From assembly GCA_947174015.1 (NCBI GenBank), contig CAMWHJ010000005.1, positions 5,014 to 69,013 of the forward strand: a stretch of 64,000 bases of DNA. The letters are read 5' to 3'. Within the stretch, counting starts at the first letter, position 1. Each line of letters starts with the position of its first letter. This DNA comes from an uncultured Lachnospiraceae bacterium. GTDB lineage: Bacteria > Bacillota > Clostridia > Lachnospirales > Lachnospiraceae. This document shows, one piece after another, positions 1 through 64,000 of this stretch. The position numbers were made by a program, and so were the translations under genes. The notes beneath the pieces are model-generated. The model ran no database searches. It was not told where the DNA came from and saw only the letters and a program-made list of their open reading frames with translations.

Positions 1-180
1 AAGCTGCCAGCTTCCAATGTAATGTATTTTGAATTGGACAAAAATGCCTGGTGCTGTGCCAGACCCTCTGGCACAGAGCCAAAGATTAAGTTTTATATGG
101 GTGTTAAGGGAGAAAGTTTAGAAGAAGCAGACCGTCTGTTAATGGAATTGACGGAAGCATTGCTCACCTTGGCAAACTAG
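1..180 (+). CDS. 3-prime end of an alpha-D-phosphohexomutase (phosphoglucomutase/phosphomannomutase family) gene; 5-prime part lies outside the window
   Basis: Frame 1 reads ...CARPSGTEPKIKFYMGVKGESLEEADRLLMELTEALLTLAN then TAG at 178-180. RPSGTEPKIK matches the conserved C-terminal loop of phosphohexomutases. Confidence 0.7.
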   Translation, partial: KLPASNVMYFELDKNAWCCARPSGTEPKIKFYMGVKGESLEEADRLLMELTEALLTLAN

Positions 181-198
181 AAGAAAGGAACAAAGAAC

Positions 199-1653
199 AT
201 GAGTAAGAAAGTACGAACAAGATTTGCACCAAGTCCCACAGGACGTATGCATGTGGGAAATCTGAGGACGGCACTATATGCCTATTTGATTGCAAAGCAT
301 GAAGGAGGAGATTTCCTGCTGCGAATTGAGGATACGGATCAGGAACGCTTTGTGGAGGGTGCTGTTGATATTATTTATAGAACTTTGGAAAAGACAGGAT
401 TAATCCATGATGAAGGACCGGACAAGGATGGCGGTGTGGGACCTTATGTGCAGAGTGAACGCCACAAGGCTGGGATTTATTTAAAATATGCACAGGAATT
501 GGTGGAGAAAGGAGAGGCTTATTACTGTTTCTGTGACAAAGAGCGGTTAGACAGTCTGAGAACTCAGGTGGCAGGTAAGGGGATTGCCTTATATGACAAA
601 CATTGTCTGGGACTTTCCAAGGAAGAGGTGGAAGAGAAGCTGAAACAGGGTGTGCCCTATGTGATTCGCCAGAACAATCCCACAGAGGGAACCACCACCT
701 TTCATGATGAAATTTATGGAGATATTACCGTAGACAATGGGGAATTAGATGATATGATTTTGATAAAGTCTGACGGTTACCCCACTTATAATTTTGCCAA
801 TGTGGTGGATGATCATTTGATGGGCATTACTCATGTGGTTCGAGGAAATGAATATCTGTCCTCTTCGCCAAAGTACAACCGTCTCTATGAGGCCTTTGGC
901 TGGGAGGTGCCGGTATATGTACACTGCCCATTGATTACCAATGAGGAGCATAAGAAATTGAGCAAGCGAAGCGGACATTCTTCCTATGAGGATTTGATAG
1001 AGCAGGGCTTTTTGACGGAAGCAGTGGTAAATTTTGTGGCATTGCTGGGATGGTGCCCGGAGGATAACACAGAAGTGTTTTCCTTGGAAGAATTGGTAGA
1101 AGCCTTTGATTATAAGCATATGAGCAAATCACCTGCAGTTTTTGATATGGTAAAACTAAAGTGGTTAAATGGTGAATACATGAAAGGCATGGATTTTGAC
1201 AAGTTTTATCCGATGGCATTGCCTTATATAAAAGAAGTGATCACCAGAGATTTGGATTTAAAAAAAATTGCAGCGATGGTAAAAACCAGAATTGAGGTAT
1301 TTTCGGATATTAAGGACCATATCGATTTCTTTCAGGAAGTTCCGGAATATGATACATCCATGTACTGCCATAAAAAAATGAAGACAAATCAGGAATCTTC
1401 TTTGCAGGTCTTAAAAGAACTTCTGCCTGTGTTGGAAGCACAGAGTGATTACAACAATGATGCTTTGTATGAAATGCTCACAGGCTTTGGAAAAGAACAT
1501 GAGTATAAGAACGGTTATGTTATGTGGCCGGTGCGTACAGCACTTTCCGGTAAGCAGATGACACCGGGCGGTGCCACAGAGCTGATGGAGGTTCTTGGAA
1601 AAGAAGAATCCATTGCAAGAATCAAAGCTGCCATTGAAAAATTAGAAGGCTAA
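199..1653 (+). CDS. gltX: glutamate--tRNA ligase
   Basis: 484-aa ORF with class I aaRS signatures [12 protein letters not shown] (HIGH-type) and KLSKRS (KMSKS-type). Overall GluRS layout. Confidence 0.95.
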
Positions 1654-1654
1654 A

Positions 1655-3646
1655 ATGAACGTAAATGAATCTCAACAAAGAGCCATTACTCATAAGGAGG
1701 GGCCTATGCTTGTCTTGGCAGGCCCCGGCTCTGGCAAAACTTTCGTAATTACCTCCAGAACAAAATACTTAATTGAAGAATGCGGCATTTTGCCGGAACG
1801 GATTCTTGTCATTACCTTTACCAAGGCAGCGGCACAGGAAATGCGGGAACGTTTTTATAAACTCATGGAGGGAGAGACACCCAAAGTAACCTTTGGAACC
1901 TTTCATGCAGTGTATTTTACCATTTTAAAATATGCTTATGGACTGCGGGCAGACAATATTATCCGGGATGACCAGAGGATAGGCTATCTGAGGGAGCTGA
2001 TTCACAAGTACAATCTTGAGATAGAGGATGAAAATGAATTTATTTCCGATCTCACATCAGAAATCAGCCGGGTAAAATCCGAGAAAATTGATTTGGCAAA
2101 TTACTATTCTGTCAACTGTTCCGCAGAGATATTCCGAAAAATATTTTATGGCTATAAGGAAAAGATGGAGCAGGCAAGGCTGATTGATTTTGATGATATG
2201 CTGCTGATGTGTAATGAACTTTTGAAAGAAAACCAGCAAGTACGGGAATTTTGGCAGTCCCGGTATACTTATATTTTGATTGATGAGTTTCAGGATATCA
2301 ATAAAATCCAGTATGACAGCATTCGGATTCTGGCAGAGCCGGAGAATAATCTGTTTATTGTGGGGGATGATGACCAGAGCATTTACCGCTTTCGTGGTGC
2401 CAAACCGGAGATCATGCTGGGATTTGAGAAAGATTATCAGAATGCAAAACGGCTGGTGCTGGACTATAATTACCGTTCCACGGAAAATATCATCAAAGCG
2501 GCAGGAATGGTGATAAAAAATAACAACAAACGTTTTGAAAAAGATATCAAAACCATTCACGGGGAGGGGGATAAGGTGAGGGTAAGGCACTTTAAAACCC
2601 AAAAAGAAGAGGTGGAGGCAGTGATTCAGGAAATTGTGAAGGAGAGAAAGGAAGGCAGATCCTTAGAGGAAATTGCGGTACTCTTTCGAACCAATACCCA
2701 GCCAAGGCTTCTGGCACAGAAGATGGTGGAATACAATATTCCGTTCAAAATGCGCGATGAGGTACCAAATCTTTACAACCACTGGATTGCCCAGAATATT
2801 TTCACTTATATCCACATGAGTCAGGGAGAAATCCTGCGGAGAGATATGCTTCAGGTGATGAATCGTCCAAAGAGATACATCAGTCGGGATTCTTTGGATT
2901 CAGAAGTGGTGGATTTGTCCGAATTGGCAAATTATTATAAGGATAAGGATTGGATGGTGGAACGTATTGACAAGCTAAAATACGACCTTGCCATGGTGAA
3001 ATCCATGACACCCTATGGGGCAATACGCTACATTCAAAAGGCCATGGGATATGAAGAATATCTGAAGGAATATGCAGAATACCGAAAGATTAAAGTGGAT
3101 GAATTAATGGATGTGATAGACGAGATGGCAGAGGCTTCCAAGGATTACAAAACGTATGAAGAATGGTTTGTGCATATTCAGGAATATACCGAGGAAATGA
3201 AACAGCAGGCTGTCAAGAATAGGAATATAGTAAATGCAGTGACCTTTACCACCATGCACAGTTCCAAGGGCCTGGAATATGAAAGTGTTTATATCATCGA
3301 TGCCAATGAAACCATTGTACCTCACAAGAAGGCGGTCACAGAGGGGGATATCGAAGAAGAACGGAGAATGTTTTATGTGGCAATGACCAGGGCCAAAAAG
3401 AAACTTACCATCTGCTGGGCAGAAGAACGGTATCACAAGGAAATGACAGTATCCCGCTTTGTGAACGAACTGCTGTATGATGTGGATAAATTAAAGGAAG
3501 GTGCAGGGGTGTATCACAAGAAATACAAGCATGGGGTGATACAGAAGTGTGACGGTGATAAACTGACCATTTATTTTGAAGCCAGCAGACGAACCTTTGT
3601 GTTCAGCAAAGAATATTGTATCGGAAACCATATTTTAGAATTTTAA
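1655..3646 (+). CDS. UvrD/Rep/PcrA-family superfamily-1 DNA helicase
   Basis: Walker A GPGSGKT, motif II ILIDEFQDIN, YRS motif, TMHSSKGLEY and VAMTRAKKKL motifs. 663 aa. ATG lies 1 nt after the gltX stop. Confidence 0.85.
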   Translation: MNVNESQQRAITHKEGPMLVLAGPGSGKTFVITSRTKYLIEECGILPERILVITFTKAAAQEMRERFYKLMEGETPKVTFGTFHAVYFTILKYAYGLRADNIIRDDQRIGYLRELIHKYNLEIEDENEFISDLTSEISRVKSEKIDLANYYSVNCSAEIFRKIFYGYKEKMEQARLIDFDDMLLMCNELLKENQQVREFWQSRYTYILIDEFQDINKIQYDSIRILAEPENNLFIVGDDDQSIYRFRGAKPEIMLGFEKDYQNAKRLVLDYNYRSTENIIKAAGMVIKNNNKRFEKDIKTIHGEGDKVRVRHFKTQKEEVEAVIQEIVKERKEGRSLEEIAVLFRTNTQPRLLAQKMVEYNIPFKMRDEVPNLYNHWIAQNIFTYIHMSQGEILRRDMLQVMNRPKRYISRDSLDSEVVDLSELANYYKDKDWMVERIDKLKYDLAMVKSMTPYGAIRYIQKAMGYEEYLKEYAEYRKIKVDELMDVIDEMAEASKDYKTYEEWFVHIQEYTEEMKQQAVKNRNIVNAVTFTTMHSSKGLEYESVYIIDANETIVPHKKAVTEGDIEEERRMFYVAMTRAKKKLTICWAEERYHKEMTVSRFVNELLYDVDKLKEGAGVYHKKYKHGVIQKCDGDKLTIYFEASRRTFVFSKEYCIGNHILEF

Positions 3647-3676
3647 CTTGCAATTTGCGAATCAGTCATATATAAT

Positions 3677-3715
3677 AAACATATCGAATGAAAGTTCGGT
3701 ATGTTTATTTGGTTT
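3677..3715 (+). terminator. Rho-independent terminator after the helicase gene
   Basis: AAACATATCGAA / TTCGGTATGTTT form a 12-bp stem (one G-U pair) with a 6-nt loop, followed by ATTTGGTTT. Confidence 0.55.
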
Positions 3716-3862
3716 GAGTCATTATATTATGGGAGAAATTTATCGTAACAATTCCATGCAAACGGGTAGTTTGCTCCACAGTTACGGTTTGTCCATGTAT
3801 CTTTCGGTATATCGCCGGCAATTCATGTGAAGGGAACAGAATATTTGAGGACAGGAGGAAAT

Positions 3863-5392
3863 TTGTTTCGAACAATATTATCAGGAGCCATCCATGGCAT
3901 TGAGTGTAAAAGTGTCAGTGTGGAGGCAGATGTAAGCAATGGGCTGCCCAGCTTTCTCATGGTGGGCTTTTTGAGCAGTGAGGTAAAGGAGGCATCAGAG
4001 AGAGTGCGCAATGCTTTGCGGAATTCAGGAATCCAACTGCCGGCAAAGCGGTTTACCATAAATCTGTCTCCGGCAGATATGCGTAAATCGGGGACTGCCT
4101 TTGACCTTCCCATTGCTGCTGTTTTGTTGGCAGCATTGGAAGAGATTCCAGAGGAAAGTTTAAAGGATGTTTTTATGGCAGGAGAGCTGAGTCTTAACGG
4201 AAGAGTAAATGGAGTCTGTGGTATTTTAGCCATGGCAGTTTATGCAAGGGAACGGGGAATGAAATATCTGGTGGTGCCCAAGGAGAATGCCAAGGAGGCA
4301 GCCATCGTTTCTGGAATACAAGTTATCGGTGTGGAACATTTAACCCAGATGATAGAATTTATGAAGGACAAAACAAGTATGGTTTCCGAGCATATTAATA
4401 TAGAAGAAATTTTTCAAAACAGTCAGAAAGGCTTGCTGGATTTTGGAGATATCTGCGGTCAGGAACGGGCAAAGAGAGCTGTGGAAATTGCCGCTGCCGG
4501 CAGACATAACATTCTGCTGATAGGTGCACCAGGTACCGGGAAATCAATGCTGGCTAAGCGCATACCGGGAATTTTATCCCCTTTGACCTTGGAAGAGAGT
4601 ATTGCCATTACCAAGGTCCACAGCATTGCCGGAGTGTTGGATAAGGACAATCCTCTTTTAACAGACAGACCTTTTCAGCAGCCCCATCATACCATTTCCC
4701 CTTTTGCACTGGCAGGCGGTGGCAGGAATCCTAAACCGGGAGTGATTAGCCTTGCTCACAGAGGTGTCTTGTTTTTGGATGAACTGCCGGAATTTCACCG
4801 GGAGTCCTTGGAGATTTTGCGACAGCCCTTGGAGGATAAGGAGATTCATATTTCCAGAGTAAATGGCAATTACACTTTTCCGGCGGAAATTATGCTGGTA
4901 GCCGCCATGAATCCATGCAAGTGCGGCTATTACCCAGATAGAAACCGCTGCAAATGTACCCCGGCAGAAATCAATCATTATCAAAGCCGAATTTCCAAGC
5001 CTCTTCTGGACAGAATTGATTTGTATGTGGAGGTGGAAGAAGTTACCTATGAAAAATTAAGTGCCCCACGGATGAAGCAAGGACTGCAAAGTGAAAAGAT
5101 GAGAAAGAATATAATAAGAGCAGGGCAAGTACAGGCACAACGATATGAAAAGAAGCCATATTGTTTTAATTCAGAGTTAGATGAAATGGGGCTGTTAGAG
5201 TTTTGTGCTCTGGAAGAAAAGGAGAAAAAGTTAATGGAGAAAATCTTTCACAAGCTAAAGCTTTCTGCCAGAGGGTATCACAGAATGTTGAAGGTAGCCA
5301 GAACCATAGCTGATTTAGAGGGAGAGGAACGGATACGGGAGCATCATTTGAAGGAAGCGGTATCCTATCGCAAAAATACGATGATGGAATAG
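3863..5392 (+). CDS. comM: YifB/ComM family Mg-chelatase-like ATPase
   Basis: Walker A GAPGTGKS, Walker B VLFLDELPEF, and a C-terminal Mg-chelatase subunit-like region. The ORF opens at GTG 3827, but TTG 3863 after GGAGGA gives the usual MFRTILSGAIHGIE N-terminus. Confidence 0.85.
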   Translation: MFRTILSGAIHGIECKSVSVEADVSNGLPSFLMVGFLSSEVKEASERVRNALRNSGIQLPAKRFTINLSPADMRKSGTAFDLPIAAVLLAALEEIPEESLKDVFMAGELSLNGRVNGVCGILAMAVYARERGMKYLVVPKENAKEAAIVSGIQVIGVEHLTQMIEFMKDKTSMVSEHINIEEIFQNSQKGLLDFGDICGQERAKRAVEIAAAGRHNILLIGAPGTGKSMLAKRIPGILSPLTLEESIAITKVHSIAGVLDKDNPLLTDRPFQQPHHTISPFALAGGGRNPKPGVISLAHRGVLFLDELPEFHRESLEILRQPLEDKEIHISRVNGNYTFPAEIMLVAAMNPCKCGYYPDRNRCKCTPAEINHYQSRISKPLLDRIDLYVEVEEVTYEKLSAPRMKQGLQSEKMRKNIIRAGQVQAQRYEKKPYCFNSELDEMGLLEFCALEEKEKKLMEKIFHKLKLSARGYHRMLKVARTIADLEGEERIREHHLKEAVSYRKNTMME

Positions 5393-5401
5393 GAGGTGCA
5401 G

Positions 5402-6490
5402 ATGGAAGAATTAGAATATAAATACTGGTTTTATACGCTGGACTATTTAAGTCACAGGGAATGTGAACGATTGTTAAAAGAATATCATTGCATAGAAAAT
5501 ATATTTCAACTGTCTCAAGGGACCATAGAGCAGTTGCCTTGGCTTTCCAAACGTGCCAAAAGCAGCCTTATCCATCAGAGAAATCCATGCCGGATAATAG
5601 AAAGAATACAGTATGTGCAGGAAAAAGGAATGGGTTTTGTGTGTATCACAGACAAAGAATATCCCCAGCGATTGCGGTATCTGAAAGATAAGCCCAAAGC
5701 ACTGTTTTATCTGGGGGAACTGCCGAAAGAGGAAAAATATGCAGTGGCTGTCATTGGAGCCAGGGACTGCAGCAACTATGGAAAACGTCTGGCAGAGGAG
5801 ATAGGAGATGCATTGGCAAAGGGGGGAGTCAATGTGATCAGCGGCATGGCACGGGGAATCGACAGCTATGCCCAGAAAAAAGCTTTAGATATGGGCGGAA
5901 GAAGTTATGGGGTGTTGGGGTGTGGAGTGGATGTATGCTATCCCAAAACAAATTGGTGCTTGTATGAACAATTGATAGAAAAGGGTGGGATATTATCAGA
6001 ATTTTTACCGGGCATGCCGGCAAAAGCCATAAACTTTCCGCAGCGAAACAGAATTATCAGTGGTATATCGGATGCTGTGGTGGTGGTGGAGGCAAAAAGA
6101 CAAAGCGGCACCTCCATAACGGTGGGGTATGGTTTGGAACAAGGCAAAGATATCTACGCAGTACCCGGAAGAGTGGATGACAGTCTCAGTGAGGGCTGTA
6201 ATCTCTTGATTTCTCAAGGGGCTTATCCGGTGTTGAGCATAGAAGAGATGATGAGAGATATGGGAATTGTGGAAGAAAAAAATTTAAAATTTCATAAAAA
6301 AATGGAGATTCCTCTTGAAAGTAGATTCAAATTGGTGTATGATTGCTTAGATTTTATACCAAAGTCTGTTGTAAAACTTGTGGAGGAGACAGGTATAGAT
6401 AATTTGGAAGAAATCAATCAAATTCTGTTTGATTTAGAAATAGATGACAGAATCCAACAGGCTGGAACAGGATATTATGTTCGAAGGTAA
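5402..6490 (+). CDS. dprA: DNA-processing protein DprA
   Basis: DprA Rossmann-fold motifs GARDCSNYG, GMARGIDS, GVDVCYP and FPQRNRIISG. AGGAGG lies 5 nt upstream of ATG 5402. Confidence 0.9.
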   Translation: MEELEYKYWFYTLDYLSHRECERLLKEYHCIENIFQLSQGTIEQLPWLSKRAKSSLIHQRNPCRIIERIQYVQEKGMGFVCITDKEYPQRLRYLKDKPKALFYLGELPKEEKYAVAVIGARDCSNYGKRLAEEIGDALAKGGVNVISGMARGIDSYAQKKALDMGGRSYGVLGCGVDVCYPKTNWCLYEQLIEKGGILSEFLPGMPAKAINFPQRNRIISGISDAVVVVEAKRQSGTSITVGYGLEQGKDIYAVPGRVDDSLSEGCNLLISQGAYPVLSIEEMMRDMGIVEEKNLKFHKKMEIPLESRFKLVYDCLDFIPKSVVKLVEETGIDNLEEINQILFDLEIDDRIQQAGTGYYVRR

Positions 6491-6521
6491 TGGTTCGGAA
6501 ATGTCACCAAAGGAGGAGTAT

Positions 6522-8618
6522 ATGGCTAAATATCTGGTAATCGTGGAATCACCTGCCAAGGTGAAGACAATCAAAAAGTTTTTAGGAAGTAATTATGAGG
6601 TGGCTGCCTCAAATGGTCATGTGCGTGATTTGCCCAAAAGCCGCTTAGGTATTGACATAGAGAATGATTATGAACCAAAATATATTACCATTCGCGGCAA
6701 AGGAGATATTTTGGCAAATTTGAGAAAACAGGCGAAAAAAGCAGATAAAATCTATCTGGCAACGGACCCTGACCGTGAAGGAGAGGCAATTTCATGGCAT
6801 TTGGCACAATCCCTGAAAGCAGAACCGGAAAAGCTGTATCGAATCAGCTTTAATGAGATCACCAAGAATGCAGTGAAAGAATCCATTAAGAATGCCAGGG
6901 AAATTGACATGAATCTTGTGGATGCCCAGCAGGCAAGAAGAATGCTGGACAGAATGGTGGGGTACCGTATCAGTCCTTTACTCTGGGCAAAGATTAAGCG
7001 GGGGTTAAGTGCCGGAAGAGTACAATCGGTGGCATTGCGTATTATCTGCGATCGGGAAGAGGAAATTAACTCCTTTATTCCGGAAGAATACTGGACGTTG
7101 GAACAGGAATTTTCCGTTGCCAAAGGTAAGAAGAACATTACAGCAAAGTTTTACGGCAAAGACAGAAAAATGGCAATTCACTCTCAGGAAGAGCTGCAGC
7201 AAATTCAGCAGGAACTGGCGGGAGCAGAATACAAGGTGGAGGAAGTGAAAAAGAGCAAGCGAATCAAAAATTCTCCAAGACCCTTTACCACCAGTACCTT
7301 ACAGCAGGAAGCCGCCAAGACATTGAATTTTTCTACGCAGAAAACCATGCGGCTGGCACAGCAGCTTTATGAAGGGGTGGAGATCAAAGGTGCTGGCACC
7401 GTAGGTATTATCACTTATCTGCGTACGGATTCCACAAGAATTTCTGAGGAAGCGGAACAAAGTGCCAGAGAATATATTGCTTCCCAGTTTGGGGAAAAAT
7501 ATATTTCGGAAACAATTAAAGCTTTAAAAAACAATAAAAAAATTCAGGATGCCCATGAGGCCATTCGACCCACGGACATTACCAGAACACCTGTGATAAT
7601 GAAAGAGTATCTTTCCAGAGATCAGTTCCGGCTTTATCAGCTTATTTGGAAACGCTTTGTGGCAAGTCAGATGGCAGAGGCGGTGTATGATACCGTAAAT
7701 GTAAAAATTGAGGCAGCCGGCTATCGCTTTACCGCCAGCGGTTCCAAACTTGCTTTTGATGGTTTCATGTCTGTGTATGTAGGTGGAGACATGGAAAAAG
7801 AAAACGGTCATATTCCGTTAGAGCTGTTGGAGAAAGGTACGGTGCTGAAATGTGAAAATTGCGAGGCAAAGCAGCATTTTACACAGCCGCCGGCTCATTA
7901 TACGGAAGCAGCACTGGTAAAAACCTTAGAGGAATTGGGCATAGGACGCCCCAGTACTTATGCACCTACCATTTCCACAATCATTGCCAGAAGATATGTG
8001 GCAAAAGAAAACAAGAATCTGTATGTGACAGAGATTGGAGAAGTGGTAAATGCCATGATGAAGGAAGCCTTTCCCAGTATTGTGGATTTAAGCTTTACCG
8101 CCAATGTGGAAATGCTCTTGGATAATGTGGCAGAGGGGACAGTAAACTATAAGACCATTATCCGCAACTTTTATCCTGACTTAGAAGAAGCTGTGGAGAA
8201 GGCTGAACGAGAGTTGGAAAAGGTAAACATTGAGGATGAAGTCACGGATGTGATCTGCGAAGAATGCGGAAAAAATATGGTGATTAAATATGGTCCCCAT
8301 GGAAAGTTTCTTGCCTGTCCGGGATTTCCTGACTGCCGCAACACAAAACCGTACTTGGAAAAAATCGGGGTGGAATGTCCAAACTGTGGAAAAGATGTGG
8401 TGATTCGCAAGACAAAAAAAGGAAGAAAATATTATGGCTGTGAGAACAATCCGGAATGTGAATTTATGACATGGCAGAAGCCAAGCAAAATAAAATGTGA
8501 TAAGTGCGGTAAGTATATGTTGGAAAAAGGAAATAAGATTGTATGCTCTGACGAGACATGCGGTAATATAGTATTAAAGAAAGACTTGGAAGAAACAGAC
8601 CAAAATGAAAAAAAATAG
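6522..8618 (+). CDS. topA: DNA topoisomerase I
   Basis: TOPRIM LVIVESPAKVKTI and DPDREGEAISWH, active-site region YLRTDSTR, and several C-terminal CxxC zinc ribbons. AGGAGG at 6511 precedes ATG 6522 (the ORF opens earlier at 6444). Confidence 0.95.
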   Translation: MAKYLVIVESPAKVKTIKKFLGSNYEVAASNGHVRDLPKSRLGIDIENDYEPKYITIRGKGDILANLRKQAKKADKIYLATDPDREGEAISWHLAQSLKAEPEKLYRISFNEITKNAVKESIKNAREIDMNLVDAQQARRMLDRMVGYRISPLLWAKIKRGLSAGRVQSVALRIICDREEEINSFIPEEYWTLEQEFSVAKGKKNITAKFYGKDRKMAIHSQEELQQIQQELAGAEYKVEEVKKSKRIKNSPRPFTTSTLQQEAAKTLNFSTQKTMRLAQQLYEGVEIKGAGTVGIITYLRTDSTRISEEAEQSAREYIASQFGEKYISETIKALKNNKKIQDAHEAIRPTDITRTPVIMKEYLSRDQFRLYQLIWKRFVASQMAEAVYDTVNVKIEAAGYRFTASGSKLAFDGFMSVYVGGDMEKENGHIPLELLEKGTVLKCENCEAKQHFTQPPAHYTEAALVKTLEELGIGRPSTYAPTISTIIARRYVAKENKNLYVTEIGEVVNAMMKEAFPSIVDLSFTANVEMLLDNVAEGTVNYKTIIRNFYPDLEEAVEKAERELEKVNIEDEVTDVICEECGKNMVIKYGPHGKFLACPGFPDCRNTKPYLEKIGVECPNCGKDVVIRKTKKGRKYYGCENNPECEFMTWQKPSKIKCDKCGKYMLEKGNKIVCSDETCGNIVLKKDLEETDQNEKK

Positions 8619-8811
8619 ATGGAACTACATTATAAATCAGGCATTTATAATTGAATTGTAATATAAATTCTGATAAATAATGGTAATATTGCAATAATGT
8701 ATTAAATTGATTGATTTTAAGAAAAAATTGTGATAGACTTAACGTATGTTTTGGACAGCAGCAAATATAAGAAACAATAGATTTTAGAAATGAAATCAGG
8801 AGGCGCATCAT

Positions 8812-9597
8812 ATGAGTGTACAATTACTAGATAAAACACGAAAGATTAATAAGCTTTTGCACAATAACAGTTCTCATAAAGTGGTATTTAATGATATTTG
8901 CAATGTGCTTACCAGTATTTTGGATTCCAATATTTTAGTTATCAGCAAGAAAGGCAAGGTTCTGGGAGTGGGGACATGTTCCGGTGTGGATGAGATAAAG
9001 GAACTGATACAGGACGAGGTAGGTGGTTTTATTGATGGAATGCTGAATGAGCGTCTTTTGGGAGTGTTGTCCACAAAGGAAAACGTTAATCTGCATACAC
9101 TTGGATTTGAAGCAGAAGATGTGAGAAAGTATCAAGCCATTATTACCCCCATAGATATTGCAGGAGAACGGCTGGGTACCTTATTTATTTACAAATGTGA
9201 TAAACAGTATGAAATTGATGATATTATTTTAAGCGAATATGCCACTACGGTGGTGGGACTGGAAATGATGCGCTCTGTCAATGAAGAGAATGCAGAGGAG
9301 GAGAGAAAAATTCAAATTGTAAGATCGGCTCTCTCGACCTTGTCTTTTTCGGAATGTGAAGCAATTATCCATATTTTTGATGAACTGAAAGGAAATGAAG
9401 GGATTTTAGTTGCGAGCAAAATCGCTGACAGAGTAGGAATTACTCGTTCTGTCATCGTAAATGCACTTCGAAAATTTGAAAGTGCCGGTGTTATCGAGTC
9501 CAGATCATCTGGAATGAAAGGAACCTATATTAAGGTAGTGAATGATGTGGTGTTTGATGAGATCCAACGCATAAAAAAGGGAGAAAAACCTAATTAA
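8812..9597 (+). CDS. codY: GTP/BCAA-sensing pleiotropic transcriptional repressor CodY
   Basis: 261 aa. N-terminus MSVQLLDKTRKINKLL, a GAF-like region, and a C-terminal wHTH ASKIADRVGITRSVIVNALRKFESAGVIESRS. Sits directly upstream of flgB, as in Bacillus subtilis. Confidence 0.95.
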   Translation: MSVQLLDKTRKINKLLHNNSSHKVVFNDICNVLTSILDSNILVISKKGKVLGVGTCSGVDEIKELIQDEVGGFIDGMLNERLLGVLSTKENVNLHTLGFEAEDVRKYQAIITPIDIAGERLGTLFIYKCDKQYEIDDIILSEYATTVVGLEMMRSVNEENAEEERKIQIVRSALSTLSFSECEAIIHIFDELKGNEGILVASKIADRVGITRSVIVNALRKFESAGVIESRSSGMKGTYIKVVNDVVFDEIQRIKKGEKPN

Positions 9598-9622
9598 AAG
9601 AACGGCAGAGGCTGTTCTTTTA
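9596..9622 (+). terminator. Weak intrinsic terminator after codY
   Basis: AAGAACGG / CTGTTCTT stem (one G-U pair), 6-nt loop, short T tract. Confidence 0.45.
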
Positions 9623-9775
9623 TCCATATATAGGGATATTACGGAAATATTACAAAATGGGTTAAAAGGTACATAAAAAGGAAATAAATAATAGGGCAAA
9701 AGTACCGAAGAAGAAAGAAAATAAAAATGTATGAAAAAAAAAAATCAGATTAGAGGGAAAATGCAAAAAAATGTC

Positions 9776-9804
9776 TTGTGCCATTTCTGAAAATCCTATA
9801 TAAT
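9776..9804 (+). promoter_or_regulatory. Candidate sigma-A promoter of the fla/che operon
   Basis: TTGTGC, 17-nt spacer, TATAAT, located 46 nt upstream of the flgB ATG. Confidence 0.45.
9781..9795 (+). promoter_or_regulatory. CodY-box-like motif inside the flgB promoter spacer
   Basis: CCATTTCTGAAAATC matches 11 of 15 positions of the CodY consensus AATTTTCWGAAAATT. Confidence 0.3.
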
Positions 9805-9849
9805 AGGTATAGTTAAGAATGGAAAAGAATGAGGAAGGAGCGATAAAAC

Positions 9850-10251
9850 ATGTTTAGTTCCAATGCATTTAATTACATTAATATATTGGACAAAGCGGCA
9901 GATGCCAGTGCGTTGAGAGGAAAAGCCATTAACAATAATCTTGCCAATGCAGATACTCCGAATTATAAGAGGCAGGATGTGGACTTTGAAAGTGTCCTGC
10001 AAAGAGAATTGGGGTCTTATCGGTCGAAGTACAAATCCAATGCATCAAGAGTGAAACGAGTGAATCAGAATCTGGAGAACCTTGAGGTGGGTACTTATAC
10101 AGATATGGTGAATTATTCTTATCGTCTTGATAGAAATAATGTGGATCCAGATATTGAAAATGTAGAGCTGGCGGCTAATGTCGAAAAATATAATGGTCTT
10201 ATTGACGGTATGACTTCGGAATTTGAACGCTTGAAAATGGTTATGAAATAA
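9850..10251 (+). CDS. flgB: flagellar basal-body rod protein FlgB
   Basis: NNLANADTPNYKRQDV rod-protein N-terminal signature. First gene of the cluster. Confidence 0.9.
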   Translation: MFSSNAFNYINILDKAADASALRGKAINNNLANADTPNYKRQDVDFESVLQRELGSYRSKYKSNASRVKRVNQNLENLEVGTYTDMVNYSYRLDRNNVDPDIENVELAANVEKYNGLIDGMTSEFERLKMVMK

Positions 10252-10271
10252 TTTAGGGGAGGAATGAGAAA

Positions 10272-10712
10272 ATGTCTATTTTTAATTCTTTTGATATATG
10301 TGCCTCTGGTATGTCGGCGCAAAGATTTCGATCCGATATCATCATGCAGAATATTGCCAATGTCACAACCACCAGAACAGAAGATGGGACACCTTACAGA
10401 AGACGTGTTGTAACTTTCGCAGAGAAGACCAATACGCCTTTTAGTCATGTGCTGGCACGTACCAGTGCGGATGTTGTTGGAGCAGGAGTGAAAGTTACCA
10501 GAGTATCGGAGGATTATGAGACAGAGATGGTAATGGCATACGATCCTTCCCATCCGGATGCGGATGAGAATGGGTATGTAACATATCCTAATGTGAATAT
10601 TATCACAGAAATGACGAATCTGATTGATGCAACAAGGTCCTATGAAGCAAATGCCACGGCTTTTGAAGCCAGCAAGTCCATTGTCACAAAGGGCTTAAGT
10701 TTAGGACAATAG
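10272..10712 (+). CDS. flgC: flagellar basal-body rod protein FlgC
   Basis: SGMSAQRFRSDIIMQNIANVTTTRT and C-terminal EMTNLIDATRSYEAN signatures. Confidence 0.9.
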   Translation: MSIFNSFDICASGMSAQRFRSDIIMQNIANVTTTRTEDGTPYRRRVVTFAEKTNTPFSHVLARTSADVVGAGVKVTRVSEDYETEMVMAYDPSHPDADENGYVTYPNVNIITEMTNLIDATRSYEANATAFEASKSIVTKGLSLGQ

Positions 10713-10727
10713 TAGGAGGGAATAAAA

Positions 10728-11045
10728 TTGGATATTTCATCATTGTATAATATTGGTGCTACATATTTACAGGAAGTTACGGGAACTGACAAAGTGATTC
10801 AAACGGAGAAAAAAGAAAATGGTTTTTCTCAGATATATCAGGCGGCTGTGCAGATGCTGAATGAGACGAGTGCTTTGGATAAAAAAGCTCAAGAAGAAGA
10901 AATAAACTGGGCGATGGGGCTGACTGAAAATGCCCATGACCTTACAATTGCAAGAGAGAAAGCAAGCTCTGCGTTATCCTATACCATTGCAGTGCGCGAC
11001 AAAGTGCTGGAAGCTTACAAAGAGATAATGAATCTACAGATGTAA
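10728..11045 (+). CDS. fliE: flagellar hook-basal body complex protein FliE
   Basis: 105 aa with a TTG start after GGAGGG. FliE-like C-terminus SALSYTIAVRDKVLEAYKEIMNLQM. Synteny flgC-fliE-fliF. Confidence 0.85.
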   Translation: MDISSLYNIGATYLQEVTGTDKVIQTEKKENGFSQIYQAAVQMLNETSALDKKAQEEEINWAMGLTENAHDLTIAREKASSALSYTIAVRDKVLEAYKEIMNLQM

Positions 11046-11084
11046 TAGTAATAGGATGAGTAATTGTAGACTAGGAGACAACCA

Positions 11085-12677
11085 ATGGGTGAAAGAGTTA
11101 GAGGGGTCCAAAAACGAGTTGCGGACTTTTGGAATAAATATGATACAAGACAGAAGATGATAATGATAAGTGCAGTGGCAGCGGTGGTGATTACCATTGC
11201 CATTCTTGGTGCTGTATTCACAAGACCAAGTTATGTGGATATACATACCTGTGAAACGGTAAGCCAAACCACAGAGGTTACGGCACTTTTGGAAACGGAG
11301 GGAATCAAATACCAGATTAAACCGGATAATTTGACGATTCAAGTAGAAAAGAAAAATTCCCAACAGGCTGCACTGGTGCTGGGAGCAAATAATATTCCCA
11401 GTAAGGGAATGGGCATTGACGAAGCCTTGAGTGGTGGTTTTAGCACTACGGAAAGTGATAAAGACAAGAGATATAAGATATACAATGAAGAAGATATTGC
11501 AGATGTACTGGAAAGTATGGATGTGGTGAAAACAGCAAGCGTAAAAATGTATGTTCCTGAGGATGATGGAACGATTTTATCCAGAAAGCAGGATACTTCT
11601 GTCAGTGTTATGCTGACAACAAATGGCGAAGTGGACAGTGAGACGGCCGGAATTATGGCGAGATTTTTGCAGACGGCAGTGGGCAATAGTTCCACGGAGA
11701 AAATTACCATTATGGACAGCAAGGGAAAAACAATTTTCTCGGGTGCAGATGCCAGTTCTGCATCAGGAAATGCCAGTACGCAACTTTCTGTAAAAGCACA
11801 GGCAGAGGCTTTGATCAAGTCAGAAGTGCAGCAGGCGATTCTCAGCACCAGCATGTATGATGCAGTGCAGGTATCTCCGAATGTGGTTCTGAATTTCGAT
11901 GAATCCACTGAGACACAGCAGGAGTTTTGGGCACCAGAGGGCAGAACGGAAGGCATGATTACTCATCAGGATTCTTATGAATCAGAGACTAGCAATGGAA
12001 CCTCTGGTATTCCGGGTACGGATTCCAATGATGGTACTACATATGTGATTCAAGACAATGAGGGCAGTTCCTCTACGGTAACGGATACTTCCACAGATTA
12101 TTCTCCGAATCAGAGAGTGACTAATACATCTAAGACACCGGGGGCGATTCAGTATGATGAATCCACCATTTCAGTGGTGCTGACGAAACATGTTATTTAT
12201 AGAGAAGAAGATTTAGAAGAACAAGGTCTGTTGGAAGGCATCAGCTTTGAACAGTATCAGCAGGAGAACGGACAGCCTGCATCTACGGAAGTGAATGAAG
12301 AGTTTTATGAATTGGTGTCCAGAGCAACTGGGATTGCTCAGGGGAATATTTCCATTGTTGCCTATGATGTGCCTATGTTTGTGGAACGAGAGGTAGCCGA
12401 CAGAAGTGTGATGGATTACATCAATATATTGATTGTAATTCTGATTCTTGCACTGTTGGGATTTGTGGTATATAGAAGTACAAGACCAGTGGAAGTTACA
12501 GAACTGGAACCGGAATTATCTGTGGATCAGTTGTTGCAGGATACTAGAGAAAATCTGGAAGAAATTGACTTTGACGATAGAAGTGAGTCCAGAAAGATGA
12601 TTGAAAAATTTGTGGACGAAAAACCAGAAGCAGTTGCACAGCTGTTGCGTAACTGGCTGAATGAAGATTGGGAGTGA
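11085..12677 (+). CDS. fliF: flagellar MS-ring protein FliF
   Basis: 530 aa with N- and C-proximal TM segments flanking a large periplasmic-type region and an acidic C-terminus. Lies upstream of fliG. Confidence 0.9.
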   Translation: MGERVRGVQKRVADFWNKYDTRQKMIMISAVAAVVITIAILGAVFTRPSYVDIHTCETVSQTTEVTALLETEGIKYQIKPDNLTIQVEKKNSQQAALVLGANNIPSKGMGIDEALSGGFSTTESDKDKRYKIYNEEDIADVLESMDVVKTASVKMYVPEDDGTILSRKQDTSVSVMLTTNGEVDSETAGIMARFLQTAVGNSSTEKITIMDSKGKTIFSGADASSASGNASTQLSVKAQAEALIKSEVQQAILSTSMYDAVQVSPNVVLNFDESTETQQEFWAPEGRTEGMITHQDSYESETSNGTSGIPGTDSNDGTTYVIQDNEGSSSTVTDTSTDYSPNQRVTNTSKTPGAIQYDESTISVVLTKHVIYREEDLEEQGLLEGISFEQYQQENGQPASTEVNEEFYELVSRATGIAQGNISIVAYDVPMFVEREVADRSVMDYINILIVILILALLGFVVYRSTRPVEVTELEPELSVDQLLQDTRENLEEIDFDDRSESRKMIEKFVDEKPEAVAQLLRNWLNEDWE

Positions 12678-12683
12678 TAAAGC

Positions 12684-13694
12684 ATGGCAAAGGATACGGG
12701 AATCACTGGTCTGCAAAAAGCAGCAATACTTCTGATTGCTCTTGGACCGGAGAAGTCGGCAACAGTATTTAAACATTTAAAAGAGGATGAAATTGAATCT
12801 CTCACACTGGAGATTGCTAATACCAGAAGTATATCGCCCCAGATGAAGGAAGAAGTGCTGAATGAATTTTACGAAGTTTGTCTGGCACAACAATATATCG
12901 CAGAAGGCGGTATCAGCTATGCGAAGGATTTGTTGGAGAAAGCTCTTGGTTCCGAAAAAGCAGTGGATGTTATCAACAAATTGACAGCCTCTTTACAGGT
13001 GCGGCCTTTCGAGTTTGTGCGTAAAACGGATGCCAGTCAGCTGCTGAACTTTATTCAGGATGAGCATCCCCAGACCATTGCTCTGATATTGGCATACCTG
13101 CCCTCAGGGCAGGCTGCCAGTATTGTGGCATCTCTGCCACCGGAAAAACAGGCGGATGTGGCAAAACGTATTGCGGTTATGGATCGAACCTCACCGGATG
13201 TGATTAAGGAAGTGGAAAGAGTATTGGAAAGAAAGTTATCATCTTTGGTAAATCAGGATTACACGATTATTGGTGGTGTAGATGCTATTGTGGATATCTT
13301 GAATACGGTGGACAGAGGAACCGAGAAACATATTATGGAAACTTTGGAAATCGATGAACCAGAATTGGCAGATGAAATCAGACGAAAAATGTTTGTGTTC
13401 GAGGATATTATGTCTCTGGACGACAGAGCCATTCAGCGTGTGTTGCGTGATGTGGATAACAATGACTTGGCGACAGCACTTAAGGGTGCCAATGAGGAAG
13501 TGCAAGGAGTTATCTTCCGCAATATGTCCAAACGTTTGGCTGCCATGATTCAGGAAGACATGGAATATATGGGTCCGGTACGTTTGAAGGATGTTGAGGA
13601 AGCACAGCAGAAGATTGTTAATATTATCAGAAAACTTGAAGATTCCGCTGAAATTGTAATCTCCAGAGGTGGAGGTGACGAGATCATTGTCTAA
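12684..13694 (+). CDS. fliG: flagellar motor switch protein FliG
   Basis: EHPQTIALILAYL, MFVFEDI and a typical C-terminal torque-helix region. Confidence 0.95.
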   Translation: MAKDTGITGLQKAAILLIALGPEKSATVFKHLKEDEIESLTLEIANTRSISPQMKEEVLNEFYEVCLAQQYIAEGGISYAKDLLEKALGSEKAVDVINKLTASLQVRPFEFVRKTDASQLLNFIQDEHPQTIALILAYLPSGQAASIVASLPPEKQADVAKRIAVMDRTSPDVIKEVERVLERKLSSLVNQDYTIIGGVDAIVDILNTVDRGTEKHIMETLEIDEPELADEIRRKMFVFEDIMSLDDRAIQRVLRDVDNNDLATALKGANEEVQGVIFRNMSKRLAAMIQEDMEYMGPVRLKDVEEAQQKIVNIIRKLEDSAEIVISRGGGDEIIV

Positions 13695-14508
13695 TTTATT
13701 TAAAGGCGGTTACATTGTTCAAAAGGAAGAAACCAGAATAATAGATTATAATGATTTGGTGGCATCGAAGATAAAAAAGTTGTCAGAAGAAAGCAATTTT
13801 GTTCCGGCAAAGGGGTTCGCCGCATCGGAACAACAGGGAGAAGCGGGCTTTGTACAGGGGCTTCATGCAGAAGAACTGGAAGTGGTATTGGAGGAGGAAC
13901 AAGAGGCAGAAATATCTCCTGAACTGTCGCCGGAACAGCTTTTGGAAGAAGCACGAAAAGAAGCAGAGAAGCTTTTGGAAGATGCCAGAACTGAAGGGGA
14001 AATGATAAGAAACGAAGCCTATGAAACGGCAAAGAAAAAGGGATATGATGATGGATATCGTCAGGGCATGGCTGAAACAGACCAAATGAAAGAACAGCTT
14101 AAGGAGCATCAGCAGGCATTGGAATTAGACTATAACACGAAACTGGAGGAAATGGAACCGGTTGTGGTGGAGAAAGTGGCAGATTTAATGGAATATGTGT
14201 TCCGGATACAGTTTTCCACTTCCAGGGCTATGATAATGCATATATTGGCAGGTGCCCTTGGAAAGATAAATATCAGTAAGGAATTTGCTATACATATCTC
14301 CAGGGAGGATGTGGCAGTGGTAAAGGCCAACCATGACAAAATTCTTGCCATGGTTCCCAATGCAGTGTCTGTGGAAATTATTGAGGATCCTGCATTGGTC
14401 AAGAACCAATGTCAGATAGAAACGGACGGTGGCATTTTTGACTGCAGTCTTGATACACAGATGGAGAAATTGATAAAATCTATCAAAACGTTATCTTATG
14501 CACCGTAG
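13669..14508 (+). CDS. fliH: flagellar assembly protein FliH
   Basis: Glu-rich coiled N-terminal half plus a FliH-like C-terminal half, between fliG and fliI. The start is uncertain: GTG 13669 overlaps the fliG end. Confidence 0.75.
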   Translation: MEVTRSLSNLFKGGYIVQKEETRIIDYNDLVASKIKKLSEESNFVPAKGFAASEQQGEAGFVQGLHAEELEVVLEEEQEAEISPELSPEQLLEEARKEAEKLLEDARTEGEMIRNEAYETAKKKGYDDGYRQGMAETDQMKEQLKEHQQALELDYNTKLEEMEPVVVEKVADLMEYVFRIQFSTSRAMIMHILAGALGKINISKEFAIHISREDVAVVKANHDKILAMVPNAVSVEIIEDPALVKNQCQIETDGGIFDCSLDTQMEKLIKSIKTLSYAP

Positions 14509-14526
14509 GAAAGTGGGGGACAAAGA

Positions 14527-15840
14527 GTGGCTGTGTTCAATATACAAAAATACGATACTTTAAAAGAAAAAACGTATTTTAAGAAGCTTGGAAAAGTGGT
14601 GAAAATTGTTGGACTAACCATTGAATCTGTTGGTCCGGATGCAAATTTGAATGATTTGTGCGTACTGACCTCGGGAGATAAGGATGAACATAGTGTTATG
14701 GCAGAAGTGGTAGGTTTTCGTGACAACAGAGTATTGCTGATGCCCTTTGATAATGTGGAGGGCATTGGCATAGGATGTGTAGTAGAAAACTTAGCACAGC
14801 CTTTGATGGTTTCTGTGGGAAATGAACTTTTGGGAAAGACTTTAGACGGTCTCGGAAGAGATCTGCATGGTGAACAGATTGTAACCGGAGTGCAGTATCC
14901 TGTGGAGGCAATGCCTCCGGATCCCATGGAGCGAGAAATTATAAAGGATGTGCTTTCCTTGGGAGTGAAAGCGGTAGATGGCTTGATAACCGTAGGAAAG
15001 GGACAGAGAATAGGCATCTTTGCCGGTAGTGGTGTGGGTAAGAGTACCCTTTTGGGCATGTTTGCCAGAAACACCAAGGCAGATATTAATGTGATTGCAC
15101 TGATTGGCGAGCGAGGCAGGGAAGTAAGAGAGTTTATCGAACGGGACTTGGGAGAGGAAGGCATGAGGCGTTCCGTGGTGGTGGTTGCCACCTCTGATAA
15201 GCCGGCTTTGATTCGTAATAAGGCAGCCAAAACTGCCACAGCCATTGCGGAATATTTCAGGGCACAGGGAAAGGATGTATTACTTATGATGGATTCCCTG
15301 ACGCGTTTTTCCATGGCACAGCGGGAAATTGGTCTTGCATCCGGAGAACCACCGGTAACGAGAGGCTATCCGCCCAGTGTTTATTCGGAAATGCCAAAGC
15401 TCTTAGAGAGGGCGGGAACTGCGGAAAAGGGTTCCATTACAGGACTTTATACGGTGTTGGTAGACGGTGATGATTTTAATGAGCCGATTACAGATACCGC
15501 CAGAAGTATTTTGGACGGACATATTGTCTTATCCAGAAAGCTGGCACACCAAAACCATTATCCTGCCATTGATGTTCTTCAAAGCATCTCTCGGTGTATG
15601 AGTCAGATTGCAGATAAAGAACATAAAAGAACAGCCGGACAGTTGCGAAATACTTTGTCTACATATAATGAGGCGGAAGACTTAATTAATATTGGTGCCT
15701 ATAAAAGTGGTTCCAATAAACATATTGACTATGCAGTCAGCAAAATTGACAGTGTCAATGAATTTTTGTGTCAGGATGTGGACGAAAAAATTGGCTTTGA
15801 AGATGTATTGACACAACTTGAGGCAATTTTTGCAGAGTAG
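14527..15840 (+). CDS. fliI: flagellum-specific ATP synthase FliI
   Basis: Walker A GSGVGKST, Walker B DVLLMMDSLTR, F1/T3SS ATPase fold. Confidence 0.95.
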   Translation: MAVFNIQKYDTLKEKTYFKKLGKVVKIVGLTIESVGPDANLNDLCVLTSGDKDEHSVMAEVVGFRDNRVLLMPFDNVEGIGIGCVVENLAQPLMVSVGNELLGKTLDGLGRDLHGEQIVTGVQYPVEAMPPDPMEREIIKDVLSLGVKAVDGLITVGKGQRIGIFAGSGVGKSTLLGMFARNTKADINVIALIGERGREVREFIERDLGEEGMRRSVVVVATSDKPALIRNKAAKTATAIAEYFRAQGKDVLLMMDSLTRFSMAQREIGLASGEPPVTRGYPPSVYSEMPKLLERAGTAEKGSITGLYTVLVDGDDFNEPITDTARSILDGHIVLSRKLAHQNHYPAIDVLQSISRCMSQIADKEHKRTAGQLRNTLSTYNEAEDLINIGAYKSGSNKHIDYAVSKIDSVNEFLCQDVDEKIGFEDVLTQLEAIFAE

Positions 15841-16299
15841 GTGAGTAAAATGGAAAAGTTTTCCTATAAAATGCAAAATATATTGGATATTAAATTTAAA
15901 TTGGAAAATCAGGCAAAAACCAGCTTTGCCAATGCCGTGGCGAAATTAGAGGAAGAGAAACAGAAACTACGAATGCTGCGGCAGAAACAGGCAGAATATG
16001 AAGAAGCCTATCGGCAAAGCTTACAGAATGCTTTAAATATAAAAGAGTTAAATTTGTGCCTGCAGGGAATCGACCAAACTAAGGCGAAGATAAAAGCCCA
16101 GATTCTGGCAATTCATGTGGCAGAAAAGAATGTGGAAGCTGCCAGACAACGGCTTCAGGAAGTGATGCAGGAACGAAAAACTCATGAAAAATTGAAAGAA
16201 TATGCCTTTGATGAATATATCAAAGAATTTAATGCGGCAGAAAGTAAGGAAATTGACGAATTAGTAAGTTATACTTACGGCAAGGTAGCAGGTGAATAA
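15841..16299 (+). CDS. fliJ: flagellar export chaperone-like protein FliJ
   Basis: 152-aa all-coiled-coil protein immediately after fliI. Confidence 0.7.
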   Translation: MSKMEKFSYKMQNILDIKFKLENQAKTSFANAVAKLEEEKQKLRMLRQKQAEYEEAYRQSLQNALNIKELNLCLQGIDQTKAKIKAQILAIHVAEKNVEAARQRLQEVMQERKTHEKLKEYAFDEYIKEFNAAESKEIDELVSYTYGKVAGE

Positions 16300-16300
16300 A

Positions 16301-17104
16301 ATGGCAGAAGAATTAGAAATCGCAGAAGAGTTTGCAAAGGGCAAAAAAGGAAAAAAGAATAAAAAAGAAAAAATTGAGAGCGAATATGAAATGGACAGCA
16401 GAAGTGGCGGCGGCTTATCCACTGCCATTGTAACCCTTGCCATTATTGTCATATGGCTGGCAGTATTTGCTATTTTGATAAAGTGGGATGTGGGTCATTT
16501 TGGTTCCTCTGTACTGTACCCAATTTTTAAGGATGTACCAGTGGTAAAACATGTACTTCCGGAGGTAAAGGAAAAAACGGAGGAAGACGGTGCTCAGTAT
16601 GGCTATGCCACATTAGCAGAAGCTGTTGCAGAAATCAAACGGTTAGAAAAGGAACTGGCAGACAGCAAAACTGCCAATTCAGCAGATGATGAGGTAGTGA
16701 AGGAATTGAGTGCCGAAATCGAACGCTTGAAGAAATTTGAACAGAATCAGGTACAGTTTGAGAGAACAAAGCAGCAATTTTATGAAGATGTGATCTTTGC
16801 TGATAATGCCCCAGATATTTCCAATTATCAGCAGTATTATGAATCCATAGAGCCGGAACAGGCGGCAGAATTGTATAAGCAGGTGATACAACAGGAATAT
16901 CAGGATGAACAGGTAGAGGAATATGCTAAGGCATATGGGGAAATGAAACCTGCTCAGGCGGCAAAAATATTTGAAGCAATGACAGATAACCTGCAATTGG
17001 CAGCATCAATTTTGGAAAATATTGATGCCACACAGCGAGGTAAGATTCTGGGAGCCATGGATCCAGAGGTAGCGGCAATGATTACCAAAATCATGGAGCC
17101 TTAG
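16301..17104 (+). CDS. Membrane-anchored flagellar operon protein with an MgtE-N-like C-terminal domain (YlxF-type position)
   Basis: Lys-rich N-terminus, one TM segment, a coiled coil, then PAQAAKIFEAM...ATQRGKILGAMDPEVAAMITKIM. Sits between fliJ and fliK, as B. subtilis ylxF does. Confidence 0.55.
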   Translation: MAEELEIAEEFAKGKKGKKNKKEKIESEYEMDSRSGGGLSTAIVTLAIIVIWLAVFAILIKWDVGHFGSSVLYPIFKDVPVVKHVLPEVKEKTEEDGAQYGYATLAEAVAEIKRLEKELADSKTANSADDEVVKELSAEIERLKKFEQNQVQFERTKQQFYEDVIFADNAPDISNYQQYYESIEPEQAAELYKQVIQQEYQDEQVEEYAKAYGEMKPAQAAKIFEAMTDNLQLAASILENIDATQRGKILGAMDPEVAAMITKIMEP

Positions 17105-17141
17105 AATTTTACATAAATAATTCTAAGAAAGGAGGAAACCC

Positions 17142-19202
17142 ATGAAAGGAGCAAGCATGAATCAGATGCTTCATCTGATGCAGGAAAGCATCCAGACACA
17201 AAAGGGAAATGCAGTGAAGGCACTGGCAAAGGAAGCAGCAAAAGCCGGAGATTTCAGTGAGTATATGAAGATGAATACCATAAAATCCACTGAGATTAAG
17301 CCGGTGGCATCAGCGAGTAGCACAAAGGTGCAGACATCTATGGAACAGACACAGGCATTCAATAGAGAGTCTTCTCAAAATACTGTTAGTTGTGGAAAGG
17401 AACAGAATATCCAAAAGGATACTCCAATTTCAGAGAATACCCAGACAGAGAAAGTAAAGACGGCTGAGGATGTTTCCAAGGCAGAAAATACGCAGACTCA
17501 CAGCACAACGACAGAAGAGACGAATCAGACACAAACTGAGGAGAGCACCGAGACGGCAGACGTAATTCAGGAACAGGGGGACAAAGAAACCAAGACTGCT
17601 TTGCAGGAACATGAGATTCAAGAAAAAGGTACAGAGTTTGGTGAACAGCAGGAAGAACCCTTAGAAGTGAAAACCATAACCTTTGGTGATATTTTAGTCT
17701 CGCTGGAATACACCACAAAAACAGTGGAAAGTGCAGATGATGAAACCGCAGACAATCTTCAGAACAAAGGGCAGCTACTTCATATTTGCATAGAAGTGCC
17801 AGAAGAAATGAAAGCGGTTTTTGACAAGGTTGAAACTCAACTGGTGGACAAAATTGCAGAAGTTTTTCAGGTAAGTGAAGAAGAGGTAGTGGAAGCCATG
17901 GAAACTCTGGCGGTCAACCTATGGAATTTATTACAGCCTGACAATTTAAAGGAACTTGCAGTTGCCATCAGTCAGGAAGAGTCAGTGGTATCCCTTGTGA
18001 CTAATGAAGAATTCTTAGAGAGTTATCAGCAAATGGAAACGGGGATTCGGGAGATTTTAGCAGGGCTGTCAGAAGAAGAGACAGCAGTTTTGGAAGAACT
18101 GGACTCGGTATTCCAACAGACAGAGCAGATGGCAGCAGAGTTGACTGGAAAGCAGGAAATTTCAAAAACACATCAAGAGGAACAATTGTTGATGAATGTG
18201 AAAACAGAGATCACAGTTCAACAGCCAATGACAGAACAGTCTGTTAGAAATCTGGCAGATGGGCAGCCAAATAGTGAAGATATACCAATGGTGGTTGTTG
18301 CCAAAGAGACAATACTTGAATCTGTCACAACAGAACAGTATCCAAGTGATGTGGATACGCCACAGTATCCAAGTGATGTGGATACGCCACAGCAGCAAAA
18401 TAATGTGGATATAGCACAACAGCAGGACAATGTGAATGTACCACAGCAGCAGGAAGTGTCTGTGGAAAATCCATTACGACAGGAAAAATCTGTGGATAAC
18501 AGCATGCGTAATCCGGAGTCGGCAGACAATGGTTTACAGGTAAATGAAACACAGAATCTTCAGTTAGAAGAAAACAGTAAGACTGACAGAAACAGACAAA
18601 ATACAGACTCTGAGCAACAAAAGAATTCAGAAAGTCAGCCGGAGAAAAAAGAGCAGAGTACACCCATAGTTCAGAGTACCACCAGTTTTACTACGGTAAC
18701 TGCAGATAATCAGATGCAGACCATAGTGAGAACGGAGCATGTGGATTATGAGGGTATTGTAAGACAAATTGTGGAACAGGTTAAGGTGGAAATTAAGCCA
18801 GATACCGTGTCCATGGAGCTGCAGTTGAATCCGGAAAGTCTGGGCAAGGTAAATCTTCATATCTCTTCCAGGGAAGGTGCCGTGACAGCGGAACTGTTTG
18901 TACAGAATGAAGCAGTGAAAAACGCCATCGAGGGACAACTGATGGTTCTGAGAGAGACTATGCAGCAGCAGGGAATTAAAGTAGAAGCTGTGGAAGTTAC
19001 CGTAGAAACAGGGCAGTCTGACAGAAATTTGGAGCAGCACTCAGAAGAACAGAAGAGACAGGCAGAAGACCAGTCCAGGGGATATCGGAGAAAGGCAATT
19101 AACCTTTTGCAGGGCTTGGACGAAGAGTTTATGGATGAAGATGACTTGATAAGGGCACACATTATGCAGGAAAGTGGCAATAGTGTGGATATGAATGCGT
19201 AA
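17142..19202 (+). CDS. fliK: flagellar hook-length control protein FliK
   Basis: 686 aa. Long low-complexity Q/E/T-rich N-terminal part and a FliK C-terminal domain (VSMELQLNPESLGKVNLHISSREGAVTAELFVQN). Lies upstream of flgD. Confidence 0.75.
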   Translation: MKGASMNQMLHLMQESIQTQKGNAVKALAKEAAKAGDFSEYMKMNTIKSTEIKPVASASSTKVQTSMEQTQAFNRESSQNTVSCGKEQNIQKDTPISENTQTEKVKTAEDVSKAENTQTHSTTTEETNQTQTEESTETADVIQEQGDKETKTALQEHEIQEKGTEFGEQQEEPLEVKTITFGDILVSLEYTTKTVESADDETADNLQNKGQLLHICIEVPEEMKAVFDKVETQLVDKIAEVFQVSEEEVVEAMETLAVNLWNLLQPDNLKELAVAISQEESVVSLVTNEEFLESYQQMETGIREILAGLSEEETAVLEELDSVFQQTEQMAAELTGKQEISKTHQEEQLLMNVKTEITVQQPMTEQSVRNLADGQPNSEDIPMVVVAKETILESVTTEQYPSDVDTPQYPSDVDTPQQQNNVDIAQQQDNVNVPQQQEVSVENPLRQEKSVDNSMRNPESADNGLQVNETQNLQLEENSKTDRNRQNTDSEQQKNSESQPEKKEQSTPIVQSTTSFTTVTADNQMQTIVRTEHVDYEGIVRQIVEQVKVEIKPDTVSMELQLNPESLGKVNLHISSREGAVTAELFVQNEAVKNAIEGQLMVLRETMQQQGIKVEAVEVTVETGQSDRNLEQHSEEQKRQAEDQSRGYRRKAINLLQGLDEEFMDEDDLIRAHIMQESGNSVDMNA
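18336..18389 (+). repeat. Perfect 27-bp tandem duplication inside fliK
   Basis: CAGTATCCAAGTGATGTGGATACGCCA occurs twice back to back, encoding QYPSDVDTP twice. It is followed by degenerate QQQ-N-V-D/N units. Confidence 0.95.
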
Positions 19203-19215
19203 AGGAGATGGGAAT

Positions 19216-19794
19216 ATGGCAATTTCAGTAGCCGTTGTAGATGGCAAAATACAGGAAACAGCATCCTCAGGAAGCAATATCTCAGATACTAAGGATTCCG
19301 GAAGTAAACTGGGAAAAGATGCGTTTTTGCAGTTGCTGGTAACACAGATGAAATATCAGGATCCCTTGGATCCCCAGGATAATTCAGAGTATGTAGCACA
19401 ACTTGCGACTTTCTCACAGTTAGAAGAACTGCAGAATATGTCAAATACACTGCAGGTATCACAGGCTTCCTCTTTGGTGGGAGAGACAGTTATTATGAAA
19501 ACTAAATCCAATGTGACAGGAGAGACTACTTATGTGGCAGGAACCGTAGATTTTGTATCCATCGAAAACGGTAAGGCATATTTAAGTATTAATGGTGATA
19601 AATATTCCATTGATGATTTGGATAAGGTTGTGGATGGTGCATATTGGGATTCTTACTTAAAGTATTTACAGCAGGAAGGCACTGATGTGGAGGTAAACAA
19701 CCAAACGAATAACTCCGACAATACCAATACAGAAAGTGGAAGTACAGGAGACACAACTACAACAGAAGATGAAAATACTGGTTCTACCGTATAG
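19216..19794 (+). CDS. flgD: flagellar hook capping/assembly protein FlgD
   Basis: GKDAFLQLLVTQMKYQDPLDP signature. AAAGGAG precedes ATG 19216 (the ORF opens at 19195). Confidence 0.85.
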   Translation: MAISVAVVDGKIQETASSGSNISDTKDSGSKLGKDAFLQLLVTQMKYQDPLDPQDNSEYVAQLATFSQLEELQNMSNTLQVSQASSLVGETVIMKTKSNVTGETTYVAGTVDFVSIENGKAYLSINGDKYSIDDLDKVVDGAYWDSYLKYLQQEGTDVEVNNQTNNSDNTNTESGSTGDTTTTEDENTGSTV

Positions 19795-19864
19795 GTATTA
19801 AGAGTGAAAAGTTAGAATAGAATGTGCAGGGAAGCGAAGTGTTCCATGGAGAGGAAGATGCAGA

Positions 19865-20254
19865 ATGAAACTAAACAACCAGTTTTCATCCATTGAACAA
19901 GTAACAGGTCAGTATTTAAACAACAAGAAATCAGTTCCGGCTCAAGAGGCTGCATTGTCCTTTCAGGAGGTATTGAAGAATAAGCAGACAGTGGAAGATT
20001 CCGGGCTGAAATTTTCCAAACATGCGGCAAATCGTTTGACGGATCGCCAGATAGATTTAAGTGCCGAACAGATGGAACGTTTGGAAAATGGTACCAAGAA
20101 AGCGATGGAAAAGGGAATCAACGAATCACTGGTACTGATTGACCAGCTTGCATTTATTGTAAGTGTGAAAAACAATACGGTAATTACAGCAATGGATTCA
20201 AAAGAAGCAAACAACAACATATTTACAAATATTGATGGCGCCGTAATAATGTAA
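19865..20254 (+). CDS. Small conserved flagellar operon protein (the family found between flgD and flgE in Firmicutes)
   Basis: LKFSKHAANRLTDRQIDLSAEQMERL...LAFIVSVKNNTVITAMD pattern, plus its position. Confidence 0.7.
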   Translation: MKLNNQFSSIEQVTGQYLNNKKSVPAQEAALSFQEVLKNKQTVEDSGLKFSKHAANRLTDRQIDLSAEQMERLENGTKKAMEKGINESLVLIDQLAFIVSVKNNTVITAMDSKEANNNIFTNIDGAVIM

Positions 20255-20331
20255 CCGGACCGAATGGAGGTTACTGTTTTTGAATGACAGAAAAAACAGT
20301 TGGCGCAATGAGGATTAGGAGGAAATTCATT

Positions 20332-21963
20332 ATGATGAGATCATTATTTTCTGGTGTATCGGGTTTAAAAACACATCAGACCAGAATGGACGTTATTGGT
20401 AACAATATTGCAAATGTTAATACAGTAGGTTATAAATCTGCCAGTATGAGTTTTCAGGAACTTATGTATCAAAACACATCCTATGCGGCATCTGCGGACA
20501 ATGACACTGGTCGGGGCGGTATCAATGCCAATCAGATTGGTCTTGGTGTTAGAGCAGGTGCCATTTCCAACAGTATTACCACACAGGGTGCGGCACAGAC
20601 CACAAATGACCCCTTTGATTTGCGAATTGAGGGAGACAGCTTCTTTATCGTAAATAACGGTTCCGGTAACTACTACACAAGAGCAGGTGCCTTCTATGTG
20701 GATGGAGCAGGTAATTTGGCAATGAAAACTACCGGTTACAATGTAATGGGCTGGCAGGCAGATGAAGACGGCAATTTGGCAAGTGATCTTTCTGCATTGA
20801 AGGTTATGGCACCGGAAAACATGACATCGAATCCAGAAGCAACCACATACGCAAGAGTCTTGGGTATTCTGGACAAAGACGGTGCAAAATTGAATGCAGA
20901 AAACGGAGGTCAGGCTGTGGATATTCAGGTGTATGATGATTTGGGATATTCCTATACCTGTAAGTTTAAGATTACACCACAGAAAGACCCAGTTACCGGG
21001 AACAATATTGATGGAAAGTATACCATTGTATTAGAAGATATTATAGATTCCAAAGGTGATACTTTGGGTGCATCGAACTTTTTACATGATGTGGAAAATA
21101 CCAATGGTGCTTATGACCCGGACAGTGATGCATTTGATAAGTCCCAGATTGTTTTTGGCGACAGTGTTGTAGGAACCCAGCAATTCAGTATTGAAAAGCG
21201 GGTAAAGGATGCCACCACCACTTATGTGGTAACGAATAAGAATGGTACTACCGAGACATTTACGGAAGCTTCCGAGGCTACTGCGTACTTTAATAAACTG
21301 ACAGGTGAGAAATTTACCATTGCAGATGTGGAAGCTTTGGCAGATAACACTCCAAGCGTCAAGGAATATCGTGTCTATGGCTACACAGGTGATACCGGTC
21401 TGCTCTATAATACCACAGACGGTTCCTTAAAGAGCATTGGCGGTATGCTCAAAGAGGTTAATATGAACCTGAGCCAGATAGGCGGCAAAGATGCCTTTAA
21501 GGATGTCACCGTAGATTTCTCCCCATCCAGCAATAAGAGCAACGGCGGGGTACCGACCATTGAAGGAAAGGCAGGAGATGCGAAAGGCCATCATGCAGGA
21601 AAAAAGGTTGGTAAAATGATTTCCCTTTCGGTAGATTCCAGAGGACAGATTAATGCCACCTATGACAATGGTAATTCCAGAGTATTGGGTATGATTGCAA
21701 CGGCCACCTTTGCCAATGCATCCGGTTTGGAAAAACAGGGTGAGAATTTGTATGCAGCCTCCTTAAACTCAGGAGAAGCTTCTGTGCAGGAGATTGCGGC
21801 CAATGGTGAGAAGATGAGCAACGGTACTTTGGAAATGTCCAATGTGGACTTATCCACAGAGTTTACCGAAATGATTACCACACAGAGAGGTTTTCAGGCT
21901 AACAGCCGTATCATTACAACCTCTGATACCTTATTGGAAGAATTAGTAAATCTTAAGAGATAA
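20332..21963 (+). CDS. flgE: flagellar hook protein FlgE
   Basis: MMRSLFSGVSGLKTHQTRMDVIGNNIANVNTVGYK N-terminus and EMITTQRGFQANSRIITTSDTLLEELVNLKR C-terminus. AGGAGG lies upstream of ATG 20332. Confidence 0.9.
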   Translation: MMRSLFSGVSGLKTHQTRMDVIGNNIANVNTVGYKSASMSFQELMYQNTSYAASADNDTGRGGINANQIGLGVRAGAISNSITTQGAAQTTNDPFDLRIEGDSFFIVNNGSGNYYTRAGAFYVDGAGNLAMKTTGYNVMGWQADEDGNLASDLSALKVMAPENMTSNPEATTYARVLGILDKDGAKLNAENGGQAVDIQVYDDLGYSYTCKFKITPQKDPVTGNNIDGKYTIVLEDIIDSKGDTLGASNFLHDVENTNGAYDPDSDAFDKSQIVFGDSVVGTQQFSIEKRVKDATTTYVVTNKNGTTETFTEASEATAYFNKLTGEKFTIADVEALADNTPSVKEYRVYGYTGDTGLLYNTTDGSLKSIGGMLKEVNMNLSQIGGKDAFKDVTVDFSPSSNKSNGGVPTIEGKAGDAKGHHAGKKVGKMISLSVDSRGQINATYDNGNSRVLGMIATATFANASGLEKQGENLYAASLNSGEASVQEIAANGEKMSNGTLEMSNVDLSTEFTEMITTQRGFQANSRIITTSDTLLEELVNLKR

Positions 21964-21968
21964 GATAA

Positions 21969-21994
21969 CGGCAGGCAGTTTCGGCTGCCTGCCG
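21969..21994 (+). other. GC-rich hairpin without a U tract immediately after flgE
   Basis: CGGCAGGCAG and CTGCCTGCCG form a 10-bp perfect stem with a 6-nt loop. It starts 6 nt after the flgE stop and has no T run. Confidence 0.4.
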
Positions 21995-22010
21995 GATATA
22001 GAGGAAGATT

Positions 22011-22208
22011 ATGATTGAGCTTACAAAGTTAAATGGAAAAAAGATTATTGTCAATGCAGAATTGATTGAAACGGTGGAAGAAACACCGGATACCGTGGTA
22101 TCTTTTTTAACCGGAAAAAAAATAATTGTAAAAGAAAGTAGACAAGAAGTGAAAAATTTAGTAATATCATATAAAAAGGAAATTTTCATAACTAGGGAAA
22201 ATCAGTAA
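22011..22208 (+). CDS. flbD: flagellar protein FlbD
   Basis: 65 aa, MIELTKLNGKKIIVNAELIETVEETPDTVV. Lies upstream of motA. Confidence 0.85.
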   Translation: MIELTKLNGKKIIVNAELIETVEETPDTVVSFLTGKKIIVKESRQEVKNLVISYKKEIFITRENQ

Positions 22209-22282
22209 TTATTACTATTATATAGAGAAAGCCAAAATTTATAGAAATTTGTAACAAGAAAAATACGATTAGGAGTGGGTGA

Positions 22283-23086
22283 GTGATGGATTTAGCTACA
22301 ATAATAGGTTTGATAGCATGTATTGCATTAATGATTTTCGGAATTATCAATGGTGCTGGCGCCTCAGCATTAGGAAGTTTCTGGGATGTGCCTTCAATTA
22401 TGATTACTTTTGGCGGTGCCTTTATGGCAGTACTGGCAAGTTCAAACTTAAAAGATTACATAGGAGGACTGAAGAGTATTGTAATTACCTTTAAACCTCC
22501 ACAGTTGGATGAGACAGGAACAATTAAAAGTGTTATGGATTTATCTAACATTGCTCGAAAAGAAGGTTTGCTGGCCTTAGAAGAGGCTGCCAACAATTTG
22601 GAAGACGAATTCTTGAAAAAGGGTGTTCTTTTGGTTGTAGACGGTACAGACCCGGAACTGGTTCGTGCTATTTTGGAAACAGAGTTAGATTGTATGGAAA
22701 ACAGACATAAGAAGAATATGGCATTCTGGGATAATGTTGCTTCCATGGGACCTGCTTGGGGTATGATTGGTACTTTGATTGGCTTGATTAACATGTTAAA
22801 AGACTTGGATGACCCATCGGCTATCGGACCGGCTATGGCAACTGCATTGGTTACTACTTTTTATGGTTCTGTATTGGCAAACTGGGTTGCAACACCCACA
22901 TCCAATAAGCTGAAAGTAAATCATGAAGCCGAATACAAAGTGAAAGTGGTCATTATTGAAGGGCTTTTATCAATTCAGGCAGGAGAGAATCCACGAGTAA
23001 TTGGCGAAAAGCTGAAATCCTTCTTATCACCGGCACAGAGAGCAACCTTCGAAGACGAGGAAGGCGGAGGTGAAGCGAATGGCTAA
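22283..23086 (+). CDS. motA: flagellar stator protein MotA
   Basis: Four-TM MotA/TolQ/ExbB-type protein with PAWGMIGTLIGLI and ALVTTFYGSVLAN. Confidence 0.9.
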   Translation: MMDLATIIGLIACIALMIFGIINGAGASALGSFWDVPSIMITFGGAFMAVLASSNLKDYIGGLKSIVITFKPPQLDETGTIKSVMDLSNIARKEGLLALEEAANNLEDEFLKKGVLLVVDGTDPELVRAILETELDCMENRHKKNMAFWDNVASMGPAWGMIGTLIGLINMLKDLDDPSAIGPAMATALVTTFYGSVLANWVATPTSNKLKVNHEAEYKVKVVIIEGLLSIQAGENPRVIGEKLKSFLSPAQRATFEDEEGGGEANG

Positions 23087-23873
23087 GAAGAGGCAGGAGG
23101 ACCCGCCAAAGGGGCTGGCACCATGGATGGCGACCTTTAGTGATTTGATGAACCTGCTGCTTTGTTTCTTTGTGCTTTTGTTCTCTATGTCTACTGTGGA
23201 TGCAGAGAAATTTGCAGAATTAGCGGCCTCCCTATCCAGCAGTTTTAGTGTTCTTCCCAATGGTGCTTCTGCCATTGGAGATGGTATGCTGGTGTCCAAT
23301 GGTGTAAGCCAGTTAAATGAATTGGCAGAATATGTGAATAATATGGGATATGAAGCAGAAGAACAGATTCAGGATGATGCCATAGAAGAGGTAAAACAGC
23401 AGCAGTTAGAGGAAACAGAACAGATTGCAGAAGTCATAGAAGCTCTTGCGGGTAAAAATAATATCGACAAGCAGCTGGATGTAGATTTTAATGGTCAATA
23501 TGTATCGCTGACATTGAACGGTGCCCTATTGTTTGACTCTGGTAGTGCGGAGATTAAAGAAGAGGCGAAACCTATTATGGATAAAGTGGCCATGATACTT
23601 ACTAAGTATCGTGATCATACCATTGAGATAGAGGGGCATACGGATAATGTTCCTATCCATACGGCACGTTTTCAGGACAACAATGAACTGTCAAGTTTTC
23701 GAGCCTTGTCGGTATTCAATTACCTTTTGGAGGTATCAGAATTGGATCCGGCTATTTTAAAACATTCCGGACGGGGCGAATACGTTCCGGTGGCAGATAA
23801 CTCCACTCCGGAGGGCAGAATGCGCAATAGACGCGTGGAGATAAAAATATATAGTAACTTATTGGATAATTAA
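23079..23873 (+). CDS. motB: flagellar stator protein MotB (OmpA-like C-terminal domain)
   Basis: N-terminal WMATFSDLMNLLLCFFVLLF plug/TM region with the conserved Asp. C-terminal OmpA-like region GHTDNVP...NRRVEI. Confidence 0.9.
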   Translation: MAKKRQEDPPKGLAPWMATFSDLMNLLLCFFVLLFSMSTVDAEKFAELAASLSSSFSVLPNGASAIGDGMLVSNGVSQLNELAEYVNNMGYEAEEQIQDDAIEEVKQQQLEETEQIAEVIEALAGKNNIDKQLDVDFNGQYVSLTLNGALLFDSGSAEIKEEAKPIMDKVAMILTKYRDHTIEIEGHTDNVPIHTARFQDNNELSSFRALSVFNYLLEVSELDPAILKHSGRGEYVPVADNSTPEGRMRNRRVEIKIYSNLLDN

Positions 23874-23888
23874 AGGGGAGTGTGACCT

Positions 23889-24410
23889 ATGAAAAAGAAT
23901 TTACTTAGTGTTTTGATTTTAGCTTTGGTATTGGTAAATCTGGTGTTAAATATTGTAATGATATTCAGCGTATTACCGGCGGCCAGAAAGACCAATAAAC
24001 TGGTAACTCAGATTTGCAGTATTCTTGACATTGAACTTGCTTCAGATGAGGAAGCAGGTAAGAAAGTTTCTATGGATAAGTTGGTGGTATATGAACTTTC
24101 CCAAGGTGAGACGATGACCCTCAGCTTTAAAAGCGGCGAGGACGGAAAAGCTCACTATCTGGTAACGGGAGTCAGTATTTCCATGAATAGTGAGAGCAAG
24201 GGATATAAGACTTACGGTGAAGGTGAAAAAATTTCCGAGAAGGAAAGTATTATCAGGGGAGAAATCAGTAATGTGCTGTCAAAATATACAATGGAAGAGT
24301 ATATAGTGGATCCGGCGGTCATTCGTGAGGAAATTGTGAAGAACCTTCAGGATATGTTTGAGTCAGATTTTATCGTCGATATCACATTTAGTGAACCAAT
24401 TACTCAATAG
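23889..24410 (+). CDS. fliL: flagellar basal body-associated protein FliL
   Basis: 173 aa, a single N-terminal TM segment, positioned between motB and fliM. Confidence 0.75.
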   Translation: MKKNLLSVLILALVLVNLVLNIVMIFSVLPAARKTNKLVTQICSILDIELASDEEAGKKVSMDKLVVYELSQGETMTLSFKSGEDGKAHYLVTGVSISMNSESKGYKTYGEGEKISEKESIIRGEISNVLSKYTMEEYIVDPAVIREEIVKNLQDMFESDFIVDITFSEPITQ

Positions 24411-24449
24411 TTTTCAGAGAAGAAAGGAGTTTACGGAGGTGGTAATGAC

Positions 24450-25430
24450 ATGAGTGACATTCTGTCTCAGGAAGAAATAGATAATCTAATGAAAGCCCTT
24501 AGCAGTGGTGAATTAGATGCAGATGAAATGAAGGATACCAAGGAAAAGTCCGTGAAGGATTATGATTTTGCAAGACCTGCAAAATTTTCAAAGGAACATT
24601 TGAGAACCTTGGAGATTATTTTTGAACATTATGGAAGACTGTTGGCAACAAATCTTCCGGTATATTTAAGAAAAAATGTTCAGGTAGAAGTAATCAACTC
24701 TGAAGCCTTAACGTATTCGGAATTTTCTAATTCCCTATCCAATCCGGTGGTGCTGGGTATTACAAACTTTTCACCGTTGCCGGGAAATATTGTTTTGGAA
24801 CTGGCACCGAATCTGGCATTTGCCATGATAGATCGAATGTTGGGCGGATACGGAGCACCCTTGGAAAAAGCAAGAGATTTTTCCGAGATAGAGTTGGCAA
24901 TTATGGAACGCATCTTCAATACCTGTGTGGAGTTATTGCGTGTTCCGTGGGAGACGGTGGTGGATATTTCTCCCCGCTTGGAGCGTATCGAAACCAATTC
25001 CCAGTTTGCGCAGATTATTTCTCCCAGTGAAATGATTGCGTTGATTACTTTAAACATTACCATAGGTAATGTGGATGGATTGATGAATATTTGTCTTCCG
25101 TTCTTATGTTTGGAAGAAGTTATGGATAAGTTGAATACGAAATACTGGTTTTCAACTATGCAGGAAAGTGAAGAGGGGGCTTATAAAGCAGCCGTGGAAA
25201 TTCTCATATCCAGAGCAGATATTCCGGTAAAAGCACTGCTGGGAAAGAGTTCTATCTCAGTCTGTGATTTTGCAAATATACAAATTGGCGATGTGATTCG
25301 TTTGGATACCAAGGTGGAAGACGAATTGAGCATATATGTAGGAAATATACGAAAATTTACTGCATTACCTGGTTCGGCAGGCGATAAATATGCTGTGAGA
25401 ATTACATCAGTAATAAGAGAGGAGCAGTGA
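24450..25430 (+). CDS. fliM: flagellar motor switch protein FliM
   Basis: N-terminal LSQEEIDNLM CheY-P binding motif, a FliM middle domain and a SpoA-like C-terminus. Confidence 0.9.
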   Translation: MSDILSQEEIDNLMKALSSGELDADEMKDTKEKSVKDYDFARPAKFSKEHLRTLEIIFEHYGRLLATNLPVYLRKNVQVEVINSEALTYSEFSNSLSNPVVLGITNFSPLPGNIVLELAPNLAFAMIDRMLGGYGAPLEKARDFSEIELAIMERIFNTCVELLRVPWETVVDISPRLERIETNSQFAQIISPSEMIALITLNITIGNVDGLMNICLPFLCLEEVMDKLNTKYWFSTMQESEEGAYKAAVEILISRADIPVKALLGKSSISVCDFANIQIGDVIRLDTKVEDELSIYVGNIRKFTALPGSAGDKYAVRITSVIREEQ

Positions 25431-25434
25431 GTTC

Positions 25435-26607
25435 ATGGAAGGAATGTTATCACAGGAAGAGATAAACGCCTTACTTAACGGTGGTACGGATAATGCAGAT
25501 TCTGGAAACGCTGGTGTAGTAGAGGAAGCGTTGACAGAGGAAGAAAAGGATGCTGTTGGTGAAATAGCCAACATCAGCATGGGTACAGCAGCCACAACCT
25601 TGTATTCTCTGGTGAATCAGAGAGTAACGATTACCACGCCCACCGTATCCTGTACTGATTGGGATACTGTGGCGAAAGAGTATGACAGACCATGTGTGTT
25701 TATTCAATTATCTTATACAGTAGGGCTGGATGGAAAAAATATTTTAGTGTTAAAGGAACAGGATGTGAAAATAATTGCAGACCTGATGATGGGTGGAGAT
25801 GGCACCAACACAAGTGGGGAACTTGGAGAACTTCATTTAAGTGCTATCAGTGAAGCTATGAACCAAATGATGGGTTCATCTGCCACATCGCTTTCTAATA
25901 TGCTGAATATGATGATTGATATCAGTCCGCCAGAGGCCAGTCTGGTAGATTTAAATGATAATTTTGATGAAGAAGCTGTGGCAGGTTTTATGTCAAAAAC
26001 CTTTGTTAAAGTTTCTTTTCGAATGGAAATCGGAGACTTGGTTGACAGTACCATTATGCAGTTATATCCTATTGACTTTGCAAGAAAACTATATGATACT
26101 TTTATATCAGGGGCTCTTGAAGTAGCGGGTTCTGCAGAACCTACACCGGAGCCTGCCCCAGAACCGGCTCCGGTGTCTCAGGAACAGATGATGCAGCAGG
26201 CACCGGCCATGGATATGGGAATGCCAATGCAGGGAATGCCGATGCAGGGAATGCCAATGCAAGGAATGCCGATGCAGGGAATGCCCATGGGATATGGAAT
26301 GCCGATGCAGAATGTTAATGTACAGCCGGCACAATTTCAGCCCTTTGCAAACAATTTGGGCATGCTGAGCCAGCAGGAAAATATTGATTTAATTATGGAT
26401 GTTCCACTGGAGGTAACAGTGGAACTGGGAAGAACTTCAAAATCTATTCATGATATACTTGAATTTGCACCAGGTACTATTTTAGAATTAAATAAAATAG
26501 CTGGGGAACCTATTGATGTACTGGTAAATGGAAAGTATGTTGCGAAAGGTGAAGTTGTTGTCATTGAAGAAAGTTTTGGTATTAGAATAACAGAAATCAT
26601 ACACTAA
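25435..26607 (+). CDS. fliY: flagellar motor switch phosphatase FliY (CheC-like domain fused to a FliN domain)
   Basis: LSQEEINALL N-terminus, CheC-type EIANISMGTAATTLS and LSAISEAMNQMMGSSATSLS motifs, and a FliN C-terminus LEVTVELGRTSKSIHDILEF. Confidence 0.85.
   Translation: MEGMLSQEEINALLNGGTDNADSGNAGVVEEALTEEEKDAVGEIANISMGTAATTLYSLVNQRVTITTPTVSCTDWDTVAKEYDRPCVFIQLSYTVGLDGKNILVLKEQDVKIIADLMMGGDGTNTSGELGELHLSAISEAMNQMMGSSATSLSNMLNMMIDISPPEASLVDLNDNFDEEAVAGFMSKTFVKVSFRMEIGDLVDSTIMQLYPIDFARKLYDTFISGALEVAGSAEPTPEPAPEPAPVSQEQMMQQAPAMDMGMPMQGMPMQGMPMQGMPMQGMPMGYGMPMQNVNVQPAQFQPFANNLGMLSQQENIDLIMDVPLEVTVELGRTSKSIHDILEFAPGTILELNKIAGEPIDVLVNGKYVAKGEVVVIEESFGIRITEIIH
26221..26280 (+). repeat. 15-bp tandem repeat (4 units plus degenerate flanks) inside fliY
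   Basis: ATGCCRATGCARGGA x4 encodes MPMQG x4 in the linker between the CheC-like and FliN domains. Confidence 0.9.
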
Positions 26608-26636
26608 GAATAAGAAAATAATAGGAGTGAAGAGAT

Positions 26637-26999
26637 ATGGCAAAAAATATTTTAATTTGTGACGATGCAGCATTTATGCGAATGATGATCAAAGATATCC
26701 TGACAAAAAACGGATATAATGTGGCAGGTGAGGCTGAGAATGGTGCCAAAGCTGTGGAGAAATACAATGAATTGAAGCCGGATTTAGTATTAATGGATAT
26801 TACCATGCCAGAGATGGATGGTATTCAGGCATTGAAGAAAATCAAAGAGTCTGATGCAGGTGCTATGGTAATTATGTGTTCTGCTATGGGACAGCAGGCT
26901 ATGGTTATTGAGTCCATTCAGTCTGGTGCAAAAGATTTTATTGTAAAGCCATTTCAGGCAGATCGCGTACTGGAAGCAGTAAAAAAGGTTATTGGATAA
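26637..26999 (+). CDS. cheY: chemotaxis response regulator CheY
   Basis: 120-aa single receiver domain with the DD pair, phospho-acceptor Asp in LVLMDITMP, and conserved Lys in KPF. Confidence 0.9.
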   Translation: MAKNILICDDAAFMRMMIKDILTKNGYNVAGEAENGAKAVEKYNELKPDLVLMDITMPEMDGIQALKKIKESDAGAMVIMCSAMGQQAMVIESIQSGAKDFIVKPFQADRVLEAVKKVIG

Positions 27000-27371
27000 A
27001 TGTATGTGTTGATGACAAGCTACTCAAAATTGAGTAGCTTTGCACAATTAATAACGCTGATTATTGTATTTATTTTTGTACTGGGACTTACTGTGGTAGC
27101 CACCAGATGGATGGGAAAGCTGCAGAAACAGCAATATAAGTGTACCAATATTGAAGTTATTGAGACTTGTCGTATCAGTAACACGAAGTACATTCAGATT
27201 GTGAGAACCGGACAGAAATATGTTGTGATTGCTGTTTGCAAGGATACGGTTACCATGCTTACAGAGTTGCAGCAGGAGGAACTGGAACTGATTACCTCTC
27301 CTGAGACATCAGATTTTCTAGGGTTTCAGGAGATATTAATGAAAGTAAAAGAAAGAAATAAAAAGAAGTAA
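27000..27371 (+). CDS. fliO: flagellar biosynthesis protein FliO/FliZ
   Basis: 123 aa, one TM segment, immediately upstream of fliP. Confidence 0.6.
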   Translation: MYVLMTSYSKLSSFAQLITLIIVFIFVLGLTVVATRWMGKLQKQQYKCTNIEVIETCRISNTKYIQIVRTGQKYVVIAVCKDTVTMLTELQQEELELITSPETSDFLGFQEILMKVKERNKKK

Positions 27372-27383
27372 GCGGGTAGGAAA

Positions 27384-28256
27384 ATGAGAAAAAATCAATC
27401 AGTGAAAAAAGCAGTAATCCGTTTACTGGTTTTTCTATGTATTATAGTGGGAAGCTTTCTGCAAATAGGAAGTATTGGAGTTCAAGCTGCCAGTCAAACC
27501 AATGAAACTGCCGCAGCAGATGGTGAACGCACACGAACTACCAGAGGAACGGAGGATTCTAATTCTGACAACAATATGGGATTTACCCTCACCTATAATA
27601 ATGGAGAAGGGAATTTTTCCAGTAACGTTCAGATTTTACTGGTGTTGACTTTGATTTCTTTGGCACCATCCATACTGATTATGCTGACCTCTTTTACCAG
27701 AATTATTATTGTTCTGCATTTTACCAGAGCGGCATTAAATACCAATACGGCACCTCCAAATCAAGTTTTAGTGGGACTAGCATTATTTTTGACTATATTT
27801 ATTATGAGTCCGATTTTCATGGAAATCAATGAAAATGCAATTCAACCATTTAACAATGAGCAGATAACTCAGGAGGAGGCAATCGAAGCAGGCATGAAGC
27901 CTCTTCGTGAGTTTATGTATGGACAGACAAAGCGAAAAGATGTGCAGCTTTTTATGGACATTTCCGGTGAAATTGATAAGGTGGAGAATCCAAATGAGTT
28001 TACACAAGAGGATATTCCCACCTATGTGCTGGTGCCCAGCTTTATCATCAGTGAGCTTAGAACTGCGTTTATTATTGGATTTGTAATATACATTCCATTT
28101 ATTGTAATTGATATGGTTGTGGCATCTGTCCTGATGTCTATGGGTATGATGATGCTGCCGCCTACCACCATTTCCATGCCTTTTAAGATTTTACTTTTTC
28201 TTTTGGCAGATGGCTGGAATCTGGTGATTGGAAACCTTGTAAAAACGTTTTATTGA
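27384..28256 (+). CDS. fliP: flagellar export apparatus protein FliP
   Basis: Signal-like N-terminus, then the conserved FTRIIIVL...ELRTAFIIGFVIYIPFIVIDMVVASVLMSMGMMMLPP. Confidence 0.92.
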   Translation: MRKNQSVKKAVIRLLVFLCIIVGSFLQIGSIGVQAASQTNETAAADGERTRTTRGTEDSNSDNNMGFTLTYNNGEGNFSSNVQILLVLTLISLAPSILIMLTSFTRIIIVLHFTRAALNTNTAPPNQVLVGLALFLTIFIMSPIFMEINENAIQPFNNEQITQEEAIEAGMKPLREFMYGQTKRKDVQLFMDISGEIDKVENPNEFTQEDIPTYVLVPSFIISELRTAFIIGFVIYIPFIVIDMVVASVLMSMGMMMLPPTTISMPFKILLFLLADGWNLVIGNLVKTFY

Positions 28257-28311
28257 TAGAAAGTAACTGTGAAGATATGAAACAGTTGCGATAGAAAAAG
28301 GAGTCAGAACA

Positions 28312-28581
28312 GTGACAGTTGATGTAGTTGTTGATATTGCGAAAGCAACTCTTTGGAACATTATTATAACATCAGCACCAGTACTCCTTGTTTCCTTGGT
28401 GGTTGGTCTGCTTATCAGTATTTTTCAGACCGCAACCTCCATACAGGAGCAAACTTTGACTTTTGTGCCTAAAATATTGGCGATTTTCTTATCGCTGATG
28501 CTGTTGGGTGAGTGGATGCTGAATAATATGTCAGATTTCATGGTGGAGCTTTGGAACAATTTTAGTGTTTATATAGGTTAG
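28312..28581 (+). CDS. fliQ: flagellar export apparatus protein FliQ
   Basis: 89 aa, two TM segments, SIFQTATSIQEQTLTFVPKI. Confidence 0.9.
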   Translation: MTVDVVVDIAKATLWNIIITSAPVLLVSLVVGLLISIFQTATSIQEQTLTFVPKILAIFLSLMLLGEWMLNNMSDFMVELWNNFSVYIG

Positions 28582-28585
28582 AACT

Positions 28586-29365
28586 ATGGTAACTTTTCAT
28601 TTGACATTACAAGATTTTGAACATTTTTTTCTGATTCTTATAAGAGTATCTGCTTTTGTAGCAGTGGCACCTTACTTTTCCATGAATCAGGTACCAAGGA
28701 GAGTGAAAACAGGGCTGGCACTGGCGATTGCTTTGCTGCTCTGGTTTGCAGTTCCAAAACAGGTTTTGGAATATGAGACAGTGATTGATTATGCTGTCAT
28801 TGTAGTCAAAGAGGCAATTGTTGGAATCGTGATTGGATTTTCAGCAAGTATCTGTAATTATATTATTTTGTTTGCCGGAAGAATGATAGATATGGATATG
28901 GGATTTGCCATGGTAAATATATTTGACCCGGTCACAAAGGATCAGGTGAGTATTTCAGGTACCTTTTACAACTACGCAGTGATGCTTTGCTTATTGTGTT
29001 CCGGGATGCATACATATGTCTTGCGGGCTTTTATTGATTCCTATGAATTGATTCCTGTCAACGGAGCAGTGTTTGATATCAACGGAATGTACCATGGCAT
29101 ACTGCAGTTTTTAAGTGATTATATTGTGATTGGATTTCGTATCTACCTGCCCATATTTATGTCCATTATGATATTAAATGTGGTGCTGGGAGTTTTAGCT
29201 AAGGTGGCACCGCAGATGAATATGTTTGTTGTGGGTATGCAGTTAAAGATTCTGACAGGTTTGATTGTTATGTTTCTTATTGTGTACCTGTTGCCGGATA
29301 TATCAAATTTTATTTTTATTGAGACAAAGAAAATGATGGTGACATTTATTGGGAACTTATATTGA
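28586..29365 (+). CDS. fliR: flagellar export apparatus protein FliR
   Basis: 259-aa polytopic membrane protein between fliQ and flhB. Confidence 0.9.
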   Translation: MVTFHLTLQDFEHFFLILIRVSAFVAVAPYFSMNQVPRRVKTGLALAIALLLWFAVPKQVLEYETVIDYAVIVVKEAIVGIVIGFSASICNYIILFAGRMIDMDMGFAMVNIFDPVTKDQVSISGTFYNYAVMLCLLCSGMHTYVLRAFIDSYELIPVNGAVFDINGMYHGILQFLSDYIVIGFRIYLPIFMSIMILNVVLGVLAKVAPQMNMFVVGMQLKILTGLIVMFLIVYLLPDISNFIFIETKKMMVTFIGNLY

Positions 29366-30497
29366 GAAGAGAAGGCATAGGAAAGTAAAACAGAGGAAAC
29401 TCTATTTTGAAATTGACCTGCAGTTCTTCGCAGAAGGCGGAGATAAAACCGAAGAGGCTACTCCGAAGAAATTAGAGGATGCCAGAAAAGAAGGTCAGGT
29501 AGCAAAAAGCCGTGAAATCAGCATGGGGCTTACCCTGCTGGGACTTTTTGCATTGATCAAGGTATATGTGGGAACTTTGGGTACCAAATTTTTGGAAACC
29601 TTCTATAAGCTATATGAGAAAATTCCTGAGTATGTGGGAAAAGAGGGAGAATACAGCAGTCATGCCTTTATGGCATTAATGCAGGATGGAATTTTGAATA
29701 TGCTGATCATGATGCTGCCCTTTTTTGCAGTAGGCTGTTTTGTCTGTTTTGTGGCAGATGTGGTGCAGGTAAAGTGGAAAGTAACCATGAAGCCCATGAA
29801 GCCCAAATTCAGCAAGATGAATCCTGTCAAAGGGATGAAAAAGATTGTTTCCCCTCAGGCTTTGTTTGAATTGGTAAAAGCCATTGCCAAGATAGTATTT
29901 ATATGTGTGTTGGCAATTAATACCATAAAGGACAAGCTGTTGGTGATTTATTCGCTGTATGACATCTCCTTAAATACAGCATTGTCACTGATTGGTGATA
30001 CGGTCGCAGATTTGGGAATTAAAATCAGTGCAGCTTACATGATTATTGCAGCAGTGGATTTTATGTACCAGAAGCTGAAATTCAAAAAGGACATGAGAAT
30101 GTCCAAACAGGAAGTGAAGGATGAGTACAAAAATGCAGAAGGTGATCCCAAGATTAAGTCACAGCAAAGACAGCGAATGCGTCAGGCATCTCAGCGTCGT
30201 ATGATGCAGGATGTACCTTCGGCAGATGTGGTTATTACAAATCCCACTCACTATGCTGTGGCGTTGTCCTATGATGAGAAGTCAGGGAGAGCACCTATTG
30301 TGGTGGCAAAGGGAGAGGATTTTCTGGCAAAGAAAATCAAAGAGATTGCCAAAGAAAGCAAAGTAGAAATTGTGGAAAATAAACCTTTAGCAAGAATGCT
30401 GTATGCCAATGTGGAGGTGGGAGAGGAAATCCCGCCGGAATTGTATCAGGCAGTGGCAGAGGTGCTTGCTTTTGTATTTGGTCTTAAGAATAGATAG
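29349..30497 (+). CDS. flhB: flagellar export apparatus protein FlhB
   Basis: DKTEEATPKKLEDARKEGQVAKSRE N-terminus and the NPTH autocleavage motif (VVITNPTHYAVAL). The TTG start overlaps the fliR end by 17 nt. Confidence 0.9.
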   Translation: MGTYIEKRRHRKVKQRKLYFEIDLQFFAEGGDKTEEATPKKLEDARKEGQVAKSREISMGLTLLGLFALIKVYVGTLGTKFLETFYKLYEKIPEYVGKEGEYSSHAFMALMQDGILNMLIMMLPFFAVGCFVCFVADVVQVKWKVTMKPMKPKFSKMNPVKGMKKIVSPQALFELVKAIAKIVFICVLAINTIKDKLLVIYSLYDISLNTALSLIGDTVADLGIKISAAYMIIAAVDFMYQKLKFKKDMRMSKQEVKDEYKNAEGDPKIKSQQRQRMRQASQRRMMQDVPSADVVITNPTHYAVALSYDEKSGRAPIVVAKGEDFLAKKIKEIAKESKVEIVENKPLARMLYANVEVGEEIPPELYQAVAEVLAFVFGLKNR

Positions 30498-30535
30498 AAC
30501 GGTTACAAATGTGTAGGAAAAGGAGGTAGAGAAAG

Positions 30536-32575
30536 GTGAATATAAAAAAGGCAGATATTGGAATTGGTTTATATTTGATGGCGGCTGTTATATTCTTTAT
30601 TGTTTCCATACCTTCGGGGGTTTTGGATGTGCTGCTGGCATTTAATATTTCCATTGCCTTGGTGGTAGTGTTTCAGTGCTTGTATGTGAGAGAAGTATTG
30701 GATATGTCTTTTTTCCCTACCTTGCTGCTGTTTACCACAATCTTTCGAATTTCGTTGAATGTATCTTCCACCAAGCTGATTTTGGCTACCGGTGATCCGG
30801 GTGTGGTAGTGGAGACCTTCGGAAAATTTGTAGGCGGTAACAATTTAGTGATTGGTGTGATTATATTCTTTATTTTAATATTGATTCAGTTCATGGTAAT
30901 TAATAAAGGTTCTGAGCGTGTGGCTGAAGTAACAGCACGTTTTACCCTGGATGCCATGCCCGGTAAACAGATGGCTATTGATGCGGATCTGAATACCGGT
31001 GCCATCAGTGATGAGGAAGCGAAGTTGCGAAGAGAGAAAATTCAGAAAGAAGCCAATTTCTTTGGTTCCATGGATGGTGCGGTGAAATACGTTAAGGGTG
31101 ATGCCATTGCCGGTTTGATTATCACTGCTGTCAATGTAGTAGGTGGTATCGTTATGGGAGTGATGTACCAGAATATGGAAGCCATGGATGCCATGAATAA
31201 ATATGTGATTTTAACCATTGGTGATGGTTTGGTATCACAGATTCCTTCTTTGTTGATTTCCCTTTCCACAGGTCTTTTGATTACCAAGGGTTCTGAGGAT
31301 AAGGATATTGGAGACACCATGCTGAAGCAGCTTTTTGGTTCTTCCAAGGTTATGCTTATGGTTGGTGTGGTTCTCTGCCTTCTGGGTATCACAACTCCTC
31401 TTCCCACCATTGTATTTTTGGGATTTGGTTTAGGTTTCATCATTATTGGTTACATAAATCAAAACAGACAGGCAGTGGCAGAAATCGAGCAGGAAGTGGA
31501 GGCAGCAGATTCCGATGCAGAGGAAGTGAGACGGCCGGAAAATGTGGTATCATTACTTCAGGTAGATCCAATCGAGCTGGAGTTCGGCTATGGCATTATC
31601 CCCTTGGCAGATGTGAATCAAGGCGGTGACCTGCTGGATCGAGTTGTCATGATTCGACGCCAGATTGCCTTGGAGTTAGGTATGGTTGTGCCCATTATCC
31701 GTCTTCGTGACAACATTCAGCTGAATCCAAATCAATACATTATTAAGATTAAAGGAATTCAGCTGAGTGAAGGGGAGATTTTGTTTGACCATTATATGGC
31801 AATGAATCCGGGTTATGTGGAGGAAGAAATTACAGGTATTCCTACCTTTGAACCGTCTTTCCATCTGCCGGCTATCTGGATTACAGAAAATCAGAGAGAG
31901 CGTGCAGAAAGCTTAGGCTACACGGTAGTGGATCCGCCATCCATCATTGCTACACATTTAACAGAAATTATCAGAAAGCATATTGATGAGCTGCTTACCA
32001 GACAAGATGTACAGCAGTTGGTGGACAATCTGCGGGAAAACAATCCATCGCTGGTGGAGGAACTGGTACCAAAGCTTATGGGTATCGGAGAAATACAGAA
32101 GGTGCTACAGAATCTGTTGCGAGAGGGCATTTCTATTCGAGATTTGCTGACCATCTGCGAGACTTTGGCAGATCATGCAACTACCACAAGAGATACGGAT
32201 GTATTGACTGAATATGCACGGCAGAGTTTAAAGAGAGCGATCTCTTCCAAATATTTCTCAGCCAATGAGACCACCAGTGTGGTAACCTTAGATCCTAAGG
32301 TAGAGCAGGAGATTATGAATTCGGTGAAACAGACAGAGCAGGGTGCATATCTTACTCTGGAACCAGAAAAAACAAAGAATATCATCAATTCCGTACAGGA
32401 AGAGGTTAATAAATTAGAGAATTTGGGCAAAAATCCAATTGTGATTACTTCTCCAATTGTGAGAATGTATTTTAAAAAGCTTACAGAGGACTATTTCAGT
32501 GACCTTGTGGTGGTATCATACAATGAAATTGAATCAAATGTAGAATTACAATCAGTTGGGATGGTGACCGGTTAA
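30536..32575 (+). CDS. flhA: flagellar export apparatus protein FlhA
   Basis: 679 aa with ERVAEVTARFTLDAMPGKQMAIDADL and FFGSMDGAVKYVKGDAIAG signatures. Confidence 0.95.
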   Translation: MNIKKADIGIGLYLMAAVIFFIVSIPSGVLDVLLAFNISIALVVVFQCLYVREVLDMSFFPTLLLFTTIFRISLNVSSTKLILATGDPGVVVETFGKFVGGNNLVIGVIIFFILILIQFMVINKGSERVAEVTARFTLDAMPGKQMAIDADLNTGAISDEEAKLRREKIQKEANFFGSMDGAVKYVKGDAIAGLIITAVNVVGGIVMGVMYQNMEAMDAMNKYVILTIGDGLVSQIPSLLISLSTGLLITKGSEDKDIGDTMLKQLFGSSKVMLMVGVVLCLLGITTPLPTIVFLGFGLGFIIIGYINQNRQAVAEIEQEVEAADSDAEEVRRPENVVSLLQVDPIELEFGYGIIPLADVNQGGDLLDRVVMIRRQIALELGMVVPIIRLRDNIQLNPNQYIIKIKGIQLSEGEILFDHYMAMNPGYVEEEITGIPTFEPSFHLPAIWITENQRERAESLGYTVVDPPSIIATHLTEIIRKHIDELLTRQDVQQLVDNLRENNPSLVEELVPKLMGIGEIQKVLQNLLREGISIRDLLTICETLADHATTTRDTDVLTEYARQSLKRAISSKYFSANETTSVVTLDPKVEQEIMNSVKQTEQGAYLTLEPEKTKNIINSVQEEVNKLENLGKNPIVITSPIVRMYFKKLTEDYFSDLVVVSYNEIESNVELQSVGMVTG

Positions 32576-33793
32576 ATGATTATCAAAAAATTTCAGGCAG
32601 CGTCTGAAAATGAGGCAATGCTCCAAGTGAAGGAAGAAATGGGAAGCGATGCCGTAATTATGAATATTAAAAAGACAAAACATAAAGGTGTAATGAAGAT
32701 TTTTAAGCCTACTATGGTGGAGGTGACGGCAGCTTTGGAGGAACAGCTTCCGGAGACTGCTAATACATCCACTGAGAGTGAGGGAATTTCCCTGACCATA
32801 GGCGAAAATACAGTTCCTGTATTTGAAATCACAAAGGAACTTCCCAAGGATGTCTTTGTGGATGAGCCCATAGCAGAGGAAAAACAGGATACTCCCAAGG
32901 AAACTGCCATCGAAGAAAAGCTGAATAATCTGCAGTCTTTGCTGGAAAAGCAGATGAAGCAGGAAGAGGAGGCAGAGGAGGAAGAGGGAGAAGCAGATGA
33001 GGTGATGCAGTTTCTGCAGCTTATATATAGCACTCTGTTAGACAATGAGGTAAACGAAAAGTATGCCAATCAAATCATTGATGAAATGTCCGGTGCCAGG
33101 AAGGAGAATACAAGCGTAGATATACTTCTAAGCAACATATATCAGAAGATGATATTGAAATTTGGTGAAATCGTGCCGGTGTCAGAGGCGAAAAACGGTA
33201 CGAAACTGGTGTTTTTCGTTGGTCCTACCGGTGTAGGAAAAACCACCACAGTGGCAAAGATTGCATCCAAACTGAAGCTGGAGGCAAAGAAGAATGTTGC
33301 ACTGATCACAACAGATACTTACCGTATTGCTGCCACAGAGCAGCTTAGAACTTATGCAGAAATACTGGATGTGCCTTTTCGTGTCATTTATACACCCCAG
33401 GAGTTAATAGAGACAGCAGAAGAATTGAAAGACACGGATCTGATCCTTGTGGATACAGCAGGACATTCTCCCACCAATCAGGAGCAGCATGCTGATTTAA
33501 AACATTTTGTGGACTCTGTGCCGGATCATGTGGCAAAGGATGTTTATTTGGTGCTCAGTGCCACCACAAAATATAGAGATTTATTAAAAATTCTGGATGC
33601 ATATGAGAAGTTTGATGATATCAAGGCGATCTTTACCAAGTTAGACGAAACTACTGCATTGGGAAATATCCTAAATGTAAAGATGTATGGAAATTTGAAG
33701 CTGTCCTATGTAACTTGCGGGCAGAATGTACCAGATGATATCAATGTATTTGATGCACAGGTTATTGTGAGAAAACTTCTGGGAGGACATTGA
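32576..33793 (+). CDS. flhF: flagellar biosynthesis GTPase FlhF (SRP-type)
   Basis: SRP-like G domain with GPTGVGKTTT, DTAG and TKLDET motifs. Confidence 0.9.
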   Translation: MIIKKFQAASENEAMLQVKEEMGSDAVIMNIKKTKHKGVMKIFKPTMVEVTAALEEQLPETANTSTESEGISLTIGENTVPVFEITKELPKDVFVDEPIAEEKQDTPKETAIEEKLNNLQSLLEKQMKQEEEAEEEEGEADEVMQFLQLIYSTLLDNEVNEKYANQIIDEMSGARKENTSVDILLSNIYQKMILKFGEIVPVSEAKNGTKLVFFVGPTGVGKTTTVAKIASKLKLEAKKNVALITTDTYRIAATEQLRTYAEILDVPFRVIYTPQELIETAEELKDTDLILVDTAGHSPTNQEQHADLKHFVDSVPDHVAKDVYLVLSATTKYRDLLKILDAYEKFDDIKAIFTKLDETTALGNILNVKMYGNLKLSYVTCGQNVPDDINVFDAQVIVRKLLGGH

Positions 33794-34671
33794 TGGACCA
33801 GGCAGAGCAGTTACGAAATATTATCAAGATGAAGCAGATTAAACCCAAAACCATGGCACGAGTGATTACTGTTACCAGTGGAAAGGGTGGAGTTGGAAAA
33901 TCCAATGTTTCCATCAATCTGGGAATCCAGTTGAAAAAGTTGGGACTTCGGGTGATTATATTAGATGCAGATTTCGGATTGGCAAATGTTGAAGTCTTAT
34001 TTGGTACCATTCCAAAATTTAATCTGAAAGATACCATTGAGGGCAGAATGTCCTTGAAAGAGATTATCACACAAGGACCTTTGGGAGTACAATTTATCTC
34101 AGGGGGAGCAGGTGTAGAAGGGTTGACCAATTTAAGCAAGGTTCAGTTGGGGAATCTGCTGCGGGGATTGGCAGAATTAGATACCATGGCAGATGTGATT
34201 TTGGTGGACACTGGGGCAGGAATTTCAGACAGTGTGTTGGAATTTGTGGCAGCAGGCAGTGAGGTGCTTTTGATTACCACACCAGAGCCGGCATCCATTA
34301 CAGATTCCTATTCTTTATTGAAAGCACTCCATCATTATCGGGGATTTAGGAAGGAAAATACACAGATAAAGATGGTGGCGAATAAGGTTTCAAATTCTTT
34401 GGAGGGCAGGAATCTGTATTCCAAGCTGAATTTGGTAACGGAGAAATTCATGGGACTTAGTTTGGAGTATTTAGGTTATGTGCCACTGGATGAACAGCTC
34501 ATACGTTCCGTTATGAAACAGTCACCGGTATCCATCACCTATCCCAATGCAAAGTCGGTGAAGGCATTTGAACAGCTGGCCATGGAATTGACGGGGACTC
34601 AAAGGAGCAGCCACAGAAGGAGCCTGGCAGAAATTTTTACACACTATATTAAAGGAAGCAGAGATAAGTGA
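33793..34671 (+). CDS. flhG: MinD/ParA-type flagellar number regulator FlhG (YlxH)
   Basis: Deviant Walker A SGKGGVGKS. Lies directly after flhF. The ATG overlaps the flhF stop. Confidence 0.85.
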   Translation: MDQAEQLRNIIKMKQIKPKTMARVITVTSGKGGVGKSNVSINLGIQLKKLGLRVIILDADFGLANVEVLFGTIPKFNLKDTIEGRMSLKEIITQGPLGVQFISGGAGVEGLTNLSKVQLGNLLRGLAELDTMADVILVDTGAGISDSVLEFVAAGSEVLLITTPEPASITDSYSLLKALHHYRGFRKENTQIKMVANKVSNSLEGRNLYSKLNLVTEKFMGLSLEYLGYVPLDEQLIRSVMKQSPVSITYPNAKSVKAFEQLAMELTGTQRSSHRRSLAEIFTHYIKGSRDK

Positions 34672-35405
34672 GAGTGATGACTATGGTAACAAATGTAATT
34701 CGAGTTGGGGATAAAATTGATTTAGTAAGCACTAATGTTTCGGAAGGGGAGGAAGATAGGAAGGTATACAAAAGCCAGGTGTATGATGTGGCAGGGGAGG
34801 AACAGTTAAAAATTACCATGCCACAGGAGAAGGGAAGGCTTTTACTGCTTCATCTGGACACAGTGTATCGGCTGCAGTTCTATGCAGAAACCGGACTTTA
34901 TGAATGTAAAGGTAAGGTGGTAGACAGGTATAAAACGGACAATGTGTATGTGGTAGTGGTGGACATTATATCAGCACTGAAAAAAATTCAACGGAGAGAA
35001 TTTTACCGTTTGAATTGTCTGCTGGAGACCGGAGTACATATATTGAAGGAAGAAGAACTGATAGCAGGGGATTTGCATCACATTTTGAAAATGCAGGAGC
35101 TGAGTCGTCCGGTTTATGAAGAAGGAATTATTGTGGATATCAGTGGCGGTGGTGCAAGAATAGTAGCGGACTGTGAAGTGGAGGAGGGCATTTATGTGAT
35201 ACTGAAGTTTCAGACAGAAATGCGCACAGGAAGTCAAGAATATGAGCTGCTTGCCAGAGTGGTTACCAGACGAAGTCTGGAAAACCGTAAGAAGAAATAT
35301 GAACTCAGGGTGGAATTTGAACAAATTAGTAACAAAGTGAGGGAATCCTTAATAAAATATATATTTGAAGAGGAGCGCAAAAACAGAAAAAACGAAAAGG
35401 GTTGA
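34668..35405 (+). CDS. PilZ-domain c-di-GMP receptor (YcgR/MotI-like flagellar brake candidate)
   Basis: RREFYR (RRxxxR) and DISGGG (DxSxxG) PilZ motifs, about 45 aa apart. Confidence 0.75.
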   Translation: MRVMTMVTNVIRVGDKIDLVSTNVSEGEEDRKVYKSQVYDVAGEEQLKITMPQEKGRLLLLHLDTVYRLQFYAETGLYECKGKVVDRYKTDNVYVVVVDIISALKKIQRREFYRLNCLLETGVHILKEEELIAGDLHHILKMQELSRPVYEEGIIVDISGGGARIVADCEVEEGIYVILKFQTEMRTGSQEYELLARVVTRRSLENRKKKYELRVEFEQISNKVRESLIKYIFEEERKNRKNEKG

Positions 35406-35410
35406 TTAGT

Positions 35411-36547
35411 ATGGGTATCAAGAAAAAAGTGCTTGTTGTTGATGATTCTGCACTTATGAGAAGAGTGATATGTGATATAATTACTTCGGATGGAAATTTG
35501 GCAGTGGAGGACATTGCAAAGGATGGGGTAGAAGCCTTTTCTCTGCTCACTGATAAGCAGTATGATGTGGTGGTATTAGATATCAATATGCCAAGAATGT
35601 CTGGCTTGGAACTGTTGGAAAAAATCCGGAAAATGAAGTTGAAGCTGAAAGCCAATATTATCATGAACAGCACATTGACGAAAGAGGGTGCCTCAGAGAC
35701 CATCCGTGCATTGGAATTAGGAGCCATGGACTTTGTTACAAAGCCGGAAAGCTTTATTGCTGCAAAAGGGAATGATTTTAAGGAGAGACTTCTTCAGAGA
35801 GTTTATATAGCGGCTGGAATCAGAATTTTCCCAAGCAGAAGCACAAAACAGAAAAGCCAGGAGGACCAGGAAAGAAAAGTCGTTTCTGCAGCCGCAATTA
35901 CCAGGCTTGAGAGAAAGGAACCGTCCCGCAGTGTGACACTTCGGACAGGAAACAGCGTTGCTGTCAATAAGAAAAATAAAATTATTGCGTTGGCATGTTC
36001 CACCGGAGGACCAAAATCTCTGCAGAGTGTAGTGCCGCTTTTGCCGGCGAATCTGCCTTTTCCCATGTTGATTGTACAGCATATGCCGGCAGGGTTTACC
36101 AAATCCCTTGCAGACCGTTTGAATGATGTGAGCAAGATACAGGTAAAGGAAGCGGAAGAGGGAGATATACCAAAACCGGGCTGCGTATACATTGCTCCCG
36201 GCGGCAAACATATGCAGATAAAAACCCAAGGCAGTCAGCCAAAGATAATTTTTACGGATGAGCCGCCCAGAGAAGGGGTAAAACCTTGTGCGAATTATAT
36301 GTATGAATCTTTAGCAGACAGTCCTTATGATGAGATTATTTGCGTTGTGCTGACGGGTATGGGGGCAGATGGAACAAAAGGGATACAAAATTTAGACAAG
36401 AAGAAGAAAACTTATGTAATCTCACAGGATGAAGCTTCCTGTGTGGTTTATGGAATGCCAAAATCAATCGCCGAAACCGGTCTGGTGGATCAGGTGGTGC
36501 CTTTGAGTAGGATTACAGAGACAATTTTAAAGAATTTGGGGGTATGA
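35411..36547 (+). CDS. cheB: chemotaxis protein-glutamate methylesterase CheB
   Basis: N-terminal receiver domain (VLVVDDS...VLDINMP), a long linker, and a C-terminal CheB esterase domain (ACSTGGP, GADG). Confidence 0.9.
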   Translation: MGIKKKVLVVDDSALMRRVICDIITSDGNLAVEDIAKDGVEAFSLLTDKQYDVVVLDINMPRMSGLELLEKIRKMKLKLKANIIMNSTLTKEGASETIRALELGAMDFVTKPESFIAAKGNDFKERLLQRVYIAAGIRIFPSRSTKQKSQEDQERKVVSAAAITRLERKEPSRSVTLRTGNSVAVNKKNKIIALACSTGGPKSLQSVVPLLPANLPFPMLIVQHMPAGFTKSLADRLNDVSKIQVKEAEEGDIPKPGCVYIAPGGKHMQIKTQGSQPKIIFTDEPPREGVKPCANYMYESLADSPYDEIICVVLTGMGADGTKGIQNLDKKKKTYVISQDEASCVVYGMPKSIAETGLVDQVVPLSRITETILKNLGV

Positions 36548-36551
36548 CGAC

Positions 36552-38669
36552 ATGGATACAAGTCAATATTTAGAGATTTTTATCGACGAGACAAAAGAGC
36601 ATTTACAGAGTTTGAATGAACAACTTTTAATTTTGGAAAAGGAACCGGATAATGCAGATACCATCAATGAAATTTTCCGGGCAGCCCATTCTTTAAAGGG
36701 TATGGCAGGTACTATGGGATATAAGCGTATGCAGCGTTTAACCCATGATACAGAAAATGTATTTTCTGAAATCAGAAATGGTAAAATGCGGGTGTCTGCA
36801 AATTTGATTGATACACTATTCCAGAGCTTAGATGCTCTGGAGGAATATCTGGAAAACATTCAACAAACAGCAGATGAAGGAACAGATGACCATGAACCGA
36901 TTATCAAACAGTTAAATGATATTTTGGCGAGTGGTACCGGTGAAGCACCTAAGGCAGAGCCTGCATCCAAAGAAGAGAAAAAAGAGGCAAAGGCAGCCGA
37001 ATCCGGTGGGGACGGAGCATTGGCATCAAAGTTTAAGAATATTAAGCTTCAGGAGTATGAAATCAATGCCATGCAGGAAGCCGAAAAAAAGAATATGGGT
37101 GTCTATGGTGTGACTGTATATGTACAGGAATCCTGTATTTTAAAAGCTGCAAGAGCATTTCTTGTATTCAAGGCATTGGAAGAAATCGGTGAGATTATTG
37201 TATCAGATCCCACAGTACAGGATATTGAAGATGAAAAGTTTGAACTGGATTTCAGTTTATATCTGATCTCTCAAGAGGATGCAGACAAGGTAAAAACAGT
37301 AGTTAAAGATGTATCGGAAATAGAAGATGCCGTAGTAGAAAAGATTGAAAGCTTTGGTTCTCAGAAGGCGGAAAGTGAAGAAAAAGAAGAAAAGCCTGAG
37401 GAAAAAGAAGAAAAACCCAAGACAGCAGCACCATCGGCACCAGCACCAGCCGCTGCTCAGGCGGTACCGGCAAAGCAGCCAACACCAGCCAAGCAGACAG
37501 CAAAACCAGTAGTAAACAGAACCGTTCGTGTGGATTTAGAGAAGCTGGATGCTTTGATGAATCAGGTCAGCGAGTTGATTATCGCAAAGAATGGTCTGGT
37601 ATCCATCAGTTCCAACGAAAGTTCCGATGTCTCGGTGCAAGGCTTACATGATCAGATTGAATACTTGGAGAGAATTACCACCAATCTCCATGAGTCTGTA
37701 ATGAAAGTTCGAATGGTGCCCATTGAAAGTGTGGTAAGCCGTTTCCCTAGAATGATTCGTGATCTTTCTAAGAAGCTTGACAAGAAGATGGAGCTTTATA
37801 TGACTGGTGAAGACACAGAGTTGGACAGAACCGTTGTAGATGAAATTGGCGATCCGTTAATGCACTTGCTTCGAAATTCTGCAGATCACGGTCTGGAATC
37901 CAACGAGGTGCGTAGGCAGAGAGGAAAGGAAGCAGTAGGTACCATCTTCTTAAATGCATATCAGGAAGGCAACAATGTAGTTATTGAGGTGGGAGATGAC
38001 GGTAACGGTATTGATGTGGAAAGTGTAAAGGCGAAAGGTATCGAGCGGGGAATTATCACACAGGAACAGGCAGAGACCATAAGCGATAAGGATGCAGTGG
38101 GCTTATTGTTTATGCCTAGTTTTTCCATGGCAAAGAAGATTTCTGATATCTCCGGAAGAGGTGTAGGTCTTGATGTGGTGAAATCTAAGATTGAAGCCTT
38201 GGGAGGTGATGTGGAAGTTAAGACAAAGTTAGGTGAAGGAACTACCTTTATCGTAAGACTTCCATTGACGCTGGCAATTATTCAGGCATTAATGGTAGAA
38301 TTGGGAGGTGAGAAATATGCCATTTCTCTGGGTTCCATTCAAACCATCGAAGATATTTCTGTAGCTGATATCAAGTATGTTCAGGCAAAGGAAGTGATTC
38401 ATATTCGTGGAACTGTAATTCCCATTATTCGCCTGGACAAAATTCTCGATATCGAACCAAGAGAAAAGCAGTCTGATAATCTGACGGTTGTTATTGTAAA
38501 GAAGGGTGATCAGTTAGCAGGTCTGGTAGTAGATAATTTGATTGGACAGCAGGAAATCGTTATCAAATCTTTGGGCAAATATATTGATAACTCAAAGATT
38601 ATCAGCGGTGCAACCATTCTTGGTGATGGTGAAGTGGCATTGATTCTTGATGCGAATGTATTATTTTAG
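36552..38669 (+). CDS. cheA: chemotaxis histidine kinase CheA
   Basis: Hpt motif FRAAHSLKGMAGTMG, HATPase motifs HLLRNSADHG and GRGVGLDVV, and a CheW-like C-terminal domain. Confidence 0.95.
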   Translation: MDTSQYLEIFIDETKEHLQSLNEQLLILEKEPDNADTINEIFRAAHSLKGMAGTMGYKRMQRLTHDTENVFSEIRNGKMRVSANLIDTLFQSLDALEEYLENIQQTADEGTDDHEPIIKQLNDILASGTGEAPKAEPASKEEKKEAKAAESGGDGALASKFKNIKLQEYEINAMQEAEKKNMGVYGVTVYVQESCILKAARAFLVFKALEEIGEIIVSDPTVQDIEDEKFELDFSLYLISQEDADKVKTVVKDVSEIEDAVVEKIESFGSQKAESEEKEEKPEEKEEKPKTAAPSAPAPAAAQAVPAKQPTPAKQTAKPVVNRTVRVDLEKLDALMNQVSELIIAKNGLVSISSNESSDVSVQGLHDQIEYLERITTNLHESVMKVRMVPIESVVSRFPRMIRDLSKKLDKKMELYMTGEDTELDRTVVDEIGDPLMHLLRNSADHGLESNEVRRQRGKEAVGTIFLNAYQEGNNVVIEVGDDGNGIDVESVKAKGIERGIITQEQAETISDKDAVGLLFMPSFSMAKKISDISGRGVGLDVVKSKIEALGGDVEVKTKLGEGTTFIVRLPLTLAIIQALMVELGGEKYAISLGSIQTIEDISVADIKYVQAKEVIHIRGTVIPIIRLDKILDIEPREKQSDNLTVVIVKKGDQLAGLVVDNLIGQQEIVIKSLGKYIDNSKIISGATILGDGEVALILDANVLF

Positions 38670-38683
38670 GGGGTGTCTGGAAT

Positions 38684-39142
38684 ATGGAAGAAAATAGAAC
38701 AGCATTAGACGGAGTGCAGTACATAGTGGTAAAAATCGGAAGTGAGCAGTATGGAATTGATATTCAGTTTGTAGATAATATCGTTCGTATGCAGCCCATT
38801 ACCAGAGTGCCGAAGATTCAGCCGTATTTTAAGGGGGTAATTAACCTGCGGGGAGAGATTGTGCCGGTTATGAGTTTAAGACTGAAAATGAATCAGGCAC
38901 CGGATGAATTTAACAATGCCACAAGAATAATTATCTTAAAATTAGAACCCCAGGCTGCCATTGGAATCATTGTGGATGAGGTCAAGGAAGTAGTTACCTT
39001 GGAAGAGCAGGAAATCGAAAAGGTACACTATGATGCAAAGGATGAAAATCCAGGTTTCATTCACGGAATTGGAAAGCATGAAGGAGAACTTATCTCTTTG
39101 TTGGATTTACATGTGGTAATTGGTGATAAAGAAAATGCATAA
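38684..39142 (+). CDS. cheW: chemotaxis coupling protein CheW
   Basis: 152-aa single CheW domain (GVINLRGEIVPV). Confidence 0.9.
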   Translation: MEENRTALDGVQYIVVKIGSEQYGIDIQFVDNIVRMQPITRVPKIQPYFKGVINLRGEIVPVMSLRLKMNQAPDEFNNATRIIILKLEPQAAIGIIVDEVKEVVTLEEQEIEKVHYDAKDENPGFIHGIGKHEGELISLLDLHVVIGDKENA

Positions 39143-39153
39143 GGTGGTGTCCC

Positions 39154-39768
39154 ATGGCAAAAGTGAATTTAGATGAAATAGATAATACGTATTATGATGT
39201 ACTGCGTGAGATAGGAAATATAGGTGCAGGAAATGCAACCACAGCGCTTGCCCAGCTTCTGAATATGAAGCTGGACATGCGTGTTCCCAAGGTAGCACTG
39301 GTGGAATTTAATAAGCTGGCAGAGTCTATCTGCGGTGAGGAAGATATTGTGGTTGGAATTTATCTTTTTCTTGAGGGTGATATTAACGGCAGCATGATGT
39401 TTATGATGGAGGAAACTTCTGCTCATGTGTTGGTAAATCATCTTATGGGGAGAGAGGCAGAGAATCAGGATCCCTTTAATGAAATGGATTATTCTGCACT
39501 GCAGGAGATAGGGAATATTATTACAGGTGCGTACCTGTCCTCTCTTTCCGGTTTGACAAATTTGTATATTAATGCTTCCATACCCTATCTTACGGTGGAT
39601 ATGGCAGCAGCAATTCTCAGTGTGCCGGCGATTGAGTTTGGTAAACTGGGCGATAAAGCATTGCTGATTCAAACGGAATTTGGGGATGATATTGCTATCA
39701 ATGGGTATTTTATTTTGATACCAGATATGCAGTCATATGATGTTATTTTAACATCCTTAGGTTTATAA
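39154..39768 (+). CDS. cheC: CheY-P phosphatase CheC
   Basis: Two CheC repeats, EIGNIGAGNATTALAQLL and EIGNIITGAYLSSLS. Confidence 0.8.
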   Translation: MAKVNLDEIDNTYYDVLREIGNIGAGNATTALAQLLNMKLDMRVPKVALVEFNKLAESICGEEDIVVGIYLFLEGDINGSMMFMMEETSAHVLVNHLMGREAENQDPFNEMDYSALQEIGNIITGAYLSSLSGLTNLYINASIPYLTVDMAAAILSVPAIEFGKLGDKALLIQTEFGDDIAINGYFILIPDMQSYDVILTSLGL

Positions 39769-39783
39769 AAGGAGTGGGATAAA

Positions 39784-40275
39784 ATGCCAGAGATGATAAA
39801 AGTAGGAATGGCAGATTTGAAAGTGTGCCCGCCTCCAAATGCGATTACAACCCTTGGTCTTGGCTCTTGTGTGGGGATAGCCTTATATGATCCCATAACC
39901 AAAATTGCAGGGTTGGCACATATTATGCTGCCAGACAGTACGCAGATTCGAAACAATACCAATAATGCCAAATTTGCAGATACGGGTATCAAAGAACTGG
40001 TGGATCAGATGGCAAGAATTGGTGCGAGTCGTTTCCGACTGGTGGCGAAGATTGCCGGAGGGGCACAGATGTTTGCCTTCCAGAGCAGTGGTAATTCTGA
40101 TACGTTAAGAGTAGGTGAGCGAAATGTGCAGGCAACAAAGAAAGCTTTAAACGACTTGGGAATCCGAATTCTTGCAGAAGATACGGGGCTAAATTATGGA
40201 CGAACGGTTGAATTTTATTCAGAAACCGGAGAGTTTATCATAAAATCAGTTGGTAAGCCGATTAAAAAAATATAA
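39784..40275 (+). CDS. cheD: chemoreceptor glutamine deamidase CheD
   Basis: LGSCVGIALYD with the catalytic Cys and AHIMLP. 163 aa. Confidence 0.9.
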   Translation: MPEMIKVGMADLKVCPPPNAITTLGLGSCVGIALYDPITKIAGLAHIMLPDSTQIRNNTNNAKFADTGIKELVDQMARIGASRFRLVAKIAGGAQMFAFQSSGNSDTLRVGERNVQATKKALNDLGIRILAEDTGLNYGRTVEFYSETGEFIIKSVGKPIKKI

Positions 40276-40288
40276 ACAAAAAACAGAG

Positions 40289-40312
40289 GCTATAAGCATA
40301 TTTGCTTATAGC
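40289..40312 (+). other. Hairpin between cheD and the next small gene
   Basis: GCTATAAGC and GCTTATAGC form a 9-bp stem with a 6-nt loop. No clear T tract. Confidence 0.3.
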
Positions 40313-40361
40313 ATATCGTGTTTATGGACATTCTGTGTATTGGAAAACGGAGGGACTTTGT

Positions 40362-40679
40362 ATGAAGACAAAATATATATCAGCACTAATTACCTTAAGT
40401 GCAGGGGCAGTTGCAGCACTGGTGGGAACCATTTGCGGTATGCCTTCCAATGTATTTATTCGAAGTATATTAATTACCTTGTTTGCATTTTTTTTGATGG
40501 GTCTGTTGGTGGAGAAGGTGATCTTTGTTACCATTGCACCGGATGCTTCCAGAGATGAATCAGAGCATTTTGAGAATATTGAAGAGGTGATTCGCAAGGA
40601 AGAGGAGTATGATGAAAAATATAATAATGGAAAAAAGGCAAAAAATAAGTCAGAGGTAAAACGAATTCCCTTGAGTTAG
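40362..40679 (+). CDS. Small two-TM membrane protein with a Lys/Glu-rich tail, unknown function
   Basis: ATG 40362 gives MKTKYISALITLSAGAVAALVG... Two hydrophobic segments, then a charged tail. Positioned just upstream of sigD. Confidence 0.55.
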   Translation: MKTKYISALITLSAGAVAALVGTICGMPSNVFIRSILITLFAFFLMGLLVEKVIFVTIAPDASRDESEHFENIEEVIRKEEEYDEKYNNGKKAKNKSEVKRIPLS

Positions 40680-40718
40680 TTTTCAATGACAAAAATGCAT
40701 TTAGGAGCGGAGGCTAGT

Positions 40719-41495
40719 ATGAATGAAGCAGGAAAAAAAGAATTGTGGGATTTATATACTTCGAATAGAAGTCCGGAATTAAGAGAACAAATTATAATAG
40801 AATATGCTCCATTGGTAAAGTTGGTAGCCGGCAGACTGAGTATGTATTTAGGGTACGTGGTGGAATATGATGATTTGGTGGGCTATGGGATTTTCGGCTT
40901 AATAGATGCAATAGATAAATTTGACAATGATAAATCAGTAAAGTTTGAGACTTATGCTTCTCTGAGAATCAGAGGGGCAATCTTGGATCATATTAGAAAA
41001 ATGGACTGGATTCCAAGAACCTTGCGACAGAAGCAGAAGAGAATGGAGACGGCAATCAAGGAATTGGAGACAGAACTGGGCAGAAATGCCACAGATGCAG
41101 AGGTGGCAAAGCGTATCGGCATCACAGAGTCGGAATTGGTAGGTTGGCAGTCCCAGATGAAGATTACCAATATTATTTCTTTAAATGAATATATGGATGC
41201 AGAGACAGAAGCCGGTTACGGAGCAGACATTCCCGATCGCAAGCATTTTACCCAGCCGGAAAAAGCAGCAGAGGATAAGGAGATAAAGGGCAGGCTTTTG
41301 GATGCACTGGAACTATTGACAGACAAAGAGAAGAAGGTTATTCTGCTGTACTATTATGAGGAACTGACATTGAAAGAAATTAGTGAGATTTTGGGTGTAT
41401 CAGAATCCAGAGTATCACAATTACATACAAGAGCACTGCAGAAGATGAAAAAGAAATTGGGAAACTATACGGGGATTTTCAGTGAAGTTTGGTGA
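40719..41495 (+). CDS. sigD: flagellar sigma-28 factor (SigD/FliA)
   Basis: Sigma-70 family regions 2, 3 and 4 (YASLRIRGAILDHIRK; LTLKEISEILGVSESRVSQLHTRAL). AGGAGCGGAGG lies upstream of ATG 40719. Confidence 0.9.
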   Translation: MNEAGKKELWDLYTSNRSPELREQIIIEYAPLVKLVAGRLSMYLGYVVEYDDLVGYGIFGLIDAIDKFDNDKSVKFETYASLRIRGAILDHIRKMDWIPRTLRQKQKRMETAIKELETELGRNATDAEVAKRIGITESELVGWQSQMKITNIISLNEYMDAETEAGYGADIPDRKHFTQPEKAAEDKEIKGRLLDALELLTDKEKKVILLYYYEELTLKEISEILGVSESRVSQLHTRALQKMKKKLGNYTGIFSEVW

Positions 41496-41518
41496 CAGAA
41501 AGCGAAAGAGGTGGTTTT

Positions 41519-43120
41519 ATGGGGAAGAGGAATGGATACTTCCAGCTAATTATTAAAGAACAGGGAACATTTTTACGAATATACCCTCCTGTGGAGGGTG
41601 GAGAAAAGGTTACTACATCAGAGGCGGCGGCATATCTTACAAGAGAGAAGCTGACAGCTTTTGATGTAAGGGCACTGAACGAAGTCATTGTGAAACAGCA
41701 GGATGCACCAGTGGAACTTTTGGTTTCTTCGGAGGCGATCATACCGGCAACAGAAATTCTTGCAGTAACCATATCTGAGGATAAGATGACAGTAAAGGGA
41801 AGATTCTATCCCCCTTCCACAGAGGGAAGAATGTTAGATAAACGGGAAATTATCTCCGATATGGCAATGGCAGGAATCAAAGCAGGTGTGGATGAGGCTG
41901 TTATAGAGGAGTTCTTAGCCAACAGGAAATATTGTACAGATTATATACTGGCAAAGGGATTCCAGCCGGTACAGGGCAAGGATGCGGTAATTACCTATCA
42001 TTTCAATACAGAAATCAATTTAAGACCCACCGTCCATGAGGATGGTACTGTGGATTACCATGAGTTGAATAATATTGCCAGAGTGAATGAGGGGCAGGTA
42101 ATCGCAACTCTTACCAAGGCAGATCCGGGGCATGCCGGCTTAAATGTGTGTGGTGAGGTGATTCGCCCAAGAGAAGTAAAGAAGCTTCATCTTTCACCGG
42201 GAAAAAATATGGTGTTGTCTGAGGACAGATTACAGTTGATTTCTCAAGTGAATGGACATGCTTCTCTTGTGGGAGATATGGTATTTGTATCTAATATATA
42301 TGAAGTACAGGATGTGGATGCCTCTACCGGTGATATCACTTATGACGGAAACGTGCTGGTAAAAGGAAATGTGAGAAGCGGTTATGCTGTCAATGCCAAA
42401 GGGAACATCGAAGTTAATGGTGTGGTTGAGGGTGCAGTATTAAAAGCAGAAGGAGATGTACTGTTGAAGCGGGGAATTCAAGGCATGGGCAAGGCAAAGA
42501 TAGAATGTGCAGGTAATCTGATTGCAAAATTTATCGAAAATGCCCAAATAAGTGCAGGAGGCTTTATCCAGACAGAATCTATAATGCACAGCCATGTAAT
42601 GGCAAAGGAAGAAATTCAGGTTAGTGGTAAGAAGGGCTTTATCACCGGCGGAACAGTGCGCTCCTCTAAAATGATCGCCGCAAAAAATCTTGGTTCGCCT
42701 ATGGGAACAGATACTATTTTAGAAGTAGGGGTGGATCCCATACTCAAGGAGAAATACCAGACCATGCAGATGGAAATTAAGGAGTCAGAGAAAGTTCTTG
42801 CCACAACGAAGCCAGTGTTTACTGCTTTTATCAAAAAATTGTCTTCCGGAGAAAAATTTTCCAAGGAACAGGCGGCAAAGGTGCAAGAGCTGCAAAAGAC
42901 AATAACCGCCAATGAACAGCGTATCAGCAACAATGTGAAAGAAATGGAAGGAATTGAAGATATACTGCAGGCAGAGACAAATGCATGTATCAAAGCACAG
43001 GGAAATGTCTATACAGGCGTAAAGATTGTGATTTCGGACTGTACCTTATTCGTACGGGAAAATTTAACATTTTGCCGTTTCGTTCGGGAGAAAGGTGAGA
43101 TTAAGGGATATACGTTGTAG
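41519..43120 (+). CDS. FapA (DUF342) family flagellar-assembly-associated protein
   Basis: About 530 aa with a beta-helix-like repetitive core (GNVxxGxxV repeats, GDITYDGNVLVKGNVRSGYAVNAKGNIEVNGVVEG) and a C-terminal coiled coil. Confidence 0.8.
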   Translation: MGKRNGYFQLIIKEQGTFLRIYPPVEGGEKVTTSEAAAYLTREKLTAFDVRALNEVIVKQQDAPVELLVSSEAIIPATEILAVTISEDKMTVKGRFYPPSTEGRMLDKREIISDMAMAGIKAGVDEAVIEEFLANRKYCTDYILAKGFQPVQGKDAVITYHFNTEINLRPTVHEDGTVDYHELNNIARVNEGQVIATLTKADPGHAGLNVCGEVIRPREVKKLHLSPGKNMVLSEDRLQLISQVNGHASLVGDMVFVSNIYEVQDVDASTGDITYDGNVLVKGNVRSGYAVNAKGNIEVNGVVEGAVLKAEGDVLLKRGIQGMGKAKIECAGNLIAKFIENAQISAGGFIQTESIMHSHVMAKEEIQVSGKKGFITGGTVRSSKMIAAKNLGSPMGTDTILEVGVDPILKEKYQTMQMEIKESEKVLATTKPVFTAFIKKLSSGEKFSKEQAAKVQELQKTITANEQRISNNVKEMEGIEDILQAETNACIKAQGNVYTGVKIVISDCTLFVRENLTFCRFVREKGEIKGYTL

Positions 43121-43161
43121 AAGCTTGTGGGAGTGAAAGAGAGAAGAAAGAAGGAAAAAAC

Positions 43162-43488
43162 ATGTCATCACTAATCAGACCTATTGATATGAGCGGAGTT
43201 GTGCAGCGCTCTCAGGATGTTTCTCAAGTGAAGCATCAGGAGGACAATAAGTCCTTGGTAGACCATCAGAATTTCAGTCAACACTTTGACAAAGAAGTGA
43301 AACATCAGTTGGATAGTGTCAAAAATTCTCAGAAGGGTGAGAAAAAGAAAGAGGATTATGATGCAAAGAATAAGGGAAATGGGAGAGAATATGAAGAGCA
43401 GAAGAAGGGAAAGCAGAAAAAGAAAAAAGATGCAGATTCAGATAAAGTAACCCAAAAAAGTCAAAGCAGTTTTGACATTCGCATTTAA
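43162..43488 (+). CDS. Small Lys/Gln-rich hypothetical protein
   Basis: 108-aa ORF with an RBS (GAAGGAAAAAAC) and no TM segment. The C-terminal half is extremely basic. No recognisable domain. Confidence 0.6.
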   Translation: MSSLIRPIDMSGVVQRSQDVSQVKHQEDNKSLVDHQNFSQHFDKEVKHQLDSVKNSQKGEKKKEDYDAKNKGNGREYEEQKKGKQKKKKDADSDKVTQKSQSSFDIRI

Positions 43489-43499
43489 GGAGATTTGGA

Positions 43500-44462
43500 A
43501 TGAAGACATTAGAGGTAATTCTTTTGATTTTAGGAGTTGGTGCTTATGTTGCCAGTTTCGTTGTGCCGGAGAAAGCCGGAAAGAAAGAAGCAAAGGACAT
43601 CAGTGAGGAAGAGATCAAGAAGATTATTCAGGAACAGATACCTACGGCTGCAAAGCAGATTGAGGAAGAGACAAGAACACAGGCTGAGGCTGCAGTAAAT
43701 CAGGCGGTGTCTGAGGCAGGCGAAAAGACGGAACGGGAGCTGGAAAAACTTACCAACGAAAAGATCATGGCAGTGAATGAATACTCAGATACCGTTTTAG
43801 AGGAAATTCAAAAAAACCATTCAGAGGTGATGTTCCTTTACAGTATGCTGAATGATAAGGAACAGGAAGTGAAAGATACTTTAAAAGTAATCAATCAGGC
43901 AAAGGCAGAGTCTCAGGGTTTTTTTGAGAAAACCGTAGCTATTGTGGATAAGGTGGATCAGGAATTTGACCGTGTGACCAATGAATTAAAGGTTTACGAA
44001 GATAAGGCAAATTCCTGTATGGAACAAGTACAGGCACAGATTGATGAAGTGATGAAGAAACCTATCATGGCTCCGGAAACGACAGCAGTGCAGACACCTG
44101 AGACAGCAGCAGAGCCTTCCATGGCGGCAGAACCTGTCAAGGAAGAGGAAAGTCTGGACGATACAAGGGATGAAGAGTTTGAACAAAAGCTTATAAGTAC
44201 CCTTCATTCGATTATTCCTGAATTTGATTTTGAAGATGCCAATGCGGTGGAATTGGGGTCAGAGGATGGAGAGGGATTTGAGGTGACGGAGGAACCACCT
44301 GAGAAAAAGTCTCATTTTTCTTTCTTAAAAGGGCAGGAAAAGAGCAAAAATGAACAGGTCAAAGAGCTTTATATGCAAGGTCTTTCTGAAGTGGAAATTG
44401 CCCAAAAGCTATCCATTGGACGAGGCGAAGTGCGTCTGATTATTGGCTTAATGGAACGATAA
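43500..44462 (+). CDS. Membrane-anchored coiled-coil protein with a C-terminal HTH-like segment, unknown function
   Basis: N-terminal TM segment, a long acidic coiled coil, and the C-terminus ELYMQGLSEVEIAQKLSIGRGEVRLIIGL, which resembles a sigma-70 region-4 / LuxR-type HTH. Confidence 0.65.
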   Translation: MKTLEVILLILGVGAYVASFVVPEKAGKKEAKDISEEEIKKIIQEQIPTAAKQIEEETRTQAEAAVNQAVSEAGEKTERELEKLTNEKIMAVNEYSDTVLEEIQKNHSEVMFLYSMLNDKEQEVKDTLKVINQAKAESQGFFEKTVAIVDKVDQEFDRVTNELKVYEDKANSCMEQVQAQIDEVMKKPIMAPETTAVQTPETAAEPSMAAEPVKEEESLDDTRDEEFEQKLISTLHSIIPEFDFEDANAVELGSEDGEGFEVTEEPPEKKSHFSFLKGQEKSKNEQVKELYMQGLSEVEIAQKLSIGRGEVRLIIGLMER

Positions 44463-44494
44463 AAAAATATACAGAAAGGCTTGGGGTAAAAAAG

Positions 44495-45163
44495 ATGAAT
44501 TTGAAATATTTTTTACGAGGATTAGGTAGCGGTGCGGTAATCACTGCATTGATATTATCCATTGCTCACAGCAGCGATGGAAATGCCCTGTCGGATGAGG
44601 AGATTATCCGGCGGGCAGAGCAACTGGGAATGGTGCAGCAGGAGGAGTTGTTGTCGGAGAACACAAAGAATCCTTCCGTGACAGAGGCAGCGGATGTAAC
44701 TGCTGCTGGCGAAGAACCAGAGGAAACAGCATCCGATTTGGAGAATTCTGAGAATCAAGATACTCAGGAGAGTGGTAAAACAACAGGGGGGCCAGACAAG
44801 AATTTTTCAGATGATATTCTTGCCATGGCAACGGAGGCAGCAAAGCCAAGCAAGGAGACAGAGCCCACTAAGGCAGAGAACACAAATGCCCCATCACCTA
44901 CAAAGGAACCCACAGATACACCGCAGCCCACCGAGACACCTGCTCCGGAATCAGCGGAGAAGAAGGTTATTACGATTGTGTCTGGTATGTGGTCGGATCA
45001 GGTGGCAAGAGAACTTCAAAATATGGGTGTGGTTGAGGATGCCAAAGATTTTGACCAGTTCTTAGTGAAAAACGGATATGCCAACCATATTGTGGTAGGT
45101 ACTTTTGAGATACCTGCAAATGCTTCTTATGAGGATATTGCACATATAATCACCAATCGGTAA
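44495..45163 (+). CDS. Membrane-anchored protein with a Pro/Thr/Glu-rich linker and a small globular C-terminal domain, unknown function
   Basis: TM segment at the N-terminus, a low-complexity linker, and a C-terminal domain of about 70 aa (VITIVSGMWSDQVARELQNMGVV...). Confidence 0.65.
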   Translation: MNLKYFLRGLGSGAVITALILSIAHSSDGNALSDEEIIRRAEQLGMVQQEELLSENTKNPSVTEAADVTAAGEEPEETASDLENSENQDTQESGKTTGGPDKNFSDDILAMATEAAKPSKETEPTKAENTNAPSPTKEPTDTPQPTETPAPESAEKKVITIVSGMWSDQVARELQNMGVVEDAKDFDQFLVKNGYANHIVVGTFEIPANASYEDIAHIITNR

Positions 45164-45177
45164 AGATAGGAATCGAT

Positions 45178-45804
45178 ATGATATATATTCAAAAAGTGGA
45201 CGAGATCACAGCACAAAGCAGAAAGAGAAACGAAATTCTTCATCAGTGTGCCCATGATCTGCTATGGAGTGCAGTGAAAGAAGAATATCCGGAAATGGCA
45301 GATAAGCTTACCATGCGAAGACAAGAACATGGTAAGCCTTATTTTGTGGAAAAATCTCAGCAGGGAGAGGAATATTCTTCCGAAATTCAATTTAATCTGT
45401 CTCACAGCGGCAGCTATGTTGTCTGTATTGTGGGCGATTCTCCCATGGGAATCGATTTGGAAAAGCTCCGTCCTTATAATGAGAAGGTGGCAAAAAAGAT
45501 TCTTCACCAACGGGAATGGGCAGTGTTAGAGACTTCCAGACAAAAAGAAAGGGATTTTATTCGATTTTGGACCTTGAAAGAGGCTTATGGGAAATATACT
45601 GGCAAAGGGCTGGGAGAGGATATGAAGAGTATATTTTTTGCTTGGGATATCGAGGGAAAAATATGCTGTAGCGATAAGGAGGTTTTTGCTTTTCAGTGGT
45701 TTGTTGAGGGAGAATATTATCTGTCTGTCTGTGTGTCTAAGACAGCAGGAGATATGAAAACATTGACGAATTTCAGGAGAAGTGATAAAATCTATACTTG
45801 TTAA
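45178..45804 (+). CDS. Sfp-type 4-prime-phosphopantetheinyl transferase
   Basis: GKPYF, FNLSHSGSYVVC, GIDLE and FWTLKEAYGKYTGKG motifs. Confidence 0.8.
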   Translation: MIYIQKVDEITAQSRKRNEILHQCAHDLLWSAVKEEYPEMADKLTMRRQEHGKPYFVEKSQQGEEYSSEIQFNLSHSGSYVVCIVGDSPMGIDLEKLRPYNEKVAKKILHQREWAVLETSRQKERDFIRFWTLKEAYGKYTGKGLGEDMKSIFFAWDIEGKICCSDKEVFAFQWFVEGEYYLSVCVSKTAGDMKTLTNFRRSDKIYTC

Positions 45805-45819
45805 GAAAGGAAGAGCTGT

Positions 45820-46314
45820 ATGCGTTATCATAATATTACCAAAGATGATATGCTCAACGGCGATGGATTGCGTGTTGTCCTTTGGGTATCAGGATGTAAC
45901 CATTGCTGTAAGGGCTGTCAGAATCCGGTTACATGGGATGGTGAGGGAGGCATTCTTTTTGATGAAAAGGCAAAGCAGGAGATATTTCAGGAACTGGAAA
46001 AGCCTTACATATCGGGACTCACCCTCAGCGGCGGCGATCCATTATATACCAGCAATGCCTATGAGATCACAGAACTGGCAAAGGAAGTGAAAAGCAGGTT
46101 TCCGTCAAAGACCATCTGGTTGTATACAGGATATGAATGGGAAGTTATCATGGATTATCCGGTGATGCAGTATGTAGATGTGGTGGTGGATGGAAAATTC
46201 ATCCAAGCAAAACAAGATAATCAGCTTCGTTGGAAAGGAAGTTCCAATCAGAGAGTGATTCGTGTGGCAGAGACTCAAAAGCAGGGAAAGGTTATTCTTC
46301 ACTGTGAGGATTGA
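45820..46314 (+). CDS. nrdG: anaerobic ribonucleoside-triphosphate reductase activating protein
   Basis: Radical-SAM cluster motif in VVLWVSGCNHCCKGCQNP. 164 aa. Confidence 0.85.
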   Translation: MRYHNITKDDMLNGDGLRVVLWVSGCNHCCKGCQNPVTWDGEGGILFDEKAKQEIFQELEKPYISGLTLSGGDPLYTSNAYEITELAKEVKSRFPSKTIWLYTGYEWEVIMDYPVMQYVDVVVDGKFIQAKQDNQLRWKGSSNQRVIRVAETQKQGKVILHCED

Positions 46315-46336
46315 GTCATAAGTTTAGGAGGAGCAT

Positions 46337-46858
46337 ATGAAAAGAATAGCAAAGTTTCATAAAGTTAGTTTGGAGAGATATATAGAAGACTGGGAAAGCT
46401 TATTTGGAGATGAACCAAAGAGTGTAACAGAAGAAAAATACAATAATATTAAGTTGCCAAAACGTGCTACCAAGGGATCCGCAGGCTATGATTTTTTTGC
46501 ACCACAGCATTTTTCCTTAGAGCCGGGGAAAACCATCACCATTCCCACCGGAATCCGGGTGGAAATGGAAGAGGGATGGGTGCTGAAATGTTATCCCAGA
46601 AGTGGTTTGGGATTTAAATTTCGTCTGCAGTTAAACAATACAGTGGGAATTATTGACAGTGATTATTTCTATTCAGACAATGAAGGTCATATTTTTGTAA
46701 AGCTTACCAACGATAGCAATGAGGGAAAAATTTTGAATATCTCCAAAGGTTCTGCTTTTATGCAGGGGATTTTTGTGGAATATGGCATTACCTATGATGA
46801 TGAAGCAGATACCATTCGAAATGGTGGTTTGGGAAGCACCAGCACGGAAAATAATTAA
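46337..46858 (+). CDS. dut: dUTP diphosphatase-like protein
   Basis: dUTPase motifs GSAGYDF, PRSGLG and GIIDSDY, plus a C-terminal GGLGST. Confidence 0.8.
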   Translation: MKRIAKFHKVSLERYIEDWESLFGDEPKSVTEEKYNNIKLPKRATKGSAGYDFFAPQHFSLEPGKTITIPTGIRVEMEEGWVLKCYPRSGLGFKFRLQLNNTVGIIDSDYFYSDNEGHIFVKLTNDSNEGKILNISKGSAFMQGIFVEYGITYDDEADTIRNGGLGSTSTENN

Positions 46859-46871
46859 TAATGAAAAAATG

Positions 46872-46902
46872 GGCGAAACCTCATGGGAGGTTTCGCCATT
46901 TT
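46872..46902 (+). terminator. Rho-independent terminator after dut
   Basis: GGCGAAACCTC and GAGGTTTCGCC form an 11-bp perfect stem with a 4-nt loop, followed by ATTTTC. Confidence 0.8.
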
Positions 46903-46917
46903 CAATCAATTCTCCTA

Positions 46918-46946
46918 TTGACAAACCTATGGGAAACCCTTATACT
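46918..46946 (+). promoter_or_regulatory. sigma-A promoter of fabH
   Basis: TTGACA, 17-nt spacer, TATACT. Confidence 0.6.
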
Positions 46947-46959
46947 TTGATTAGGAAAT

Positions 46960-46976
46960 AGTTTGATAATCAAAAT
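46960..46976 (+). promoter_or_regulatory. FabT-type (MarR-family fatty-acid regulator) operator-like palindrome
   Basis: AGTTTGATAATCAAAAT contains the perfect palindrome TTTGAT-A-ATCAAA, 14 nt downstream of the -10 box. It resembles the streptococcal FabT site ANTTTGATTATCAAATT as I recall it. Confidence 0.45.
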
Positions 46977-46990
46977 ATTAGGAGAAAGCA

Positions 46991-47953
46991 ATGACAACAA
47001 GAGTAATAGGGACGGGAAGCTCAATTCCCGATAGAAATGTGACCAATGATGAGTTAGCGAAGGTAATGGATACTTCAGATGAATGGATTTGCAGCAGAAC
47101 CGGAATTCGCAGCAGAAATATTGCAGTAGAAGAGACCACCACTTCCATGGCTGCGAAGGCAGCAAGAAAGGCTGTGGAAAAATCTGGCATTACACCGGAA
47201 GAAATTGATTTGATTATTGTAGGTACGGTGTCTTCCGATATGTATTATCCCAGTACAGCTTGTCTGGTGCAGGCGGAGTTGGGAGCTGTCAATGCAGTGG
47301 CATTTGATTTGGCTGCCGGCTGTTCCGGTTTTTTGTTTGCCTTGAATACTGCCCATAGCTATTTAAGTTCCGGTATGGCAAAGTGTGCCTTGGTAATTGG
47401 GGCGGAAACTCTGTCTAAGATGATGGACTGGTCAGACAGAAGCACTTGTGTGCTGTTTGGAGACGGAGCAGGTGCAGCGGTGGTAAAGGCAGATACCGTC
47501 GGAATAAGATCGGTGGTTGCCCATTCCGATGGCAGCGGCGGTGATGTACTTACTTGTGAAAACAGAGTCACCAGAAATTTATTAGTACAAAGGGAGCAGC
47601 AGTTTAGCTATACCCAGATGGCAGGGCAGGAAGTTTTCAAGTTTGCGGTAAAGATGGTGCCAAAGTGTATTCAGGAGGTATTAGACAAAGGGGGACTTAC
47701 TGTTGAGGATGTGGATTATTTCCTGTTACATCAGGCAAATAAAAGAATTATTGAATCGGTGGCAAAGCGTCTGAAAGTATCACTGGATAAATTTCCAATG
47801 AATATTGAATGCCATGGCAATACATCTGCCGCCAGTATTCCTATTTTGCTGGATGAACTGGTGGAACAGGGTCGGTTTAAAAAAGGGGACATTATTGTAA
47901 TGTCCGGTTTCGGTGCAGGTCTCACTTGGGGAGCCACACTTTTGGAATGGTAA
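46991..47953 (+). CDS. fabH: 3-oxoacyl-ACP synthase III
   Basis: Active-site AAGCSGF, plus HQAN and GNTSAASI motifs. 320 aa. Confidence 0.92.
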   Translation: MTTRVIGTGSSIPDRNVTNDELAKVMDTSDEWICSRTGIRSRNIAVEETTTSMAAKAARKAVEKSGITPEEIDLIIVGTVSSDMYYPSTACLVQAELGAVNAVAFDLAAGCSGFLFALNTAHSYLSSGMAKCALVIGAETLSKMMDWSDRSTCVLFGDGAGAAVVKADTVGIRSVVAHSDGSGGDVLTCENRVTRNLLVQREQQFSYTQMAGQEVFKFAVKMVPKCIQEVLDKGGLTVEDVDYFLLHQANKRIIESVAKRLKVSLDKFPMNIECHGNTSAASIPILLDELVEQGRFKKGDIIVMSGFGAGLTWGATLLEW

Positions 47954-48025
47954 GGTAAGTATAAAAAACTTTCTTTTTGGCAAACTACTACAAAGAATAG
48001 TAGTATACGGAAAGGAAGTTTTTTT

Positions 48026-49456
48026 ATGAAGATTTTAGAAGAAAAAATCAGAACTGACCTAAAATCCAATATCACATATTTTAATAATATATTAAATGTT
48101 AATCAGAATTTTGATATTGTGTATCGAGTGGTGGAGTTCGGTGGAAAACAGGTATGTTTTTATTTTGTAGACGGTTTTTTGAAAGATGATATGCTGCAGA
48201 AGCTACTGCAATATTTTGCTTCTATTAAGGAGGAAGATATGCCGGAAGATGCCCACAGCATGTCAAAACTTTGTATTCCCTATGGAGAAGTGAACATTTT
48301 AGATGATTGGCAGGCAATTTTGAAAAATCTTCTCTCAGGTATTGCCATTTTATTTATTGACGGCTACAAGGAATGTCTTTCCCTTGACTGCAGAACTTAT
48401 CCTATGCGAAGTGTGCAGGAGCCGGATAAGGATAAGGTGCTGAGAGGATCTAAGGATGGATTTGTGGAGACTTTGGTTTCCAATACGGCACTGATACGAA
48501 GACGTATCCGCACACCGGAGCTTACCATGGAAATTAAGACTGTTGGGGAAAGCTCTAAGACGGATCTTGTGCTTTGTTATATGGAGAATCGAGTTAATAA
48601 GGAATTTTTGAAACAGGTGAAGGAGCGTCTGGATTCCATTAAGGTGGATGCCCTGACTATGAATCAGGAAAGTCTGGTGGAGTGTCTTTATCCCTATAAA
48701 TGGTACAACCCTTTTCCGAAGTTTAAGTTTTCGGAACGTCCTGATACAGCAGCGGCACAGATTTTGGAGGGAAATATTATTATTCTGGTGGATAATTCCC
48801 CCTCCTGCATTATTCTGCCCACTTCTGTTTTTGACATTATCGAGGAGGCGGATGACTACTATTTCCCCCCCATTACGGGAACCTATCTGCGCTGGTGCCG
48901 TTATATTATTACAATGATCACGGTGCTGCTGACACCTTTGTGGCTGCTGTTTGTAAATCATCCCCAGTGGGTACCGGAATGGCTTGCTTTTACAGTGATT
49001 ACCGATGAGATTTATGTGCCGGTGGTGGTGCAGTTATTTATGCTGGAATTTGCCATTGACGGTTTAAAGCTGGCAGCAGTGAATACACCAAATATGCTGA
49101 GTACTCCGTTAAGTGTTATTACAGCATTGGTGTTGGGAGAATTTTCGGTAAAGTCAGGATGGTTTAATACAGAGGCTATGCTGTATATGGCTTTTGTGGC
49201 AGTGGCAAATTATACTCAGCAGAGCTTTGAACTGGGCTATGCACTGAAGTTTTTGCGGATGATCCTGCTGTTGCTGACACAGTTTTTTGGTTTGTATGGC
49301 TTTGCGGGCGGAATTGTACTGATATTGGTGCTGCTGGCAACCAACAAGACCATGTCAGGGGAAAAGTATTTCTATCCGCTGATTCCTTTAAATGTGAAAG
49401 AATTAGGAAAGCGTATACTGCGCAGAAGACTAAAATATGAGGAAATACAGCAGTAG
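48026..49456 (+). CDS. GerA-family spore germination protein (SpoVAF-like, stand-alone A subunit)
   Basis: 476 aa. Soluble N-terminal GerA-type domain (PDKDKVLRGSKDGFVE, LIRRRIR) plus a C-terminal polytopic membrane domain. No adjacent B or C subunit genes. Confidence 0.75.
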   Translation: MKILEEKIRTDLKSNITYFNNILNVNQNFDIVYRVVEFGGKQVCFYFVDGFLKDDMLQKLLQYFASIKEEDMPEDAHSMSKLCIPYGEVNILDDWQAILKNLLSGIAILFIDGYKECLSLDCRTYPMRSVQEPDKDKVLRGSKDGFVETLVSNTALIRRRIRTPELTMEIKTVGESSKTDLVLCYMENRVNKEFLKQVKERLDSIKVDALTMNQESLVECLYPYKWYNPFPKFKFSERPDTAAAQILEGNIIILVDNSPSCIILPTSVFDIIEEADDYYFPPITGTYLRWCRYIITMITVLLTPLWLLFVNHPQWVPEWLAFTVITDEIYVPVVVQLFMLEFAIDGLKLAAVNTPNMLSTPLSVITALVLGEFSVKSGWFNTEAMLYMAFVAVANYTQQSFELGYALKFLRMILLLLTQFFGLYGFAGGIVLILVLLATNKTMSGEKYFYPLIPLNVKELGKRILRRRLKYEEIQQ

Positions 49457-49512
49457 ACAAAAGAAAAGGAACATGATAAACTAAATGGAAATGAAAATGG
49501 GAGGAAAAATCA

Positions 49513-50364
49513 ATGGTTAAAGCAGGAATGGTACTGGAGGGAGGAGCTACCAGAGGTGTGTTTACTGCTGGAGTACTGGATTTCCTAATGGAAAAGGATT
49601 TGTATTTTAAATATGTCATTGGTGTTTCAGCAGGTGCCTGCAATGCAGTGGATTATGTGGCAAAGCAGATTGGCAGAACCAGGCAGTGTATGATTATAGA
49701 AGACAAAGAAAACGCATATGTGGATTTTCGCAGAACCATGAAAACCGGCAGTGTGTTTGATATGGATATGATTTTTGATAAGTTTCCCAATGAGATATTT
49801 CCTTTTGATTATGATACATGCCTTTCTTCGAAAATAAAGTGGGAGGTAGTGGCAACGAACTGTGAAACAGGAAAAGCAGAGTATTTCACAGAGCAGGAGG
49901 ACAAGGCACGGTTGATGCAGGTTTGCCGTGCCTCCAGCAGCCTGCCATTGTTGGCACCTATGGTGATGGTGGATGGTGTACCTTATCTGGACGGGGGTTT
50001 GGCGGATTCGGTTCCCGTCAGCCATGCACTGCGCAAAGGCTACAAGAAATGCGTGGTGGTGTTGACTAGAAGAAAGGGCTATCGAAAGGTTCATTCTAAA
50101 AATTTAGACAAGCTTTATATTGCCGCACTGCGAAAATATCCCAATTTAATTAACTCCATTGTACACAGACCGGAGGTTTATAATAAACAGATGGATTTGA
50201 TCGATCGACTGGAGCAGGAGGGCAGAATCTTTGTAATTCGTCCCCGGATGCAGGAGGTGTCCAGAACCGAGCAGAATGTACAGGTACTGACAGAATTTTA
50301 CCAGCATGGGTATGATACTATGGAAGAGCAGTATGTAAATATGCTGGAATATTTGGTGCGATAA
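49513..50364 (+). CDS. patatin-like phospholipase
   Basis: GGATRG oxyanion motif, GVSAGA (GxSxG) and DGG Asp motif. Confidence 0.85.
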   Translation: MVKAGMVLEGGATRGVFTAGVLDFLMEKDLYFKYVIGVSAGACNAVDYVAKQIGRTRQCMIIEDKENAYVDFRRTMKTGSVFDMDMIFDKFPNEIFPFDYDTCLSSKIKWEVVATNCETGKAEYFTEQEDKARLMQVCRASSSLPLLAPMVMVDGVPYLDGGLADSVPVSHALRKGYKKCVVVLTRRKGYRKVHSKNLDKLYIAALRKYPNLINSIVHRPEVYNKQMDLIDRLEQEGRIFVIRPRMQEVSRTEQNVQVLTEFYQHGYDTMEEQYVNMLEYLVR

Positions 50365-50380
50365 GAGAGAGGTGCAGACT

Positions 50381-51079
50381 ATGAAAGAATATCAAGGTTT
50401 TACTGCCAATGCTTTGAAAATAATTGCTATTGTTACCATGTTGATTGACCATATTGGTGCTGCACTGGTATGGCAGATGGTGGGGCAGCAGGGAGATACC
50501 TTTTACATAATATACCGGGGGATGCGTCTGATTGGCAGAATTGCTTTTCCCATTTACTGTTTCTTTATTGTGGAGGGTTTCAGGCATACCAGAAGTGTGA
50601 AAAAGTACATGGCAAGGCTTGCGGTTTTTGCAATCATCTCAGAGATTCCTTTCGACTATGCATTTATGGGCGGGCTCACTCTGAGTTATCAAAATGTGTT
50701 CTTTACCTTAACTTTGGGTCTGGCATGTATCTGGGGATTTCAGGAATTGGAAGTCAGAATGAAAGCCGGATTGGCACAGACAGTATTAAAAATAGTTGTG
50801 ATGCTGGTAATGGCAGAAGCAGCGGAACTTTTACATACGGATTACGGTGACTTTGGAGTCATAATCATTGCAGTTCTTTATCTGTTTCAGAAGAAAAGGG
50901 GAATACAGTGTATTGTGGGAGCCTTGGGTTTTGCATGGGAAGTGACGGCACCTTTGTCCTTTGTGCTGCTTTATTTTTACAATGGAGAAAAGGGTAAGCA
51001 GGTAAACAAATATTTATTCTATGGTTTTTATCCGGTACATTTGGCGGTGATTGGTGCAGTGAGAATGCTGTGTTTTTAA
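50381..51079 (+). CDS. TraX-family membrane protein
   Basis: LKIIAIVTMLIDHIG N-terminal signature. Polytopic. Confidence 0.8.
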   Translation: MKEYQGFTANALKIIAIVTMLIDHIGAALVWQMVGQQGDTFYIIYRGMRLIGRIAFPIYCFFIVEGFRHTRSVKKYMARLAVFAIISEIPFDYAFMGGLTLSYQNVFFTLTLGLACIWGFQELEVRMKAGLAQTVLKIVVMLVMAEAAELLHTDYGDFGVIIIAVLYLFQKKRGIQCIVGALGFAWEVTAPLSFVLLYFYNGEKGKQVNKYLFYGFYPVHLAVIGAVRMLCF

Positions 51080-51121
51080 GTTTGGTATATCGGAAGATAC
51101 GGTAATAGTGATTACAAATAA

Positions 51122-51172
51122 AGCAGTTGTCACTTTACGGTTTTTGAATCGTGAAGTGACAACTGCTGTTTT
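51122..51172. terminator. Bidirectional terminator between convergent traX and cotJC
   Basis: AGCAGTTGTCACTT and AAGTGACAACTGCT form a 14-bp perfect stem. GTTTT lies on the + side and TTATTT on the - side. A second 10-bp hairpin lies at 51182-51214. Confidence 0.6.
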
Positions 51173-51221
51173 AATTCATGGCAATAGAAAGTTTGCAGAG
51201 CGTGCTTTCTATTGTTTCACA

Positions 51222-51834
51222 TTAATTACAACCACAGTTACAATCGTTACGATTTGGTTTTGGCATCACATTTGCAGTGTTAGTTTCATTGCTATTGCAG
51301 TTGCAGTTAGAAGTTTTCTGGGGGCAGTCAAAAGCAGGGTTAAAGGCATAGAAGTTTTTCGCATCCAGATGCTCCTGTACAATCCGCAGGGCTTCACCGA
51401 AACGCTGGAAGTGTACAATTTCACGCTGACGCAGAAAACGAATGGGATCTGCTACATCATGGTCATGTACCAGACGCAGTATGTTGTCATAGGTGGAGCG
51501 GGCTTTCTGTTCCGCAGCCAAATCTTCCACCAGATCGGTGATGGGATCTCCCTTAGACTGAAATTCGCATGCATTAAAAGGAATACCGCCAGCAGCTTGG
51601 GGCCATAAGCCGGTGGTGTGGTCAACATAATATTTGTCAAAGCCGGAAGCTACAATTTCGTCGGGGGTGAGATTTCTGGTAAGCTGGAATACAATGGTGC
51701 CTACCATTTCGAGATGTGCTAATTCTTCCGTTCCGATATCCGTCAATGTTCCCATAACCTCCCGATAAGGCATTGCATACCGTTGGGACAGATAACGCAT
51801 GGAGGCAGCCAGCTCTCCATCAGGACCACCAAAT
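51222..51834 (-). CDS. cotJC: cotJC 3-prime segment (Mn-catalase-family spore coat protein, residues 29-231 of the reconstituted protein); not translatable on its own from the native start
   Basis: Reads FGGPDGELAASMRYLSQRYAMPYREVMGTLTDIGTEELAHLEMVG... (di-metal ligand motifs of the CotJC/Mn-catalase family). The frame is closed by TGA 36 nt upstream of the junction core. Confidence 0.9.
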
Positions 51835-51849
51835 AACGTTAAGATATAG
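51824..51849. repeat. Element/chromosome junction 1 (att half-sites): core GACCACCAAAT plus inner arm ACGTTAAGATATAG
   Basis: The core is identical to 57561-57571. The arm 51836-51849 is the exact reverse complement of 57541-57554. Confidence 0.85.
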
Positions 51850-51907
51850 CACTGTTTTTCCTTGCAAAATCAAGGTTTTCAGACAAACCAAGACTACAAT
51901 ACGACTT

Positions 51908-53344
51908 TTATGATTTGTAAAATATGATTTCAAGAGATTTGCTCTCACGCTGGTATTTGATTTCTTTTACAATCTGCCGGAGAGAGGAGGCCTTTTCTTC
52001 GGAATCAGCATCAGACCGGAGAAGTTGAGCCACAGTTTTGCAATCCTCCATCAGTTGCCTGCGCAGCAGTGGAGAATCCTCCGGCATTTTTGTTTCAAAT
52101 ATTTTCTGCTCTATTTCATGCCGTTCCTTTTGTATGGCTTCTTTATTTTCTTTATATTCTTCCAAAGTATCAATTTCTGCCAGATAAGCCTCTTTACAGC
52201 GTTTTTCCTTTTTATCCAAATATGCAAGCTGTTTCTTGAAGTTGGCAAGGTCAATCTTCATATTCGCCTTTGGCAGAATGTCAAAATGGATGGTATCATA
52301 GTCCACATTATCCAAAATTTCAAGCAGCATTTTCTCCATATTATTCTGTGAAATATAACAGGAGCCGGGATGCATTCCCTTAGTATATTTGTAACACTGG
52401 AATCCTCCCTGTTTATTTTCCGGGTGATAATAAGTCATGGTAGCACCGCATACACCGCATTTTAAAAGACCACAGATGTAATGCTTTGAATATCCTACCC
52501 CTTTACGTCTTGCAGGGGTATATGAGCTTTCTATGCGTTTCTGAACATCATTAAAATCCCCTTCGGATATAAGAGGTTCATGTTTTCCGTCAGCAATAAT
52601 GATGTCATCCGGGTCATGATTCTGGTGCGAAGAATGGGAGGCACGATTCCAGCGAACTTTGCCAATGTAAAAAGGATTTTGCAAAATATAGCGAACGGTT
52701 CTGAGTTCAAAAGGATATCCACGCTTGGTCTTATGCCCCTGTTCATTTAATTTTCTTGCAATACTGGAAAAATCAATGCCTTCTAAATAAGATGTGTAGA
52801 TATACTTTACAATGGCAGCCTCTTTCTCATTGACCATTGGAATTTTGCCGGGAACAGAATCGTATCCGAGAGGAGCAGCGGACTGGTAGCCTCCCCGCAA
52901 TGCTTTTTCTGTCATGCCCCGCCGTACTTCACTGGCCAGATTAATGGAGTAAAATTCATCAAACCATTCGATAATGCGTTCAATCAGTGAACCAAAAGGC
53001 CCCTCTATAATCGGTTCACTGATCGATATCACATTTACACCGTTTTTTTCAAGTAAGGATTTGTAGACAATGCTTTCTTCCTGGTTTCTGGCAAAACGTG
53101 AGAATTTCCATACAAGGATAGCATCAAATTCTCTGTTTCTGGCAGCAACGATCATTTTCTGAAATTCTGGCCGCTTATCTGCCTTTTTCCCCGAAATTCC
53201 GTTTTCCATATAGATATGATCCGCAAGGACCTCATATCCGTTTTTCTTGGCATATTCAATCAGAAGTCGTTTCTGGGCATCCGGGGAGAGCTCCTCCTGT
53301 TTGGAGGTGCTCACCCGGATATAGAGAGCAGCGGTATTCTGCAT
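51908..53344 (-). CDS. large serine recombinase (SpoIVCA/phage-integrase type)
   Basis: N-terminal resolvase catalytic domain (AALYIRVSTSKQ with the nucleophile Ser; VWKFSRFARN), a recombinase domain, a zinc ribbon (CGLLKCGVCGATMTY...FQCYKY) and a C-terminal coiled coil. 478 aa. Confidence 0.95.
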   Translation of the reverse strand: MQNTAALYIRVSTSKQEELSPDAQKRLLIEYAKKNGYEVLADHIYMENGISGKKADKRPEFQKMIVAARNREFDAILVWKFSRFARNQEESIVYKSLLEKNGVNVISISEPIIEGPFGSLIERIIEWFDEFYSINLASEVRRGMTEKALRGGYQSAAPLGYDSVPGKIPMVNEKEAAIVKYIYTSYLEGIDFSSIARKLNEQGHKTKRGYPFELRTVRYILQNPFYIGKVRWNRASHSSHQNHDPDDIIIADGKHEPLISEGDFNDVQKRIESSYTPARRKGVGYSKHYICGLLKCGVCGATMTYYHPENKQGGFQCYKYTKGMHPGSCYISQNNMEKMLLEILDNVDYDTIHFDILPKANMKIDLANFKKQLAYLDKKEKRCKEAYLAEIDTLEEYKENKEAIQKERHEIEQKIFETKMPEDSPLLRRQLMEDCKTVAQLLRSDADSEEKASSLRQIVKEIKYQRESKSLEIIFYKS

Positions 53345-53365
53345 ATTTATCTCATCCTTTCAAAG

Positions 53366-53379
53366 TTGCACCGGTGCAA
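53366..53379. promoter_or_regulatory. Perfect 14-bp palindrome TTGCACCGGTGCAA between the hicB stop and the recombinase RBS
   Basis: It abuts the hicB TAA stop and lies 21 nt upstream of the recombinase ATG. An identical copy sits at 54315-54328. Confidence 0.4.
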
Positions 53380-53775
53380 TTATCGCACGCCGATTTTCTG
53401 AATTAAAGCTTCTTGAAGTACCTGAGAAAAGTTTACACCATAGGCAGTAGCTTCCTCGTTGAGCCATTCCGGAATAGTAAGGGTTTTCTTAACCGCCTTA
53501 TTGTTATACATTTTTCGATATTTCATCGTATCTGCTTTTATATAGTTTACAAATTCGTTTTCCATAAGATGAATATCTGAGGGATTGCTTGGTTCTGGGA
53601 TTGTCTTGCCGTCTACTTCGTAACCATATAGCACAAGTGCAAGGACATCCTCTGCCATTTCAATTCCCTCTTCTAAAGTGTCAGCACATGTATAACAGCT
53701 TTCCAAATCCCTGAAAGTAATAGAGTAATTTCCCTCCGGCTCCTTTGTAAAAATGGCTGGATATACATACTTCAT
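53380..53775 (-). CDS. hicB: HicB-family antitoxin with a C-terminal ribbon-helix-helix-like DNA-binding tail
   Basis: MKYVYPAIFTKEPEGNYSITFRDLESCYTCADTLEEGIEMAEDVL (HicB/UPF0150 fold) and C-terminal TLTIPEWLNEEATAYGVNFSQVLQEAL. Confidence 0.85.
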   Translation of the reverse strand: MKYVYPAIFTKEPEGNYSITFRDLESCYTCADTLEEGIEMAEDVLALVLYGYEVDGKTIPEPSNPSDIHLMENEFVNYIKADTMKYRKMYNNKAVKKTLTIPEWLNEEATAYGVNFSQVLQEALIQKIGVR

Positions 53776-54005
53776 AAGATAACCTCCTTAAGATATATAA
53801 ATAGTATGAGGTATTGCATGGGTGATATCCCTGCATCCTCTCTAATGCGGTTGCAAGTTCCGGTTGGAACATCCTGAGATGGATGCCTTGGCACAGGAAA
53901 ACTCTTTCCAGTGTGGGGGCTGAATCAGATATCATGCCTCTTGCCATGCCTTTGCAGGTAACAGCCGTTTTTCTTTAGTAATTTGATAAGTTCAGATACT
54001 TTCAA
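53772..54005 (-). pseudogene. hicA: hicA toxin gene inactivated by an in-frame TGA at codon 27
   Basis: TTG start after AAGGAGGG. Reads LKVSELIKLLKKNGCYLQRHGKRHDI, then TGA (53927-53925), then FSPHTGKSFPVPRHPSQDVPTGTCNRIREDAGIS. HicA homologues have Trp (TGG) at the TGA position. The terminal TGA overlaps the hicB ATG. Confidence 0.75.
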
Positions 54006-54030
54006 TCCACGCCCTCCTTTCACTATAATT

Positions 54031-54059
54031 AATATAGCACGTATATACACGTGTGTCAA
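54031..54059 (-). promoter_or_regulatory. sigma-A promoter of the hicA(pseudo)-hicB(-recombinase) transcription unit
   Basis: TTGACA, 17-nt spacer, TATATT. The spacer CACGTGTATATACGTGC is itself near-palindromic and is a likely HicB operator. Confidence 0.6.
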
Positions 54060-54107
54060 TGACATGTATAGGTAGAGTGTAAGGTGACAATTTCTAATAT
54101 CCAATGC

Positions 54108-54305
54108 CATAAAAAGACAAAATATGAGTTTACAAAATAAAAATAATATGATATACTTGAGAAGTAGTCAGATGTATCTTAAATTCTCCCCTAAAGATAT
54201 TAGATGCATCAAAGATTACTCCCTCTTCATATTAGTAATTTTTGCAAACCGCAGCATAGATGATATGCTGCGGTTTTCTCTTTCGTAAAAGTAAAGTCTT
54301 GACAA
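54108..54305. repeat. Copy 1 of a roughly 200-bp direct repeat (about 95 percent identical to 55067-55266)
   Basis: Base-by-base comparison shows only a handful of substitutions and one 2-nt indel. Confidence 0.95.
54164..54283 (+). ncRNA. Candidate small RNA, copy 1 (about 120 nt), divergent from the hicA promoter
   Basis: TTTACA (54129), 17-nt spacer, TGATATACT extended -10 (ends 54157). Terminator is a 12-bp perfect stem AACCGCAGCATA/TATGCTGCGGTT (54247-54275) plus TTCTCTTT. C-rich motifs CTCCCCT and CTCCCTC. Confidence 0.4.
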
Positions 54306-54314
54306 GCATCAAAG

Positions 54315-54328
54315 TTGCACCGGTGCAA
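54315..54328. promoter_or_regulatory. Second copy of the palindrome TTGCACCGGTGCAA, abutting the stop of the second hicB
   Basis: Identical 14-mer with the same flanks (CAAAG...TATCG). Immediately follows the hicB TAG. Confidence 0.4.
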
Positions 54329-54736
54329 CTATCGTACACTGGTTTTTTTGGACATATCCAGAAGGGCATCCTGCAATATTTTTGAGAAATTTACATTGTT
54401 TTTTTCTCCAAAAGTATTAAGCCATGCAGGTAAAGTGATGTTTTTGCGTACTGTCTTTTCCCCATATTTTTCTGAATAAGTGTCCATGTCAAGGACCAGC
54501 AGATTAACAAAACTTCCAGTGGGAACTTCCAGTTCAGTGAACTCAGAAGCAGCAGGAATGGAGTTTCCTTCTTCCAATTCCAAAAGAATCCAACCGGATG
54601 CTGCATCCGTTCCCATCTCAATGGCATCAATTAGGTTATCGCCTTCACTAACGCAGCCGGGCAAGTCAGGAAAGGTGACTGTATAACCGTCTTTTTCGAT
54701 ACATGGCATAAAAATTGCCGGGTAAATGAGTTTCAT
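54329..54736 (-). CDS. hicB: HicB-family antitoxin (second, diverged copy)
   Basis: MKLIYPAIFMPCIEKDGYTVTFPDLPGCVSEGDNLIDAIEMGTDA... and C-terminal ITLPAWLNTFGEKNNVNFSKILQDAL. AGGAG lies 9 nt upstream of ATG 54736. Confidence 0.85.
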   Translation of the reverse strand: MKLIYPAIFMPCIEKDGYTVTFPDLPGCVSEGDNLIDAIEMGTDAASGWILLELEEGNSIPAASEFTELEVPTGSFVNLLVLDMDTYSEKYGEKTVRKNITLPAWLNTFGEKNNVNFSKILQDALLDMSKKTSVR

Positions 54737-54765
54737 ATTCATACACTCCTTTTTCGGAAGCAAGA

Positions 54766-54948
54766 CTATTTTAGTCCTGCTTGTTTTAATATTGAATTAG
54801 CGGTACCTTTATCGACATCTCCGGCATGAAAAGGTATTGTCACCTTTCCGGGTTTGGAATCATGCTTGTAATGTCTATGGGAGCCGACTTGTCGTATCAG
54901 GTGCCAGCCATCCTCTAATAATATCTTTTCAAGTTCCCTAGCTCTCAT
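54766..54948 (-). CDS. hicA: HicA-family mRNA interferase toxin (intact)
   Basis: 60 aa, MRARELEKILLEDGWHLIRQVGSHRHYKHDSKPGKVTIPFHAGDVDKGTANSILKQAGLK. AAGGAGG RBS. Confidence 0.9.
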   Translation of the reverse strand: MRARELEKILLEDGWHLIRQVGSHRHYKHDSKPGKVTIPFHAGDVDKGTANSILKQAGLK

Positions 54949-54974
54949 CTTTAATGTGCCTCCTTATAGTTATA

Positions 54975-55002
54975 ATTATACACATTATACACACAAAGTC
55001 AA
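54975..55002 (-). promoter_or_regulatory. sigma-A promoter of hicA-hicB module 2, with palindromic operator candidates
   Basis: TTGACT, 16-nt spacer, TATAAT. A 17-bp palindrome ATGTGTATTATACACAT lies just upstream. Confidence 0.5.
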
Positions 55003-55066
55003 TAGAAGATGTGTATAATACACATAAATAGTATGAGGTATTGCAGGGTTTATATCCCTGCGATGT

Positions 55067-55266
55067 CATAAAAAGACAAAATATGAGTTTACAAAATGAA
55101 AATAATGTGATATAGTAGAAAAGTAGTCAGATGTATCTTAAATTCTCCCCTAAAGATAGTAGGTGCATCAAAGATTACTCCCTATCTTCATATTAGTAAT
55201 TTTTGCAAACCGCAGCATAGATGATATGTTGCGGTTTTCTCTTTCGTAAAAGTAAAGTCTTGACAA
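55067..55266. repeat. Copy 2 of the roughly 200-bp direct repeat
   Basis: See 54108-54305. Confidence 0.95.
55123..55244 (+). ncRNA. Candidate small RNA, copy 2
   Basis: TTTACA (55088), 17-nt spacer, TGATATAGT. The terminator stem 55208-55236 carries one C-to-T change that converts a G-C pair to G-U, so the stem is preserved. Confidence 0.4.
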
Positions 55267-55369
55267 AATTCTGGTCAAGAATAACTTTTTTTAAGTGAAA
55301 AAATGTCAAGAATAACAGATAAAAGAAAAGCCCATGTAAAATGCAGGGGCTTTAGAAAATGGCTGGAAA

Positions 55370-56188
55370 TTAGCTTACTCTTAGACTAAGTGTTTCATAA
55401 TACTCTCGTGCTCCGGGGATTTTGGTAAATACAGCAGTATTATTAAACTGTTTCTTCACTACATCCTCAATCTCATCAATGCTAACATGAAAGAACTCCT
55501 TTCGAAGATTAACCAGATTGACACGCTGATTTTGGAAATGTTTATGCAATGCATGTTCTAGTGCCGGAGCATCATCTGAGAATATCATGGCATGAACATC
55601 AAACTCAAATGGAACAGAAGCACTGCTGAGTTCTTTTACACGATCCATAGGTTCCAAGCGGCGTGTCATACCAATTTTATAAATGTCCTCTCCAAAAGAA
55701 CCAATATTCGAGATAATATAGACATAACCTGCTTTTGCATTCGCTTCTCGTTCGAGAACGGTATTTTTTTCAGATTCCAGTTGTCTCAAGCGTTCCTCTA
55801 GTTCTCTGATTTTATCAATATATAATTGTTTTTCAGCAGAATCATTAGAGTTTTGCATATATTGCATCAGACGTTTCATTTCATTGTTGTGCTGAGCTTG
55901 GTCTTTTTCAATTTTGGCTTTTTGACGTTCGATTTCTTTTCTGACTTTTTCTTCTTCTGCCATTTGCTCACGGATAGAGCGTTGTATCTCTGCCTCCTGT
56001 TCTTTTTTCAACTCAAAGGTATAAACAAGATTCCACTTATCTAATTTCAGTTTTAAAATTTCAAGGTTTAGTTGGACACCGTCTACCACAAATATCTTAC
56101 TTAAGAGTTTCAAAAGATTTTGAAATCTTTTCACGAAAGGAGAGATATAACATGGTAAGTACTGCAGTAGAAAACAAAAATTACACAC
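55370..56188 (-). pseudogene. N-terminally truncated DUF4041 / T5orf172 (GIY-YIG-like) domain protein
   Basis: C-terminal GYVYIISNIGSFGEDIYKIGMTRRLEPMDRVKELSSASVPFEFDVHAMIFSDDAPALEHALHKHF...KEFF is a T5orf172 domain, preceded by the coiled-coil part of DUF4041. Homology is lost upstream of about 56130, and the first 20 or so codons of the ORF look like junk. Confidence 0.65.
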
Positions 56189-56319
56189 CAGAAGAATTAG
56201 CAGGTCTTTGCAGATTCTTAGAAGTTTATAGAAAGCCTTGGAAAATAGAAAGGAGAGTGAAAAACTGGATTGGCGATATCACACTAAGGGTCAAGGTAGA
56301 TAAAGAAAGCATGAATTAG
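56152..56319 (+). CDS. 55-aa hypothetical ORF at the truncation point of the DUF4041 gene
   Basis: AAAGGAGAG RBS 7 nt upstream of the ATG. No recognisable domain. May be a gene fragment. Confidence 0.25.
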   Translation: MVSTAVENKNYTPEELAGLCRFLEVYRKPWKIERRVKNWIGDITLRVKVDKESMN

Positions 56320-56486
56320 AGAAACAGCATGAAATGCTAGGGAGAACAATTACAGAACTAAAGAAAATGGTAGAAGTAGAAAAAAGAACCCACCAGAGGG
56401 CAGGTTTCTAAAAACGGACAGGTGTGAATAACCGCATAGCGTACAAACCATAGAACATAAATTAAAAAAAGAAAGGAGGGGTAGTT

Positions 56487-56666
56487 ATGGCAGCAAAACC
56501 ATTACCACTTTCAAATGGATTCTCTGCAATTATTCACGTAGAGCAGACGGATGGAACTGTAAAAGACATTCAATCATGGGAAGAACTATCAGAGGAGTTT
56601 AAGGTACTGAACCCACAGGCATTGCGTGCAGTAGGACTTGTGCCGCATAAAGACAATGCCGGATGA
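56487..56666 (+). CDS. 59-aa hypothetical protein (below the ORF-track cutoff)
   Basis: Strong RBS AAAGGAGGGG 6 nt upstream of the ATG. Reads MAAKPLPLSNGFSAIIHVEQTDGTVKDIQSWEELSEEFKVLNPQALRAVGLVPHKDNAG. Confidence 0.4.
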   Translation: MAAKPLPLSNGFSAIIHVEQTDGTVKDIQSWEELSEEFKVLNPQALRAVGLVPHKDNAG

Positions 56667-56719
56667 TGAGAACAAAAAATAGAATGCGTTTATTGAACTG
56701 ATGGACTGAAAATTGAATA

Positions 56720-56838
56720 TTGGCTGTGCACCAGAAGCCGCACTGGGATCCTCATTGATACGATATATTTCAAATACTCCACCTCAATAATAATAGATTT
56801 GCTGCAACCTTCCGGTGCGGTGTCTAGTGCACAGCCAA
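56720..56838. repeat. Imperfect 29-bp inverted repeats flanking a 61-bp spacer
   Basis: TTGGCTGTGCACCAGAAGCCGCACTGGGA (56720-56748) versus the reverse complement of 56810-56838. The outer 12 bp are perfect, with 24 of 29 matching overall. Confidence 0.7.
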
Positions 56839-57069
56839 AGCAAAAAAGAAGAAACAAACAACAAATGGCAAGATTAACTTATAAAAACAAAAATGGAACA
56901 TGGGGACTTAACAACGGTTACGATATGCACAAAGTTCCGAAAGAGTTGTATGGAGTTCTGTGGAAATTAAAGGATTATTATAAAAGAGTGGCAGCAGGTC
57001 CTGAAAAAACGCCTCATCAAAGAAGACAGGGAACTATCAAGAATCAGTGCCGTAAAACGAACAGAAAAC

Positions 57070-57203
57070 ATAAAAGAACTGCAGGAAAACCCATAGAGCA
57101 GGTTCAGGCAATGCTAGGGCATGAGAGCATAGACACAACCCTAATCTATGCAAGAACCAACGATTCTACTGTAAAAGAAAGCCACAAACGATATTTAACA
57201 TAA
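57070..57203 (+). pseudogene. C-terminal fragment of a tyrosine recombinase/integrase
   Basis: AGKPIEQVQAMLGHESIDTTLIYARTNDSTVKESHKRY carries the LGH...TT..Y catalytic-Tyr motif. The upstream part of the same ORF (MARLTYKNKNGTWGLNNGYD...WKLKDYY) is an unrelated phage-type fragment. Confidence 0.6.
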
Positions 57204-57540
57204 GGAGGCAACAGGTGGAATTGCGTATCGACAGCAGGTAAGCTGGTTATACAACAGTTGAGGTAAAACAACATTCCAGTGTTTTACATGCACCCACAAA
57301 GCTTTTGCAGGAAAGTATATTGGAAAAGAAATTTTCCTATGAAGGATCAAAACTTTATGAAATCAATTTCCAAAACGCAAGGTGTGTGGAGGATAACAAT
57401 TTGAACAAATATGTGAATAAGAAAATGGAAAATTCGGAGCCAAGACTAAGCAGGCTTGTCGGACAGTTTCAGAAAAAAGTAGTGCGAAAACCAGAGGAGC
57501 CCAGATTGTGCAGGCAAATAATTTTTACAAAATATAAATA

Positions 57541-57571
57541 CTATATCTTAACGTAATTCAGACCACCAAAT
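57541..57571. repeat. Element/chromosome junction 2 (att half-sites): inner arm CTATATCTTAACGT, 6-nt spacer, core GACCACCAAAT
   Basis: See junction 1. Arm and core are exact matches. Confidence 0.85.
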
Positions 57572-57654
57572 TGAGATATAATAACCTGTGCCAGCTTAGG
57601 ATTGGAAGTTTTAATATTTACCGGATACTGCAATTTTTTTTCATAACTCCACAT
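57561..57654 (-). CDS. cotJC: cotJC 5-prime segment (codons 1-31 of the reconstituted gene)
   Basis: The ATG directly follows the cotJB TAA. MWSYEKKLQYPVNIKTSNPKLAQVIISQFGG is a typical CotJC N-terminus. In the integrated state it runs into the element and stops after LNYVKI. Confidence 0.9.
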
Positions 57655-57930
57655 TTAGCAATTTCCTCCTTCCCAAGGCCATGGGGATAGCACCCAATCC
57701 CATTTCGTTTGACTGTTGCCAGTAAGAGCCAGAGTCAAAGGAGTGAAACGGGTAGAATATTCTTTCATGGCTGTATTTTTCATTTCCACACATTCCTGAT
57801 AGAATTTCAAAGCCTCCATATCATCAGGATGGGTATCCAAATAGAGGGCAGTTTCCACCACCGCAAAGCTAATCATGTGAATCCAGTCAAAAAGTTGTTC
57901 ACGATTCATACGACTGCAGCTGGAATTCAT
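57655..57930 (-). CDS. cotJB: spore coat protein CotJB
   Basis: FAVVETALYLDTHPDDMEALKFYQE...WDWVLSPWPWE matches the CotJB signature. Confidence 0.9.
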   Translation of the reverse strand: MNSSCSRMNREQLFDWIHMISFAVVETALYLDTHPDDMEALKFYQECVEMKNTAMKEYSTRFTPLTLALTGNSQTKWDWVLSPWPWEGGNC

Positions 57931-58139
57931 GGGCAGGCCCTCCTTCCGATAAATGGTTTATCTAATTCGGGAAATAGAGTACCCTGCTGCAGTGCTTTGT
58001 CAAAATCGTAAATCTGATTCCATGTCTGCCAAGGTACATAAGTCATGCCAACAGGAAAATGATCGGGAAATCCTTCTCTTTTTTGATAGGGCATGCAACG
58101 TTGCTGGGGCATGGAACGGTTACATCTACAATCTGCCAT
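57927..58139 (-). CDS. cotJA: spore coat-associated protein CotJA
   Basis: GMTYVPWQTWNQIYDFDKALQQGTLFPELDKPF matches the CotJA signature. ATG 58139 lies after AAAGGA (the ORF opens at TTG 58157). Confidence 0.8.
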   Translation of the reverse strand: MADCRCNRSMPQQRCMPYQKREGFPDHFPVGMTYVPWQTWNQIYDFDKALQQGTLFPELDKPFIGRRACP

Positions 58140-58171
58140 CCAAGCAAATCCTTTCAAAGAATGTTCATAAT

Positions 58172-58198
58172 TATAGTATGCGGCTGATAAGGATATGT
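58172..58198 (-). promoter_or_regulatory. Candidate mother-cell (sigma-E/sigma-K type) promoter of cotJABC
   Basis: On the minus strand: AC, 16-nt spacer, CATACTATA. This fits sigma-K AC-N16/17-CATANNNTA, and the -10 also resembles sigma-E CATACA-T. It ends 33 nt upstream of the cotJA ATG. Confidence 0.4.
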
Positions 58199-58513
58199 GA
58201 ATGGCAAATAGCTACTTGTACAAAATTCACAAAGATAAATAAAAAGTAAAAAAAATGGAATAATGACAGTTAAGTAACTCAAAAAATAAAAACTGGTTTT
58301 TAAAAGGAAAAATTGTCCATAAAGAAACTGTCAGGAAAAAAAATAAATTTATTTACAAATGAGTGACACATGATATTTCGGTAAAAATGACGAAAAGTTT
58401 ACAAAACATTGAAAAATGAAAAAAAATATGTGCAAAATGTGAACAAAAGTGTTATACTGAGATGGAAACATATAGACGGATTTAACAAAAAATGTGAAAG
58501 GAAGGAAAAAGAT

Positions 58514-61500
58514 ATGCATAAAAGGCGCATTTTTAAGTTCTTTCGAGCTACTCTTTGTGCGACATTGGCATTGTCAATGATTTGTGGTGATTTAGGAGCC
58601 ACACTTGGCATTGCCTATGCGAAGGAATCCACCGAGATTCAGACAGTGGAAAACACAGAGGTAGAGGAAGAAGTGCGGGAGGCAGATGTGGATTCAGCAG
58701 CATCCAACTATGGTCTTGCTGAGAATACAAAGGATGGTGTGATTCTTCATGCATTTTGCTGGTCTTTCAATGTAATCAAACAAAACATGAAAGACATTGC
58801 AGAGGCAGGTTATACCACTGTGCAGACATCTCCAGCCAATGCTTGTAACGACAGTTGTCCGGGAATGAAACTATATACAGATGATAATGGAACCGGTGGC
58901 TGTTGGTGGTGGCATTATCAGCCTACAGACTGGACCATTGGAAACTATCAGTTAGGTACAAAAGAAGATTACAAAGCAATGTGTGACGAAGCGGATAAAT
59001 ATGGAATTAAGATTATTACCGACGTTATTCCAAACCATACCACACCAGATCTTCAAAGAGTTGCCTCGTCGTTAGTGGCAACCGGTGGCGGAACAGGGGC
59101 AGGACAGTTGTATCATTCCAATGGTTTCAGAGGAATTGAGAACGGTGGCGAATGGTCCTGGGGCAATCGTCTTGCATGTACCACAGGCATGATGGGCGGT
59201 CTTCCGGATGTGAATACGGAAAACCAAGCTTTTCAGGCATATTACCTAAAGTATTGTAATGATTTAATTGAAATTGGCTGTGACGGTTTTCGTTACGATA
59301 CTGCAAAGCATATCGGTGTGCCAAGTGACCCGTGTGATCCCTCAAACTCCCGTGGTGTTAATGATTTCTGGGATGTGGCTACTGGTAAAAAAGCAGTTAA
59401 TGGTGTCACTTTAAAGAATGCAGACCAGGTGTTTATCTATGGTGAGGTGCTGCAGGGTGACAATGTACCCACAGCGGAGTATGCAACCTATATGTATCAG
59501 ACTGCCAGCCATTACGGCGGAACATTGAGAGATGCCATCAAAAACAAAGACTTTAGTACAGGCAAGATATCCGATTGGTCACATACCAATCCGGGCAGAG
59601 TTGTCAGTTGGGTGGAATCTCATGATACATATTGTAATGACCATGAATCCGGCTGGATGTCAGACTGGGATATTCGGATGGCATGGGCAATTATTGCAGC
59701 ACGTAAAGACGGTGTGCCTTTATGGATGAGCCGTCCGGAGGGTTCCAACGGTAGTTCGGGAAATTACTGGGGCAACAATGTACTTGGTGCAAAAGGAAAT
59801 GACCAGTTTAAGGATCCGGAAGTAGTTGCAGTGAATTTCTTCCGCAATGCTATGGCAGGAGAGGGAGAATATTTAAGAAATCCAAACGGCAACAATCAAA
59901 TTCTTCAGATTGACAGAGGAAGCAAGGGTACTTGTATCATTAATTTAGGTGGAGAAGTGGGTAGTTTCAGCAATGAGACCACTATGGCAGACGGAACCTA
60001 TACCGATCAGGTGTCCAAAAGAGAGTTCACCGTATCCGGCGGAAGGATCAGTGGTAAGTTAGATGGCGGAAAAATTGCAGTTATCTACAATGCCGGTCCC
60101 ATAAGACAAGGGGTGAATGTAACTGCTTCCGTGGCAGACGGCAAGAGTTTTACAGAGGACAGCATGGATGTTACCTTTACTGTAACCAATGCGGTCAGTG
60201 CTACTTATTCTGTCAATGGAGGCACAGCAGAAGCCTTTACAGATAAAGTAAAGCTTACCTTAGGTGCCGGAGAAGGTTATGGAAATATTAAGGTAACCAT
60301 AACAGCTAAGAGTGAAGATGGTGAGACTACCACCAAGACATTTACTTATACCAAAAAAGAGGCAGGAAAACTGTCCAAGAATACAGTATACTTCACTAAA
60401 CCAAGCGGTTGGGGTTCACCAAAGATTTATGCGTATGTGGACGGCGCAACAGCTACAAAGCTGACTGGTGAATGGCCGGGAACAGCTATGACAGATGAAG
60501 GTGATGGTGTATATTCCTATACATTTGCAGATAGTGTAAGTGCTGCCAAGGTGATCTTTAATGATGGAACGAATCAGGATCCACAAGATACCCCGGGACA
60601 GAGTTGCGGTTTTGATTATGCTTCCGGTAAGGCATATACATATGAAGGTGGTACTTGGACGCCGGTGAATGTGCAAACAGCTACCAATACACCAAAACCA
60701 ACCAACACCACTAAGCCAACGAACACACCTACGGCACAGCCGCAGCCTACGAGGGATAATTCCAATATTTCTGTGGATTTTCCAAATGGTTCTTCCTTTC
60801 ATACGGAAACCAAGACGATTAAGATTACGGCAGCAAACAATGCAAAAGGAACCTATACAGTGGACAATGGTCCGGTGAAAGAATTTGCCGGAACAGCCAG
60901 TGTAGTAATCGGTAAAGGCAAGATTGCAGATTCTGATGTGACGGTAAAGATAACCGTAGGAAGTGAAACAGAAACCTATACATATAAAAAAGTGTTTGAT
61001 GCAGATGCAGCAGAGGCACAAATCAATGCAGCAGCAGAAGAAGAGGCAGTTGTGGCGGCTGAAAAGATAAATGCAGCAGCAGAAACAGGCGGTGTGTATG
61101 CAACCAATCCAAATGGTGGTGTAGGGAAAGAAAAAACCATTAAATCCATGGCAGATTTTGATGCAGGTTGTCTGGTAGCTCAGTCCGGTGCATGGGATGT
61201 ACCTAACACATGGAATGGAGCTCATGAAAATAGTGTGGCAGACTGCTATGGTTTATATGCCGCATGGGATGATACGAATTTGTATGTGGGTGTAGAATAT
61301 GTGAATACCACAGATACATGGCAGAGAGAAGGAGAGGCTTCTCTGATGGATAATGGAAAGATGTCTAATGTACCAGTGGCTTTGGCAATTAACGCAGGTA
61401 CAAAAACAGCTATGACAGGAAAGATGGAAGCAGCCGCTGATGATGATTATATCTGGGGACTAAAGTGTGAATTTGAAACCAGAGTGGATCATTTACTGAT

Positions 61501-63643
61501 TGGAAGTGCACAAGTTGGTTCTGGAACACCGGGCTTATTTGTGGCGAAATCAGATGGAACAGCAAGCTATGATCCGGAATATTGCTTATCCTTTAAAGAG
61601 AATGGTATCACCTATCAGGCAGAAGATGGAAGCATCTCATCTTCAATTATGCATTTAAAAGGTTCTCAGTCTGTGGATGATGCATATGACAGTTCAAAGT
61701 ATGTGGATGCCTTGACTGATGGTAACGGACATAATAGAAAGTATGATACTTTCTTTACATATACCATACCACTTAGTGTATTGGGAATTGATAAAGCAAC
61801 TTTAACGAGTAACGGAATTGGAATTATGGGACTGGCAACCAGAGGAGAGTCCTGCATGGATTCGGTACCTCATGACCCGTCTATGTTGGATAATACAATG
61901 GAAGCATATCGTGCAGGAGATAATACATCCTATGAAAAGGAAGATTTGGATGTTATCACAGTGCCATTGGCAAGTGTAGGTAAGCTGAACAGTGGAGGAG
62001 GCGGCGATATCACACCTATTGTGCGCCCCACATCTACCACGGCACCAACTACAGCACCAACCGCAGCACCTGATGGATTAGCAGTAAATTTTGGAGCAGA
62101 CCGTTCTGCACCCCAGTACAATTCCACAGCATTAACACTGGAAGCCATTGCCAATGGCGGAGCAGGAAGCTATAATTATGAATTTTTTGTAGATGATGTT
62201 TCTGTCCAAAAGGGTACAACAAGCAAATACAAATGGCAAAATAGTGCAGCAGGTGCACATACCATTAAGGTGAGTGTAACAGACAGCAAGGGCTTGTCAA
62301 AGACCATTACAAAATCCTATGATTTAGAGAATGATGGTACAGTAGTTGCCACAAACACACCAATACCGATTGTAACTGATATACCAGACAACACACCTGT
62401 TCCTACAGCTACAAACACACCGATACCTGTTGTGACACAGCCAGTGAGTCAGTTGAGGATTACAGGATTTGTGGTAAGCAGCAGTTCAGGCGGTACCCAG
62501 TGTAAGATTGGAGAACGTTTAACTTTCCGGGCATCAACCTCTGGTGCGGAGGGTACAGCACTTTATATGTTTACTTATATCCTGAACGGAGAAGAGGTGA
62601 TTGTAAAAAATTATGGAACGGAAGATACCATAAGCTTTATTGCAGAAGAAGCCGGTTCGTACAAATTTAAGGTTTATGCGGTAGATCACAACAATTTCTC
62701 CAGTTCAGAGTATGAAACCGGTCAGATTCAAGTGATGGATGATCCGAATATTACAGTGGGACCGGATGTAACAGACACTCCGATTATCACAGGTAATCCG
62801 GTAGGAACCATAACACCTACACAGGGAGGGGTGACACCGACTAAGAAGGCGACTCCAACACCAACCAAGAAGGTGACACCGACTAAGAAGGCGACTCCAA
62901 CACCAACCAAGAAGGCGACTCCGACACCAACCAAGAAGGCAACACCGAAACCAACCAAGAAACCTACGGCAGTACCTACTGGAACTGTACCAAAACCGGG
63001 TACCATTATTGTAGTGGAGAATGAAGATGCAGATTTTAAAGTACTATCTTCCAGCGGAAGCAATAAATCAGTGGAGTATACCAAATATCAGGGAGATGAG
63101 CAAGAGGTAATTATTCCATCTACCGTAACCGTTAATAATGTTAAGTACAAAGTAACTTCCGTTGCAGCTTCAGCGTTTAAAAATAATAAGAACATAAAGA
63201 CAGTGATTATCAGCAGCAATGTGAACAGTATTGGAAAATCTGCTTTCTACGGATGTACTTCCTTAAAGAAGATTACAGGTGCTTCTAATATAAAGACCAT
63301 TGATGATAAAGCATTCTATGGATGCAAATCATTGACTAGTGTGACAATGAGCTCTAAGCTTACGTCGATTGGTAAGTATGCATTTTATAAATGTACTTCC
63401 TTAAAGAAGATTACCATTCCGGCGAAAGTAAGCAAAATTGGAACAAAGGCATTCTACGGATGTAAGAATCTAAAGACCATTACAATTAAAACCACAAAGC
63501 TAACCAGCAGCAAGGTGGGAAGCAGTGCATTTAAGAACATCTATAATAAGGCAACCGTGAAGGTGCCCAAAAAGAAAGTAAGCAGCTACAAGAAACTTTT
63601 AAAGAAAAAGGGATTGAGCAGTAAAGCAAAAATAAAGAAATAG
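58514..63643 (+). CDS. Secreted multidomain GH13 alpha-amylase with starch-binding-like modules and C-terminal BspA-type leucine-rich repeats
   Basis: Signal peptide MHKRRIFKFFRATLCATLALSMICG...AYA. GH13 regions DVIPNHT, GFRYDTAKH, YGEVLQ and WVESHD. CBM25/26-like segment VYFTKPSGWGSPKIYAY...WPGTAMT. Pro/Thr/Lys linkers. LRR units IGKSAFYGCTSLKKI repeated. Lys-rich tail and no LPXTG motif. Confidence 0.9.
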   Translation: MHKRRIFKFFRATLCATLALSMICGDLGATLGIAYAKESTEIQTVENTEVEEEVREADVDSAASNYGLAENTKDGVILHAFCWSFNVIKQNMKDIAEAGYTTVQTSPANACNDSCPGMKLYTDDNGTGGCWWWHYQPTDWTIGNYQLGTKEDYKAMCDEADKYGIKIITDVIPNHTTPDLQRVASSLVATGGGTGAGQLYHSNGFRGIENGGEWSWGNRLACTTGMMGGLPDVNTENQAFQAYYLKYCNDLIEIGCDGFRYDTAKHIGVPSDPCDPSNSRGVNDFWDVATGKKAVNGVTLKNADQVFIYGEVLQGDNVPTAEYATYMYQTASHYGGTLRDAIKNKDFSTGKISDWSHTNPGRVVSWVESHDTYCNDHESGWMSDWDIRMAWAIIAARKDGVPLWMSRPEGSNGSSGNYWGNNVLGAKGNDQFKDPEVVAVNFFRNAMAGEGEYLRNPNGNNQILQIDRGSKGTCIINLGGEVGSFSNETTMADGTYTDQVSKREFTVSGGRISGKLDGGKIAVIYNAGPIRQGVNVTASVADGKSFTEDSMDVTFTVTNAVSATYSVNGGTAEAFTDKVKLTLGAGEGYGNIKVTITAKSEDGETTTKTFTYTKKEAGKLSKNTVYFTKPSGWGSPKIYAYVDGATATKLTGEWPGTAMTDEGDGVYSYTFADSVSAAKVIFNDGTNQDPQDTPGQSCGFDYASGKAYTYEGGTWTPVNVQTATNTPKPTNTTKPTNTPTAQPQPTRDNSNISVDFPNGSSFHTETKTIKITAANNAKGTYTVDNGPVKEFAGTASVVIGKGKIADSDVTVKITVGSETETYTYKKVFDADAAEAQINAAAEEEAVVAAEKINAAAETGGVYATNPNGGVGKEKTIKSMADFDAGCLVAQSGAWDVPNTWNGAHENSVADCYGLYAAWDDTNLYVGVEYVNTTDTWQREGEASLMDNGKMSNVPVALAINAGTKTAMTGKMEAAADDDYIWGLKCEFETRVDHLLIGSAQVGSGTPGLFVAKSDGTASYDPEYCLSFKENGITYQAEDGSISSSIMHLKGSQSVDDAYDSSKYVDALTDGNGHNRKYDTFFTYTIPLSVLGIDKATLTSNGIGIMGLATRGESCMDSVPHDPSMLDNTMEAYRAGDNTSYEKEDLDVITVPLASVGKLNSGGGGDITPIVRPTSTTAPTTAPTAAPDGLAVNFGADRSAPQYNSTALTLEAIANGGAGSYNYEFFVDDVSVQKGTTSKYKWQNSAAGAHTIKVSVTDSKGLSKTITKSYDLENDGTVVATNTPIPIVTDIPDNTPVPTATNTPIPVVTQPVSQLRITGFVVSSSSGGTQCKIGERLTFRASTSGAEGTALYMFTYILNGEEVIVKNYGTEDTISFIAEEAGSYKFKVYAVDHNNFSSSEYETGQIQVMDDPNITVGPDVTDTPIITGNPVGTITPTQGGVTPTKKATPTPTKKVTPTKKATPTPTKKATPTPTKKATPKPTKKPTAVPTGTVPKPGTIIVVENEDADFKVLSSSGSNKSVEYTKYQGDEQEVIIPSTVTVNNVKYKVTSVAASAFKNNKNIKTVIISSNVNSIGKSAFYGCTSLKKITGASNIKTIDDKAFYGCKSLTSVTMSSKLTSIGKYAFYKCTSLKKITIPAKVSKIGTKAFYGCKNLKTITIKTTKLTSSKVGSSAFKNIYNKATVKVPKKKVSSYKKLLKKKGLSSKAKIKK
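62831..62962 (+). repeat. In-frame tandem repeats (2 x 42 bp, then 2 x 24 bp) encoding the (TPTKKA) linker
   Basis: GTGACACCGACTAAGAAGGCGACTCCAACACCAACCAAGAAG is duplicated exactly (62831-62872 and 62873-62914), followed by shorter related units. Confidence 0.9.
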
Positions 63644-63653
63644 GATTGTTAAA

Positions 63654-63690
63654 ATTGCCGATGTTTAAAAGCATCGGCAATTTCTATTTG
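63654..63690 (+). terminator. Rho-independent terminator after the amylase gene
   Basis: ATTGCCGATG and CATCGGCAAT form a 10-bp stem with an 8-nt loop, followed by TTCTATTT. Confidence 0.7.
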
Positions 63691-63825
63691 GATTATTATT
63701 GTGCATTTTTTACAAAAATCGAAAAAAAAAATCGCAAAATACAGAAAGTAGGTGCAAAATACGAAGAAGTGTTGTATAATATATTTGTAACAAACTCTTA
63801 ATTATTTCCAAAGGAGGGAAAAGAA

Positions 63826-64000
63826 ATGCACAAAAAACGCATTTATATGTTTTTCCGTAATACAGTTTCGATCGTTTTGGCATTGTCTTTGATGTTTGGA
63901 GATACAGCGGCAGGTTTCACCACTGTATTTGCCAGTGAGACAGCAACCGTTCAGGAAACCGAAGAGATAGTAACGGAAGAAGAAATCAATGCCGGAAATT
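63826..64000 (+). CDS. 5-prime end of a second secreted protein (signal peptide similar to the amylase); continues beyond the window
   Basis: AAGGAGGG RBS. MHKKRIYMFFRNTVSIVLALSLMFGDTAAGFTTVFASETATVQETEE parallels the amylase N-terminus (MHKRRIFKFF...ESTEIQTVENTE). Confidence 0.6.
   Translation, partial: MHKKRIYMFFRNTVSIVLALSLMFGDTAAGFTTVFASETATVQETEEIVTEEEINAGN

Follow-up and report, generated by a model that had tools for sequence, protein, structure and literature searches.

A spore coat gene, cotJC, in two parts separated by a decayed mobile element in a gut Lachnospiraceae bacterium

Introduction

How does a gene for a spore coat protein come to lie in two pieces, and can the pieces be joined again? 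In the genome of a gut Lachnospiraceae bacterium, cotJC consists of two parts separated by a 5.7-kb decayed mobile element. We examined this locus within a 64-kb stretch of DNA, here called the window (Table 1), and compared it with relatives from the same species and from other gut Clostridia.

The divided gene and its reconstruction

The minus strand holds cotJA, cotJB and cotJC, and the coordinates of this order and of both breakpoints in the initial annotation were reproduced. The start of cotJA is probably the ATG at 58139. A protein identical to the cotJB product is annotated in a Lachnospiraceae MAG as "spore coat protein CotJB" (NCBI MDE6313188.1). Directly after the cotJB stop, the ATG at 57654 opens a frame encoding MWSYEKKLQYPVNIKTSNPKLAQVIISQFGG followed by LNYVKI and a stop, so that in the unexcised state the reading enters the element and ends after 37 codons. 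The CotJC frame picks up again at 51834 and ends with a stop at 51222, with an in-frame TGA 16 codons upstream. The 192-aa ATG-started portion of this 3' segment is NCBI MDE6313178.1, a manganese catalase family protein.

Removal of 51835-57571 (5,737 bp) in silico gave the in-frame cotJC that had been proposed, an ORF of 696 nt and 231 codons with a predicted peptide across the joint of ...ISQFGGPDGELAAS.... The expected end-to-end relationship with CotJC and Mn-catalase proteins was also obtained: the rebuilt protein matches Pfam Mn_catalase from profile position 1 (E = 6.5e-48) and aligns over its whole length with 12 intact homologues, at 80-92% identity and without gaps through the joint. 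In these homologues the joint, SQFGG|PDGE, is near-invariant, with S27, Q28, F29, G30, G31, P32, D33, G34 and E35 each at least 90% conserved. An uninterrupted cotJC, sought in related genomes, was found within the species itself. Five contigs (L042, L044, L045, L047 and L043), with flanks 98.7% identical to the window, have an empty site reading ...ATATCTCAATTTGGTGGTCCTGATGGAGAGCTG..., exactly the predicted joint.

Table 1. Features of the divided cotJC locus, in window coordinates
Feature	Position	Strand	Remarks
cotJC 3' segment	51222..51834	-	11-nt core + 599 nt coding + stop codon
Second cotJC attachment site, empty in window	51710..51734	-	GGAACGGAAGAATTAGCACATCTCG, codons GTE|ELAH
attR	51817..51849		cotJC sense strand CTATATCTTAACGTT|ATTTGGTGGTCCTGATGG
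Intervening element	51835..57571		5,737 bp including one core copy
Large serine recombinase (LSR), 478 aa, intact	51908..53344	-	Pfam Resolvase, Recombinase, Zn_ribbon_recom
hicB antitoxin gene, copy 1	53380..53775	-	Pfam HicB_lk_antitox; 36 nt upstream of LSR gene
hicA copy 1, pseudogene	53826..54005	-	In-frame TGA 53925-53927; ...RHGKRHDI*FSPHTGKSFPVPRHP...
Direct repeat (D1, D2)	54104..54305 and 55063-55266		Copies 93-99% identical
hicB copy 2	54329..54736	-	Pfam HicB_lk_antitox, E = 3.9e-16
hicA copy 2, intact toxin gene	54766..54948	-	Pfam HicA_toxin, E = 2.6e-22
PD-Lambda-1-type (T5orf172/MUG113) defence gene remnant, 5'-truncated	55370..56176	-	Pfam; PADLOC
55-aa ORF	56152..56319	+	Good ribosome-binding site; gene call in three same-species contigs
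59-aa ORF	56487..56666	+	GGAGG ribosome-binding site; homologues in L004, L005, L010, L031
Prophage-like fragment	56689..56978		91% identical to internal region of same-species site-2 prophage
Tyrosine recombinase gene, C-terminal remnant	57069..57203	+	Pfam Phage_integrase, profile positions 139-170 of 172 only
attL	57541..57577		cotJC sense strand ATCTCAATTTGGTGGTC|TGAATTACGTTAAGATATAG; inverted repeat I3
cotJC 5' segment	57561..57654	-	83 nt + 11-nt core; codons 1-31
cotJB	57655..57930	-	Pfam CotJB, E = 1.4e-27
cotJA	57927..58157	-	Pfam CotJA, E = 3.2e-18; 61-70 aa gene calls in same-species contigs

Attachment sites and the recombinase

The window holds just two copies of the 11-mer GACCACCAAAT reported at both breakpoints (51824-51834 and 57561-57571), and the match between the copies extends not one base further on either side. 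The chance of a given 11-mer recurring at one given position is about 2e-7, and here the reading frame is restored as well. Both attL and attR contain this 11-bp core. The rebuilt attP has two 14-bp arms, CTATATCTTAACGT and ACGTTAAGATATAG, each the exact reverse complement of the other, and the center of symmetry lies within the core, where the second Gly codon has its GG. Since the same GG is the sole asymmetric part of the attB palindrome, GGT-GG-WCC, we infer that strand exchange takes place at this dinucleotide. The junction of a circular element is predicted to read CTATATCTTAACGTTATTTGGTGGTCTGAATTACGTTAAGATATAG on the sense strand.

The LSR described just inside one junction proved to have the expected domains and a YIRVSTSKQ catalytic motif, and its stop codon lies 73 nt inward of the junction. 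It matches the CcrB and XisF models weakly, under cutoff. Orthology with XisF was rejected, because the full-length match to NCBIfam recomb_XisF (E = 1.1e-34) scores 120 bits, far under the family cutoff of 375. Integration of an LSR element at a cotJC site specific to its LSR family is almost certain. The element used its own LSR for this, at the attachment site of that family, which codes for FGG|PDG.

Cargo of the element

The element has a GC content of 38.4%, compared with about 41.7% in the flanks. It is the degenerate remnant, mosaic in make-up, of a temperate mobile element. The 3' end of hicB copy 1 is 82% identical to a hicB in the site-2 prophage (described below), where it adjoins an unrelated recombinase gene, and the direct repeat, which explains why assemblies break here, is 94-97% identical to positions 7222-7462 of contig L040 in that prophage. 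Within each repeat copy, a hairpin and a promoter precede a hicA; sigma-70-like promoters are found at 55002-54975 for hicA copy 2 and at 54059-54031 before hicA copy 1. The defence gene remnant matches PADLOC PD-Lambda-1 (E = 1.5e-102) over profile positions 222-473 of 491 only, and corresponds to residues 166-438 of a 440-aa protein of L004, with 82% identity. The tyrosine recombinase remnant matches only the C-terminal ends of NCBIfam XerA, XerC and XerD.

Family searches gave no match for the 55-aa ORF, nor was the 59-aa ORF matched in Pfam, PHROGs or PADLOC; an AlphaFold model of the latter (pLDDT 60) was set aside. The 59-aa ORF may be a leftover of a conserved early operon, as it is the first gene of that operon in larger relatives.

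Related elements in gut Clostridia

Relatives of the LSR, 37-65% identical, were found in 24 genomes of Lachnospiraceae, Ruminococcus, Eubacterium and Oscillospiraceae, and in 17 of these the LSR gene adjoins a cotJC fragment broken at the codons GGN-GGN|CC. Both orientations occur, and orientation switches repeatedly over the LSR tree. The LSR lineage is specific for the FGG|PDG-coding site of cotJC in many genomes. A free attP form is present in L006, L009, L049 and L052; on virome contigs it adjoins tail and lysis genes, those of L049 being endolysin, holin, tape-measure and major tail genes. Full-size relatives have LexA-like (Peptidase_S24) repressors and the look of ordinary temperate elements. 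Related phages insert at the same spot of cotJC in many gut Clostridia, and the window element is a decayed member of a widespread temperate-element family and no private oddity.

A sister element that has the same defence gene and an LSR of 65% identity varies in its presence within a single species: the occupied L004 and the empty L034 share 99.96% identity over 4,911 bp, and the insertion is precise. At least three unrelated LSR lineages target the conserved cotJC motifs FGGPDG and DIGTEE. Other strains of the window's own species have a second site in cotJC occupied by a tailed prophage (L040, L042) whose 535-aa LSR is unrelated; in the window this site has the core GAATTAG at 51719-51725. 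At least two different sites in cotJC serve for recombinase docking.

Selection and the prospect of excision

The initial annotation made no claim of excision, rightly, since sequence alone cannot show it. In principle, attL x attR recombination at these attachment sites can give back an intact cotJC and release the element as a circle, and we consider it likely that the element is still excisable. Constitutive expression of the LSR, by read-through from the sigma-A-like hicAB promoter immediately upstream, is probable. The reaction would also require a small recombination directionality factor (RDF), and none was recognized among the element ORFs; the 59-aa ORF is a speculative candidate and the 55-aa ORF another. 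The ancestral genes are mostly lost or broken (the truncated defence gene, the in-frame stop in hicA copy 1, the tyrosine recombinase stub), which also counts against excisability. A functional 5.7-kb remnant is plausible all the same, because skin elements have been reported down to 2.6 kb and two genes.

The strong decay and mosaic structure of the cargo and the failure to find an RDF would suit an insertion by the LSR that lost its RDF in decay and is no longer excised, leaving this sublineage with a lasting cotJC null and with spores that either lack CotJC or have a paralogue. Inspection by eye revealed no convincing sigma-E or sigma-K promoter upstream of the LSR gene or the small ORFs. 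In other strains of the species the site is empty, and the strains bearing the element are near-clonal (99.8-100% identity), which leaves little time for decay of the split cotJC, so that intact gene halves prove little within the lineage. Bacillus subtilis can sporulate without CotJC, and a permanent knockout would be tolerated. We nevertheless regard such a dead insertion as unlikely. The att arms remain perfect and the LSR ORF is intact, with seven nucleotide differences from L002/L003, six synonymous and one conservative (K180R). This 6:1 ratio (binomial p ~0.001 by our own estimate, assuming 25% synonymous sites) points to purifying selection on the LSR within the species, and a useless gene would not be so constrained. 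Across the family, all ten 3' cotJC fragments examined are open to the natural stop codon, and split cotJC fragments have dN/dS of 0.03-0.08 at dS of 0.8-1.3. The LSR genes alongside have similar dS (0.82 against 0.91, 0.97 against 0.86 and 1.25 against 1.09). Low dN/dS with matching dS is the pattern that would be expected of an old split gene kept functional, although matching dS could also come from host-tracking phages integrating again and again.

No excised circle was detected in the DNA collections searched; the empty-site 24-mer also had no match there, and the collections thus appear to be without this species.

That excision belongs specifically to sporulation is about as likely as not. 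By analogy with skin/sigK, SPbeta/spsM, vfbin/spoVFB and gin/gerE, it would occur in the terminal mother cell, where the sigma-E-type cotJABC operon would then yield full-length CotJC; the forespore genome would retain the element, and the intact hicA2/hicB2 toxin-antitoxin pair would penalize its loss in vegetative cells. Excision might instead be stochastic, stress-induced or dependent on an RDF supplied in trans by a related superinfecting or resident phage, with cotJC a conserved, dispensable landing site and its rebuilding incidental. The ordinary-looking temperate relatives with their repressors, the free phage genomes and the repeated flips in orientation agree with this, as does the convergence of unrelated recombinases on two motifs, which would be expected if sequence conservation alone sets the target. 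We think it rather improbable, given that the window element is without a repressor or other regulator and is more like domesticated skin elements, and that LSR elements recurrently target mother-cell sporulation genes, a pattern with demonstrated developmental excision.

Comparison with known intervening elements

The edge LSR, 11-bp core, 14-bp attP arms and exact restoration bear out the proposed likeness to intervening elements of sporulation genes, and the window case adds a new example to the known interruptions. As a target of such elements, cotJC had already been listed in silico. Abe et al. (2013) listed it, according to a citing preprint (bioRxiv 10.1101/2021.11.22.469490), and in Laceyella sacchari cotJC is split in silico at about residue 77 by an 8.1-kb insert (Galperin et al. 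2022, bioRxiv 10.1101/2022.02.25.481979). The literature searched yielded no experimental work on a cotJC element. These cases share the host gene and a skin-like element, but the Laceyella break is in the Bacilli, whereas that of the window lies between residues 31 and 32 in the Clostridia.

The skin elements in sigK (SpoIVCA/Skr of Bacillus subtilis, CD1231/CD1234 of Clostridioides difficile) are likewise defective prophage-like remnants dividing a mother-cell sporulation gene, with the LSR gene at the edge adjoining the 3' gene fragment and a short common core with inverted arms. Their recombinases are only distant relatives of the window LSR, and neither an RDF nor a sporulation promoter was found in the window element. 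Their target is a sigma factor; as that of the window is a coat-protein gene, sporulation itself would be independent of excision.

SPbeta in spsM (SprA/SprB) and yin in yabG of Clostridium botulinum are also phage or phage-like elements in late, non-essential spore-envelope genes that can be precisely rebuilt. The nearer analogue of SPbeta is the same-species site-2 prophage, the window element being a 5.7-kb remnant without phage structural genes; SPbeta also has SprB, driven by sporulation sigma factors, of which no equivalent was found in the window. The gin element in gerE of Bacillus cereus (GirC/GirX) is similarly LSR-dependent and without phage structural genes. Its cargo is restriction-modification genes rather than toxin-antitoxin genes and defence-gene remnants, and it is 28.6 kb long, with three recombinases and with GirX as a demonstrated accessory factor; the window element has a single serine recombinase and the stub of a dead tyrosine recombinase. 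In Anabaena heterocysts, the LSR XisF excises the intervening fdxN element from a gene of a terminally differentiating cell, in another phylum and another developmental programme.

The split cotJC gene and its reconstruction

The host gene is the third in a cotJA-cotJB-cotJC operon that has a GerA-family gene among its neighbours. In Bacillus subtilis, cotJ is expressed in the mother cell under sigma-E. Homology to CotJC is lost past ...ISQFGG, with a stop six codons on, and is regained 5.7 kb downstream; the 3' fragment is labelled in public annotation as a 192-aa "manganese catalase family protein". The identical 11-mer that the initial annotation placed at both breakpoints, GACCACCAAAT, is present just twice in the window, and the identity does not extend to either side. 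Removing one copy and the intervening DNA (5,737 bp) yields the predicted 696-nt ORF of 231 codons, which reads ISQFGGPDGELAASMR across the joint.

The expectation that this joined ORF would align along its whole length was borne out: it matches intact CotJC proteins end to end and without a gap at the joint, at 80-92% identity, and these comparison proteins are encoded downstream of cotJA and cotJB. The residues SQFGGPDGE at the joint are at least 90% conserved in the alignment to intact CotJC proteins. The Pfam Mn_catalase profile is matched from its N terminus (positions 1-198, E = 6.5e-48). Against the NCBIfam model for true manganese catalase the rebuilt protein scores 79 bits, far short of the cutoff of 350; a score this low fits the shorter CotJC type. 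The full-length match to the Mn_catalase fold and the position behind cotJA and cotJB identify the gene as cotJC. The exact joined 231-aa protein is absent from a collection of 15 billion proteins.

Beside the operon lies a gene for a 1,744-aa secreted protein with Alpha-amylase, CBM26 and LRR_5 domains (precomputed Pfam), whose position relative to cotJ is the same in the sister species. The operon converges on traX in the window and in two sister-species contigs, one occupied (L004) and one empty (L034). In a contig from SRR33036516 (L001), an intact cotJABC with about 80% nucleotide identity to window 50372-58157 is co-directional with traX; the operon has therefore been inverted in one lineage.

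Features of the cotJ locus and its element (window positions; attachment sites are given on the cotJC sense strand where stated, and a slash marks a junction)
Feature	Position	Strand	Sequence or remark
cotJA	57927-58157	minus	
cotJB	57655-57930	minus	
cotJC start	ATG 57654	minus	immediately after the cotJB stop
cotJC 3' fragment, end	51222	minus	
11-mer at the breakpoints	51824-51834 and 57561-57571		GACCACCAAAT
Element at site 1	51835-57571		inserted at the FGG/PDG codons
Large serine recombinase gene	51908-53344	minus	478 aa
Palindrome after the hicB stops	53364-53379 and 54315-54330		(AG)TTGCACCGGTGCAA(CT)
cotJC site 2	51710-51734		core GAATTAG 51719-51725; GTE/ELAH codons; empty in the window
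Site-2-like sequence in the element	56191-56207	plus	GAAGAATTAGCAGGTCT
Secreted amylase-type protein gene	58409-63643	plus	1,744 aa
attL			ATCTCAATTTGGTGGTC / TGAATTACGTTAAGATATAG (sense strand)
attR			CTATATCTTAACGTT / ATTTGGTGGTCCTGATGG (sense strand)
attB			ATCTCAATTTGGTGGTCCTGATGG (rebuilt gene junction)
attP			TCTTAACGTTATTTGGTGGTCTGAATTACGTTAAGA (predicted circle junction, sense strand)

The recombinase and its attachment sites

The 478-aa ORF, described initially as a large serine recombinase, has the domains of one: Resolvase (E = 2.2e-32), Recombinase (2.2e-26) and Zn_ribbon_recom (8.9e-5, just under the cutoff), with the catalytic motif YIRVSTSKQ at residues 8-16 and, by eye, a putative coiled coil at about residues 370-430. 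A cluster look-up identified the protein with NCBI MDE6313179.1. Between the window and two same-species strains that carry the element (L002 and L003), the gene differs at seven positions, six of them synonymous and one giving K180R. By our own estimate this 6:1 pattern has p of about 0.001 under neutrality, and the recombinase is therefore still under selection despite the decay elsewhere in the element.

Joining the ends of the element rebuilds an attP in which an 18-bp spacer separates two perfectly inverted 14-bp arms, CTATATCTTAACGT and ACGTTAAGATATAG (inverted repeat I3). The site is symmetric about the GG of the second glycine codon, so that inverted repeats flank a central dinucleotide within the 11-bp core; this predicted site has the architecture expected of a serine integrase. 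We infer that crossover would take place at the central GG of attP and attB. Across the recombinase family the attB is GGT-GG-WCC, a palindrome apart from the central GG, and the closest pair of loci with opposite insertion orientations, TCA-GGT-GG-CCC (L023) and TCA-GGT-CC-TCC (L013), differ exactly at the central dinucleotide. Crossover at GG is supported because these two loci differ there and because GG is the sole non-palindromic part of attB.

Cargo and decay of the element

From the recombinase end, the cargo begins with hicB and a hicA that is interrupted by an in-frame TGA, followed by a second hicA/hicB pair that is intact. A strong sigma-70-like promoter stands in front of each hicA, and the element holds a 200-bp direct repeat. 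The remaining genes are a PD-Lambda-1-type (T5orf172/MUG113) defence gene without its first ~165 codons, a pair of small ORFs (55 and 59 aa) on the other strand, and a tyrosine recombinase gene reduced to a 45-codon stub; no phage structural, replication or repressor genes remain in the element. Several stretches of the element match parts of another prophage of this species at 82-97% identity, and the two have therefore exchanged DNA. The cargo is a decayed mosaic.

Candidate directionality factor and promoters

Serine integrases require a recombination directionality factor for excision. None is recognisable in the element, and the 55-aa and 59-aa ORFs matched none of the families searched. 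Homologues of the 59-aa ORF occur in L004 and L005, the closest relatives of the element, and in four further loci (L010, L031-L033); there the homologue heads an early operon that continues with SLT, DUF6906, Rep, PcfJ and SSB. Just three ancestral genes have been retained in the remnant, the 59-aa ORF among them, and its retention is suggestive, but nothing more, of a role as directionality factor. Its AlphaFold model is poor (mean pLDDT 60, pTM 0.34, from a 7-sequence alignment).

Inspection by eye found no credible sigma-E or sigma-K promoter upstream of the recombinase gene or of the 55-aa and 59-aa ORFs. The consensus promoter scan gave sigma-70-like sites only, at about the chance rate (28 against 22.5 expected). 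A CATAAATTA motif before the 59-aa ORF was considered as a sporulation promoter and rejected, as it has no correctly spaced -35.

Allelic states of cotJC

The 5.7-kb element is present in four samples of the window species at 99.8-100% identity. Sources in which it occurs include SRR14411330, SRR14411245 and ERZ14208436, and an NCBI Lachnospiraceae MAG encoding MDE6313178-88. The initial annotation had suggested looking for an uninterrupted cotJC in related genomes, and same-species strains with 98.7% identical flanks read exactly the predicted joint. In the sister species, the occupied contig L004 can be compared with an intact cotJABC in six contigs (L034-L039); the two forms are 99.96% identical over 4.9 kb, share the neighbourhood amylase / cotJABC / traX / gerA, and diverge precisely from the core. 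Precise excision of the insert would leave an intact conserved ORF, and empty-site alleles occur in both its own and the sister species.

The window-species strains that are empty at this site carry, at a second site in cotJC, a prophage with P2-like tail genes and an unrelated 535-aa large serine recombinase (24% identity). This prophage was noted in contigs L040, L041, L042, L044, L045 and L047, with hicA-hicB directly ahead of the recombinase gene. One contig of the species (L043; ERZ23500066 scaffold_263, 6277-6523) is uninterrupted at both sites and ends 48 nt past the site-2 core. The end of this contig looks like a branch of the assembly graph, which suggests that the sample holds a mixture of occupied and empty or excised forms. 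That cotJC is never intact in this species is ruled out by the same contig, which reads through both sites. A single species shows three states of cotJC: site 1 holds the mini-element, site 2 holds a full prophage, or the gene has neither.

In a Ruminococcus clade, cotJC is doubly occupied (L007, 11421-13150; L051, 11447-13206). A recombinase of the present family lies at FGG/PDG, and a second insert about 100 nt on, after DIGTE, belongs to a third, unrelated serine recombinase lineage (27-29% identity).

The empty-site 24-mer had no match in JGI metagenome contigs despite its presence in ENA and Logan contigs of the window species, and the JGI collection therefore appears to be without this organism. 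The circle junction had no match in IMG/VR; the collections that can be searched by DNA pattern are apparently without the window species.

The recombinase family across gut Clostridia

When one genome per GTDB species was scanned, relatives of the recombinase (28-65% identity) were found at 24 loci. The MAGs concerned belong to Lachnospiraceae, Ruminococcus, Eubacterium and Oscillospiraceae, with ruminants and rabbits among their hosts. At 17 of the 24 the recombinase gene adjoins a cotJC fragment broken at the same GGN-GGN/CC codons. The insert had been proposed to be specific to cotJC; this targeting by its recombinase family, together with the exact reconstruction of the gene, upholds the proposal. 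The recombinase is co-directional with the cotJC 3' fragment, as in the window, at ten loci and converges on the 5' fragment and cotJB at seven (the L005 gene being 1.7 kb off the junction), and the orientation of insertion switches several times over the recombinase tree. The family offers diverged serine integrases with a single short and well-defined attB in common, GGT-GG-WCC in the FGGPDG codons, and with matching attP sites in both orientations. Such a set would be useful for studying the evolution of specificity and polarity and for finding new directionality factors.

Unintegrated attP sequences (e.g., TCTGTTTTTGGTGTATGGGGGCGCATACTCCAAAAGCAGA) occur in L006 and L009 and in the IMG/VR contigs L049 and L052. 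In L049 the neighbours are endolysin, holin, tape-measure and major tail genes, and real temperate phages with tails are therefore among the members of this family. L004 and L005, the closest relatives, encode a LexA-like repressor, a rolling-circle Rep, an SLT transglycosylase and a full-length PD-Lambda-1 protein. No relative of the element turned up when the whole locus was compared by megablast with GenBank phages and PLSDB plasmids; the sole match was to a single unannotated phage record, over a cotJC-like stretch of 77% identity.

All ten 3' cotJC fragments examined across the family are open to their natural stop. Split 3' fragments have a dN/dS of 0.03-0.08 at dS of about 1, and dS is similar in the adjacent recombinase genes. 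Such values would be expected of a split gene whose function has been maintained. The same dN/dS and dS values could also arise from repeated re-integration by phages that track their hosts.

Two Oscillospiraceae relatives of the recombinase (38-39% identity; L011 3020-3200 and L021 11443-11620) lie at the 3' end of another gene, ...FPVEEFFPPDSIDAAEDYRSAIQNLN..., and appear to have switched target specificity.

Relation to known intervening elements

Interpretation of the insert as an intervening element stands. The class is known from skin/sigK, SPbeta/spsM, vfbin/spoVFB, gin/gerE and yin/yabG, and cotJC had been listed as a target before: a preprint on relatives of SPbeta (bioRxiv 10.1101/2021.11.22.469490) names cotJC, gerE, yaaH and yhbH, citing Abe et al. 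2013. Galperin et al. (bioRxiv 10.1101/2022.02.25.481979) describe a skin-like element that interrupts cotJC in Laceyella sacchari; by their supplementary coordinates the break is at about residue 77 and the insert is 8.1 kb. An incomplete literature search turned up neither an experimental study of a cotJC element nor a published description of the FGG/PDG-site family in gut Clostridia. The present analysis adds the site-specific recombinase family, the second docking site in the same gene, and the three allelic states in one species; with these three findings, a regulatory switch can be tested against a tolerated landing site.

Taken as a whole, the following scenario is possible but rather doubtful. 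In gut Clostridia, several unrelated phages with large serine recombinases may repeatedly dock in cotJC (at the conserved motifs FGG/PDG and DIGTE/E), strains of one species carrying, at different sites, alternative "switches" or none; the 5.7-kb element may be a domesticated minimal switch composed of the recombinase, a small directionality factor and a toxin-antitoxin lock, and CotJC production may be tied to a DNA rearrangement in the mother cell. The directionality factor of such a switch would be a small unrecognised protein, for example of the 59-aa family.

Sporulation drives the transmission of gut Lachnospiraceae and Oscillospiraceae between hosts, and to our knowledge almost nothing is known of how their spore-coat genes are regulated. 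If excision is developmental, programmed DNA rearrangement during sporulation would extend to uncultured members of both families.

Non-coding features of the element and its relatives

A perfect palindrome of 14-16 bp follows both hicB stops, one copy being within the 36-nt gap ahead of the recombinase start; the palindrome might act as an operator or processing site. L004 (9770-9990) and L005 (9790-10000) share about 200 bp of conserved non-coding sequence just upstream of the recombinase gene, perhaps the region that ancestrally regulated it. The hicAB modules take its place in the window.

A long-range inverted repeat, ACAGGGCACCGGAAGCCATGCGGG ... CCGCATGGCGTCCAGTGCCCTGTA, lies upstream of the 59-aa-ORF homologues in L004 (6430-6660), L005 (5140-5330) and L031 (3650-3800). 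It is conserved in the larger relatives and missing in the window, and might correspond to a structured RNA or to a single-strand origin.

Exactly where the truncated PD-Lambda-1 gene ceases to match its full-length relative lies GAAGAATTAGCAGGTCT. This sequence is an inverted near-copy of GAAGAATTAGCACATCT, the site-2 core region of cotJC, with 15 of 17 positions identical. It may represent a scar or a pseudo-site for the other recombinase, or the resemblance may be due to chance.

Follow-up and report, generated by a model that had tools for sequence, protein, structure and literature searches.

The cotJC gene in the 64-kb stretch of Lachnospiraceae DNA analysed here (64,000 nucleotides; the window) was found to be split by a degenerate integrative element of 5.7 kb, and the two junctions are very likely the attL and attR sites created when this element was inserted in cotJC by its own large serine recombinase (LSR). 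Because both ends appear to be intact sites for the element's own recombinase, excision would restore cotJC exactly, and the analogy with known elements suggests that excision may take place as a developmental event of sporulation, a proposal to which we give even odds. As a single compromise figure, we assign a probability of about 0.8 to the combined explanation of attachment sites and developmental excision.

Junctions of the element and predicted exchange point

The features identified are listed in Table 1, in which P denotes the half-sites of the element and B those of the host. Junction 1 (51824-51849) reads GACCACCAAAT-A-ACGTTAAGATATAG and junction 2 (57541-57571) reads CTATATCTTAACGT-AATTCA-GACCACCAAAT, both on the + strand; sequences and coordinates were found just as they had been given in an earlier reading made from the letters alone (hereafter, the sequence-only reading), including its observation that the 14-mers ACGTTAAGATATAG and CTATATCTTAACGT are exact reverse complements. 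The direct repeat GACCACCAAAT is exactly 11 bp long, with flanking bases that differ both ways, and it occurs in only two copies in the 64-kb window, both at the junctions; shuffled sequence gave a mean of 0.03 matches, and at least two matches were seen in 0 of 100 shuffles. No further copy of the 14-mers was found in the window when up to two mismatches were allowed, and the inverted repeat reaches 18 nt with one mismatch (51832-51849 and 57541-57558).

Table 1. Positions of the features associated with the interruption of cotJC in the window
Feature	Position	Strand	Description	Basis
cotJC 3' fragment	51222..51834	-	Codons 28-231 and stop; co-directional with the LSR gene	
Hybrid site, cotJC 3'-fragment/LSR end	51803..51850	.	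Host B arm 51803-51826; element P arm 51827-51850 (CACCAAATAACGTTAAGATATAG)	Sequence, half-site table
Core copy 1, GACCACCAAAT	51824..51834	+	Predicted crossover CC at 51826-51827	Axis from symmetry scan and relatives' attP
Intervening element	51827..57563	.	5,737 bp between predicted crossover points	
Left 14-nt arm, ACGTTAAGATATAG	51836..51849	+	Half-site positions 10-23	
LSR gene	51908..53344	-	478 aa, full length	Pfam, PHROG
Duplicated hicAB toxin-antitoxin module	53380..54948	-	hicB 53380-53775; frameshifted hicA remnant about 53925-54110; hicB 54329-54763; hicA 54766-54948	Repeats, domain searches
T5orf172/GIY-YIG-type gene	55370..56188	-	5'-truncated	Domain search, comparison with L005
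59-aa ORF	56487..56666	+	Intact; strong ribosome-binding site	Homologues in L005 and L006
Decayed cargo	56799..57556	+	Tyrosine integrase C-terminal fragment and weak terminase-like fragment	
Hybrid site, cotJC 5'-fragment end	57540..57587	.	Element P arm 57540-57563 (outward, GTCTGAATTACGTTAAGATATAG); host B arm 57564-57587 (CACCAAATTGAGATATAATAACC)	Sequence, half-site table
Right 14-nt arm, CTATATCTTAACGT	57541..57554	+	Exact reverse complement of the left arm	
Core copy 2	57561..57571	+	Predicted crossover CC at 57563-57564	
cotJC 5' fragment	57561..57654	-	Codons 1-31 and first base of codon 32	

When the circle junction was rebuilt, the arrangement of 14 + 18 + 14 nt that had been anticipated for it was recovered. 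This 46-bp attP is symmetric at 18 of 24 positions about one axis, while the other axes of the site scored 11 or less in the symmetry scan; the background, estimated at 200,000 random positions of the window, had a mean of 6.0 (sd 2.2) and a maximum of 17. C51826 and C51827 flank the dyad axis, as C57563 and C57564 do in the other junction. The 11-bp core, which had been placed over the dyad centre, does cover the axis but is off-centre, the axis being only 3 bp into the + strand core. The CC found at the axis on the + strand is GG in the sense of cotJC, that is, the first two bases of the Gly31 codon; it falls inside the shared core, and deletion keeps the cotJC frame exact. This central CC/GG is probably the exact cleavage dinucleotide. 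The predicted junction of the rejoined cotJC (attB) is CTCCATCAGGACCACCAAATTGAGATATAA and that of the circle (attP) is TAACGTAATTCAGACCACCAAATAACGTTA. The same P arm and junction were present in two other samples (L029 and L030), which were reached through a 192-aa cotJC fragment.

The interrupted cotJC gene

Removal of the 5,737 bp in silico gave an uninterrupted, in-frame CotJC of 231 aa, encoded on the minus strand and beginning with MWSYEKKLQYPVNIKTSNPKLAQVIISQFGGPDGELAAS. The core spans codons 28-32 (Q-F-G-G-P), where the host site had been placed in the sequence-only reading. The 5' fragment is directly downstream of cotJB (57655-57930) and cotJA (57927-58157), cotJC being the third gene of a cotJA-cotJB-cotJC operon whose order is kept in loci L031-L036, where cotJC is intact. 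In some related genomes, the orientation of the cotJ operon with respect to the neighbouring genes is reversed.

The restored protein is 85-92% identical to intact CotJC/manganese-catalase proteins of related Lachnospiraceae, and the comparison with intact orthologues gave 92% identity over 195 residues. Both fragments are open, with neither a stop codon nor a frameshift, and the C-terminal cotJC fragments located beside related elements are open as well (about 168 codons). The dN/dS of cotJC was about 0.02-0.03 with a saturated dS, and because of this saturation the ratio is uninformative here, selection before the insertion being inseparable from selection since. In other records the 3' fragment is annotated as a manganese catalase family protein of 192 aa (P0122).

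The recombinase and the remaining cargo

The LSR gene is located 60 bp from one junction, and its product, with homologues of 480-496 aa, carries the Pfam domains Resolvase (residues 5-152, 2e-32) and Recombinase (residues 173-272, 2e-26), followed by a Zn_ribbon_recom match (residues 292-342, 9e-5) whose 23.2 bits are just below Pfam's cutoff of 25.3 bits. The catalytic motif RVSTSKQ with Ser12 and a heptad-rich (coiled-coil) stretch at about residues 350-430 were also recognised, and the protein belongs to PHROG integrase family 95 (2e-117). A sequence search of the PDB with the LSR gave matches confined to the N-terminal catalytic domains of other serine recombinases, and a look-up of the LSR itself returned no match. 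The promoter scan detected a sigma-70-like promoter (54059-54031) upstream of hicB and the LSR gene, and judging from the sequence these two genes seem to be cotranscribed from this housekeeping-type promoter.

The cargo is largely decayed, and the LSR and both ends are intact. The T5orf172 gene encodes 272 aa in the window versus 440 aa in L005, with 82% identity between them, and the remains of a tyrosine integrase (about 45 residues, at about 57069-57203) and of a terminase-like gene (57305-57430) lie towards junction 2. Apart from the truncated T5orf172 gene, the only cargo shared with related elements is the 59-aa ORF, which is 42-44% identical to its homologues in L005 and L006. Domain searches revealed no recognisable replication, transfer or virion genes in the element, which has kept its recombination module. 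The element is unusually small for its kind and, to our knowledge, is among the smallest gene-intervening elements known. Persistence of the sites amid decayed cargo had been taken as a sign of continued selection on recombination: the LSR and the sites are indeed intact among truncated genes, and because they are intact while the neighbouring genes are truncated, selection itself is plausible, though no more than that.

Related elements and free attP sites

LSR homologues of 37-67% identity were abundant in metagenomes, and the loci containing them were collected from GTDB genomes, assemblies and IMG/VR. In about 25 of these loci, from Lachnospiraceae, Ruminococcus and Oscillospiraceae MAGs, the LSR adjoins a cotJC fragment, and in all of them the break is inside GGNG|GNCC (Gly30-Gly31-Pro32), the junctions of the family confining the exchange to GGNG|GT. 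The sequence-only reading had proposed as a check that the junctions of homologous elements might lie at a different position, which would make the 11-mer coincidental; all of these loci are broken at the same cotJC point, and coincidence is excluded because every related junction falls within GGNG|GNCC. The GG at the centre belongs to a glycine codon, of which it is the invariant part, within a strongly conserved motif, which explains how a single site can serve so varied a range of hosts.

Four phage or viral contigs (L044, L039, L042 and L037) were found to have an intact attP immediately behind the stop codon of the LSR gene. Three of the four have the same axis and arm spacing as the window site, and the most distant one is 1 base off. 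L044, a phage contig in which lysozyme, holin and baseplate genes accompany an LSR 63% identical to that of the window, has the attP ATTATATCCTAGCGGTATTCGGTG|GTCCGGATTTCGCTAGGATATAAT, whose symmetry about GGTG|GTCC is perfect at positions 11-23 and which has 16 bp in common with the cotJC of L031-type hosts. In L039 the site is TTATCTGTTTTTGG-GATACGGGG|GTGCATACT-CCAAAAACAGATAA, in which perfectly inverted arms of 14 nt enclose a spacer of 18 nt centred on GGGG|GT, the layout of the window reconstruction, and L042 carries a close variant of it, likewise about GGGG|GT. L037 (Bajarodcaudo virus 3, PQ006094) has 12-nt arms and a GGAGGT core, with one arm 1 base off. The prophages L038 and L041, of the L039 type, sit integrated in cotJC. 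The axis of the free attP sites falls within the second glycine codon, at G|G, exactly where the window reconstruction puts it. The family also includes a mobilisable-type element with Rep and PcfJ genes (L001).

A 10-mer, AAAATCAAGG (51866..51875, +), was observed on the LSR side 40-49 bp from the axis; it is present at the identical distance in five elements (that of the window, L044, L005, L001 and L043), whose flanks are otherwise unconserved. The possibility that it forms an outward sigma-70 promoter together with the outer P arm was discarded, the spacing being poor by inspection and the promoter scan having left it unflagged. As a separate observation, a tree of 25 LSRs shows at least three reversals in the polarity of the core with respect to the int gene, and inversion of the element interior between the terminal inverted arms could be one route to such reversals.

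Symmetry of the host site and half-site arrangement

The host site attB is symmetric at 12 of 24 positions about the attP axis (P about 0.008 per random position), and this axis had the top score among the 50 neighbouring axes tested. The symmetry of the host site, described previously as only weak, is therefore better called moderate. Part of it arises because the codons GGN-GGN-CCN dictate CC at positions 3-4 in both attB halves.

According to the LSR model of Rutherford et al. 2013 (PMC3783163), an inner recombinase-domain motif is common to the attP and attB half-sites, and an outer zinc-ribbon (ZD) motif occupies about bp 16-24 of the attP half-sites and, closer to the centre, about bp 11-19 of those of attB. 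All four half-sites of the window have C3, A7 and T8 in common, which presumably constitute the recombinase-domain motif; the zinc-ribbon-domain motif is presumed to be the outer part of the left 14-nt arm. Each P arm has the heptamer AGATATA at positions 16-22, and the host arm on the 5' side of cotJC has it at positions 11-17; the outer motif is thus 5 bp closer to the axis in that B arm. In the shift scan, the identity of the 5'-side host arm of the window was 0.73 at +5 versus 0.08-0.50 elsewhere, and that of the family 5'-side arms was 0.48 at +5 versus 0.16-0.38 elsewhere. The 3'-side host arm of the window gave 0.50 at +5 and up to 0.54 (at +11) elsewhere, and the family 3'-side arms gave 0.24 at +5 with no peak, reaching up to 0.31 (at +7). 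The +5 shift of the 5'-side arm agrees with the published attP/attB model, and the 3'-side host arm follows the 5-bp shift partly, in the window and not family-wide.

The consensus of the P half-sites was nnCnnAAT(A/T)ACGTTAAGATATAG, and the B half-sites come from the stretch of cotJC that encodes Phe-Gly-Gly-Pro-Asp and its surroundings. The positions of the P arms conserved in the family (C3, C4, A7, Y8, C11, A15, A20, T21, A22, A23 and T24) keep a single register when read outward from the axis, whichever side of cotJC adjoins. The full-length LSR, the junctions of the relatives, the geometry of the free attP sites and the +5 shift of the outer motif together support the view, put forward from the two junctions, that the circle would carry an attP with the layout expected for an LSR.

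Proposed excision and alternative explanations

In the mechanism that we propose, each junction would be one element P half-site joined to one host B half-site. Two LSR dimers would bind the two hybrid junctions and then synapse, both strands would be cut at the central dinucleotide (GG of the Gly31 codon; CC at 51826-51827 and 57563-57564), and the half-sites would rotate and religate. This would yield a precisely rejoined cotJC, in frame, together with a circle of 5,737 bp bearing the near-palindromic attP of 46 bp. In view of the analogy with skin, SPβ and gin, excision would most likely need a directionality factor, and it would most likely occur in the mother cell during sporulation, so that the germ line would retain the element; as established for B. 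subtilis, cotJ is expressed in the mother cell. Besides this analogy, the developmental timing is suggested by the two cotJC fragments, which are open and conserved, and by the recombination module, which has outlived the rest of the element.

Known LSRs require a directionality factor for excision (PMC5595907; PMC12286644), and because neither motif nor synteny is conserved among these factors (PMC12286644), one that goes unrecognised tells little. The 59-aa ORF is the best candidate, albeit a weak one. Neither it nor the other small ORFs matched any family in Pfam, PHROG or NCBIfam, and the 59-aa ORF is almost without homologues; a word-indexed protein search with the 59-aa ORF returned only the self-match, and a full HMMER search of 1.8 billion representative proteins gave two marginal matches to long, apparently unrelated proteins. 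In simple scans of the sequence upstream of the LSR gene and of the 59-aa ORF, neither the sigma-E nor the sigma-K consensus was found. As for the products of excision, no intact cotJC of the same species (100% identity) was present in a collection of 5.8 billion proteins, the closest being 85-92% identical, and the exact 30-mer of the attB junction was absent from metagenome contigs. The circle junction was searched for with a degenerate 34-nt Lachnospiraceae attP pattern, which had zero matches in viral and metagenome contigs; this pattern was too strict, as it covers the window site but misses the real attP of L044.

It is possible, though hardly probable, that we are dealing with an ordinary mobile element devoid of a developmental role, excised on its own signals (induction or transfer), for which cotJC was chosen because its conserved Gly-Gly-Pro codons provide a quasi-palindromic target that is stable in many Clostridia. 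The relatives are real phages (L044) or mobilisable elements (L001), attP is present in free viral genomes, and the GGNG|GNCC symmetry simply follows from the codons. The LSR promoter is apparently of the housekeeping type as well, which is no argument against a developmental role because the recombinases of SPβ (PMC5499854) and of the C. difficile skin element are constitutive too, sporulation control being exerted in both systems on the directionality factor alone. An ordinary element does not readily explain why the window element retains its recombination module while lacking replication, transfer and virion genes, nor its insertion within the coding sequence of a mother-cell gene, a hallmark of developmentally excised elements (PMC5595907). 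The least probable explanation by far is that the repeats are coincidental or that some other enzyme, for instance the tyrosine integrase represented at 57069-57203, inserted the element. The presence of this C-terminal fragment near junction 2 speaks for it, but the fragment was rejected as the inserting agent, being about 45 residues long and missing from related loci; moreover, the repeats are far above chance, and in about 25 loci the same junction tracks the LSR homologues without any tyrosine-integrase fragment.

We also consider it unlikely that the junctions are genuine former att sites of an inert relic that has lost excision, for example through loss of the directionality factor along with most of the cargo, cotJC being permanently split and dispensable in this lineage. 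Evidence against such a relic comes from the full-length LSR ORF, from the two P arms, which still mirror each other perfectly over 14 nt, and from the two cotJC fragments, which have stayed open and share 92% identity with intact orthologues. Most of the cargo has decayed, as a relic would predict, and a directionality factor and a sporulation promoter were not found by family searches and consensus scans, nor an empty site or circle in the protein and contig collections; non-recognition of the factor weighs little for the reason given above. Dispensability would be in keeping with B. subtilis cotJ mutants, which are reportedly without an obvious defect (as cited in PMC12122855). Starting from the preferred reading, namely attachment sites of an LSR-inserted element with developmental excision, one may go further and regard the element as a minimal domesticated developmental switch, formed by the recombinase, the two sites and an unconventional directionality factor, within a large and so far undescribed cotJC-targeting family of gut Clostridia. 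Taken as a whole we find this extension quite doubtful; in it, the factor could be the 59-aa ORF or the orphan HicB upstream of the LSR, and AAAATCAAGG could be an accessory control site.

Comparison with known systems and significance

The interrupted cotJC adds a new and well-supported case to a known phenomenon, the sporulation gene split by a recombinase-bearing element, of which skin, SPβ, vfbin and gin are representatives. SPβ is far larger than the window element and is an active phage, whereas no phage function is left in the window element. Both are LSR insertions in a sporulation gene (spsM for SPβ, with SprA and its factor SprB) and in both symmetric coding sequence is preferred (PMC5499854). 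The skin element of sigK (SpoIVCA in B. subtilis; CD1231 and the factor CD1234 in C. difficile) is, as here, a degenerate prophage-like element in a mother-cell gene, with its own LSR, a short shared core between inverted repeats and an excision that rebuilds the gene (PMC5025042; PMC5595907), which in our case was rebuilt in silico. The target differs (sigK versus cotJC), and so does the size, the skin of B. subtilis having 48 kb versus 5.7 kb here. The gin element of gerE in B. cereus ATCC10987 (GirC and GirX) is likewise a gene-intervening element without phage genes; however, it has 28.6 kb and three recombinase genes versus a single recombinase here, and its attB shows no symmetry according to its authors, in contrast with the 12 of 24 positions that are symmetric about the attP axis in the host site of the window. 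The half-site logic is the same as in the model of the Listeria A118/LI integrase (PMC3783163), although the sequences are unrelated and the second B arm fits partly.

In Bacilli, integration into cotJC has been described as frequent (Abe et al. 2013, as cited in bioRxiv 10.1101/2021.11.22.469490), and a skin-like element in cotJC has been mentioned for Laceyella sacchari (bioRxiv 10.1101/2022.02.25.481979). These earlier reports concern Bacilli, and their statements on cotJC come without att sites; the present case belongs to gut Clostridia, with the site mapped to Gly30-Gly31-Pro32. No published description of a Clostridial cotJC-targeting family or of its att sites was found in the literature.

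For annotation, the present results mean that the 192-aa 'manganese catalase' of these MAGs represents only part of a cotJC gene that has been interrupted. The orthologous integrases of the family, with 37-67% identity, provide natural attP/attB pairs that are all on one protein-constrained target, a series that helps the study of how serine integrases read their sites, with the 5-bp shift of the ZD motif visible from sequence alone, and that could widen integrase toolkits. With the exchange point mapped to one invariant Gly codon, cotJC in gut Clostridia joins the sporulation genes that are split by recombinase-bearing elements.

Polarity of the att core and a conserved motif beside it

Across the family, two polarities of the att core with respect to the integrase gene were found. 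One polarity was seen in the related elements L001, L006 and L043, in L014-L018 and L011, and in the phage or viral contig L037; the opposite one was seen in the window, in the related element L005, in the phage or viral contig L044, and in L013, L019-L026 and L038-L042. In some elements it was the 5' fragment of cotJC that adjoined the 3'-end of the large serine recombinase (LSR) gene; in others it was the 3' fragment. When 25 LSRs were placed on a neighbour-joining tree, the two polarities were interleaved, implying at least three flips. Such flips could arise if the element interior inverts between the terminal inverted P arms (the element-derived half-sites) while the element is integrated.

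A 10-mer (AAAATCAAGG) was perfectly conserved in five elements (that of the window, L044, L005, L001 and L043). In each it lies on the LSR side of the att site, 40-49 bp out from the dyad axis, which places it outside a normal LSR site. The LSRs of the elements sharing it were just 63-67% identical to that of the window, the sequence flanking the motif showed no conservation among the five, and the motif was still present in L043, where another gene is inserted between it and the LSR gene. It was absent in L006.

Coordinates of the features described (window positions, unless L044 is named)
Feature	Position	Strand	Sequence
Region compared for cotJABC orientation	50372-58409		
CotJC C-terminal tail	51222-51320	-	…CNCNSNETNTANVMPKPNRNDCNCGCN
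cotJC 3' fragment	51222-51800		
Conserved 10-mer	51866-51875		AAAATCAAGG
hicAB duplication	53360-55266		
Tandem peptide units	L044 930-1500		e.g. MSTYEELMVILTTAMLIVSILNMKNKK

Small modules near the recombinase gene

Within the element, the hicAB module and the flanking hairpin terminator have been duplicated; the copies are direct repeats spaced about 960 bp apart, with segments 87-99% identical. The hicA copy closer to the LSR gene is a frameshifted remnant, so the hicB that lies directly upstream of the recombinase gene is left an orphan. Upstream of the integrase of the related phage L044, one unit occurred in two tandem copies, each encoding a small peptide that is hydrophobic and about 28 aa long; the sequence flanking the peptides was also repeated, and the units look like loci for type I toxins or holin-like toxins.

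The cotJABC operon and the annotation of CotJC

The cotJABC operon lies between TraX and GerA on one side and a surface protein of about 1,700 aa on the other, and it was inverted relative to these neighbours in some related genomes: its orientation in L031, where cotJC is intact, was that of the window, and it was opposite in L034 (cotJC also intact) and L001. The CotJC of the window carries a Cys- and Asn-rich C-terminal tail of about 30 residues, missing from the orthologues of 200-211 aa; the 224-aa homologue P0121 covered 99% of the CotJC query and thus reaches into the tail region. In public annotations, the cotJC 3' fragment (P0122; also in L029 and L030, two other samples with the same junction) appears as a 192-aa 'manganese catalase family protein' beginning at an internal Met, an annotation that masks the interruption of cotJC.

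Follow-up and report, generated by a model that had tools for sequence, protein, structure and literature searches.

A phage remnant splitting cotJC in a gut Lachnospiraceae bacterium: its recombinase gene has lost the native leader and may be read from a captured hicAB promoter

Anatomy of the element and its two hicAB units

The window is a stretch of 64,000 nucleotides from an uncultured Lachnospiraceae bacterium (GenBank GCA_947174015.1, contig CAMWHJ010000005.1, positions 5,014 to 69,013), and all coordinates below are counted within it. In this gut bacterium, cotJC is split by a small, 5.7-kb phage-derived element with the following features.

51222-51800+, C-terminal part of cotJC (Mn_catalase)
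51832-51849, no strand, element end on the recombinase side; inverted arm pairing with 57541-57558 (94% complementary)
51908-53344, minus strand, large serine recombinase gene, 478 aa, ATG at 53344
53351-53360, minus strand, recombinase ribosome-binding site (RBS) AAAGGATGAG, read from the sequence
53366-53379, minus strand, palindrome copy A, TTGCACCGGTGCAA, directly after the hicB-2 stop, ending 21 nt before the recombinase ATG
53380-53775, minus strand, hicB-2, intact, 131 aa (Pfam HicB_lk_antitox, 3.9e-10)
53774-54005, minus strand, hicA-2 pseudogene, TTG start at 54005 (Pfam HicA_toxin, 1.9e-16, with TGA read as W)
53789-53834, minus strand, D3 repeat, copy 2, 87% identical to 55016-55061, replacing the hicA-2 3' end
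54031-54059, minus strand, hicA-2 promoter, TTGACA-17-TATATT, 11/12, with TG before the -10, sigma-A type
54104-54305, plus strand, copy 1 of a 200-nt unit, with a plus-strand promoter (54129-54157) and a strong hairpin (54246-54276)
54315-54328, minus strand, palindrome copy B, exact, directly after the hicB-1 stop codon
54329-54736, minus strand, hicB-1, intact, 135 aa (Pfam HicB_lk_antitox, 3.2e-16)
54766-54948, minus strand, hicA-1, intact toxin gene, 60 aa (Pfam HicA_toxin, 2.6e-22)
54975-55002, minus strand, hicA-1 promoter, TTGACT-16-TATAAT, 11/12
55370-56188, minus strand, truncated DUF4041/T5orf172 gene (Pfam T5orf172, 9.3e-20), 82% identical to that of G001
56436-56666, plus strand, 59-aa ORF (56487-56666) with a sigma-E-like motif ATA-N17-CATAAATT (56436-56463)
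57541-57558, no strand, opposite element end, within the cotJC N-terminal fragment
57541-57654, N-terminal fragment of cotJC

The two ends are inverted attachment-site arms flanking a shared core, TTTGGTGG, and joining the flanks at this core restores the cotJC frame (SQFGG joined to PDGEL), as in a skin-like interruption. The recombinase has an N-terminal Resolvase domain (Pfam, 2.2e-32, residues 5-152) with the catalytic Ser in YIRVSTSKQ and a Recombinase domain (2.2e-26), together with a Zn_ribbon_recom match below the cut-off (8.9e-5, 23.2 against 25.3 bits). It is 65% identical to the recombinase of the cotJC element in G001. With the recombinase ORF and both ends intact, and with cotJC re-joining in frame, the element still looks functional. 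Other parts have decayed, namely the truncated T5orf172 gene (full length in the G026 prophage), an integrase fragment and a dead hicA. The element is best explained as the stump of a temperate phage integrating into cotJC, a kind that G026 still has intact. A second assembly (ENA ERZ14208406 NODE_46) is 100% identical across 7.4 kb. The hairpin at 54246-54276 (-20 kcal/mol, z -4.4) makes a good terminator for the plus strand and, with a weak U-tract, a poor one for hicAB-1 transcripts on the minus strand. An Rfam scan of 51500-58300 gave nothing relevant.

HicB autoregulates in type II HicAB toxin-antitoxin operons. The arrangement in the element resembles such operons in its gene order (hicA, then hicB), the DNA-binding tail of HicB and the conserved, repeated promoter boxes. 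It departs from them in that the toxin of unit 2 is dead, hicB lacks the terminator that normally comes after it and the recombinase gene follows as an extra cistron. The two HicB proteins share 37% identity, and the hicA-1 promoter bears tandem GTGTATAAT repeats, an operator type different from that of the hicA-2 promoter.

The hicA-2 gene carries two lesions. An in-frame TGA lies at 53927-53925, where homologues have Trp; all eight partner HicA proteins encoded beside HicB-2 homologues show W at this position, in the motif H[DE]IW, and the TGA is also present in the second assembly. In addition, the normal 3' end and stop codon have been replaced by the 46-nt repeat D3, so that unit 2 has no intact toxin gene. 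The premature stop leaves about 150 nt untranslated, which makes polarity possible and counts against co-transcription of what lies downstream. A motif resembling sporulation-sigma promoters, GGATA-N17-CATACTA (53830-53802), lies within D3 itself, a short way ahead of the hicB-2 RBS; this is a regex match, with 0.19 chance matches expected per element strand, and the repeat was absent from about 90 related loci searched. The motif is a possible additional or alternative start, and as such counts against the explanation that we favour below.

HicB-2 has homologues in 119 of 401 family genomes, and its tail gives a weak match of ribbon-helix-helix type to CcdA (0.002). Its promoter reads TTGACA-c-ACGTG-tatat-ACGTG-c-TATATT, with two ACGTG boxes 10 nt apart in the spacer. 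This layout, in the form TTGACA-c-ACGTr-N5-ACGTG-y-TATAAT, is kept in eight homologous hicAB loci of other genera, and it is also found on C102 of the same genome. By this layout, hicA-2 has a genuine hicAB promoter, typical of the family. Judged from sequence, unit 2 combines a HicB bearing a ribbon-helix-helix-like tail with a promoter of repeated boxes, and the two ACGTG boxes are the likely HicB-2 operator. Since these boxes are conserved across homologous hicAB loci, a toxin-less circuit in which HicB-2 autoregulates the hicA-2 promoter is plausible.

Loss of the native recombinase leader

The hicB-2 stop codon (TAA, 53382-53380) and the recombinase ATG are separated by 35 nt, which contain the palindrome and the RBS only. 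The 'gaaaggatga' of this RBS is common to the phage recombinase leaders of G026, L180 and L140. A consensus scan, whose simple rules miss atypical promoters, found no promoter-like site (at least 9/12) on the minus strand between 54031 and 53363. The single weak site nearby (53363-53336, 9/12) overlaps the recombinase ATG and is therefore unable to serve the gene. A regex scan of hicB-2 and the gap found no sigma-E or sigma-K pattern. Between 54031 and 51908, the only minus-strand terminator-like site (52576-52558) falls inside the recombinase ORF. Thus the hicA-2 pseudogene, hicB-2 and the recombinase gene have the makings of an operon, lying on one strand with a short gap and with no promoter or terminator between them.

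Much of this layout had been described in an earlier, sequence-only reading, and it stands. The 35-nt gap with its RBS and palindrome lies on the minus strand at every coordinate given there, and the scans bear out the claim that no visible promoter belongs to the recombinase gene and that no terminator precedes it. The TTGACA-17-TATATT site is the nearest good promoter, as proposed. The TGG-to-TGA knockout of hicA agrees with the eight homologues and with the second assembly. Pfam confirms an intact HicB-2 with a ribbon-helix-helix-like, though weakly matching, tail. The palindrome said to recur with its flanks behind the second hicB is indeed an exact copy.

Comparison with relatives gives this layout a direction. 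Six recombinases (G001, G006, G002, G026, G017 and G032; 47-65% identical) share an upstream promoter-leader module of about 190 nt, and the window's row in the alignment is without it. The native module contains a promoter (CTTACA-16-TATAAT with TG), a pairing with the RBS (ATCATC/GATGAT) conserved in all six sequences, and a hairpin with a T-run, for which G032 shows a compensatory change. The order in G001 is a full-length T5orf172 gene, a 290-nt module and the recombinase gene. The window has 2 kb of hicAB sequence instead, and homology to G001 begins only at recombinase codon 3. Set against these relatives, the hicB-2/recombinase arrangement is a derived, lineage-specific rearrangement that has replaced a conserved native promoter-leader. 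Two patterns for the exact junction had zero matches elsewhere in the genome and metagenome collections. Only identical assemblies carry it, and the junction is thus possibly a recent accident, untried by selection.

A palindrome of Lachnospiraceae phages at the junction

The palindrome lies behind both hicB genes. The 38-nt stretches around copies A and B are 87% identical, a figure far above the identity of the HicB proteins that precede them. The window holds two exact copies against 0.14 expected, and the whole 3.2-Mb genome holds exactly these two, plus a variant with one mismatch on C81. Copy A matches 15 of the 16 bases of GTTGCACCGGTGCAAC (A for G at the left edge), and copy B is a full 18-bp palindrome.

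Its wider distribution points to phages. The palindrome GTTGCACCGGTGCAAC occurs in 24 of 401 family genomes, compared with 0 for a reversed control, and in more than 107 IMG/VR contigs. In prophages the exact core is multi-copy and sits at gene borders and in frame within genes. The palindrome is, on this distribution, a multi-copy signature site of Lachnospiraceae phages. It precedes the recombinase RBS in G017, in G026 (as a variant) and in the IMG/VR sequences L180 and L140, with no hicB nearby. The closest recombinase relatives, G001 and G006, have no palindrome before the gene; the idea that recombination took place at the palindrome therefore rests on the more distant ones. A literature search found no paper on the palindrome string.

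The earlier reading suggested that the palindrome might be a protein operator, with HicB as the protein to try, or a short RNA hairpin gating read-through or translation, and neither idea was borne out. In favour of an active gate here, be it a hairpin in RNA or an operator or roadblock for HicB, are the placement between stop codon and RBS, identical behind both hicB genes, the terminator-like score of an extended 9-bp palindrome with a T-rich tail in G017, and the presence of TTGCACGTGCAA in the hicAB promoter on C102. The last of these, a 12-mer, is explained by the ACGTG boxes of the hicAB family and was discarded as a link to the palindrome. A HicB operator was rejected, since the palindrome follows none of 29 HicB-2 homologues (48-72% identity) and the two hicA promoters bear other repeats, which differ from each other and are not palindrome-like. 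An RNA attenuator was likewise rejected. The hairpin amounts to -3.1 kcal/mol and lies outside the minimum-energy fold in its context, and half-sites in the G026 prophage vary independently (TTGAAC..GTGCAA is one case), so that A-G mismatches would result if they folded as RNA. Furthermore, exact copies sit in frame inside otherwise diverged genes, which suggests a DNA site for a phage protein, one that is absent here. Taken together, we consider an active gate at this position highly improbable.

A candidate for that protein is an early phage protein, five homologues of which gave no tblastn match in this genome (G000). The copy-bearing early protein (511 aa) has no Pfam domain, ParB included, and a binder of ParB type was therefore rejected. 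Because the candidate is missing from this genome, copy A is probably an orphan phage protein-binding site; it probably also marks a recombination joint. The palindrome at the junction would then be a leftover of the phage, probably inert in its present place.

Recombinase supply and excision timing

How, then, might the recombinase be expressed? Since the gene lacks a promoter to itself and nothing like a terminator precedes it, it is by default to be read as a downstream cistron of hicB-2, much as the earlier reading supposed, and the simplest inference is co-transcription from the hicA-2 promoter. Indeed, the loss of its own control region, together with its position behind hicB-2, makes it most likely that the recombinase is read from the presumably self-repressed hicAB promoter.

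We propose the following course of events. In phages of this kind, the recombinase has its own module of promoter, anti-Shine-Dalgarno leader and hairpin with T-run, followed in some of them by the 16-bp palindrome just before the RBS. In the present lineage, two hicAB cassettes appear to have entered the interval from the T5orf172 gene to the recombinase gene. Recombination at or right beside the palindrome may then have fused the 3' end of hicB-2 to the palindrome and RBS of the recombinase, and the same event would have removed the native promoter and leader. The recombinase would now be the last gene of a pseudo-hicA-2/hicB-2/recombinase transcript from the sigma-A promoter at 54059-54031, to which read-through from the hicA-1 promoter may add. 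HicB-2 probably represses this promoter through the conserved ACGTG boxes. As the HicA-2 toxin is dead, HicB-2 control reduces to simple negative autoregulation, and the recombinase should then be supplied steadily, at a low level, whatever the cell type. Excision would be timed not by the recombinase but by a separate directionality factor. Our candidate for this factor is the 59-aa ORF, whose homologue in the G001 element (42% identical) has ATA-N17-CATAGATT upstream and the palindrome after its stop codon. For this explanation as a whole, comprising phage stump, captured promoter, separate directionality factor and leftover palindrome, we judge the balance to be slightly favourable.

Other accounts place the control of the recombinase elsewhere. 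It is conceivable, though unlikely, that hicB-2 and the recombinase gene form a two-gene unit expressed mainly from the sporulation-type promoter in D3, which could coexist with the sigma-A promoter and would make recombinase supply itself developmental. The -10 of this motif (53808-53802) lies about 27 nt before the hicB-2 ATG, a position that suits a short leader including the hicB-2 RBS, and the motif is kept in both D3 copies; these copies are one repeat, however, and count as one event only. The motif fits the sigma-G consensus, and that of sigma-E loosely, so that the best-matching sigma factor is a forespore one, hardly a sensible choice for excision. Per element strand, chance alone would yield about 0.2 such matches for the sigma-G pattern and 2.8 for the loose sigma-E one, the related loci do without D3, and known elements with this type of recombinase need no developmental recombinase promoter. 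An atypical promoter in the AT-rich 3' part of hicB-2, weak or non-canonical enough to escape consensus rules, could free the recombinase from the hicAB promoter altogether; with neither a site of at least 9/12 on the coding strand nor a sigma-E or sigma-K pattern there, we hold this to be very unlikely.

It may also be asked whether the recombinase is effectively expressed at all. The rearrangement might have cost it that expression and left the element frozen as a relic, in which case cotJC would be split for good or dispensable and the operon look an accident of phage mosaicism. The graveyard-like state of the element and its unique hicB-2/recombinase junction agree with such an outcome, as does G399, where hicAB is inserted at the 5' end of a recombinase gene that has degraded. 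In the window, however, the recombinase gene keeps its whole length and its catalytic motif, its RBS is good, a strong promoter stands upstream without an intervening terminator, both attachment-site arms are intact and the cotJC halves, each still open, re-join in frame. A frozen relic therefore seems improbable to us. At the other extreme, the toxin-less HicB might have been domesticated as a dedicated controller of the recombinase, holding it at a low, noise-damped level with a pulse on stress or as sporulation begins. Antitoxins are typically protease-labile, and HicB-2, if so, would free such a pulse under these conditions; the D3 motif may reinforce it. We regard this extension of the captured-promoter explanation as quite doubtful; were it true, a toxin-antitoxin remnant would set the competence window for the rebuilding of cotJC.

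Skin-like elements are textbook examples of the programmed rearrangement of DNA, and to our knowledge the control of recombinase supply has been worked out in few of them. In skinCd of Clostridioides difficile, CD1231 is sigma-A driven and constitutive, and CD1234 depends on sigma-E and SpoIIID (PMC5025042). Like skinCd, the present element is degenerate and prophage-like, splits a mother-cell sporulation gene and has a large serine recombinase at one end. By analogy, its recombinase would be expected to be constitutive (sigma-A), with timing left to a small factor under a sigma-E-type promoter. Unlike skinCd, which splits sigK, its target is cotJC, and its sigma-A promoter would be one captured from hicAB, probably HicB-autoregulated and separated from the recombinase by a dead toxin gene and an antitoxin gene. 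SPbeta of Bacillus subtilis offers a similar division, with a constitutive sprA and a sprB driven by sigma-E/K (PMC5499854) that is specific to sporulation or stress. Its 15-bp SPBRE repeats, at about 9-10 intergenic sites, are bound by the master repressor MrpR (PMC10516654), and such a one-protein repeat resembles the 16-bp palindrome of the source phage family. SPbeta is, however, an intact phage with its repeats in promoters, whereas copies of the palindrome occur between cistrons and, in frame, within genes as well, and its candidate binding protein is absent from this genome.

A further parallel is found in the stoperators of cluster A mycobacteriophages, which are many identical short repressor sites, often in stop-start gaps, asymmetric and orientation-dependent. 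The palindrome resembles them in occurring as many identical short sites across a prophage, often between a stop and the next start codon; unlike them, it is perfectly symmetric and also lies inside coding sequence.

We read the arrangement as a variation on the known skin-like logic of a constitutive recombinase and a separate directionality factor. If it is accidental, it would be an ordinary by-product of prophage decay. If the proposed explanation is true, a role of the palindrome as a border for module exchange would fit its position at the joint, on the basis of one junction. Phage mosaicism could then rewire the supply of an excision enzyme onto a foreign, autoregulated promoter of a dead toxin-antitoxin unit while the element is kept, and this would strengthen the case that developmental information resides in the directionality factor and not in the recombinase.

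The element and the hicB-2/recombinase junction

The element (~51830-57560) splits cotJC, with cotJB and cotJA lying upstream. Its ends are inverted arms flanking the core TTTGGTGG, and joining the flanks restores cotJC in frame (...SQFGG joined to PDGEL...). Between a truncated T5orf172 gene and the recombinase gene, whose product carries Resolvase and Recombinase domains by domain search, sit two hicAB units. Every sequence item listed in the sequence-only reading was located at its coordinates when the window sequence was read, and the features that matter here are as follows.

54059-54031, minus strand: hicA-2 promoter TTGACA-17-TATATT, 11/12 positions, TG before the -10 (promoter scan)
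53382-53380, minus strand: hicB-2 stop codon TAA (sequence read)
53379-53366, minus strand: palindrome TTGCACCGGTGCAA (sequence read)
53360-53351, minus strand: recombinase RBS AAAGGATGAG (sequence read)
53344, minus strand: recombinase ATG (sequence read)

To match HicA_toxin, hicA-2 must be translated with Trp at its in-frame TGA (53927-53925); Trp is the residue found at this position in 8/8 partner HicA proteins adjoining HicB-2 homologues. The TGA is also present in a second public assembly, 100% identical across 7.4 kb. The claim that hicA-2 is knocked out by this codon stands. The search returned no other instance of the hicB-2/recombinase junction apart from identical assemblies; the junction may be a young, unselected accident.

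Each hicAB unit has in front of it a 200-nt promoter-to-terminator repeat (54104-54305 and 55063-55266), with a strong hairpin and its promoter on the plus strand. This repeat recurs on two other contigs of the genome (C33:52-206 and C81:143-208, 83–88% identical), C81 having a further, more divergent copy near 400-500; one of the copies has a tyrosine integrase gene downstream and adjoins a palindrome variant, TTGCACCAGTGCAA. A promoter-like 21-mer, TTTACAAAATATAAATACTAT, has its third copy at 57524-57544, overlapping the element end in the cotJC N-terminal fragment.

The upstream module of related recombinases

Among 61 genomes (60 relatives and the window's own), recombinases 47–65% identical to that of the window were found in G001, G006, G026, G017, G032 and G002. 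The elements of G001, G017, G026 and G032 also occupy cotJC, making this gene a recurrent target across five genomes. Those five elements range from ~6 kb to 39 kb, the largest being an apparently intact prophage (G026:C41:35290-74400; L088-L090) with the recombinase at its left end and an endolysin at its right.

All six relatives' recombinases share a conserved upstream module of ~190 nt, which the window lacks.

Module loci: L002:2938-3155, L003:2938-3155, L004:2959-3176, L006:2959-3176, L007:1274-1491, L005:1274-1491
Promoter: CTTACA-16-TATAAT with TG
Anti-RBS stretch: ATCATC, pairing with the RBS (GATGAT) in 6/6 sequences
Hairpin with T-run: G032 has a compensatory change in its favour

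The G001 recombinase is preceded by a non-coding module of 290 nt, and this in turn by a T5orf172 homologue (82% identical); in the window, 2 kb of hicAB takes the place of this module, and nucleotide homology to G001 starts only at recombinase codon 3. By this comparison the window recombinase has lost its native promoter and leader, and its present arrangement is derived.

Read on its opposite strand, the ~190-nt module has a TTGCAA-17-TATAAT promoter and a terminator of 13 bp that encloses an invariant GCTACCAACA, and may encode a small antisense RNA overlapping the leader. Separately, genome G399 (C156; L087:8435-9724) carries an intact hicAB pair 13 nt ahead of the start codon of a broken, degraded recombinase. 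Upstream of that pair's hicA, the N-terminal part of the recombinase occurs a second time, as though the 5' end of the gene had been the insertion site of hicAB.

Nature of the palindrome and proposed origin of the joint

The palindrome had been proposed as a protein operator or a short RNA hairpin. Two copies occur in the window (0.14 expected), the only exact ones in the 3.2-Mb genome, which also has one variant on C81. All 29 HicB-2 homologues (48–72% identity) lack it behind hicB, where ordinary terminators follow in most cases, and it was therefore rejected as a hicB feature. It was found in 24 of 401 family genomes (reversed control, 0), usually as 2–6 copies clustered on prophage contigs, and the exact 16-mer is present in >107 IMG/VR viral contigs. 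Its copies fall into two classes: the first lies 0–8 nt from a stop codon and 15–35 nt from the next start codon, ahead of baseplate, prohead protease, endolysin and integrase genes, while the second is read in frame as (E)VAPVQ within otherwise diverged genes. Judged by this distribution, the palindrome is a phage signature site.

The hairpin reading did not hold either. The apparently intact 39-kb G026 prophage has five variant sites at module borders, in which the half-sites vary independently (TTGAAC..GTGCAA, TTGAAC..GTTCAA, TTGCAC..GTACAA); the hairpin is worth only -3.1 kcal/mol; and exact in-frame copies survive in genes with diverged flanks. These facts argue for a DNA site, rather than an RNA stem, that would be bound by a dimeric protein. 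A candidate binder is a 511-aa early protein common to G026, G205, G107, G222 and G002, which contains an in-frame palindrome copy; no Pfam domain was found in it, and no homologue in the window's genome.

In G017, G026 (as a variant) and viral contigs L180 and L140, the recombinase RBS is separated from the leader hairpin by the palindrome, which is followed, as in the window, by 'ctt...gaaaggatga'. The two closest recombinase relatives have none before the recombinase, and G001 has one elsewhere in its element. The most economical history would be that a hicB cassette ending in the palindrome, like unit 1, recombined with a palindrome ahead of the recombinase. Such a joint fits the 38-nt block common to the two hicB 3' ends, which is 87% identical as against 37% identity between the HicB-1 and HicB-2 proteins.

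Proposed recombinase supply and timing of excision

As the earlier reading had it, 54059-54031 is the nearest good promoter: the scan from 54031 down to 53363 gave no further coding-strand promoter-like site, and no terminator-like site was found ahead of the recombinase. Pseudo-hicA, hicB-2 and the recombinase would thus probably form one transcript from the hicA-2 promoter, with the recombinase as the last gene. A second start could lie just upstream of the hicB-2 RBS, at the sporulation-sigma-like GGATA-N17-CATACTA of the 46-nt repeat D3 (53789-53834 and 55016-55061, 87% identical), one copy of which lies upstream of the hicA-1 promoter and the other replaces the hicA-2 3' end and abuts that RBS. 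This motif is, however, weak evidence, chance matches being common, and the D3 copies represent one repeat family only.

Regarding the hicA-2 promoter, an architecture common to eight homologous hicAB loci in other genera (TTGACA-c-ACGTr-N5-ACGTG-y-TATAAT) is fitted exactly by it and likewise by the C102 hicAB promoter of the same genome; the hicA-1 promoter carries different tandem repeats, GTGTATAAT. Such ACGTG boxes in the spacer have the look expected of a HicB operator inside a promoter, and the shared layout gives good comparative grounds for regarding HicB autoregulation of 54059-54031 as plausible. The proposed reading of a toxin-less HicB circuit with a regulatory palindrome is supported in part: autoregulation and operon capture of the recombinase behind hicB-2 remain plausible, but the palindrome is reassigned to a phage signature site. 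The C102 pair (C102:6040-6710), the third in the genome, adjoins phage replication genes (a Rep-like gene and DUF7666), and its promoter reads TTGATT-GCACGTGCAATACGTGT-TATAAT with ACGTG boxes as in hicA-2.

A candidate directionality factor is the 59-aa ORF at 56487-56666, preceded by ATA-N17-CATAAATT; its homologue in the G001 element (42% identity) is preceded by a similar motif. Directly behind that homologue (G001:C93; L092:9993-10195) come TAG, TTGCACCGGTGCAA and an RBS in this order, a stop-palindrome-RBS arrangement also seen behind hicB-2.

In the gin element, girC and girX both rise in sporulation (PMC5595907), so a developmental contribution is possible. Elsewhere, a sigma-A promoter supplies CD1231 in every cell and CD1234 sets the timing (PMC5025042), and sprA is constitutive while sprB is sigma-E/K-driven (PMC5499854). 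Negative autoregulation by HicB-2 would probably keep the pseudo-hicA/hicB-2/recombinase transcript low, and the low, steady recombinase supply proposed here would fit the logic known for such recombinases in sporulation elements (CD1231/CD1234 and sprA/sprB).
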